DNA of 32,000 nt, from NCBI RefSeq assembly GCF_000039765.1, contig NC_004459.3:3016104-3048103 (forward strand), given 5' to 3'. Position 1 is the stretch's first letter, and every line of letters starts with the position of its first letter. The notes under the pieces were generated by a model. That model was not told where the DNA came from, searched no databases, and was given only the letters and a program-made list of their open reading frames with translations. This DNA is from Vibrio vulnificus CMCP6. GTDB taxonomy: Bacteria; Pseudomonadota; Gammaproteobacteria; Enterobacterales; Vibrionaceae. A program made the translations under genes and the position numbers. Shown one piece after another: positions 1 through 32,000 of the stretch.

Positions 1-711
1 CGTATGTCTATCCAAGCTGGTGCACAAACTCTAGAAAAATCTCACGGTGGCCGTGGTTTACTTCTTGGTGGTGTACCGGGCGTTGAACCAGCAAAAGTCG
101 TTGTTATTGGCGGCGGTGTCGTTGGTGCTAACGCTGCTCGTATGGCTGTTGGCCTACGTGCTGATGTTACTATCCTTGACCGTAACGTGGATACGCTTCG
201 TAAATTAGACGAAGAATTCCAAGGCCGCGCTAAAGTCGTTTATTCTACAGAAGATGCGATCGAGAAGCACGTTCTAGAAGCCGATCTTGTCATCGGTGCG
301 GTGCTCATCCCAGGCGCAGCAGCACCAAAACTGGTCACAAAAGAACACATCGCTAAGATGAAGCCAGGTGCCGCTGTTGTTGACGTTGCAATCGACCAAG
401 GCGGTTGTTTCGAAACTTCTCACGCAACCACACACGCAGAGCCGACTTACATTGTTGACGATGTCGTACACTACTGTGTTGCTAATATGCCAGGTGCCGT
501 CGCTCGCACTTCTACTTTTGCCCTTAATAACGCGACTCTACCTTACATTGTTAAGCTTGCAAACAAAGGATATCGTGAAGCATTGTCAGCAGATAAAGGC
601 TTCCTACTTGGTCTAAATGTGATTCACGGTAAAGTGACGTGCAAAGAAGTTGCAGAAAGCTTTAACCTAGAATACGTAGATCCAGCAGAAGCCATTCGCA
701 TGTTTAGCTAA
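1..711 (+). CDS. ald: Alanine dehydrogenase, C-terminal ~236 codons (5' end outside window)
   Basis: The frame is open from base 1 to the stop at 709-711. It has the NAD Rossmann fingerprint [29 protein letters not shown] and the AlaDH-type C-terminal region ([11 protein letters not shown]). Confidence 0.9.
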
Positions 712-735
712 GCTGAAAATTCTAATGCTCTCAGT

Positions 736-765
736 AAAAAGCTCGCATAAATGCGAGCTTTTTTA
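736..765. terminator. Bidirectional Rho-independent terminator between convergent ald and the methyltransferase gene
   Basis: aaaaa-GCTCGCAT-aa-ATGCGAGC-tttttt: an 8-bp perfect stem flanked by an A-run and a T-run. Confidence 0.7.
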
Positions 766-827
766 TTACGATGCGTTCTAAGTTATAACAACAAATTCTA
801 TATGTAACACTGCCAAATAAGCATTTT

Positions 828-2030
828 TTAGGTGTTCTTTCTGTCAGATGCGTGAATAAGAATATTTCTCGGAGTAATATCTCGATCGCAAAATTCACTT
901 AGCGATACTTGATACCCTTGTTCTTGGAGATACATGGCTTTGTCATAAATAAGCCACATTTCAATTGCACGTTGAAAGATTTGCTGTACCAAGCTTAGCC
1001 TTTCCATACGCCAAAAACGTTTCGCACCTTCAGCCTCATACTGATCGAAGTTCACTTGCGGCAAGTTCCATTCTTTCAGCTCCGCAGCCCAACGACAAAA
1101 CGCTTCAAAGCCAAGTGAAAGCTGTGACTTTTTAATACTCGGTACAGGCGCATACTCTTTAAAAGCACACTCTTGTCTTAGTAGCAAATCCAAACCAAGA
1201 CGAAAATTCATCTCTAATTGTCGATGTCGCTGAACCCGGCTTCCACCAGTCACTGTCTGCTGCAATGGAATTCGCAGTTCACTTCGGCTAAGACGTATTG
1301 TCGAGAGCTTAGCCACACTCGACAATACTTGGTAAGCGTCGCTCTGAATGAGGTGATAACAACAAGGAGCAATCGTCATCGCTGCTACGCCTTTCTCGCA
1401 ACCATACTGCATCATTCGAACATGTAAATCTCCGCAGGCATGTAAGGCGACGGCATGCTGTTCGGGCTTAAAGTATTGTTTAGATTGACATTCAAGAGCG
1501 TCACCTTGAACAAAATGCATGGGCAGATTCAGTGCATCCGCTTCGGATTGACCACTTTGGCACAAGGGTAACTGATACTCAAAACTCGTCACGCGTTGCC
1601 TGGTTTGGGAAGAAAGAACTCGGCCTAAATATCCCTTACCCGAGCACCATTCCAGCCATTCGCTCCCTTGGTGACGAGTTAGGCTATAAGAGCCCATTGC
1701 TTCAATTTGCTTAAGTTTTCGTCCTGGAATTCCGACACCAAAACGCTCAGCGAGTTTAATGGTCGTTATCGAGTGTGGTGCAAGTGCAATGTTCGCCAAT
1801 ACCGTTCTGCTATCTGGAATAAACCTACCAAGATCTGCCATCAAACTAGTGGGATCGAGTTTGTATTGTGATAACTCTTGCGCTGAGAGTGAGTTTAACC
1901 ACGCACACATATCAGGATGCGTGTCGACCCAAGGAAGTTGTTCATGCAAACTTTGATGAAATGGTTCAAAACGCCAGAATCGTTGGTGCTCAGTAAGCCA
2001 TTCATCGAGCAATTGAAATTGTTTTTGCAT
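828..2030 (-). CDS. Putative SAM-dependent methyltransferase-like protein (400 aa)
   Basis: Long uninterrupted ORF with a glycine-rich motif-I-like segment (EWCSGKGYLGRVL) and a later acidic/aromatic region (HACGDLH). The ATG is preceded by GGGGGA. The function call is weak and rests on family resemblance only. Confidence 0.55.
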   Translation of the reverse strand: MQKQFQLLDEWLTEHQRFWRFEPFHQSLHEQLPWVDTHPDMCAWLNSLSAQELSQYKLDPTSLMADLGRFIPDSRTVLANIALAPHSITTIKLAERFGVGIPGRKLKQIEAMGSYSLTRHQGSEWLEWCSGKGYLGRVLSSQTRQRVTSFEYQLPLCQSGQSEADALNLPMHFVQGDALECQSKQYFKPEQHAVALHACGDLHVRMMQYGCEKGVAAMTIAPCCYHLIQSDAYQVLSSVAKLSTIRLSRSELRIPLQQTVTGGSRVQRHRQLEMNFRLGLDLLLRQECAFKEYAPVPSIKKSQLSLGFEAFCRWAAELKEWNLPQVNFDQYEAEGAKRFWRMERLSLVQQIFQRAIEMWLIYDKAMYLQEQGYQVSLSEFCDRDITPRNILIHASDRKNT

Positions 2031-2034
2031 GTAT

Positions 2035-2065
2035 CCCCCTAAAATTGCGACGCTATTTTAGGGGG
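2035..2065 (-). promoter_or_regulatory. 11-bp perfect-stem hairpin overlapping the Shine-Dalgarno of the methyltransferase gene, just downstream of cysB
   Basis: CCCCCTAAAAT (2035-2045) / ATTTTAGGGGG (2055-2065) with a 9-nt loop. On the minus strand the 3' arm ...TAGGGGG is followed by atac-ATG (start at 2030). No U-tract follows. Confidence 0.4.
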
Positions 2066-2088
2066 AAGAAGCGGTGGAGGAAAGCGCT

Positions 2089-3096
<1,008 letters not shown>

Positions 3097-3399
3097 TCAC
3101 TCATTTGAGCAGAACTTGCGCATACTAAGTTCTCAAATATAATTATTAGTTATAACGTGTAACGTTAAAAATGAACAGTGAAATTGATAGTTTTCTCTGC
3201 CATTACTTAACTGGGGAGCTCATCAACGATGGTTTTTGTAATGCATACCTCATTCTTCAATCGGATTAGCAACTTTTGATTATTAAAGCTTTAAATAACA
3301 GCAATAATCACTAAGAATATGATTAATAGGTGCATGTCATTAAAGGAATCGTGTATCCTTACTCGTTAGCCGTTAATAAATAAAGCAGACAAAACAGAT

Positions 3400-4164
3400 A
3401 TGAATATTGGTTTAATCATCGCTCTGGTCGCCGTTTTACTTGTACTTGTTATTGGTTACAACGTTATGTTGCAGTACAAAGTAAAGGCAGAAACCGCGAA
3501 AAGACAGGAGTCAGCGCGTTATGTTGCCGTTATAGATGCAACAGAGGAGTTGATCGGACATGCACATCATATCCCTTACAGCAAAGACTTATTGGTTTGT
3601 CTCAACAATCGTATTCTTGATGCGTTAGAAAATATGGCGGCACTTGATCCCAAGAGCAAGCAACTTGCTCAACGGGTCGAAGCAATGAAGCAGCAAATCG
3701 AACACCTTAAGAACAACTACCAAGGCGGTGAAAGCACAGCCTTTAAAGTTCCGAACAGTGATAAGCAAGCGATTGTAATGCTGAAACTTGTCAAACGCCT
3801 GAGAGACACCATTCGTAACGAGCACAATAAAGGTCGCTTTGATACCCAAGCTTATGTAGAAGAAAATGCTCGCTTAGAAACGATGCAGATTCGCATTAAC
3901 ATTGAAAACGTCATAAAGCGTGCTCATGATTCTATTGCTCGCGGTCAAGCAGGTACGGCCGTTCAATTGCTGCGTAAAGGGATTGACGTGCTGAGCACTA
4001 AGAATGATACCTATTCAGTGCAAGCTAAAGAGAAGCTTGAAACCATGCTTAACGAACTGGATAGAAAACGTTCAGACAAGAATGCAGAAGAGTTGCAACA
4101 AATCGAAGAAAAAGAGCGTAACAACGACATGGATGCACTCTTCGGTGATAAGAAAAAGTGGTAA
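3400..4164 (+). CDS. Hypothetical membrane-anchored coiled-coil protein (254 aa)
   Basis: One N-terminal hydrophobic helix (IGLIIALVAVLLVLVIGYNVML), followed by charged, heptad-like sequence rich in K/E/Q/R. A terminator hairpin follows. I recognise no family. Confidence 0.65.
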   Translation: MNIGLIIALVAVLLVLVIGYNVMLQYKVKAETAKRQESARYVAVIDATEELIGHAHHIPYSKDLLVCLNNRILDALENMAALDPKSKQLAQRVEAMKQQIEHLKNNYQGGESTAFKVPNSDKQAIVMLKLVKRLRDTIRNEHNKGRFDTQAYVEENARLETMQIRINIENVIKRAHDSIARGQAGTAVQLLRKGIDVLSTKNDTYSVQAKEKLETMLNELDRKRSDKNAEELQQIEEKERNNDMDALFGDKKKW

Positions 4165-4190
4165 CATTTACCACAACGATTCTCTTTACA

Positions 4191-4215
4191 AAGGTCGCAA
4201 AAGCGGCCTTTTTTC
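4191..4215 (+). terminator. Rho-independent terminator after the 254-aa gene
   Basis: AAGGTCGC-aaaa-GCGGCCTT followed by ttttt (the stem contains one G-U pair). Confidence 0.6.
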
Positions 4216-4235
4216 ATCACTAGTTAAACTGATTT

Positions 4236-5009
4236 ATGATATCTCTCGAAGCGTACCAAGATCTCCTTGACCCTATTAACCATTTTCTACAATGTGAAAC
4301 ACCTAGTGAATGGGTCGAAGAGGCCAAAAAACCAGAAAATCTTCCCACCATCCTGATAGATCATTTGCTTTGTGAGCTAAAGGCTGGGCAATCAGCTATG
4401 TATTTGATCCGTAAATATGCGGTGGATAAAGAAAGCTCGCATACCCTACTCGATTGGTTTAAGCCATACGAAAATTTTGCCTATCGTGGAATTGGCTCCA
4501 TTGAAACACTAAAAGGCAAAAGTAATATTTCTAAAGCCATTATGGCTAAGTCAGACTCACCTTATAGCCAAGAGCTCATTGATAAAATGGTCTTACTCAT
4601 TAAAGAGGAATTACACCACTTTTACCAAGTTCTGGAAATCATTTGTGCCAGAGGGATTGAATACGAAAATGTGACCGCAAGCCGTTACGCAAAAGGTCTG
4701 CTTTCACACATGAAAACACATGAGCCTGAAACACTGATCGATAAGCTTATTATCGGAGGGTATATTGAGGCAAGATCTTGTGAGAGGTTTGCAAAGCTCG
4801 CTCCTCACATGGACGATGACATTGCCAAGTTCTACGTTTCTCTGCTGCGCTCAGAAGCACGGCATTACCAAGATTACCTCACCCTCGCAGAACAGATCGC
4901 TGGCAAAGATATCAGCGAGCGAGTCGCCTATTTTGGCCAAATTGAAGCACAGCTGATTTGCTCAAAAGACGACGACTTTAAGTTTCACAGTGGCGTGCCT
5001 ACACGCTGA
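4236..5009 (+). CDS. miaE: tRNA-(ms2io6A37)-hydroxylase MiaE (ferritin-like di-iron)
   Basis: Di-iron carboxylate motifs LIKEELHHF and LLRSEARHYQDYL, plus DHLLCELKAGQSAM, YIEARSCERFA and the C-terminal FKFHSGVP. These match my memory of enterobacterial MiaE. Confidence 0.85.
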   Translation: MISLEAYQDLLDPINHFLQCETPSEWVEEAKKPENLPTILIDHLLCELKAGQSAMYLIRKYAVDKESSHTLLDWFKPYENFAYRGIGSIETLKGKSNISKAIMAKSDSPYSQELIDKMVLLIKEELHHFYQVLEIICARGIEYENVTASRYAKGLLSHMKTHEPETLIDKLIIGGYIEARSCERFAKLAPHMDDDIAKFYVSLLRSEARHYQDYLTLAEQIAGKDISERVAYFGQIEAQLICSKDDDFKFHSGVPTR

Positions 5010-5045
5010 AAAATATTGTTTATTGATTAAAATGATAAAAAGCCC

Positions 5046-5055
5046 GCTGGTTAGC
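5046..5055. repeat. Left copy of the 10-bp target-site duplication (GCTGGTTAGC) of the composite element
   Basis: It sits immediately outside the left IS terminus. It matches 17362-17371 (GCTGGTTCGC) at 9 of 10 positions. Confidence 0.75.
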
Positions 5056-6451
5056 GCAGTGTAGATCAGATAAGGATCGGTTGACCGATCCTTCTGATGA
5101 GAGACAATCGGAAACCTGTTTATAGGTTTCCGATTTTTTTATGTCTATCCAAAACTATTTTGCTGACTTTCTTGAAGAGAGTCCTGTTGATGTCGCTCAG
5201 CTCACCACCTTCTCCGAGCATATTCCTGATGAGTGGGTTGCTAAAGCGGCAACACTTTCCGATAAAGCGACAATTCGTCGACGTCGTTTACCTAGTGAGT
5301 TGGAATGGCGTTTTTCCGCAATGAGTCTATTGCAGAAGTCGCACGGCGAATGAATGTCTGTGCCGAGGGCTTAGCCGATGAGGAACTGCTAGCTAAAAGT
5401 GCTTTAACGCAAGCAAGGCAACGCCTTGGTAAAGCTGCTCCAGAATGGTTGTTTAGACAATGCAGTCACACATGGGGTCTAGAGCGTTACCCCGAGGATA
5501 CTTGGCAAGGCTTACAAGTCTTCGCTATTGATGGGGCTCTTTTTCGAACCGCTGATACATCAGAACTAAGAGAACATTTTGGGTCAGGTAATACATCCAG
5601 CGAGAGGCAGACACCTCATCCAGTACTCAGGGTGGTGACCATGATGAATGTTCGCTCACATGTCATTGTAGACGCAGCTATAAGCCCCTATCGTCGTGGT
5701 GAAATACCGCTTGCAATGCCCTTTATTGACTCTCTACCTGATAACTCATTGACTTTACTAGATAAGAGGTTTTATGGCGCAGACTTACTTCTTTCTCTCC
5801 AAAATAGTGGCTCCAACAGGCATTGGTTGTTACCAGCGAAGAAAGGGGTGAAATTCAGACTTCTGGACGATGAAGAGAGCGACGACATGTTGGTAGAAAT
5901 GAAAGTCTCTCCACAGGCTCGCAAGAAAAATGGCAAGTCAGAGCCGTTACTTATCAAGTACAAGGTAAGCACAAAACAGTGTTTACGTCTTTGCCTAGGG
6001 AAGAGTACGATACGGAATCAGTAGCCGAGCTTTACCATGAGAGATGGGAAATTGAGTTAGGGTACAGAGACATAAAAAGTTCGATGCAGCACAACGCGTT
6101 AGTGCTGAGGAGTAAGACGGTCGAGCTTGTCTATCAAGAGTTATGGGGGCTGTTGCTTGGTTATAACTTGGTAAGACGAGAAGCCAGTCAAGCGGCCGTA
6201 GCACATGGTCGAAATGGCCAATGAAATCAGTTTTAAATACGCTTGTCAGTTCATCACTAGTCAACTGAAAGTAATGAGCAAAGCGGTATCTCCAGGTAAT
6301 ACACCGAAGCGTCTAAAAAGTCTGCGCGGAGACTTATCCATCCTTTTTATAGACAAACGCCCTAAGCCAAATCGGCCTAGGGCGGTAAAAATATCAAAGA
6401 CCCGATATCCTGTTAATCGCAAGGCAGCTCCTCTTAAGTGAACTACATTGC
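5056..6451 (+). mobile_element. IS4-family insertion sequence, degenerate copy (1396 bp)
   Basis: Collinear with the intact copy at 15930-17361. Terminal sequences are GCAGTGTAGATC... and ...GAACTACATTGC. Relative to the intact copy it has two 19-bp deletions, two 1-bp insertions and about 5 substitutions. Confidence 0.9.
5141..6441 (+). pseudogene. IS4-family DDE transposase, frameshifted pseudogene
   Basis: ORF-track fragments 5141-5353, 5305-6024, 5979-6224 and 6205-6441 each match consecutive parts of the 445-aa protein from 16014-17351. The reading frame is broken at every indel. Confidence 0.9.
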
Positions 6452-6521
6452 AATCAATTGGGGGCTTCTTACTTGAGTTTTCGTCACACTCGATGACAAA
6501 CCGCCTAGGCGAGTCAGCGCA

Positions 6522-6920
6522 TTACGCCAACTTGTAGATCACCTTGTTACCTGCAAGCTGCTCTTTCTGCACTAGGTTATCTTCAAGCAATTTTTTCAGT
6601 GCACCTGTTGCCCAAGAAGCCGCTTTGGCATCTTCTTGACCCGCTGCAAGGCCGATGCTTTTCGGGTTAATGCCTTCCGCATTAGCGGCAACGATATCCA
6701 GCACTTGTTGCTGCTTAGGCGTCAGAGAAATCTCTGTGTTTACTGCAGATGAAGCAGCCACTTTGGTCGCAACGACTTTTTTCTCAGCCACTGACTTAGA
6801 GATAACGGTTTTTTCTGCAGCTGGCTTAACTGTATTTGATGCAGCAGCCAAATTCGCTACAGCTGCTTTAATGCGTTTTTGCAGTTTCATCTGCACTTTA
6901 CGCTTATGAGCAAGTCTCAT
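6522..6920 (-). CDS. Hypothetical small basic protein: K/A-rich histone-H1-like N-terminal half and a compact C-terminal domain (132 aa)
   Basis: ORF with GGAGA 8 nt upstream of the ATG at 6920. The N-terminal half is lysine/alanine/valine-rich low complexity (KRKVQMKLQKRIKAAV...AEKKVVATKVAA). The C-terminal ~65 aa looks like a small helical, possibly winged-helix, domain. This is inference only. Confidence 0.55.
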   Translation of the reverse strand: MRLAHKRKVQMKLQKRIKAAVANLAAASNTVKPAAEKTVISKSVAEKKVVATKVAASSAVNTEISLTPKQQQVLDIVAANAEGINPKSIGLAAGQEDAKAASWATGALKKLLEDNLVQKEQLAGNKVIYKLA

Positions 6921-7169
6921 TAAATGTGTCTCCAGTTCACTGCTTATCAGCAGGGATGAAAATTTGAAGCGCGTTTTATACCAAAATTTCAGCTCGATTT
7001 GTAGGCTTAAGCAGTGAACAGTGGCGAAAAATGCGTTATGAACGGAGAGAGACTATTCTTTAATCAATAAGATAATGAACTTAATTGGGTATCCAAACGT
7101 AAAACGTCGTTATCGTTCGCGTCATTCCGCTGCGTGGCGCTAACGGCTCAAAACGAGTTGAGGAACACA

Positions 7170-7838
7170 ATGCAAACTCTCCAGTTGTCAAACCGATATC
7201 AGCTTGCCAGCTCAGTCTTTGTTAAAGGACTGGTGGTGGTATTTGCGATTGTCGGCGCTTTGCTCCTGTTTCTGTCTCCAAGCTGGCCACAAGCGCTGCT
7301 CTCTGTTGGCCTGCTCATCACCGTTGCGCTGTTTGGTGTCTACCTGATACAACGCAGCACTGTCGCCTATACCCTCACGCCCACACACTTCCAGCAACAT
7401 CTCTTTCAAGGTGGTTGGGTTGTAAAATGGAAGAACATCGAAAAAATTGGCATTTGTACCTATGAATCGGAAGGGTGGCATCAGCCTTTGCCGTGGATTG
7501 GCATCAAACTGGTGCACTACTCACCCTATTTGATGGCGATCTGCCCTCGCGTTTCGACGGAAATTCTGCTCAGTCAACGTGCACTGCTTTACCTCGGTGC
7601 GCGGCAACATCAGTGCGAAAGCCAATTTGAAGAGATGGTATTGGATCCCCAGCCGTATATTGATGAGCAAGGCAAAGAGCACACGGGTTTACAGGCGATG
7701 CTGGCAAATCGCATGAAATATCAAAGGCGTTTTTTCGATTACGATATTTTTATTTCAGCGCTAGATTTGGATAGAGAAGCAGAAGAGTTTGTTGGCCTAG
7801 CAAGGCGCTACTTGGCGGCGGCGGAGCCCGATCAATAA
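7170..7838 (+). CDS. Hypothetical inner-membrane protein (222 aa from the ATG at 7170)
   Basis: GAGGA lies 5 nt upstream of the ATG at 7170, whereas the ORF-track start at 7134 is GTG with no SD. Two adjacent hydrophobic helices (VFVKGLVVVFAIVGALLLFL and ALLSVGLLITVALFGVYLI) precede a soluble C-terminal domain. Confidence 0.6.
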   Translation: MQTLQLSNRYQLASSVFVKGLVVVFAIVGALLLFLSPSWPQALLSVGLLITVALFGVYLIQRSTVAYTLTPTHFQQHLFQGGWVVKWKNIEKIGICTYESEGWHQPLPWIGIKLVHYSPYLMAICPRVSTEILLSQRALLYLGARQHQCESQFEEMVLDPQPYIDEQGKEHTGLQAMLANRMKYQRRFFDYDIFISALDLDREAEEFVGLARRYLAAAEPDQ

Positions 7839-7896
7839 AGCCAACCAAAGAAACACGACGAGTTGTCTCCTTAGCTGGCTTACACGTTACAAACCG

Positions 7897-8553
7897 TTAG
7901 TACAGTGGCATTTCGTCAGCCACGAATGGATTGGTACGACGCTCGTGCCCGAATGTCGACTCAGGGCCATGACCTGGGATAAAGGTGACGTCATTGCCCA
8001 GCGGCCATAGCTTATTCTTGATTGACGCGATCAGCGTATTGAAATCGCCTTGAGGGAAATCCGTTCGACCAATACTGCCATTAAATAGCACATCCCCGAC
8101 AAACGCACGACGCGCTTCTTCACTGTACAACACCACGTGACCAGGAGTATGCCCAGGTGTATGAAGCACTTGCAGCACTTGATTGCCAAAACACACTTCG
8201 TCACCATCATTGAGCCATTGGTTTGGTTCAAACGCCTCTGTCAACGGAAAGCCAAACATTTGACTTTGTCCTTCCAGACCTTGTAGCCAAAAGTTGTCTG
8301 CCTTATGAGGACCAACAATCTCGATACCATCAAGCATTTCAGCCAGACGCTCGGTTCCGCCAACGTGATCCAAATGACCATGGGTTAATACCAAATTGAC
8401 CACTTCCACACCCAGTTCTTTGATGATCACGGCAAGTTGCTTTTCATCACCACCAGGGTCGATGACGATACCTTTCATGGTGTCATCACACCAAACAATC
8501 GAACAGTTTTGTGCAAATGGAGTAACGGGAACAATCTGATATTTAAGTGCCAT
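7897..8553 (-). CDS. gloC: MBL-fold hydrolase, YcbL/GloC-type hydroxyacylglutathione hydrolase (218 aa)
   Basis: Metallo-beta-lactamase motif LTHGHLDHVGG, plus HTPGHTPGHV and FIPGHGP. The sequence is collinear with my memory of E. coli YcbL (IIPVT.F.QNCS.IWC...). GAGG lies 6 nt upstream of the ATG at 8553. Confidence 0.85.
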   Translation of the reverse strand: MALKYQIVPVTPFAQNCSIVWCDDTMKGIVIDPGGDEKQLAVIIKELGVEVVNLVLTHGHLDHVGGTERLAEMLDGIEIVGPHKADNFWLQGLEGQSQMFGFPLTEAFEPNQWLNDGDEVCFGNQVLQVLHTPGHTPGHVVLYSEEARRAFVGDVLFNGSIGRTDFPQGDFNTLIASIKNKLWPLGNDVTFIPGHGPESTFGHERRTNPFVADEMPLY

Positions 8554-8622
8554 AGCAACCTCGGTCAATTTCGAACTGGGCGAAACTATGACACCGGAAG
8601 CGTCGAAAAACAAGGTGAGCCA

Positions 8623-9168
8623 TCACCAAGAGCGAACCGGACCCGTGTCGATATGAACAAAATTACTGCCCGGATAGTAGCCGACCCCACCCGCTTCGAG
8701 ACTTAAAGCGGCATCACGCACTGTTGAAAGCTTCACGCCATCAAGGCGAAAGTCGATGGCCCGTCCAAGCATATGGTAGCTTTTCTTCGCCACACCAGAG
8801 GATTTAGCGCGCAGCGCGGCGTTGGTTTGTGGCGATCGGTAGCCTGAAATGATTTGGACTTCGTTTTCTGTACCAATCAGTTTTTGAATTTGAGTCAGGT
8901 GATCAAACAAACGGCGATCCATGGGGTGCACTTCGTTTTGGCGGAAATCTCGGCAAATCTTATCAATACGCGCCAACTCTTCAATCAGATAAGTCGAACC
9001 GTCGAAATAGCACGTTTCAAGTAACTCACCAGTGTGTAGATTGTTGAGCGCAAGAGTACGAGGCTGATCAGGATACGACGCCATCGCAAGTTTCGGCATG
9101 GCTGACGCCAGCAATAAACCCCCACCGGTCATACGTAAAAATTGTCGTCGAGAATATTGATCAGACAT
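8623..9168 (-). CDS. mepK: Tat-exported peptidase M15A / DUF882, YcbK (MepK)-type murein endopeptidase (181 aa)
   Basis: Twin-arginine signal SRRQFLRMTGGGLLLASAMPKLAMA. Zn-ligand-type motifs SGYRSPQTN, HMLGRAIDF and FVHID. Length matches E. coli YcbK. The ATG at 9168 is preferred over the GTG at 9183. Confidence 0.85.
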   Translation of the reverse strand: MSDQYSRRQFLRMTGGGLLLASAMPKLAMASYPDQPRTLALNNLHTGELLETCYFDGSTYLIEELARIDKICRDFRQNEVHPMDRRLFDHLTQIQKLIGTENEVQIISGYRSPQTNAALRAKSSGVAKKSYHMLGRAIDFRLDGVKLSTVRDAALSLEAGGVGYYPGSNFVHIDTGPVRSW

Positions 9169-9331
9169 GAATAAAGTCACCACTTAAAATTACTTCAGCA
9201 GCGAACCTTATCGGAAGGTATTTTTCACGTCAAATGCATAAAACGCGCCCAAATAGGGCAAACTTCGCTAAAAGAGTGATTAGTTATTGAGTAAACAATC
9301 TTTTTTTCTTATGTAAATTTTTGTTCAATTT

Positions 9332-10888
9332 TCAGCCTTTGTGATCATCCACGAGATCGTACTGATAGATATCATCGCGATAGTTCAGCTCTTCCCCTTC
9401 AAACCACACTGTCTGATAGATGATATGGACGGGAATACGACGCTTGAGGGGGATCATAGTGTTGGCTTCTTGCCGAGTCGCTAAATTGGAGAGCTCTTCC
9501 TCCAGCCCTTGGGTTTTCAGCAATTGCAGCGCAAACTGATCGGCATTTTGAACCCGCACACACCCAGAGCTGAACGCTCGGCTGTCTTCTTGGAACAAAC
9601 TTTTCGACGGAGTGTCGTGCAAAAAGATCGCACGCTTATTGGGAATATTAAATTTGTACAGCCCTAACGCGTTTTTATCTCCAGCCAGTTGACGCATCTT
9701 GTATGGGAAGGATTTGAGTGACACCTTTGTCCAATCAATGGTTTGTGGATTCACCGCGGTTTGCGAGTCCCACCCTTCAACAATTTCAATATTTTGTTTG
9801 GTTAAGAAGCTTTGGTCATATTTCACTTTGGGCAAAATATCTTTGACCATAATGGTTTTCGGCACGTTCCATACGGGATTTAGCACCACCCCATCCATCT
9901 TGCCCACCATAATCGGCGTTTTTCGGCTCTTTCTGCCAACTACCACTTTGGATTCAAAGATCTCCTCGCCCTTATACCAAAACTTCATCTCATAGCCTGG
10001 CACATTGACCAAGACCAGCAGATCTCGTTCTTCTGGCCAAAGTCTCGAGCGCTCAGAGTTCAACGCCATCGAGTGCAGCCGCTGAGCGGGAGTCATGTTA
10101 AGCCATTTTAAGGTAATAGGCCCGACAACACCGTCTTGCGTCAGCCCATGCATTTTTTGAAATTGTTTCACCGCCAGTTCAAGCTGCGTGTCGTAGTATT
10201 TGATATCCCGCTTCAAATGGCTGGTTTCAAGACCCACCACTTCTAAACGTTTGATCAAATTGGCTCTATCAGGCAGTTTATCCCCCAGCTTCAATAAACC
10301 CACCTGATGAAAAAGCGGCACGGCGTGATCTCGCGCCTTTAGTAAACGACTATAACGATTGGCAAACTGCTGATGGCGCTGCAACGGCGAACGCAATGAA
10401 CGGACAAACGTTGCTAAATACCCAGCCTGAATATCTGCAGATAAACGATTCATTGATGAATAAGAAGGTGCGGGCAAACTTTGGCTTAACGGCTGTGTAA
10501 AGAGCCACTCTTTGCCATGTTGGGGGAGTTTTTCCAAGTAGCTGATGTAGGAAAGCAGTAGGTCGGTGGCAACAATGTCATACTCAAACCATTTTTGCTC
10601 GTTTTTATAGCGCCTCAGTTTACTGATTTGGTAGTCGAAATAGGGGCTGACAGACGCGGTTTTGATCAGTTCTAGCTGGAATTCAAGTTGCGAGGTCGCT
10701 TCATTATCAGACCAAATGAGTCGATGATGATTTCCTTGATACAAGCGCTCAACATGCTCAGGAAACTGGACATAGGCAAACACGGCGGAGTTCCCATCCA
10801 ACCACTGCTTCTCTTCTAATCCGGTCAGCGACCAAGTAGGACTAGAGAAGAAAATGCCTATCAGAAGTAACACTCGTTGCCACCGCAT
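9332..10888 (-). CDS. ldtD: L,D-transpeptidase, YcbB/LdtD family (YkuD catalytic domain plus PG-binding domain)
   Basis: Catalytic signature HDTPSKSLFQEDSRAFSSGCVRV. PG_binding_1-like segment AVKQFQKMHGLTQDGVVGPITLKWLN. Signal peptide MRWQRVLLLIGIFFSSPTWS. AGGAG lies 6 nt upstream of the ATG at 10888. Confidence 0.85.
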   Translation of the reverse strand: MRWQRVLLLIGIFFSSPTWSLTGLEEKQWLDGNSAVFAYVQFPEHVERLYQGNHHRLIWSDNEATSQLEFQLELIKTASVSPYFDYQISKLRRYKNEQKWFEYDIVATDLLLSYISYLEKLPQHGKEWLFTQPLSQSLPAPSYSSMNRLSADIQAGYLATFVRSLRSPLQRHQQFANRYSRLLKARDHAVPLFHQVGLLKLGDKLPDRANLIKRLEVVGLETSHLKRDIKYYDTQLELAVKQFQKMHGLTQDGVVGPITLKWLNMTPAQRLHSMALNSERSRLWPEERDLLVLVNVPGYEMKFWYKGEEIFESKVVVGRKSRKTPIMVGKMDGVVLNPVWNVPKTIMVKDILPKVKYDQSFLTKQNIEIVEGWDSQTAVNPQTIDWTKVSLKSFPYKMRQLAGDKNALGLYKFNIPNKRAIFLHDTPSKSLFQEDSRAFSSGCVRVQNADQFALQLLKTQGLEEELSNLATRQEANTMIPLKRRIPVHIIYQTVWFEGEELNYRDDIYQYDLVDDHKG

Positions 10889-10970
10889 CTCTGCTCCTTG
10901 AGAACTCAATCCACTCAGTAAGTATGGCAAATTTCCCAAAGAACAGAGGTGTGATTTTAAGCGAAGTCAC

Positions 10971-12065
10971 TCACAATAATTTTGACCAGTGATTATCCCA
11001 TTGAATATTCGATTGAATCTCAGAACTGCCCATCTGGACCGATGTGGTGATCACTTTTCCGGCCCCAGAACTCACGCGAAACTGATCTTGGTAAACCACC
11101 ACGCCTGAGGCATCAGGCAATGCAGCTAATTCCACCAATTCTCCACTAGCTTTTGACCAGATACCATAGCAGTTGCCTGGTGGTGAGGTGGCCAAAATCC
11201 AATCGGATGTTGCCGCAATGCTGGCGATGTAATGATTAAAACGTGCCCACTGCTCTGGTTCAGCACGTAATGACATCATCTCCCCCCCACGAGTGTGCAT
11301 CGCCAGCAGCGATGGGTACTCATCCGGCTCACCTCGATACTGCTGGCCACACAACACCGTTTCCGCACCATCGTGGGCGAGATGCCGAATGCTTAGCTTA
11401 GGATCCGATAAAGCGACTTGCTCTAACAGTTTCCCTTGTTGTGAAAGGTAACTTAACGATGGTCGCATAGTGTCCAGATTCAATGGTGCTCGACCATGGG
11501 TATGAACGCCGCCAACACCAATGGCCAACACACCATCAGGCATCATGATCACCTCATGAGGGCCAATGCCAAATCCGCTGAGCTCCGCGACTTTTTTATA
11601 ACGGTTGCGGACATCGTACACACCGATGATACCTCGGCTTGTACTTCGCTCTCCCTCGGTGGCAAAGAGGTAATCCCCGGCATGAGAGTAGACGCCGTGG
11701 CCATAAAAATGCCTTTCGGGATGCGCACTTTGCAGATGGATGGTTTCTCCTGAGTGATAATCAAACACCATGAAGAAACTACCCGGACGACGTGCAAATA
11801 CCGTCGCATGTCCTTGCGCATTGGTGGCGACACCATGACCACGCTCAGGAAGCGGCAACTGCTGTAGTGGTCGGCCATATTGATCAGCCACTACCGCTGT
11901 ATATTGGTGACGTCCACGAATCGCGCATCCCACCAATGCGGGTTCAGCTTGTCTCGCATCTTTATTGGTTGATGCACAGCCAAAAGGCATGAGCGGTGCA
12001 CTCACGCCAAACAGTGCAGCTTTTAATAAAGCTCGTCGTTGTTCGTTAGTCACCATCGGTTGCAT
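10971..12065 (-). CDS. DUF1513-type periplasmic beta-propeller-like protein with a Tat-like signal (364 aa)
   Basis: N-terminal EQRRALLKAALFGVSAPLMPFG. Repetitive G/H-rich strand pattern (GHGV..., GIGPHE, GVGGVHTHG). It is the last gene of the conserved imelysin/DUF1111/imelysin/DUF1513 arrangement. Its start overlaps the upstream stop (12046). Confidence 0.7.
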   Translation of the reverse strand: MQPMVTNEQRRALLKAALFGVSAPLMPFGCASTNKDARQAEPALVGCAIRGRHQYTAVVADQYGRPLQQLPLPERGHGVATNAQGHATVFARRPGSFFMVFDYHSGETIHLQSAHPERHFYGHGVYSHAGDYLFATEGERSTSRGIIGVYDVRNRYKKVAELSGFGIGPHEVIMMPDGVLAIGVGGVHTHGRAPLNLDTMRPSLSYLSQQGKLLEQVALSDPKLSIRHLAHDGAETVLCGQQYRGEPDEYPSLLAMHTRGGEMMSLRAEPEQWARFNHYIASIAATSDWILATSPPGNCYGIWSKASGELVELAALPDASGVVVYQDQFRVSSGAGKVITTSVQMGSSEIQSNIQWDNHWSKLL

Positions 12066-13077
12066 TGAATCCTATAACGACACCTAACTCGACCGCCACT
12101 TCATCGTGGATGAGGTACTTTAACTGCTCCAGTTTGCGTAACTGAGTCAACGCCATTCGATAGCCTTCTTTGTCTTGCAATGCTGCAAACAAGCTCTTTT
12201 GCTCAGGCCAAGTCGCTAAAGTGACATCAAACTGATTCACCACTCGATCTGCCAACTCTGCTTTATCCATTCCCCTCAATGTAGCGTCTAGCCCCTCTCC
12301 ATTGGCTAAATAAAGCGCTTTTAATGCTTCCACGTTCGCTTTTAGATTGGAAAGGGAGGTTTGAGAGCGCCATGATTCAGAAAAATAGGGGCGAGGTTGA
12401 CCAATATTGGCTAACGGACGGCTCAGCTTTTTCATAGCATATTCCAATTGGTTTGACAGCAGTGAAATGTACTCTGAGTGCCACTCTTTCTCATTGAGCG
12501 ATGCCCAAGGGTTACTTGACCATGCATCTGAAATACGTTGCGTGTTTTGATTGAGATGACGGCTAATCGCGACCCCAGTTTGGCAAGTTTGAGCATTTCG
12601 ACTGAGATCTGAACTTTCATCATAAAGTAGCCATTCAATCGCACCAAGACCTTGAACTGTCACACTTTGTACCGCGATGTCATCTGCTTTCCATGTTTTG
12701 TTCTGCTGAATCAACGCGGACATCTTACGTCCTGTGGTGTTCTTTTTATCTGGCCAAAATTGTACGTTCCAGCTTTGCTCAAGCGCCGCTGCAGGTCCGC
12801 GCTCTTGACCTTGCAACGCCATCCAGCTCAACATACTGCGGTGCCACTGTTTCTTGACGGTGTCCATGCCCGCCTCTGGTAGCTGGCAGTAATGCACAAA
12901 CGCGCTAACAAGTTCTGTAGTTTCTTGAGCCAAAGTGGCTGCCACCGCTCGTTCGATATGGAAAACCGCGTCGCTACGATGTTGTGAAACCTTGTGCGAG
13001 TCTGTTGTTGATTGGCAACCGACGAAGAGCAGCGCCGCGCCCATTGCAAGTGAAATGTGTATGGTTTTCATTGCCAC
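12046..13077 (-). CDS. Imelysin-like (peptidase M75 fold) lipoprotein, second paralogue (343 aa)
   Basis: Lipobox LLFVGC. Degenerate imelysin core motif QGLGAIEWLLYDE, with Gly in place of the His seen in the IrpA paralogue. The start lies 3 nt after the DUF1111 stop. Confidence 0.75.
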   Translation of the reverse strand: MAMKTIHISLAMGAALLFVGCQSTTDSHKVSQHRSDAVFHIERAVAATLAQETTELVSAFVHYCQLPEAGMDTVKKQWHRSMLSWMALQGQERGPAAALEQSWNVQFWPDKKNTTGRKMSALIQQNKTWKADDIAVQSVTVQGLGAIEWLLYDESSDLSRNAQTCQTGVAISRHLNQNTQRISDAWSSNPWASLNEKEWHSEYISLLSNQLEYAMKKLSRPLANIGQPRPYFSESWRSQTSLSNLKANVEALKALYLANGEGLDATLRGMDKAELADRVVNQFDVTLATWPEQKSLFAALQDKEGYRMALTQLRKLEQLKYLIHDEVAVELGVVIGFNATDGD

Positions 13078-13080
13078 TCC

Positions 13081-14460
13081 CTATAGCGAATTGAGGAAAG
13101 CGATCAACGCATCGCGCTCTTTTGCTGACATCTTCAACACGTTTTGCTTGGCTGCTTCCGCTTCACCGCCATGCCAAAGCACCGCTTCCATCAGATTTCG
13201 TGCTCTTCCATCGTGTAAAAAATAAGTGTGATCATTCACTTCTTGCGTATAACCAATGCCCCACAACGGTGGTGTTCGCCACTCTTGACCATTGGCTAGG
13301 TATTCTGGTCGATTGTCTGCCAAACCTGGCCCCATGTCGTGCAACAATAAATCAGTATAGGGATGAATGGTTTGTTCTGACAATGCAGGCAATGCCTCAC
13401 GTTTGGCGGTTTTCACCGTCTGCTTATGACAACTCTCACAGCCTGATTGAACGAACAGCGTCTCGCCGAGCTTGACCTGCGGATCATTCACGTTGCGACG
13501 AATCGGCACCGCTAAATGCTGAGAATAGAACTCAACAAAATCCAAAATGTTGTCACTCACCTCTGGCGAGCCACCATTGGGCAACTTGCGACAGAGATCT
13601 TGTCTATCGGTGCAGTTTTCTTGCGGGAAGAGATGGCTGGTTAAGCCAAGGTCGCCATTAAACGCCGCCGCGTTTTGTTGCATTAAGGTTGGCTGCCCCG
13701 CTTTCCAACCAAAACGACCAATTGCGAGGGATTGAGTTTGCACATCCCACACTTTATTGAGTTTTCCTGAGATACCGTCTTGATTGCGATCGTCTTCATC
13801 TGCCCACTGCAACAGGGTTTCTTCGGCTATCGATTCAAGCAGCCCAAGACCGATCATTGGAGGTGCGACACGAGCAGAAAGCAAGGTTTGTGGATGCATC
13901 TCTCCATAAGCCAGATCACGGATCTCTACCGTCGGCTTACGCAACACCACCGTCGTCCCATCACTGAATGTAACAGGTACATCGCTGTAACGGATGCTGA
14001 TTTGCCCTTCCGGTTTTTGGTCTTGAAGAGCAAAATCTTGCAACTGACCACCGTAAGTCGGTTCAGGAATGACACCACTGGTGATCACCGCTTTTTTCTG
14101 CTCCGCCGTGAGTGCTGGAATGCTCAAGCGCACCAGCATTGATACAGCATGACTATCCCCTTTTTCAGGAGGATGCCCCCGACCATCTTTAATGTGGCAG
14201 TTTTGACAACCATTCGTGTTAAACAGTGGACCAAGACCATCACGTGCATCCGTTGAGGCCGGTGCAGACACCCAAGGGTTGCGGAAAAAACTGTTACCTA
14301 CACTAAAGTCCAATCTTTTGCTCATTGGAAGATTGGCCGCTGGTAATGAAAAAGCATTTGGACCCTCTTTTTTAACGCTGGTGTCACCACCAGATTTAAG
14401 GTCGTTGGCAAATGCGGTTGAAGAGAGCACGATGAGAGTGCTGAGCAAGTACGGCTTCAT
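13081..14460 (-). CDS. DUF1111 di-haem cytochrome c peroxidase-like oxidoreductase (459 aa)
   Basis: Sec signal MKPYLLSTLIVLSSTAFA. Two haem-c sites, GCQNCHIKDGRG and GCESCHKQ. Position is typical, between two imelysin genes. Confidence 0.8.
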   Translation of the reverse strand: MKPYLLSTLIVLSSTAFANDLKSGGDTSVKKEGPNAFSLPAANLPMSKRLDFSVGNSFFRNPWVSAPASTDARDGLGPLFNTNGCQNCHIKDGRGHPPEKGDSHAVSMLVRLSIPALTAEQKKAVITSGVIPEPTYGGQLQDFALQDQKPEGQISIRYSDVPVTFSDGTTVVLRKPTVEIRDLAYGEMHPQTLLSARVAPPMIGLGLLESIAEETLLQWADEDDRNQDGISGKLNKVWDVQTQSLAIGRFGWKAGQPTLMQQNAAAFNGDLGLTSHLFPQENCTDRQDLCRKLPNGGSPEVSDNILDFVEFYSQHLAVPIRRNVNDPQVKLGETLFVQSGCESCHKQTVKTAKREALPALSEQTIHPYTDLLLHDMGPGLADNRPEYLANGQEWRTPPLWGIGYTQEVNDHTYFLHDGRARNLMEAVLWHGGEAEAAKQNVLKMSAKERDALIAFLNSL

Positions 14461-14532
14461 TGAATTGCTTCCTACTAAACTGCATAAACAGCAAAAGGGC
14501 TCTAATGAGCCCTCTAAATATGATAATAATTA

Positions 14533-15816
14533 TTAGAATTCGTGATCCGCGGTGTCTGGATTCAGACTGTCGATGCCAACAATCTTAGCCGCACGTTCGA
14601 TCGCGGAAGTTTGCGCCACCAATGACATGATGGTTTCGTTCACTAGCGCATTGCCTTGCGCATTACCCGCTGCGATCAGTTGGTCAAAATGTTGATTTTG
14701 CTTTTCCGCAGATGTGACTAACTTGCCTACTTGCGCACGAGTGGTATCAAACTGCGCTTGGATCTCTTTGGCCGCATTTTTATCTTGTTGTGCCACCAAA
14801 TCATGTAGGCTTGGTCCTGTGAGCAGTGAGCCATCAACACGTTTGTAGATACCGGTGTAAACGTTATAGATACCTTGCTCGTTGTAGTAGTGTGAGTTAT
14901 GAGTGTTGTCCGAGAAACAATCGTGCTCATCCTCTGTCGAGTTTGCTTCTAGTGCCACTTTCATACGCTCACCGGCCAATTCACCAAGCGAAAGCGAGCC
15001 CATGCCAAACAGCATTTTACGCAAACCATTTTCAGCCGACTGAGCAAGCAATTCTTGACGGTAGTTACCTTTCTCTTGCGCAGACCATTGTTTTTCCATC
15101 CACTCAAGATCCGTTACGAGGAGCTGAGCCGCCGCTTTTAGATAGGCGCCACGGCGATCACAGTGACCATTGGTGCATTGCGAACCCACAACAAAATCCG
15201 TGTAAGCACGTTGACCAGCACCAGCATTTGTACCGTTAAGATCTTGACCCCAAAGTAAAAACTCAATGGCGTGATAGCCAGAAGCCACGTTAGCTTCAGA
15301 GCCACCGACTTCGTTGAGCTCTGCGATCAACTCAGGTGTAATCACGGAAACATCCAGTTGAGACGCGCCGATTTTCAGCGTTGTGTTCGCAACGATATTG
15401 GCTTTCGCCCCTTCGTTACCCAGCTCATATTGGTAGTCGGTTGAAACATAATCGATCAAACCTTCGTCTAATGGCCAAGCATTCAACTGCCCTTCCCAAT
15501 CATCCACAACGGTATTACCGAAACGGAATACTTCAGATTGTTGATAAGGCACTCGAGCATCTAGCCACGCCTGCTTAACCTCTTCTAACTTTGCCGCTGA
15601 AGGCGCAGACAAAAACTGTTCAACTTTCTTTTCAAGTTGTTGTGCGGTTGTCAATGAATCCGCAAAAACAGCGTGGGCAACGTCAGCATAATGCTCGACA
15701 ACTTGCTGATTGGTAACATTCGCGGCAAGCAGGTGACCACTGGCAAACAGTGTTGTACTGCTAAAGACTGGACTAATAGAGTTTTTGCATTCATCTGAAG
15801 CATCCTTGTTGAGCAT
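14533..15816 (-). CDS. irpA: Imelysin family protein, iron-regulated protein A (IrpA)-like (427 aa as drawn; the start is uncertain)
   Basis: Imelysin GxHxxE core SGYHAIEFLLWGQD. First gene of the four-gene cluster. The N-terminus is atypical for an exported protein (see finding). Confidence 0.75.
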   Translation of the reverse strand: MLNKDASDECKNSISPVFSSTTLFASGHLLAANVTNQQVVEHYADVAHAVFADSLTTAQQLEKKVEQFLSAPSAAKLEEVKQAWLDARVPYQQSEVFRFGNTVVDDWEGQLNAWPLDEGLIDYVSTDYQYELGNEGAKANIVANTTLKIGASQLDVSVITPELIAELNEVGGSEANVASGYHAIEFLLWGQDLNGTNAGAGQRAYTDFVVGSQCTNGHCDRRGAYLKAAAQLLVTDLEWMEKQWSAQEKGNYRQELLAQSAENGLRKMLFGMGSLSLGELAGERMKVALEANSTEDEHDCFSDNTHNSHYYNEQGIYNVYTGIYKRVDGSLLTGPSLHDLVAQQDKNAAKEIQAQFDTTRAQVGKLVTSAEKQNQHFDQLIAAGNAQGNALVNETIMSLVAQTSAIERAAKIVGIDSLNPDTADHEF

Positions 15817-15834
15817 TTCTTACTTGTTATTCGT

Positions 15835-15853
15835 AGTGCTAATTATTCTTATT
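15835..15853 (-). promoter_or_regulatory. Candidate Fur box upstream of irpA
   Basis: The minus-strand 19-mer AATAAGAATAATTAGCACT matches GATAATGATAATCATTATC at 11 of 19 positions by my manual alignment. It lies 19-37 nt upstream of the ATG. Confidence 0.35.
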
Positions 15854-15871
15854 TGCACTTTTAGTCGCCAG

Positions 15872-15899
15872 ATAATACAAAGTTACAATTTTTTTGCAA
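15872..15899 (-). promoter_or_regulatory. Candidate sigma70 promoter for the irpA operon
   Basis: Minus strand reads TTGCAA - 16 nt - TATTAT. The -35 box is 30 bp from the IS terminus at 15930. Confidence 0.4.
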
Positions 15900-15980
15900 G
15901 TGACAAACAAAAAAAGCTCCACAACTGTGGCAATGTAGATCAGATAAGGATCGGTTGACCGATCCTTCTGATGAGAGACA

Positions 15981-16013
15981 ATCGGAAACCTGTTTATAGG
16001 TTTCCGATTTTTT
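15981..16013 (+). promoter_or_regulatory. Terminator-like hairpin in the IS leader, abutting the transposase start codon (also present at 5107-5140)
   Basis: ATCGGAAACCT-gtttat-AGGTTTCCGAT followed by ttttt, then ATG at 16014. It is preceded by a second hairpin, AAGGATCGG-ttga-CCGATCCTT, at 15946-15967. Confidence 0.6.
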
Positions 16014-17351
16014 ATGTCTATCCAAAACTATTTTGCTGACTTTCTTGAAGAGAGTCCTGTTGATGTCGCTCAGCTCACCACCTTCTCCGAGCATATTCCT
16101 GATGAGTGGGTTGCTAAAGCGGCAACACTTTCCGATAAAGCGACAATTCGTCGACGTCGTTTACCTAGTGATATGGTTCTTTGGCTTATTGTTGGAATGG
16201 CGTTTTTCCGCAATGAGTCTATTGCAGAAGTCGCACGGCGAATGAATGTCTGTGCCGAGGGCTTAGCCGATGAGGAACTGCTAGCTAAAAGTGCTTTAAC
16301 GCAAGCAAGGCAACGCCTTGGTAAAGCTGCTCCAGAATGGTTGTTTAGACAATGCAGTCACACATGGGGTCTAGAGCGTTACCCCGAGGATACTTGGCAA
16401 GGCTTACAAGTCTTCGCTATTGATGGGGCTCTTTTTCGAACCGCTGATACATCAGAACTAAGAGAACATTTTGGGTCAGGTAATACATCCAGCGAGAGGC
16501 AGACACCTCATCCAGTACTCAGGGTGGTGACCATGATGAATGTTCGCTCACATGTCATTGTAGACGCAGCTATAAGCCCCTATCGTCGTGGTGAAATACC
16601 GCTTGCAATGCCCTTTATTGACTCTCTACCTGATAACTCATTGACTTTACTAGATAAGGGGTTTTATGGCGCAGACTTACTTCTTTCTCTCCAAAATAGT
16701 GGCTCCAACAGGCATTGGTTGTTACCAGCGAAGAAAGGGGTGAAATTCAGACTTCTGGACGATGAAGAGAGCGACGACATGTTGGTAGAAATGAAAGTCT
16801 CTCCACAGGCTCGCAAGAAAAATCCTAACCTACCTGAAAAATGGCAAGTCAGAGCCGTTACTTATCAAGTACAAGGTAAGCACAAAACAGTGTTTACGTC
16901 TTTGCCTAGGGAAGAGTACGATGCGGAATCAGTAGCCGAGCTTTACCATGAGAGATGGGAAATTGAGTTAGGGTACAGAGACATAAAAAGTTCGATGCAG
17001 CACAACGCGTTAGTGCTGAGGAGTAAGACGGTCGAGCTTGTCTATCAAGAGTTATGGGGGCTGTTGCTTGGTTATAACTTGGTAAGACGAGAAGCCAGTC
17101 AAGCGGCCGTAGCACATGGTCGAATGGCCAATGAAATCAGTTTTAAATACGCTTGTCAGTTCATCGCTAGTCAACTGAAAGTAATGAGCAAAGCGGTATC
17201 TCCAGGTAATACACCGAAGCGTCTAAAAAGTCTGCGCGGAGACTTATCCATCCTTTTTATAGACAAACGCCCTAAGCCAAATCGGCCTAGGGCGGTAAAA
17301 ATATCAAAGACCCGATATCCTGTTAATCGCAAAGCAGCTCCTCTTAAGTGA
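16014..17351 (+). CDS. IS4-family DDE transposase (445 aa)
   Basis: Signature Y-2-R-3-E-6-K in YHERWEIELGYRDIKS. Candidate catalytic Asp contexts VFAIDGALF and LLDKGFYG. The ORF fills the element. Confidence 0.9.
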   Translation: MSIQNYFADFLEESPVDVAQLTTFSEHIPDEWVAKAATLSDKATIRRRRLPSDMVLWLIVGMAFFRNESIAEVARRMNVCAEGLADEELLAKSALTQARQRLGKAAPEWLFRQCSHTWGLERYPEDTWQGLQVFAIDGALFRTADTSELREHFGSGNTSSERQTPHPVLRVVTMMNVRSHVIVDAAISPYRRGEIPLAMPFIDSLPDNSLTLLDKGFYGADLLLSLQNSGSNRHWLLPAKKGVKFRLLDDEESDDMLVEMKVSPQARKKNPNLPEKWQVRAVTYQVQGKHKTVFTSLPREEYDAESVAELYHERWEIELGYRDIKSSMQHNALVLRSKTVELVYQELWGLLLGYNLVRREASQAAVAHGRMANEISFKYACQFIASQLKVMSKAVSPGNTPKRLKSLRGDLSILFIDKRPKPNRPRAVKISKTRYPVNRKAAPLK

Positions 17352-17361
17352 ACTACATTGC

Positions 17362-17371
17362 GCTGGTTCGC
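17362..17371. repeat. Right copy of the 10-bp target-site duplication (GCTGGTTCGC)
   Basis: It sits immediately outside the right IS terminus and is followed by GGGCTTT, the orphaned right arm of the split terminator. Confidence 0.75.
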
Positions 17372-17395
17372 GGGCTTTGAGTTATTTATCAATGA

Positions 17396-20300
17396 TTAGT
17401 GTGCGTGTAAGTCATCAGATAAGTAACTAGTACGGTTATATACTGGTAAATTCTCCAGAGACTTCAACTGGTAGGCATACTTCTTAAGCAACTCAGCTCG
17501 TTTTTCAGCATCTTGATAATCTGCAAGCACCACAGCTTCTAAAGTCACCGTTGTCAAATCAACAGAGGCTGCTTCAGCTTCTTGCAACGCTTTAATGTCA
17601 TTCGTGAATGCAATCATATTCCAAGCGTAGCTGTTTTCTGGTGTAGCGTAGTAAGTAGTGCCGTTTGAGCGTTTAAACGTACGTAAATCACTCATTGAGC
17701 CAACAGGTTCACTTCGCATACTGATCTTGCGAGCTAATACTTCATCACGCTGATCCACCATATTTCCTGCTGAATGCCAAACCATTGCCGTCAAAATAGC
17801 TTTGGTCAATGGAACTTCTTCGAAACGAGGAAGCGCAAAGTAATTACGTACACTCCAACTACCGTAATATGGCATAGTTTCGACTTTATCGTCCCATGTT
17901 ATTGCAGTGAAGTCACCTTTTGGTCGAGAGTAATTACCTTGTTCATCTTTGAAGTTCAGATAAAGAAACTCTTCACCCAAAATCAAAGTATCTAGCAAGA
18001 GATCCCCTTTCGGATAGAACTGGAAAAATCCATTTGCTAACCCTGTCGTTTCTGGTAATTCTAACAGTGATGTCGTAGAGCGATCTGTTGAACGACGCAT
18101 ACCAACACGATCAACTAGTGCCACGGATGCCGCTAGTTTATCTGGCCAATGACCGATGTAATCGATGTAGTTAGAGTAGTTATTTACTGGAGCAGGACGT
18201 GGAGCCTTGCCACTGTTTAGGAACTTACCTATCTCACCTACAACTTTTTCCCCTGTTGCTAATGACGCTTTGATAGTGTCATCAAAACATGTCGTCGGGA
18301 CGAAGTTGATAGGGAAATTATTACGCATTGAATAATTGCCCATGATCTCTGCAAGTTTCTTGTAAGTAAATGAACCGTCAGCTTTCTCAATTTCACACGT
18401 ATGGTCTGGAGTAATCAGGATGTTTACAAGTTGATCACGCGCTTTATCAACAGCTAATGGAGCACCACAGTAAACGGCAAATGGCCAACGAGTTGCATTT
18501 GCTTCATCACTACAGAACGCTTCCTGTGCTTTTGGCAAGCCCTGCATTTGGATATGTGAAAGAGGGCTAGAGAATACTAACTCACGGTAGCGATCGTATA
18601 CATGTAGGGCATTACGCCAATCTTGGAACTCTTGAACTCGACGAACTGTGTAACTCATCATCGTCCCTTCAGAGAAGTTCTCTCTCATACCACGTACTGT
18701 ACGTTTGTAGTACAGGTCATCGTAAGTTTCTAACTTGTAAGACATAATTTCAGAACGGTTGCGCCCTTCATCATGACGGTTACAGTCATCATTTAAACTT
18801 ACATTTCCGTCAGTACAAAACGCAAAGTCTCTCATCGGAATCGCAGGGTTTTCCGATGCTAGCGCTTTGATTGTACCGTCACTTAGAAGATCCGAAGGTG
18901 CCTTGTAAGGATCAAGAATCTCCTCGCGAAGCTGCGCATCATACTGGCCAGCATCGAGATAAACAGTTTGCTCGCTCGTGGTATTGTCTGCTTGATTCAC
19001 TACCGTTTCAGTAGCTTCAACTTGACGCTTATAACCAAAACGTAAAGCGGCCAAATCATAAGGACCAAAAACTGGTAGTGCATTCAATAGCGATGGGTTG
19101 TAATCCATGATCGATGAATACCCAGGTACTACTTTCAGACCGTGCTCGGCAAGCTCATGATCTTTAAAGTAGTTTGAAGCATCATTACTACCTTTGAAGT
19201 TGTGACGAAGACCAAAGTTATGGCCTAGCTCATGTACAAGCGTTTTCGCATAGAATACGCCAACAATGAACAGGCTCAGCTCTTCTTGTTGTTTCTCCGT
19301 CAAATCAGCCCATTCTTTTAGGCTACCAACTTCGCCTATTTGACCATTGTTCCAAAGAGATGCATCTTGGAAGTTGAAGCTCATACCACCAATAGAACTT
19401 GGCAGACTCTTCAATGTAGCACCAGATCGAAGCGCTGAAACTGGGTACATATTGTTCTCAGCCCACAGACGACGCTCCAACTCTTTGATAGCACTTAAAT
19501 CTTCAAATGAGACATTCTCATCATTGGCTTCAAGTTCTTCTTTAACAGCGGCAATGACATCGGCCATAGACTCATTCGCCATTGGAGATTGCTCAAACGC
19601 AACCATATCTCCCAAAGAAACAACTTCTGTAGACTGAGACGCTTCAGTAATAGAGGCGACAGAGTTTGATGTAGTTGATTCTCCAGTGCTGTTTGTCGCG
19701 TTAGATGTAGAACCTGTATCCGGTTTTGCAACTAATTCAACTCGCCCTTTGTTATAATCTTGAGCAATACGATCCCATAGCCAATCAGAGATTGAACGCA
19801 AAACACCTGAGTACTGGTTTACATGTGCGTGAACAATTTCGCCTGTCAACGGGTTAACCGCTGAGGGGCCATACCCAGCCAAACCATTGTCTAGTGGCTC
19901 ATCAATCAAGTTGATAACATTGTATCTCAAATCACCTGACAACTTACCTGAAGGTTCGTGAAGACGAATTTTGGGAACACCCACTTTCTCTAACTGTGGA
20001 TTAATTCGGTCAATAACATCTTTCGTGACCTGCTTAAAGAACCGTGTTTCTTCGTTTTGATCAAAACTGTCCGAAAGATGGTAATCAATAAATTCTAGGC
20101 TTGGGTTAAAACGGTGAAGATAGCTAAACTTCTGATCAAATTGTCCATCTACATACGATGGATCAGGACGGCCTACTTCATTAGCAAAGAAGCCAAAAGT
20201 ATCCTCATCACCTTTCAGATACATCACTGGTTCATATTCTGTCGATGAAGAGCGAACAAGGTCGAGAGGCACAAGAGAATAGAATTGAGATGCCGTAAAC

Positions 20301-21040
20301 GACAACTTATCCATGTCAAAGCCGTTACTACTTAAGGAGTTAATCATGCAGCGCCAGTTGTTTGCGATACGATAATCTTGTTTAACTTCAAAGTTAATTA
20401 CGCCATCGGCTGTAACTTCGTATCCCTTCCAACCCGTGTTAGCGTTTGCAGCAACTCGAGGGCTACCCACTTTCGTATAACATCCACTTGCGAATGTGAA
20501 TAACTGGTTCCATGTTGCTTCAGCAACTTTTACATCATCAAAGCTAGGTTCAAAAAAGCGGCGGTCTTGCCAACGCACTTCATTGTTATCTACTTTTTCT
20601 TCTTTATTCGTACACTCCCCGTAGTCATTTTCACGACATTGGTAGTCTACGTAGTCAACTGGAATGGAAAGAACTAGACTTGTGTCGTCTGGATTATTGA
20701 TCCAACGTCCTAATTGACCTTTATCAATTTCTCCCTGGCTAATGACGTCAGGGCTAATCATTCGTACCTTCAACTCGCCAGATCCCGAGTTATCCTGGCT
20801 CGCTTCAAACGCCAAAGTTACAAGCTTTTCTTGTCCCTGCATAAACGGGGCCATTGAGCCTGCAAACTTAGGAGCGTTCGCCATAGATGGCATATAAAGA
20901 TAAACTTGGTCTGTTTTTACATTCGTTTTTTCAAACGAATTTTCTGGTTTGCTTAGTGTGTCATATGCTTGGTCATCTGCGCCACAGCCGGCTAAAATAG
21001 CTGTTATTGCAGACGCTAATGCTACTTTTTTAAAATGCAT
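17396..21040 (-). CDS. Large lipoprotein zinc metalloprotease, metzincin of the DUF5117/DUF4953 type (1214 aa)
   Basis: Lipobox AILAGC with Gly at +2. Zinc site HELGHNFGLRHNF (nt 19196-19234). Met-turn region SSIMDY and GPYDLAALRFGY. An S/T/N-rich linker (KPDTGSTSNATNSTGESTTSNS) lies upstream of the catalytic domain. Confidence 0.8.
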   Translation of the reverse strand: MHFKKVALASAITAILAGCGADDQAYDTLSKPENSFEKTNVKTDQVYLYMPSMANAPKFAGSMAPFMQGQEKLVTLAFEASQDNSGSGELKVRMISPDVISQGEIDKGQLGRWINNPDDTSLVLSIPVDYVDYQCRENDYGECTNKEEKVDNNEVRWQDRRFFEPSFDDVKVAEATWNQLFTFASGCYTKVGSPRVAANANTGWKGYEVTADGVINFEVKQDYRIANNWRCMINSLSSNGFDMDKLSFTASQFYSLVPLDLVRSSSTEYEPVMYLKGDEDTFGFFANEVGRPDPSYVDGQFDQKFSYLHRFNPSLEFIDYHLSDSFDQNEETRFFKQVTKDVIDRINPQLEKVGVPKIRLHEPSGKLSGDLRYNVINLIDEPLDNGLAGYGPSAVNPLTGEIVHAHVNQYSGVLRSISDWLWDRIAQDYNKGRVELVAKPDTGSTSNATNSTGESTTSNSVASITEASQSTEVVSLGDMVAFEQSPMANESMADVIAAVKEELEANDENVSFEDLSAIKELERRLWAENNMYPVSALRSGATLKSLPSSIGGMSFNFQDASLWNNGQIGEVGSLKEWADLTEKQQEELSLFIVGVFYAKTLVHELGHNFGLRHNFKGSNDASNYFKDHELAEHGLKVVPGYSSIMDYNPSLLNALPVFGPYDLAALRFGYKRQVEATETVVNQADNTTSEQTVYLDAGQYDAQLREEILDPYKAPSDLLSDGTIKALASENPAIPMRDFAFCTDGNVSLNDDCNRHDEGRNRSEIMSYKLETYDDLYYKRTVRGMRENFSEGTMMSYTVRRVQEFQDWRNALHVYDRYRELVFSSPLSHIQMQGLPKAQEAFCSDEANATRWPFAVYCGAPLAVDKARDQLVNILITPDHTCEIEKADGSFTYKKLAEIMGNYSMRNNFPINFVPTTCFDDTIKASLATGEKVVGEIGKFLNSGKAPRPAPVNNYSNYIDYIGHWPDKLAASVALVDRVGMRRSTDRSTTSLLELPETTGLANGFFQFYPKGDLLLDTLILGEEFLYLNFKDEQGNYSRPKGDFTAITWDDKVETMPYYGSWSVRNYFALPRFEEVPLTKAILTAMVWHSAGNMVDQRDEVLARKISMRSEPVGSMSDLRTFKRSNGTTYYATPENSYAWNMIAFTNDIKALQEAEAASVDLTTVTLEAVVLADYQDAEKRAELLKKYAYQLKSLENLPVYNRTSYLSDDLHAH

Positions 21041-21069
21041 ATTATCGTCCTGTTATAATATTTTTTTCC

Positions 21070-21951
21070 CTAGAAAGAGAACGTTAGTTGTGCAATATAG
21101 GTCGCTTTATCAGTATCGAACAAATCGATATTGCCTAGCGTTCCTCGCTCTGCGTCTGAATAGAAACCTGCCGTTGATACCGTGAATGACGTAGACCAGT
21201 TATCAGTAATCCCATATGAGGCATATGCTGACGCCCCATAAGTAAACTGACGACTGCGAGTTCCTTTGTAACTCATGCCATTACCGCCTAAAGCCGAAGC
21301 TCCAATCGTTAGATCATCAAAACTATAACTACCGCCTACAGAGATGGAGTAAACCCATTCGGTTAAAACTCGGCCATTCATGGTTTCATACTTGTAAAAG
21401 TTTTTTCTCACTCTAGGCGTAACGGAATAATTTCCGCCTAGCATTTGAAAACGAATTGGGGTTGATATCCGAATCGCTGTATATAGCTTGGTGTCTTGTG
21501 ATATTTCTGACGTAGGAATGGTTAGCTGGCCACTTAACCCTATCTTACCTGTCTCACCAAACTCGTAGATATTGGAGTAACTTGCTCCAAAAACAGAGTC
21601 TGTTGCATAAGTACCGACTTTATCTTCTAAGGCTCTATAGCCACCTGTAGAAAAATATAGGCCAGTCTTATTTGATAACTTGTAGTTAAGAGTTCCATTC
21701 CATGAAAAGTTTCTAACCGAGCGATAATCATTCGTGTCGTATAGATTACTGTCATAGGCAAGTGAAGCAGAACCGCTGACATTACACCAAATACACGAAG
21801 ACTGTGCTTCTGAGGTCGATTCCGTGTTGCTTTCGCCATTAGTTTGACTATTTTCTTCTGCATATATAGAAGAAGAAAATAATGCACCTAATAGAATAGC
21901 GAGCGGCGTTATCTTCCACTTTGTTGTGTGCTGCATATTGTTAACTTCCAT
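21070..21951 (-). CDS. Predicted outer-membrane beta-barrel protein (288-293 aa)
   Basis: Signal peptide KITPLAILLGALFSSSIYA. Alternating amphipathic strands rich in Y/G/S/T. C-terminal aromatic signature AQLTFSF. The start is either 21951 or the ATG at 21936. I cannot assign a family with confidence. Confidence 0.65.
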   Translation of the reverse strand: MEVNNMQHTTKWKITPLAILLGALFSSSIYAEENSQTNGESNTESTSEAQSSCIWCNVSGSASLAYDSNLYDTNDYRSVRNFSWNGTLNYKLSNKTGLYFSTGGYRALEDKVGTYATDSVFGASYSNIYEFGETGKIGLSGQLTIPTSEISQDTKLYTAIRISTPIRFQMLGGNYSVTPRVRKNFYKYETMNGRVLTEWVYSISVGGSYSFDDLTIGASALGGNGMSYKGTRSRQFTYGASAYASYGITDNWSTSFTVSTAGFYSDAERGTLGNIDLFDTDKATYIAQLTFSF

Positions 21952-22044
21952 GAGATTTAAGTTTATTTGAATAAACTTAAGTTAAACGGTTTACCGAATT
22001 ACATTTGCACGTGTCCTTCGTAACAAATTGTTCCGATAAGCCTA

Positions 22045-22074
22045 TTAACCGTAAAGAGTTCTCTTTACGGTTAA
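22045..22074. promoter_or_regulatory. 30-bp perfect palindrome between the ABC operon and the OMP gene
   Basis: TTAACCGTAAAGAG-tt-CTCTTTACGGTTAA. It lies ~95 bp upstream of the OMP start and ~95 bp downstream of the last ATPase stop. Confidence 0.5.
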
Positions 22075-22166
22075 ATTCCATATTTATTTTTCAATTTAAC
22101 GCTTGTGCTACTTTATAGAAAATAATATTAAATTCTAAAAAATTCACTTTTTCTATATGTAACAAA

Positions 22167-22997
22167 TTATGATATTTTTCGAGTCACTTCTCTTTTTTTA
22201 ACTCTGTATTTTGGATGCGTTATTGGTATCGCTGAAAGCAATTTTTTTGTGTAGTCATTTTGTGGATTATTGTATAGCTCTACTGATTTACCATACTCCA
22301 CGATTTCACCAAAATACATCACTGCAACATTATCTGACACTTGTCTCACTACTGATAAATCGTGTGAAATAAAGATAATGGCTAAGTTCATTTCTTGCTG
22401 TAATTTTAAAAGCAAGTTAATGATTTGCGCTTGGACAGAGACATCGAGCGCGGAAACCGATTCATCACAGATAAGCAGCTTGGGTTTTAATGCAATCGCT
22501 CTTGCGATACCAATACGTTGACGCTGTCCACCGGAGAATTCATGTGGATACCGATTGATCGCGTTCGCAGGGAGCCCCACCTTCTCGAGTAACTCCAATA
22601 CCCATTGCTTTCTTTCTTGCTGCGTTCCTACTTTGTGAATAATGAAAGGCTCTTCCAAAATCATACCTATCGTATGTCGCTGATTTAACGACTCAAGTGG
22701 ATCTTGAAAGACAATTTGCATCTCTTTACGCAAAGGACGCATCTCTTTTGCAGAGAGTTTCGTAATATCACGTCCTTCAAAGAAGATCTTTCCGTCTGTT
22801 GGCTCAAATAGCTTGAGAATAGTGCGACCAAGCGTGCTTTTCCCACACCCCGACTCGCCAACAAGACCTAAAGTTTCTCCTCGTTTCACTGTTAAGGAAA
22901 CACCGTCAACGGCTTTTACGGTATATCCCTTGGAAAAAAGTTTTTTCCCTGAAACAAAGTGTTGCTTCAATCCTTCGATTCTCAGTATCTCATCCAT
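22167..22997 (-). CDS. Peptide ABC transporter ATP-binding protein (DppF/OppF-like, 276 aa)
   Basis: Walker [10 protein letters not shown], signature FSGGQRQRIGIARA, Walker B LLICDESVSALD. Confidence 0.85.
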   Translation of the reverse strand: MDEILRIEGLKQHFVSGKKLFSKGYTVKAVDGVSLTVKRGETLGLVGESGCGKSTLGRTILKLFEPTDGKIFFEGRDITKLSAKEMRPLRKEMQIVFQDPLESLNQRHTIGMILEEPFIIHKVGTQQERKQWVLELLEKVGLPANAINRYPHEFSGGQRQRIGIARAIALKPKLLICDESVSALDVSVQAQIINLLLKLQQEMNLAIIFISHDLSVVRQVSDNVAVMYFGEIVEYGKSVELYNNPQNDYTKKLLSAIPITHPKYRVKKREVTRKIS

Positions 22998-22999
22998 AA

Positions 23000-23866
23000 T
23001 TAACCTCGAAACTCAGGAAATTTTGAAACGTCAATCGGCTTAATTTCGATCAATTGTTTAGGTTCATGCTCTAAACTTGGCATCAATCCCATCAACCGTT
23101 CTGTATAAGGGTGTTTAGGGGCATCAAACAATTCAAAAACATCGGCATATTCGACTATCTTGCCGCCATACATGACCGCTACATCATCACATATCTCCGC
23201 AACGACACCGAGATCATGGGTAATAAAGATAACCGCCATGCCGGTTTCTTCTTGCAGTTCGTTAATCAACTCCAAAATTGAGGCCTGAACGGTAACATCT
23301 AGAGCGGTTGTGGGTTCGTCGCAAATCAGGATCTCAGGCTTGCAAGCCAACGCCATTGCGATCATGACTCGCTGTCTCATACCACCAGATAAATTATGTG
23401 GGTACTCATCTAAGCGCTTTTCAGGCATTGGGATGCGAACTTTTTTCAACATTTCCAACGCCTGTTCACGACGGGCTTTTCTATCCAAATCAGGTCGATG
23501 AAGCTTCAATACTTCCATAAGCTGCTTACCTACCGTATGGACAGGATTGAGTGCTGTCATAGGATCTTGGAAGATGATCGAAATACGATCGCCACGCATG
23601 GCATACATTTCATCCGCTGGAAGAGTGACGAGATCTTTGCCTCGATAGAGGATTTCGCCACCAATAACTCGTCCATACGGCTTAGGTAGCAAGCCCATGA
23701 TAGACATGGACGTGACACTTTTCCCGCATCCGGATTCGCCAACCAAACCTAGTGTACGTCCTTTTTTTACATCAAAACTTACACCGTGGAGTACTTGTAC
23801 AGCACCATCATCCGTTTGAAACTCAGTCTCTAAGTTTTTAACGCTTAGAACTACTTCACTGTTCAT
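23000..23866 (-). CDS. Peptide ABC transporter ATP-binding protein (DppD/OppD-like, 288 aa)
   Basis: Walker [11 protein letters not shown], signature [14 protein letters not shown], Walker [13 protein letters not shown]. Its stop is 2 nt from the next start. Confidence 0.85.
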
Positions 23867-23884
23867 CTTCCTGATCCTACCTAA

Positions 23885-25726
23885 TTACATCTTGTATCTG
23901 TCATCAACAACGGCAACTTTCGGGAATGTCTTACCTGACTTCATCGCTTTCTCAGTTTCCTTTTTGAGCTCTTTATCGATCCAGAAATTTCCGATATCCA
24001 TTGGATGGAAGATGTTTTCTGTCGCCTTAGTCATTGCTGTTTGAGGTGTTTTCAACCAACGCCAATGAACTGCGCGGGTGTAAGGAACCATGTAACCAGG
24101 GACAATAATATTGGCTTCTGCTACGTACTCTTGAATTTGGTGAGAAAGTGCAAAACGTTTCTCTTGGTCAAATTCAGCATCGTATGCTTCGATCAACTTA
24201 TCTAACTCAGGACTGCTGTAATTGGTATGAGCGTTGGTTTGAGGTTTATTGGCATTGTCTGAATGCAAATATTCCCAATATGCAGGGATTTCACCTGAGC
24301 CCATGTTGAGAAATGCCAGTTGATGTTTCTTTTCAAGGATGTATTTAAAGGCTGAAGAGCCATCCACCAGGTTCAAAGTAAACTCCAAGCCAGCTAGTTT
24401 AGCTTGCTCTTTTAAGAAGGCGATTCGAGGAGTCCACGATTGGTAGCCGTAAGTAATGGCAAAAGACAATCTTTGCCCTTTTTCGTTCACGCGAATACCA
24501 TCAGCACCGATTTTGTCGAAGCCTGCTTTCTCAAAATATGCGATGGCTTTTTCTGCATCAAATTCAGGTGCTTTATTGTCTGGTTTGTCATATTGTCCGT
24601 GACCGAAACCAAGACCATGAGGCTTACGGGAATAATCGCCACGCATGATGTTCGTGATCATACCGTCATAGTCTGTTGAAAGCATGATCCCCTTACGAAC
24701 ATTGATGTCATCCAGTAGCGGCATAGCAGTATTCATCCACAAACCACCAGCGCCCTGTGGAGCTTGGTTGTAACCCCAAAACTTCTGGATATACCCTTTC
24801 TCAAAGCCTTCAGAATCGGCTTTGCTGTGCCAATACTCTGGTAGAATCATATCGAAGAAATCAAGACTGCCTTTTTCGAAATGTTTCAAGGCAATATCTT
24901 GATCACGAATGACATTGATGCGAACTTTGTCAACATTGTAGCGGTTTTGATAATAGCGATTACTGTAGCCCCACCAATCCTCGCCAACGTGCTTAAAAGT
25001 AACGCGTTTGCCTTTTTCTACATTGTCCATGTAATAAGCGGCTGTAGTGGGTTCTGCCTTAAAGTTAAATGCACGAACAAAGTTGTCTGGCATACCATCT
25101 TTATTGTCGTCTTTAGTGCCTTTAAAAAAGTGCTCAGGACGAGGTTGCACACCATTACTTGGCATGTTGATCAGCACCATTAAAGCATCATCACTCTGCG
25201 CAGTGGCCGTTTTGATAGCAATGGTGTAGTCGTCATACTTGACAACTTCTTTTATGCTGTTGGTGAAGAAATCGTTATACCAAGGGTCGATGATGTCCTT
25301 TGACTGATAATACTTCATCATAAACACATAATCGTCGGCGGTAACACTTTCACCATCAGACCACTTTGCGTTCTTATCCAGCTTGAAGTAGACGGTTTTG
25401 TTGTCCGCATCAAAAGCCCAAGAGTCTGCTAATTGAGGAATCCATTTGCCTGTATTAGGGTGACGCTGCGCGAGTTTTGGCGCGCCATCCATGAAGTAAT
25501 GGCGTAAACCAGAGTTAGCATCAGGACCAACACTTCTCAGTGTCTGAGGAAAACTCACCATATAGGTCGTTAGCGTACCGCCACGTTTGGCCTCTTCTGA
25601 AGCAAATAGCGGCTCGTTTTTATTCGTTAACCAATTAAGGTCACTAGGCAGAGATTGTGCGAATGTCTGAAAACTCAAAGCAGACAAAGCGGCTAATGTA
25701 GCGAGACTTACTTTTGTGTATTGCAT
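23885..25726 (-). CDS. Periplasmic family-5 (peptide/nickel) substrate-binding protein, large YejA-size class (613 aa)
   Basis: Sec signal SLATLAALSALSFQTFA. About 600 aa with SBP_bac_5-like segments (WSDGESVTADDYVF). It is embedded between the permease and ATPase genes. Confidence 0.75.
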   Translation of the reverse strand: MQYTKVSLATLAALSALSFQTFAQSLPSDLNWLTNKNEPLFASEEAKRGGTLTTYMVSFPQTLRSVGPDANSGLRHYFMDGAPKLAQRHPNTGKWIPQLADSWAFDADNKTVYFKLDKNAKWSDGESVTADDYVFMMKYYQSKDIIDPWYNDFFTNSIKEVVKYDDYTIAIKTATAQSDDALMVLINMPSNGVQPRPEHFFKGTKDDNKDGMPDNFVRAFNFKAEPTTAAYYMDNVEKGKRVTFKHVGEDWWGYSNRYYQNRYNVDKVRINVIRDQDIALKHFEKGSLDFFDMILPEYWHSKADSEGFEKGYIQKFWGYNQAPQGAGGLWMNTAMPLLDDINVRKGIMLSTDYDGMITNIMRGDYSRKPHGLGFGHGQYDKPDNKAPEFDAEKAIAYFEKAGFDKIGADGIRVNEKGQRLSFAITYGYQSWTPRIAFLKEQAKLAGLEFTLNLVDGSSAFKYILEKKHQLAFLNMGSGEIPAYWEYLHSDNANKPQTNAHTNYSSPELDKLIEAYDAEFDQEKRFALSHQIQEYVAEANIIVPGYMVPYTRAVHWRWLKTPQTAMTKATENIFHPMDIGNFWIDKELKKETEKAMKSGKTFPKVAVVDDRYKM

Positions 25727-25752
25727 CTGTGTATCTTCCTTGAAACTGATAC

Positions 25753-26796
25753 TTATACGTATCGAGTAAATTTCTTTGGATCAAAGGCTGCGCGAATTGC
25801 TTCACCAATAAAAGTCACCATAACTAATACCGCTACGATAGACGTAACGACAGATGACACGATCCAAGGAGAGTCTAAGTTCGATTTACCTTGTTGTAAT
25901 AATTCACCCCAACTTGGTGTTGGTGGCATTAGGCCTAGCCCTAAATAGTCTAAAGCGGTTAGCGCTGTAATGTTACCCGCAATGGTGAACGGAGCTAGGG
26001 TTACTATCATCACCATTGTATTCGGCAAAATATGGTGCAATAGAATTCGCATAGTCGAGGCACCTAGCGCTTTCGCAGCCATGACATATTCTCGAGCAGA
26101 TTCTTTATATGTCATGGTACGCATGTACCAAGTCATCCCCATCCAGCCAAATAACACGTTTATAGCGACAAATAACGCGAAGGTTGGTTGGGTGATAGAA
26201 ACGAGAATCATAATGACATAGAGGAACGGCACCATAGACCATATTTCAATCAGCCTTTGGACGAACAGATCAAACTTGCCACCAAAGAATCCCATTGCAC
26301 AACCGACTACGGTGCCAATCGCATAGGATATCGCCATCGTAACTAGCGCAAATCCCATCGCAGTTCTAAAGCCATACACCAAGCGCGCTAAAATATCTCG
26401 TCCGATGACATCAGTCCCTAGATAATGCTTCGTCTCTGCATTGGGCGCGGTTGGAGGAAAGTCACCCGAGAAATCTTGTTCGTACGGATTCCAAGGAACA
26501 ATTGGCATGAGTACAAAGTTGCCTTCATCCGCTTGGGCAAACTTTTTCTGCAGCACACGATAATCCGCTTCACTAGCATAATCCAAACCGAAATCTGTTC
26601 CTGAACGTACATCACTAATCACAGGGAAAAACCAATCCCCTTGGTACTTTACGATAAGAGCTTTGCTATTAACTAATAACTCAGCGAATAGAGACAGAAC
26701 CAGTAAAGTAGCGAGAACAATAAATGACCAATAGCCACGTTTAATATTCTTGAACGCCTTAATTTTCTTTTGAGTTAATGGGCTTACAGTAAACAT
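25753..26796 (-). CDS. yejE: Peptide ABC transporter permease, YejE-like (347 aa)
   Basis: N-terminus KAFKNIKRGYWSFIVLATLLVLSLFAELLVNSKALIVKYQGDWFFPV parallels my memory of E. coli YejE. Multiple TM segments and a BPD-type core are present. Confidence 0.75.
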   Translation of the reverse strand: MFTVSPLTQKKIKAFKNIKRGYWSFIVLATLLVLSLFAELLVNSKALIVKYQGDWFFPVISDVRSGTDFGLDYASEADYRVLQKKFAQADEGNFVLMPIVPWNPYEQDFSGDFPPTAPNAETKHYLGTDVIGRDILARLVYGFRTAMGFALVTMAISYAIGTVVGCAMGFFGGKFDLFVQRLIEIWSMVPFLYVIMILVSITQPTFALFVAINVLFGWMGMTWYMRTMTYKESAREYVMAAKALGASTMRILLHHILPNTMVMIVTLAPFTIAGNITALTALDYLGLGLMPPTPSWGELLQQGKSNLDSPWIVSSVVTSIVAVLVMVTFIGEAIRAAFDPKKFTRYV

Positions 26797-27818
26797 CAGG
26801 CACCAAACCTTACTCGTGGGTCAGTTAATGCCACACAAAGATCTGAAAGAATATTGCCCACCATCAACATAACAGCATTAATAGCAACAATACCCATTAC
26901 AACGGGGTAATCACGCTCAATAATAGATTCGTAACCAAGAAGCCCTATACCATCGATATTAAAAATAACTTCGATCAAAAATGAACCTGTCATAAAGAAC
27001 AATAGAGAATTACCAAAATGACTTGCGATTGGAATTAAGCTATTTTGCAAAGCATGCTTTTTCACTGCTTTTTTAAAAGGCAGCCCCTTAGAAATCGCGG
27101 TACGAATATAATCTGAAGAAAGGTTTTCCATTAAACTATTCTTCATCGTCATTGTTAACGTCGCAAAGTCGCCAATCAAATAACAAATAAGCGGCAAGAC
27201 TGCGTGCCACATAATATCTTTAAATTGAAGCCAGAAGGTTTCATAGTCGTCAAAGTCATCGCCGACAAAACCACCCATAGGAAACCATTCAAGGTTATAG
27301 GCAAAAACGGTGATCAAAAATACGCCAACAACATAACCAGGCAAAGCATAACCAACAAAAATCATTATCGATGATGCAGAGTCAAAAACAGAACCGTGCT
27401 TTATAGCTTTGTAATAACCTAAGGGTATGGAAATAAAATAACTGATAAAAAACGTCATGCCGCCATAAAATAAGGAAACAGGAAGACGCTCTGCGATCAT
27501 AGTCCCAACAGGCTCATAATAGCGTGTGGATTCACCGAAATCTAAGACAAGAAGACGAGTCAACCAATCCCAATAAGCTTCAACAACTGGTTTATCTAAA
27601 CCGTAGAAAGCGTTTAGCTCTGCCATTTGATCTTCGGAAAGGGCCGAATTGTTACCAGCGACACTGACCGTAGCGCTATCACTGCCAGAATGCATGCTTG
27701 CCAGCATACGCTCTACAGGGCCACCAGGCACAAAACGGGTAATGGCAAAAATTAAGATGGTAATGCCAAGAAACGTCGGCACGATTAACGCCATACGTCT
27801 GAGGATATAAGATAACAC
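26796..27818 (-). CDS. yejB: Peptide ABC transporter permease, YejB-like (340 aa, GTG start)
   Basis: MLSYILRRMALIVPTFLGITILIFAITRFVPGGPVE and the C-terminal LSDLCVALTDPRVRF match the DppB/YejB pattern. Its stop overlaps the yejE-like start at 26796. Confidence 0.75.
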   Translation of the reverse strand: MLSYILRRMALIVPTFLGITILIFAITRFVPGGPVERMLASMHSGSDSATVSVAGNNSALSEDQMAELNAFYGLDKPVVEAYWDWLTRLLVLDFGESTRYYEPVGTMIAERLPVSLFYGGMTFFISYFISIPLGYYKAIKHGSVFDSASSIMIFVGYALPGYVVGVFLITVFAYNLEWFPMGGFVGDDFDDYETFWLQFKDIMWHAVLPLICYLIGDFATLTMTMKNSLMENLSSDYIRTAISKGLPFKKAVKKHALQNSLIPIASHFGNSLLFFMTGSFLIEVIFNIDGIGLLGYESIIERDYPVVMGIVAINAVMLMVGNILSDLCVALTDPRVRFGA

Positions 27819-28236
27819 CTACGCTCTAACTCCATGCTGTGACAAATTGATTGCCTTAAGACCACAACGACCTTGTTGCGGCCAAACGATAACTTCTGAT
27901 GATATATAATCACAAAAGTATCAATAAGTACGTTCTCAGTTACAATCCGCAACATTTGAACGCTCAGTCTTACATATATTTTTTAGTCAATCACACGGTA
28001 AAACGTATGAAAGTGTGGTTATGATTACGAATAATTAACACACAAGCATCAATTAAAAACCAAATGTTAGGGTGATATCAAATTCGGCTTTTCTAATATA
28101 GAGCGCGTTACGGATACAAACATGCATAGATAGTCGACTCCCATTCACTTTACCGCATAACAAACCCATTCACCGAACCAATAGAAAACTCAACAATCCA
28201 AAAGTCATTTGATTTTACTTGCCCTATCAAATAAAA

Positions 28237-28267
28237 ATGCACTCTTTGATAGTCACAAAGAGTGCAT
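28237..28267 (-). terminator. Rho-independent terminator downstream of pyrF
   Basis: ATGCACTCTTTG / CAAAGAGTGCAT form a 12-bp perfect stem. On the minus strand it is followed by ttttatttgat. Confidence 0.65.
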
Positions 28268-28360
28268 AAAAATTCAATATAAATATTTTCATAACGCGCC
28301 ATTTATTTTGCGACAAGTATCACAATAAAAACAGCATAAGTATCAATCTATGAGCTCAAG

Positions 28361-29059
28361 CTATTTGGTTAGGCTTGTATTTATAGCTTGCAAGACTGCC
28401 GCAGGATCTACTGCCTGCGTAATTGGCCGTCCGATAACAAGGTAATCAGAACCTGCTTGTACCGCTTCAAGTGGTGTCATGATACGACGTTGATCTCCTT
28501 GTTCTGAGCCGAGCGGGCGAATACCTGGCGTAACCAATTTAAACTCTTTGCCCAGCTCATTCTTCAGCAGAGAGGATTCTTGAGCAGAACACACAACACC
28601 ATCCAAACCAGAATTCTTCGTCAACGTAGCTAAGCGAATCACGTGTTCTTGTGGTGCAACGTCCAAACCAATGCCTGCTAGGTCGCTTTGCTCCATGCTG
28701 GTGAGTACGGTCACACCAATCAGTAACGGGCGATCTTTACCATAAGGTTCAAGAATCTCACGAGATGCTGTCATCATGCGTTCACCACCACTTGCATGTA
28801 CATTCACCATCCAGACACCCAACTCAGCTGCTGCTCGAACGGCTTTTGAGCATGTATTTGGGATATCGTGAAACTTCAGATCTAGAAATACAGAAAAACC
28901 ACGTTTGTGAAGTTCACGTACGAAATCAGGACCAAATAGAGTAAACATTTCCTTGCCTACTTTTAGGCGACATGACGCAGGATCAATTCTATCTACGAAG
29001 GCCAGTGCATCGGCTTGATTATCGTAATCCAGTGCGACAATAACTTTTTGGTCGATCAT
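28361..29059 (-). CDS. pyrF: Orotidine-5'-phosphate decarboxylase
   Basis: VIVALDYD..., [12 protein letters not shown] and LVIGRPIT are classic PyrF motifs. Length is 232 aa. Confidence 0.95.
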
Positions 29060-29101
29060 TTCATCTCCTAACTGTTTTTGGTTCTTATTAAATAAAATGT
29101 T

Positions 29102-29138
29102 AAAAAAATGCAGCTGACAGAAACTCTGTCAGCTGCAT
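29102..29138 (-). terminator. Rho-independent terminator after lapB
   Basis: ATGCAGCTGACAG-aaact-CTGTCAGCTGCAT. On the minus strand it is followed by ttttttt. Confidence 0.7.
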
Positions 29139-29143
29139 TGAAA

Positions 29144-30313
29144 CTATTCGCCATCCAATCCTCGGATTGGCTTGATCGTCCCCCACCCTTTACAGGAAGG
29201 ACAATGCCAATAAAGGGAATGCGTAGAAAAGCCACATTTTCGACATCGGTAATGAGGCTTAATTTTAAGCTGTTCTCCGACCATTGCCTGCAGCGTCGTC
29301 AAGCTTTCTTTGGCCCTTCCATCTTCCGCTTCTGCAAGATGATAATCCATCAATCTATAAAAACCTTTCATAGTCGGGTTTTTAATTAATTGTCTTGTTA
29401 ACAACTCTTGAGCTGCACCAACACTCTCGTGATGTGCAACCAATTGGGCCAGCATTAGCTCAGCAGACACACCTGCTTTTTTACTAATACACGCGCGCAG
29501 AAATTCGACAAGTTGATCTTCTTGACCTAGATGGTGGTAACACTCAGCAAGAATAGGCAACGCTTCACTAACGAAATCCGCATCTTGTTCTAGAACATGT
29601 TCCAGATACTCGATCGTCTTGCGATATTCTTCCATCTCGAGGTAAATACGTCCAAGAGAAATCGATGCTCTAACACATTTAGGATCTTCTTGCAGTGCTT
29701 TTTTGAAATGGCTGATGGACTTGGTTTTATTGCCATCCGCTTGTTCTAACATCGCTAGCTCACACCAATAATGGGCGATGTTTTTTCTAATCGATTTTTT
29801 CCCCGTCTTTACTAACAGGTGTGCATAGTGAATCGCTTTATCCCACTCTCGTGTCTGCTGGTAGATTAAGACTAATTGCTGTAAAGCGGCATCACGATGT
29901 TCCGGCTCTTCAACTAACTGCTCGAATATTTTTTCCGCGCGGTCCAGAAAACCCGACACCATATAGTCTTTCGCCAACTGTTGTAGCGCGATGTTTTTTT
30001 GTTCAATGGTCAAGCCGGAACGAGAGATCAAATTTTGATGTATGCGAATGGCGCGATCAACTTCCCCTCTAGAACGGAAGAGATTTCCTAATGCCAGATG
30101 AGTATCAATCGTGTCGTTATCGACTTGAAGCAACTCAATAAAGTGATCTACCGCTTTGTCCGATTGATCAGACAGCAGTAAGTTCAGCCCCGTCACATAT
30201 TGTTGAGAGATCTGATTGGAGTGCTTCTGCTTGTCATCCTGTGCACTGCGATGGCCCATATACCAACCATACGCAGCGGCAATAGGAAGTAACAAGAAGA
30301 GTAATTCAAGCAT
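29144..30313 (-). CDS. lapB: LPS assembly regulator LapB (YciM): TPR protein with a rubredoxin-type zinc finger
   Basis: N-terminal TM helix LELLFLLLPIAAAYGWY, TPR repeats, and C-terminal CRKCGFSTHSLYWHCPSCKGW. Synteny lapA-lapB-pyrF. Confidence 0.9.
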   Translation of the reverse strand: MLELLFLLLPIAAAYGWYMGHRSAQDDKQKHSNQISQQYVTGLNLLLSDQSDKAVDHFIELLQVDNDTIDTHLALGNLFRSRGEVDRAIRIHQNLISRSGLTIEQKNIALQQLAKDYMVSGFLDRAEKIFEQLVEEPEHRDAALQQLVLIYQQTREWDKAIHYAHLLVKTGKKSIRKNIAHYWCELAMLEQADGNKTKSISHFKKALQEDPKCVRASISLGRIYLEMEEYRKTIEYLEHVLEQDADFVSEALPILAECYHHLGQEDQLVEFLRACISKKAGVSAELMLAQLVAHHESVGAAQELLTRQLIKNPTMKGFYRLMDYHLAEAEDGRAKESLTTLQAMVGEQLKIKPHYRCRKCGFSTHSLYWHCPSCKGWGTIKPIRGLDGE

Positions 30314-30328
30314 TAAACCGATTCGCCC

Positions 30329-30595
30329 TTACGCTTGTTTTTCGACCTGTGTGCTTTGCTTTTTGATCTGTTTGTTTAGCTTTCTGATTTTTAATCGCAT
30401 CTTAAACTGCAAGCTAGCAAAAATAGCCCATGCTAATGCAAAGCCTGCGACAAACACACCGCCCAGCAAAGTGGACAAATGAAAATCCCCTTTTGCCAGT
30501 AAGTAGTTGAAAGTAACAACTTCTTGATTCTGAGAACCTAACGCCAGTGCAATAAGAAAGAGAGCTATTACAGCAATGATTTTTATAATTTTCAT
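30329..30595 (-). CDS. lapA: LapA (YciS) family inner-membrane protein (88 aa)
   Basis: Two TM helices and a basic C-terminal tail. It lies directly upstream of lapB. Confidence 0.8.
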   Translation of the reverse strand: MKIIKIIAVIALFLIALALGSQNQEVVTFNYLLAKGDFHLSTLLGGVFVAGFALAWAIFASLQFKMRLKIRKLNKQIKKQSTQVEKQA

Positions 30596-30682
30596 CTGTC
30601 ATCACCTTGAAGATATCAGCCGATACAATTATGCAGGAAAACCCACCTGCCGACCACGGATAATAACAATTATCTGACGATA

Positions 30683-30716
30683 AAAAAGCGGCATACTCTA
30701 GGTATGCCGCTTTTAA
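30683..30716 (-). terminator. Rho-independent terminator after ihfB
   Basis: AGCGGCATAC / GTATGCCGCT stem flanked by an A-run and a T-run (tttttt on the minus strand). Confidence 0.7.
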
Positions 30717-30733
30717 ATCACGATTTATGTAAA

Positions 30734-31015
30734 TCAGCCAATGTTTACGCGCTCGCGCAACTCTTTACCAGGCTTGAAGTGCGGTACGTATTTACCTTCT
30801 AGTTCCACTTTATCGCCAGTCTTTGGGTTACGACCAACACGCGGTTCACGGTAATGAAGCGAGAAACTACCGAAACCACGAATCTCGATACGATCACCGC
30901 TTTCTAAGGTTGAAGCCATATGCTCCAAAATATCTTTGACAGCATCTTCTATCTCTTTGGCTGAAAGATGTGTCTGTTCAGCGCAGAGTCTTTCAATCAG
31001 TTCAGACTTAGTCAT
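30734..31015 (-). CDS. ihfB: Integration host factor subunit beta
   Basis: [10 protein letters not shown]...[49 protein letters not shown]. 93 aa from the ATG at 31015, which has GAGGGA upstream. I rejected the ORF-track extension to 31066. Confidence 0.95.
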
Positions 31016-31225
31016 AGTTTCCCTCTTCGAGTCATTTTTATCACTTATTATAGTAAGTAATATCAATTACACCAAATACTTGCTACAAATTGTAGTGAAA
31101 AATCCGCTACTTGGATGTAATCCTTTTGGGGAAATTTCATTTAAGCCCCAGCTAAAAGCTAAGCGGCAATATTCAGTGGAATTACTACTACATTCACCAT
31201 TAAAACTTATAGCAGACTTTCGTGT

Positions 31226-31256
31226 AAAAAAAAGGAGCCTTTCGGCTCCTTTTTTA
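31226..31256 (-). terminator. Rho-independent terminator after rpsA
   Basis: aaaaaaa-AGGAGCC-tttc-GGCTCCT-ttttt. Confidence 0.75.
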
Positions 31257-31265
31257 AGACGTCTA

Positions 31266-32000
31266 TTATTCGCCTTTAGCTGCTTTGAAAGCGTCAGCCA
31301 TAGCATTACCAAACGCAGCTTCGTCAGCTTTGTTGATGCTTGCCATTGCTTCTTGCTCTTCAGCTTCGTCTTTCGCTTTGATTGAAAGGTTGATTACACG
31401 GTTCTTACGGTCAACACCAGTAAATTTCGCTTCAACTTTATCACCAACGCTTAGGATCAGTGTTGCGTCTTCAACGCGGTCACGTGAAACTTCAGACGCG
31501 CGGATGTAACCTTCTACGCCATCTTCTAGCTCGATAGTTGCGCCTTTAGCGTCAACTGCAGTTACAGTACCGTTAACTAGAGCACCTTTCTTGTTGTCAG
31601 CAACGTAAGCATTGAATGGGTCGTTTTCCATTTGCTTGATGCCTAGAGAGATACGCTCACGCTCTGCGTCTACTGCTAGAACTACTGCAGAGATTTCGTC
31701 GCCTTTCTTGAATTCGCGAACCGTTTCTTCGCCAGCTACGTTCCAAGAAATGTCAGATAGGTGAACAAGACCGTCGATACCACCGTCTAGACCGATGAAG
31801 ATACCGAAGTCAGTGATTGACTTGATCTTACCAGTTACTTTATCGCCTTTAGCTTGAGCTTCAGCGAATGACTGCCATGGGTTAGCTTTACACTGTTTCA
31901 GACCTAGAGAGATACGACGACGTTCTTCGTCGATTTCAAGAACCATAACCTCAACTTCGTCGCCAACATTAACAACTTTAGATGGGTGGATGTTCTTGTT
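31266..32000 (-). CDS. rpsA: 30S ribosomal protein S1, C-terminal part (the gene continues beyond the window)
   Basis: The frame is open to base 32000. Repeated S1 domains are present ([35 protein letters not shown]; [34 protein letters not shown]). Synteny rpsA-ihfB. Confidence 0.95.

Follow-up and report, generated by a model that had tools for sequence, protein, structure and literature searches.

A nine-gene block of Vibrio vulnificus apparently moved between terminator hairpins through copies of an IS4-subgroup element

How nine genes came to lie inside one split terminator is the question raised by a 32,000-bp stretch of V. vulnificus chromosome I (hereafter the window), which differs from CP037931.1 by one base. 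Two copies of an insertion sequence (IS), placed as direct repeats, bracket the nine genes and split a hairpin, here called T1, between miaE and a protease gene. The junctions, the split hairpin and a 9/10 match outside the IS ends had been described in the initial annotation, and all were confirmed by direct reading. The site and its junctions comprise the following features.

4236-5009, plus strand: miaE, the left neighbour, whose terminator is the target (Pfam MiaE, E = 3.7e-93)
5037-5056, unstranded: left half of T1 (AAAAAGCCC), with the left duplication copy CGCTGGTTAGCG at 5045-5056; hairpin intact in L023, L024 and L025
5057-6450, plus strand: IS_L, a decayed IS4-subgroup copy with its transposase in fragments
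6451-6470, unstranded: cargo-side half of hairpin T3 (CAATCAATTGGGGGCTTCTT), with the T3 duplication copy CAATCAATTGG at 6451-6461; T3 intact in L011
15911-15930, unstranded: cargo-side half of hairpin T2 (AAAAAGCTCCACAACTGTGG), with the T2 duplication copy CCACAACTGTGG at 15919-15930; T2 intact in L011
15931-17360, plus strand: IS_R, intact, 1430 bp, ends CAATG...CATTG
16014-17351, plus strand: intact transposase of 445 aa, Nterm_IS4 and DDE_Tnp_1 domains, fit to the YREK motif (Pfam, NCBIfam, translation)
17361-17378, unstranded: right half of T1, with the duplication copy CGCTGGTTCGCG at 17361-17372 (SNP at 17369), then GGCTTT
17396-21040, minus strand: Met-zincin-like protease of 1214 aa, the right neighbour, which also uses terminator T1 (Pfam DUF4953)

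The left outer junction lies at 5055/5056 (...AAAAAGCCCGCTGGTTAGC followed by GCAGTGTAGATC) and the right one at 17361/17362 (GAACTACATTGC followed by GCTGGTTCGCGGGCTTTGAG), the matching stretches being 5046-5055 and 17362-17371. The target duplication of 10 bp proposed from this match fits the 10-13 bp of the IS4 subgroup (PMC2266710), but under the end convention of that subgroup (CAATG...CATTG) it becomes 12 bp (CGCTGGTTAGCG, at 5045-5056 and 17361-17372), the two copies around the whole unit agreeing at all 12 positions in L034 and at 11 of 12 in the window. In IS-free V. vulnificus, miaE is followed by AAAGCCCGCTGGTTAGCGGGCTTT and then by the protease gene, and L023 (CP151591.1), L024 and L025 (CP012881.1) carry GATAAAAAGCCCGCTGGTTAGCGGGCTTTGAGTTATTTATC within a 70-bp miaE-protease spacer without any IS. 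The hairpin that had been predicted from joining the two halves was thus found as an empty site. The terminator scan scored it as a terminator on both strands, with 10 pairs and a 4-nt loop. The native loop base is A where the window has C at 17369; since the duplication in L034 is perfect, this C is a later A-to-C substitution. With its GC-rich stem-loop (MFE -24.5 kcal/mol, z = -6.7) and a T-run on each strand between convergent genes, T1 is predicted to be a bidirectional intrinsic (Rho-independent) terminator.

These observations bear on the simplest possibility, namely that the interval between miaE and the protease gene is the original place of the nine genes and that ISs inserted on either side. 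The gene order of the window itself, and nothing else, agrees with it; it is refuted by the short spacer of IS-free strains and by the presence of the block at ribA-dctP in most genomes, and neither IS has a duplication of its own, while a reciprocal scar lies at the donor locus (see below). IS-free relatives with the nine genes between miaE and the protease gene were looked for and not found. An assembly artefact, in which the repeat was mis-resolved in one assembly, is hardly credible: IS repeats do interrupt or mislead short-read assembly, as in L003-L010, which stop at the IS, and in L022, which contains an N-gap, but several complete genomes or contigs of megabase size, all independent, show the same arrangement with identical junctions (CP037931.1, CP012739.1, CP019290.1, LORY02000003.1 and JBEEAL010000003.1).

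The displacement of the cargo suggested initially is borne out by its location in relatives, where the usual place of the nine genes is the ribA-dctP interval. In many V. vulnificus genomes the order is fadR, ribA, T2, the nine genes, T3 and dctPQM, 0.84 Mb from T1, and both T2 (in the ribA/irpA spacer) and T3 (in the spacer between the gene for a 132-aa protein and dctP) were intact where read (L011). The inner junctions of the window are exact halves of T2 and T3. A donor scar was also found, consisting of ribA with its T2 half, one IS, and the T3 half with dctP, whose flanks are the exact reciprocals of these inner junctions and which carries the complementary duplication copies (T3 CAATCAATTGG and T2 CCACAACTGTGG). 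Scar and T1 unit share a genome in CP012739.1 (L148 with L016 and L029) and LORY02000003.1 (L146 with L034), two composite genomes other than that of the window, and the scar is present in four further genomes; a first look-up by DctQ allele gave only native loci, and a second allele revealed the scars. CP002469.1, which we take to be the clinical strain MO6-24/O, carries the scar, and in YJ016 T3 has been hit by an IS in the opposite orientation. Relocation of the block from ribA-dctP to T1 is therefore real. The 0.84-Mb interval between the two sites has kept its original orientation, the net change being translocation of a 9.5-kb block. Profile searches agreed with the initial description of the cargo as nine envelope genes, as follows.

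6522-6920, minus strand: gene 1, 132-aa protein without family match (NCBIfam/Pfam profile searches)
7134-7838, plus strand: gene 2, DUF2982 protein (Pfam PF11201, E = 5.9e-53)
7897-8613, minus strand: gene 3, MBL-fold hydrolase, GloB/GloC-like (Lactamase_B; NCBIfam matches under curated cut-offs)
8623-9183, minus strand: gene 4, peptidoglycan L,D-endopeptidase MepK (NCBIfam NF053624, 249.8 bits, cut-off 185)
9332-10939, minus strand: gene 5, L,D-transpeptidase, LdtD/LdtA-like (YkuD, PG_binding_1; NCBIfam NF007891, 391 bits, just below the cut-off of 425)
10971-12065, minus strand: gene 6, DUF1513 protein (Pfam)
12046-13077, minus strand: gene 7, imelysin (Peptidase_M75)
13081-14460, minus strand: gene 8, di-haem oxidoreductase-like protein (DHOR)
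14533-15816, minus strand: gene 9, IrpA-like imelysin

The exact protein of gene 1 is widespread in V. vulnificus. Compared with CP037931.1, the window lacks 1 bp near 15757, which puts the 5' end of gene 9 out of frame; the gene 9 protein gave no exact match on look-up. The identity of vc1268 as ldtA, given in the initial annotation, agrees with the literature.

The transposase of IS_R is a single-ORF DDE protein with an IS4 N-terminal domain (NCBIfam transpos_IS4_1 at 282 bits, cut-off 115), in whose translation the Y(2)R(3)E(6)K motif can be read (YHERWEIELGYRDIK). The IS4 subgroup is defined by a size of 1400-1650 bp, -AATR ends and direct repeats of 10-13 bp (PMC2266710, Table 1), and with 1430 bp and ends of the -AATR form the element is assigned, by sequence, to this subgroup of the IS4 family. 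The duplication is 12 bp long at both T1 and T2 and 11 bp long at T3; for solo copies its length ranges from 11 to 15 bp in V. vulnificus and from 10 to 14 bp in relatives. The element may be the one named ISVvu3. IS_L has suffered two 19-bp deletions and two 1-bp insertions, and its outer end reads CAGTG in place of CAATG; the CAGTG end was present in every composite genome seen, at a position conserved in the family and with CAATG in all other copies, and the change could postdate the move. A transposase scan of the genome collection returned no V. vulnificus locus, and the species representative is therefore apparently without the IS. A plasmid-borne element was rejected, the best match of the plasmid search having only 24% coverage at 84% identity.

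The IS inserts specifically in the centre of intrinsic-terminator hairpins. In all 19 reconstructed targets the sequence folds so that the loop lies at the middle of the duplication (median z = -4.9). The targets have the form of an A-run, a GC stem and a T-run, of which the central 10-15 bp are duplicated; related ISs at 60-95% and at 40% identity likewise insert in terminator-hairpin centres. Older IS4 work is said to have given a target consensus AAA-N20-TTT, which was not used as evidence here. A "spectacular apparent insertion specificity" has been reported for the IS4 subgroup (PMC2266710), and no description of terminator-hairpin-centre targeting by this Vibrio element was found in the literature searched. 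Mismatched half-hairpin flanks occurred in 5 of the 18 IS copies of relatives for which both flanks were available; recombinant IS copies are common.

T1 is hit independently. In CP035731.1 a single intact copy occupies it, at the same nucleotides and in the same orientation as in the window and with a perfect 12-bp duplication, and the nine-gene cargo is retained at the native site; in GCA_021022985.1 a solo IS lies at T1 in the opposite orientation. A solo chimeric IS at T1 in L001, considered as a deletion derivative of the composite, was set aside as a possible short-read misjoin. The initial annotation took the duplication as a sign that IS, cargo and IS had arrived as one unit. As stated, this argument is not supported in view of the solo T1 copies, the one-IS reciprocal scar and the CAGTG end, and because the solo IS of CP035731.1 has the same junctions, the duplication is no proof of movement as a unit.

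We favour, with a probability of roughly 60%, three independent insertions followed by homologous recombination between IS copies as a better explanation than composite transposition. IS copies would have landed independently in the three hairpins T1, T2 and T3, after which IS×IS recombination would have carried the block from ribA-dctP to T1, either by two successive inversions or by an excised circle of IS and cargo re-integrating into the T1 copy, leaving one IS at the donor site as the reciprocal scar. Later, the left copy would have decayed in the lineage of the window strain, and the right duplication copy would have gained the A-to-C change. On this view the block would have been moved by recombination, not by the unit transposing as a whole, and CP035731.1, with a solo T1 IS and native cargo, is counted in favour of this route as a likely precursor state. 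In contig L127 the dctP-side half of T3 is joined through one IS to the protease-side half of T1, possibly the junction expected of an inversion intermediate, although L127, like L001, is a short-read contig crossing a repeat, in which a misjoin is possible. When the two copies of the unit and the IS of the scar were compared, copies from one genome had rare variants in common. One rare variant (A at alignment column 702) occurs both in the solo T1 copy of CP035731.1 and, within the LORY02 unit, in the copy on the protease side, which favours the recombination route; because gene conversion within genomes scrambles such variants, they do not phase the route decisively.

The alternative of a composite (compound) transposon, which we consider possible but doubtful, holds that the ISs at T2 and T3 formed a Tn10-like unit at the native locus and that transposase, acting on its two outer ends, pasted these 12.3 kb into T1, with the 12-bp duplication as a result; a sister copy would have served to repair the donor chromosome, from which IS×IS recombination would later have deleted the unit, down to the single IS of the scar. 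The two direct IS copies, the right one with an intact transposase, speak for it, as do the duplication around the whole unit (11/12 in the window and 12/12 in L034), its length within the 10-13 bp of the subgroup (PMC2266710) and the fit of T1 to the target preference of the IS. The final structure is equally expected from composite transposition into T1 combined with IS×IS deletion at the donor. Yet a single IS at the donor cannot result from cut-and-paste of the unit without further steps, and two extra events are required; a donor with both ISs gone or with the whole unit kept was not what was found, no genome was seen with two copies of the cargo, and the CAGTG end of all composite genomes breaks the conserved -AATR. 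In one genome (L018) the block occupies yet another position, in the superintegron region, with unchanged inner junctions; this would also suit a mobile unit, but the IS copies there are truncated and abut integron attC-like repeats, and there is no duplication, so the unit was not seen at several sites with duplications of its own. ISs at both T2 and T3 around native cargo, the common precursor of the recombination and composite models, were found in no genome.

An intramolecular route, with replicative or one-ended attack on T1 by the T2 or T3 copy and no host recombination, would account for the inversions and yield the same junctions and split duplication at T1. We judge it improbable, as characterised members of the IS4 family are non-replicative (IS10 and IS50 both being cut-and-paste elements) and the data do not require such a route.

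The IS itself has predicted inward-facing terminator-like hairpins just inside each end.

5106-5136, plus strand: in IS_L, a terminator-like hairpin facing inward, immediately upstream of where the transposase once started (homologous to 15980-16009)
15980-16009, plus strand: conserved terminator hairpin and T-run of IS_R, directly upstream of the transposase ATG
17268-17294, minus strand: right-end inward-facing terminator-like hairpin, antisense to the transposase 3' end

The structure of the IS_L hairpin is kept with compensatory changes across relatives. The hairpin at 15980-16009, whose 5' arm is overlapped by a promoter-like site at 15955-15982, shows compensatory changes in 7 of 12 stem pairs (10 relatives). 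That at 17268-17294 is conserved in relatives with compensatory changes at 4 pairs, which is weaker evidence because it lies inside coding sequence. The IS-borne hairpins would be expected to stop transcription. We tentatively suggest that this lineage is a dedicated terminator-swapping element, whose insertions are confined to terminator loops and which supplies inward-facing terminators of its own, such that terminator-bounded blocks can be moved intact by IS×IS recombination. If so, insertions would be nearly neutral because of the terminator-loop landing and the IS-borne terminators, which would explain IS spread and reshuffling of synteny at little cost to neighbouring genes; any block between two terminators would be movable as an intact set of transcription units, and the block in L018, at its new site in the superintegron region, would provide another example. 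More generally, where an IS is site-specific, a duplication spanning IS, cargo and IS does not prove composite transposition, because solo insertion followed by recombination gives the same junctions. The empty, solo and composite states of T1, together with the scar, provide a clear structural marker for V. vulnificus lineages.

The event is clean but ordinary IS-driven genome shuffling of an already known kind, with no new biochemical principle. The element shares with the IS4 subgroup (De Palmenaer et al. 2008, PMC2266710) the Nterm_IS4 DDE transposase, YREK motif, 1430-bp size, -AATR ends, 10-13 bp duplications and strongly conserved left and right target arms, and differs in that its targeting of terminator-hairpin centres is documented here site by site. 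As in Tn10 (IS10) and Tn5 (IS50), two IS4-family copies surround a cargo, one duplication surrounds the unit and one copy has decayed; unlike in those transposons, the copies are direct rather than inverted, the cargo consists of chromosomal housekeeping genes, a one-IS reciprocal scar is present at the donor, one of the outer ends deviates at a conserved base, and transposition of the unit is the less likely route. Palindromes are known targets of other ISs (IS1397 and ISKpn1 in REP/PU, IS621 and ISPpu9 (IS110) in REP, ISRm22 (IS4Sa) in REP; PMC1525189), which likewise hit extragenic palindromes, avoid gene disruption and hit the same nucleotide repeatedly, whereas each Vibrio target is a unique intrinsic terminator flanked by A and T runs and not a member of a repeated REP family, and transposase type and subgroup differ. 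A further parallel is provided by rearrangements through IS-mediated homologous recombination in E. coli (PMC5009759, PMC11708052), in which IS copies also have no duplications of their own, flanks are swapped and junctions are reciprocal; the V. vulnificus case differs in its net result, a clean terminator-to-terminator move of one 9.5-kb block.

The IS-bounded unit in a split terminator that the initial annotation had described was confirmed as a nine-gene cargo between two directly oriented copies of one IS element. The transposase scored 282 bits against the NCBIfam model transpos_IS4_1 (cut-off 115), contained the Pfam domains Nterm_IS4 and DDE_Tnp_1 and, read in translation, fitted the Y(2)R(3)E(6)K motif with YHERWEIELGYRDIK. 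According to De Palmenaer et al. (2008; PMC2266710), IS4-subgroup members measure 1400-1650 bp and have -AATR ends and direct repeats of 10-13 bp; by the convention of this subgroup the IS ends are CAATG...CATTG, the length is 1430 bp, and the copies are placed as follows:

5057-6450 (initially 5056-6451), left IS copy, transposase fragmented
15931-17360 (initially 15930-17361), right IS copy, intact 445-aa transposase

The left copy was damaged by two 19-bp deletions, two 1-bp insertions and several substitutions. Reading of the flanks gave no individual duplication for either copy in the window, AATCAATTGGGGGCTT being found 3' of the left copy and AAAAAAAGCTCCACAACTGTG 5' of the right. A perfect 10-bp inverted repeat, AAGGATCGGT-TGAC-CGATCCTT, was located 14 nt in from the left end of the IS (15944-15967, and also 5070-5093); conserved in Vibrio, Grimontia and Aeromonas relatives and not conserved in the Neptuniibacter/Oceanicoccus copies, it may be a binding site for the transposase or a host factor.

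The junction sequences were as initially described, with 9 of 10 bases shared by the outer flanks, and by the subgroup convention the duplication at T1 (the hairpin between miaE and the protease gene) was 12 bp (CGCTGGTTAGCG at 5045-5056 and 17361-17372), a length compatible with the 10-13 bp of the subgroup. Exact-protein look-ups placed the window in V. vulnificus chromosome I, identical to CP037931.1 save for one base. Three IS-free genomes retrieved by a CysB look-up (CP151591.1, CP012881.1 and the genome of locus L024) had a miaE-protease gap of 70 bp containing GATAAAAAGCCCGCTGGTTAGCGGGCTTTGAGTTATTTATC; the hairpin reconstructed initially by in-silico excision is thus the actual empty T1, with A as the loop base. 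The C found at 17369 arose later as a SNP, because the duplication in LORY02000003.1 (L034) matches at 12 of 12 positions. A terminator scan scored the T1 hairpin as a terminator on both strands. On the protease side, the identity of two further loci (L026 and L028) with the window ended directly past the hairpin, marking T1 as a border of conserved and variable sequence, and their protease gene was a longer, diverged allele (1365-1376 aa). Identity between the window and LORY02 was 98.1% in the left flank (1-5055), 99.7% in the cargo and 99.9% in the right flank (17361-21000), a contrast between flanks that suggests an inter-lineage recombination edge at or near T1.

Hairpin centres likewise harboured other V. 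vulnificus copies of the IS, and the duplications there measured 11-15 bp. Among 18 copies with both flanks from relatives at 60-95% identity (Grimontia, Aeromonas, Neptuniibacter and Oceanicoccus), 13 had perfect 10-14 bp duplications in hairpins, while the mismatched half-hairpin flanks of the remaining five mark them as recombinants. Four of six copies from Acidovorax, where relatives have 40% identity, showed the same hairpin targeting. The 19 targets that were reconstructed or observed all folded so that the loop lay in the middle of the duplication (median z = -4.9). The T1 terminator is split because the IS aims at terminators.

The gene order of look-up matches showed that ribA and dctP flank the nine cargo genes in most genomes. 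Two of the products are imelysins; the others are a di-haem oxidoreductase-like protein, DUF1513 and DUF2982 proteins, an L,D-transpeptidase (vc1268 is ldtA in V. cholerae, as initially stated and in agreement with the literature), MepK, a hydrolase of the MBL fold and a 132-aa protein. This native locus is bounded by two hairpins:

T2, boundary hairpin in the ribA/irpA spacer, AAAAGCTCCACAGTTGTGGAGCTTTTTTT
T3, boundary hairpin in the spacer between the 132-aa gene and dctP, AGAAGCCCCCAATTGATTGGGGGTTTTTT

The inner junctions of the unit in the window are T2 and T3 severed at their hairpin centres. About position 15757 the window has one base fewer than CP037931.1 (GTTGTCACTGC to GTTGTACTGC), a loss that puts the region for the signal peptide out of frame in the gene of the IrpA-like imelysin (canonical start MNAKTLLVQSLAV); the ORF in the window begins at an upstream ATG, 15816.

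Displacement of the cargo, suspected initially, was borne out by a one-IS scar at ribA-dctP in other genomes; for CP037931.1 the predicted scar would be a single IS between ...CCCAATCAATTGG and CCACAACTGTGGAGC... In CP012739.1, the unit is at T1 (L016/L029, 2.07-2.09 Mb) and the native locus at 1.24 Mb (L148) reads fadR-ribA-...GATAAAAAGCTCCACAGTTGTGG-IS-CCAATTGATTGGGTTTTTTTT...-dctP; the same pairing of unit (L034) and scar (L146) was found in LORY02000003.1, and the scar also in CP002469.1, CP014049.2, CP151937.1 and AP026552.1. The duplications of T3 (CAATCAATTGG) and T2 (CCACAACTGTGG) are split between scar and T1 unit, as expected of reciprocal products, so the block was translocated and not copied. 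T1 and the native locus are 0.84 Mb apart, and the orientation of the intervening interval is unchanged. In CP014049.2 (L143 1-1130) and CP151937.1 (L147 1-1131), a second IS4-type transposase gene (441 aa) occupies the usual fadR place upstream of ribA, which is thus bracketed by two IS elements. The nine-gene block of GCA_040240045.1 has these same inner junctions and is placed amid toxin-antitoxin cassettes (L018, 600-1130 and 10380-11300), with truncated pieces of the IS on its sides (IS 1-147 and about 755-1430) that abut attC-like superintegron repeats in inverted orientation; this genome also has, at L150 2830-3800, a dctP-side IS that breaks off at that same nucleotide, after CCTGT, and continues into a tuf/secE-nusG region. 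The chromosomes in this 5.18-Mb contig may be fused or misassembled.

T1 and T3 are repeated, independent targets of the IS. An intact solo copy is present at T1 in CP035731.1, in the orientation and with the nucleotides seen in the unit and with a perfect 12-bp duplication, and in this genome the cargo is native and T2 and T3 are intact; GCA_021022985.1 has a solo T1 copy in the opposite orientation, also with native cargo, and YJ016 an IS copy in T3, opposite in orientation to that of the scar. Beside T1 in CP035731.1 (L151 4374-8900) are a 155-aa MiaE fragment, a second MiaE-family gene (254 aa) and an AAA_13 ATPase gene (733 aa), where other strains have a single miaE; the arrangement resembles the outcome of an insertion into miaE or of a replacement within it.

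Since solo insertions occur at T1, the outer junctions of the 12.3-kb unit cannot be told from those of a solo insertion, and the initial term composite transposon is supported as a description of structure and not as a demonstrated mechanism. Recombination and composite transposition alike require IS copies at T2 and T3. Following a third insertion at T1, a state present in the population, two IS×IS exchanges would relocate the cargo; the native-site copies are inverted relative to T1, so that two inversions, or excision and re-integration, would yield the exact product observed. We consider that IS×IS recombination probably moved the cargo (probability about 0.6). Transposition of the composite unit into T1 is the less likely alternative, as it would also require that the donor was restored from a sister chromosome and that IS×IS deletion later produced the one-IS scar, and a genome with two cargo copies was not seen among those examined. 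Weaker support for recombination comes from the left outer end of the unit, which is CAGTG in every composite genome (the conserved end being broken), and from a rare IS variant common to the solo T1 copy of CP035731.1 and the protease-side copy in LORY02, phasing of IS variants being blurred by gene conversion. Similarly weaker support comes from a 2277-bp short-read contig (L127, Logan SRR17229348) in which the T3 half from the dctP side and the T1 half from the protease side (an L028-like allele) are connected by a single IS, as expected of inversion between T1 and T3 copies. In GCA_052822105.1 (L001 10821-12216), a single IS lies between miaE and the protease gene and the cargo is absent; this IS is chimeric, with the left-copy markers of the window (both 19-bp deletions) to about 1000 and right-copy markers after about 1200, and arose either by natural loss of the nine genes through IS×IS deletion or by a misjoin of short reads.

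The IS also has hairpins of its own:

15980-16009, left IS hairpin with T-run, directly 5' of the transposase ATG (counterpart in the left IS copy at 5106-5136)
17294-17268, right IS hairpin, facing inward from the right end

The left hairpin was kept in ten relatives, with compensatory changes at 7 of 12 stem pairs and an invariant T-run; the right one is also conserved, but within coding sequence. From these patterns the IS is predicted to bring its own terminators, and such a hairpin would substitute for the host terminator destroyed by insertion. A promoter-like site (15955-15982) has its predicted transcript start within the 5' arm of the left hairpin, so only read-through transcripts from outside would form it. 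IS10 and IS50 are protected against outside transcription, and the left hairpin appears to resemble that protection. Overall, the locus is a well-resolved new example of known phenomena, namely IS4-subgroup target specificity and IS-mediated rearrangement.
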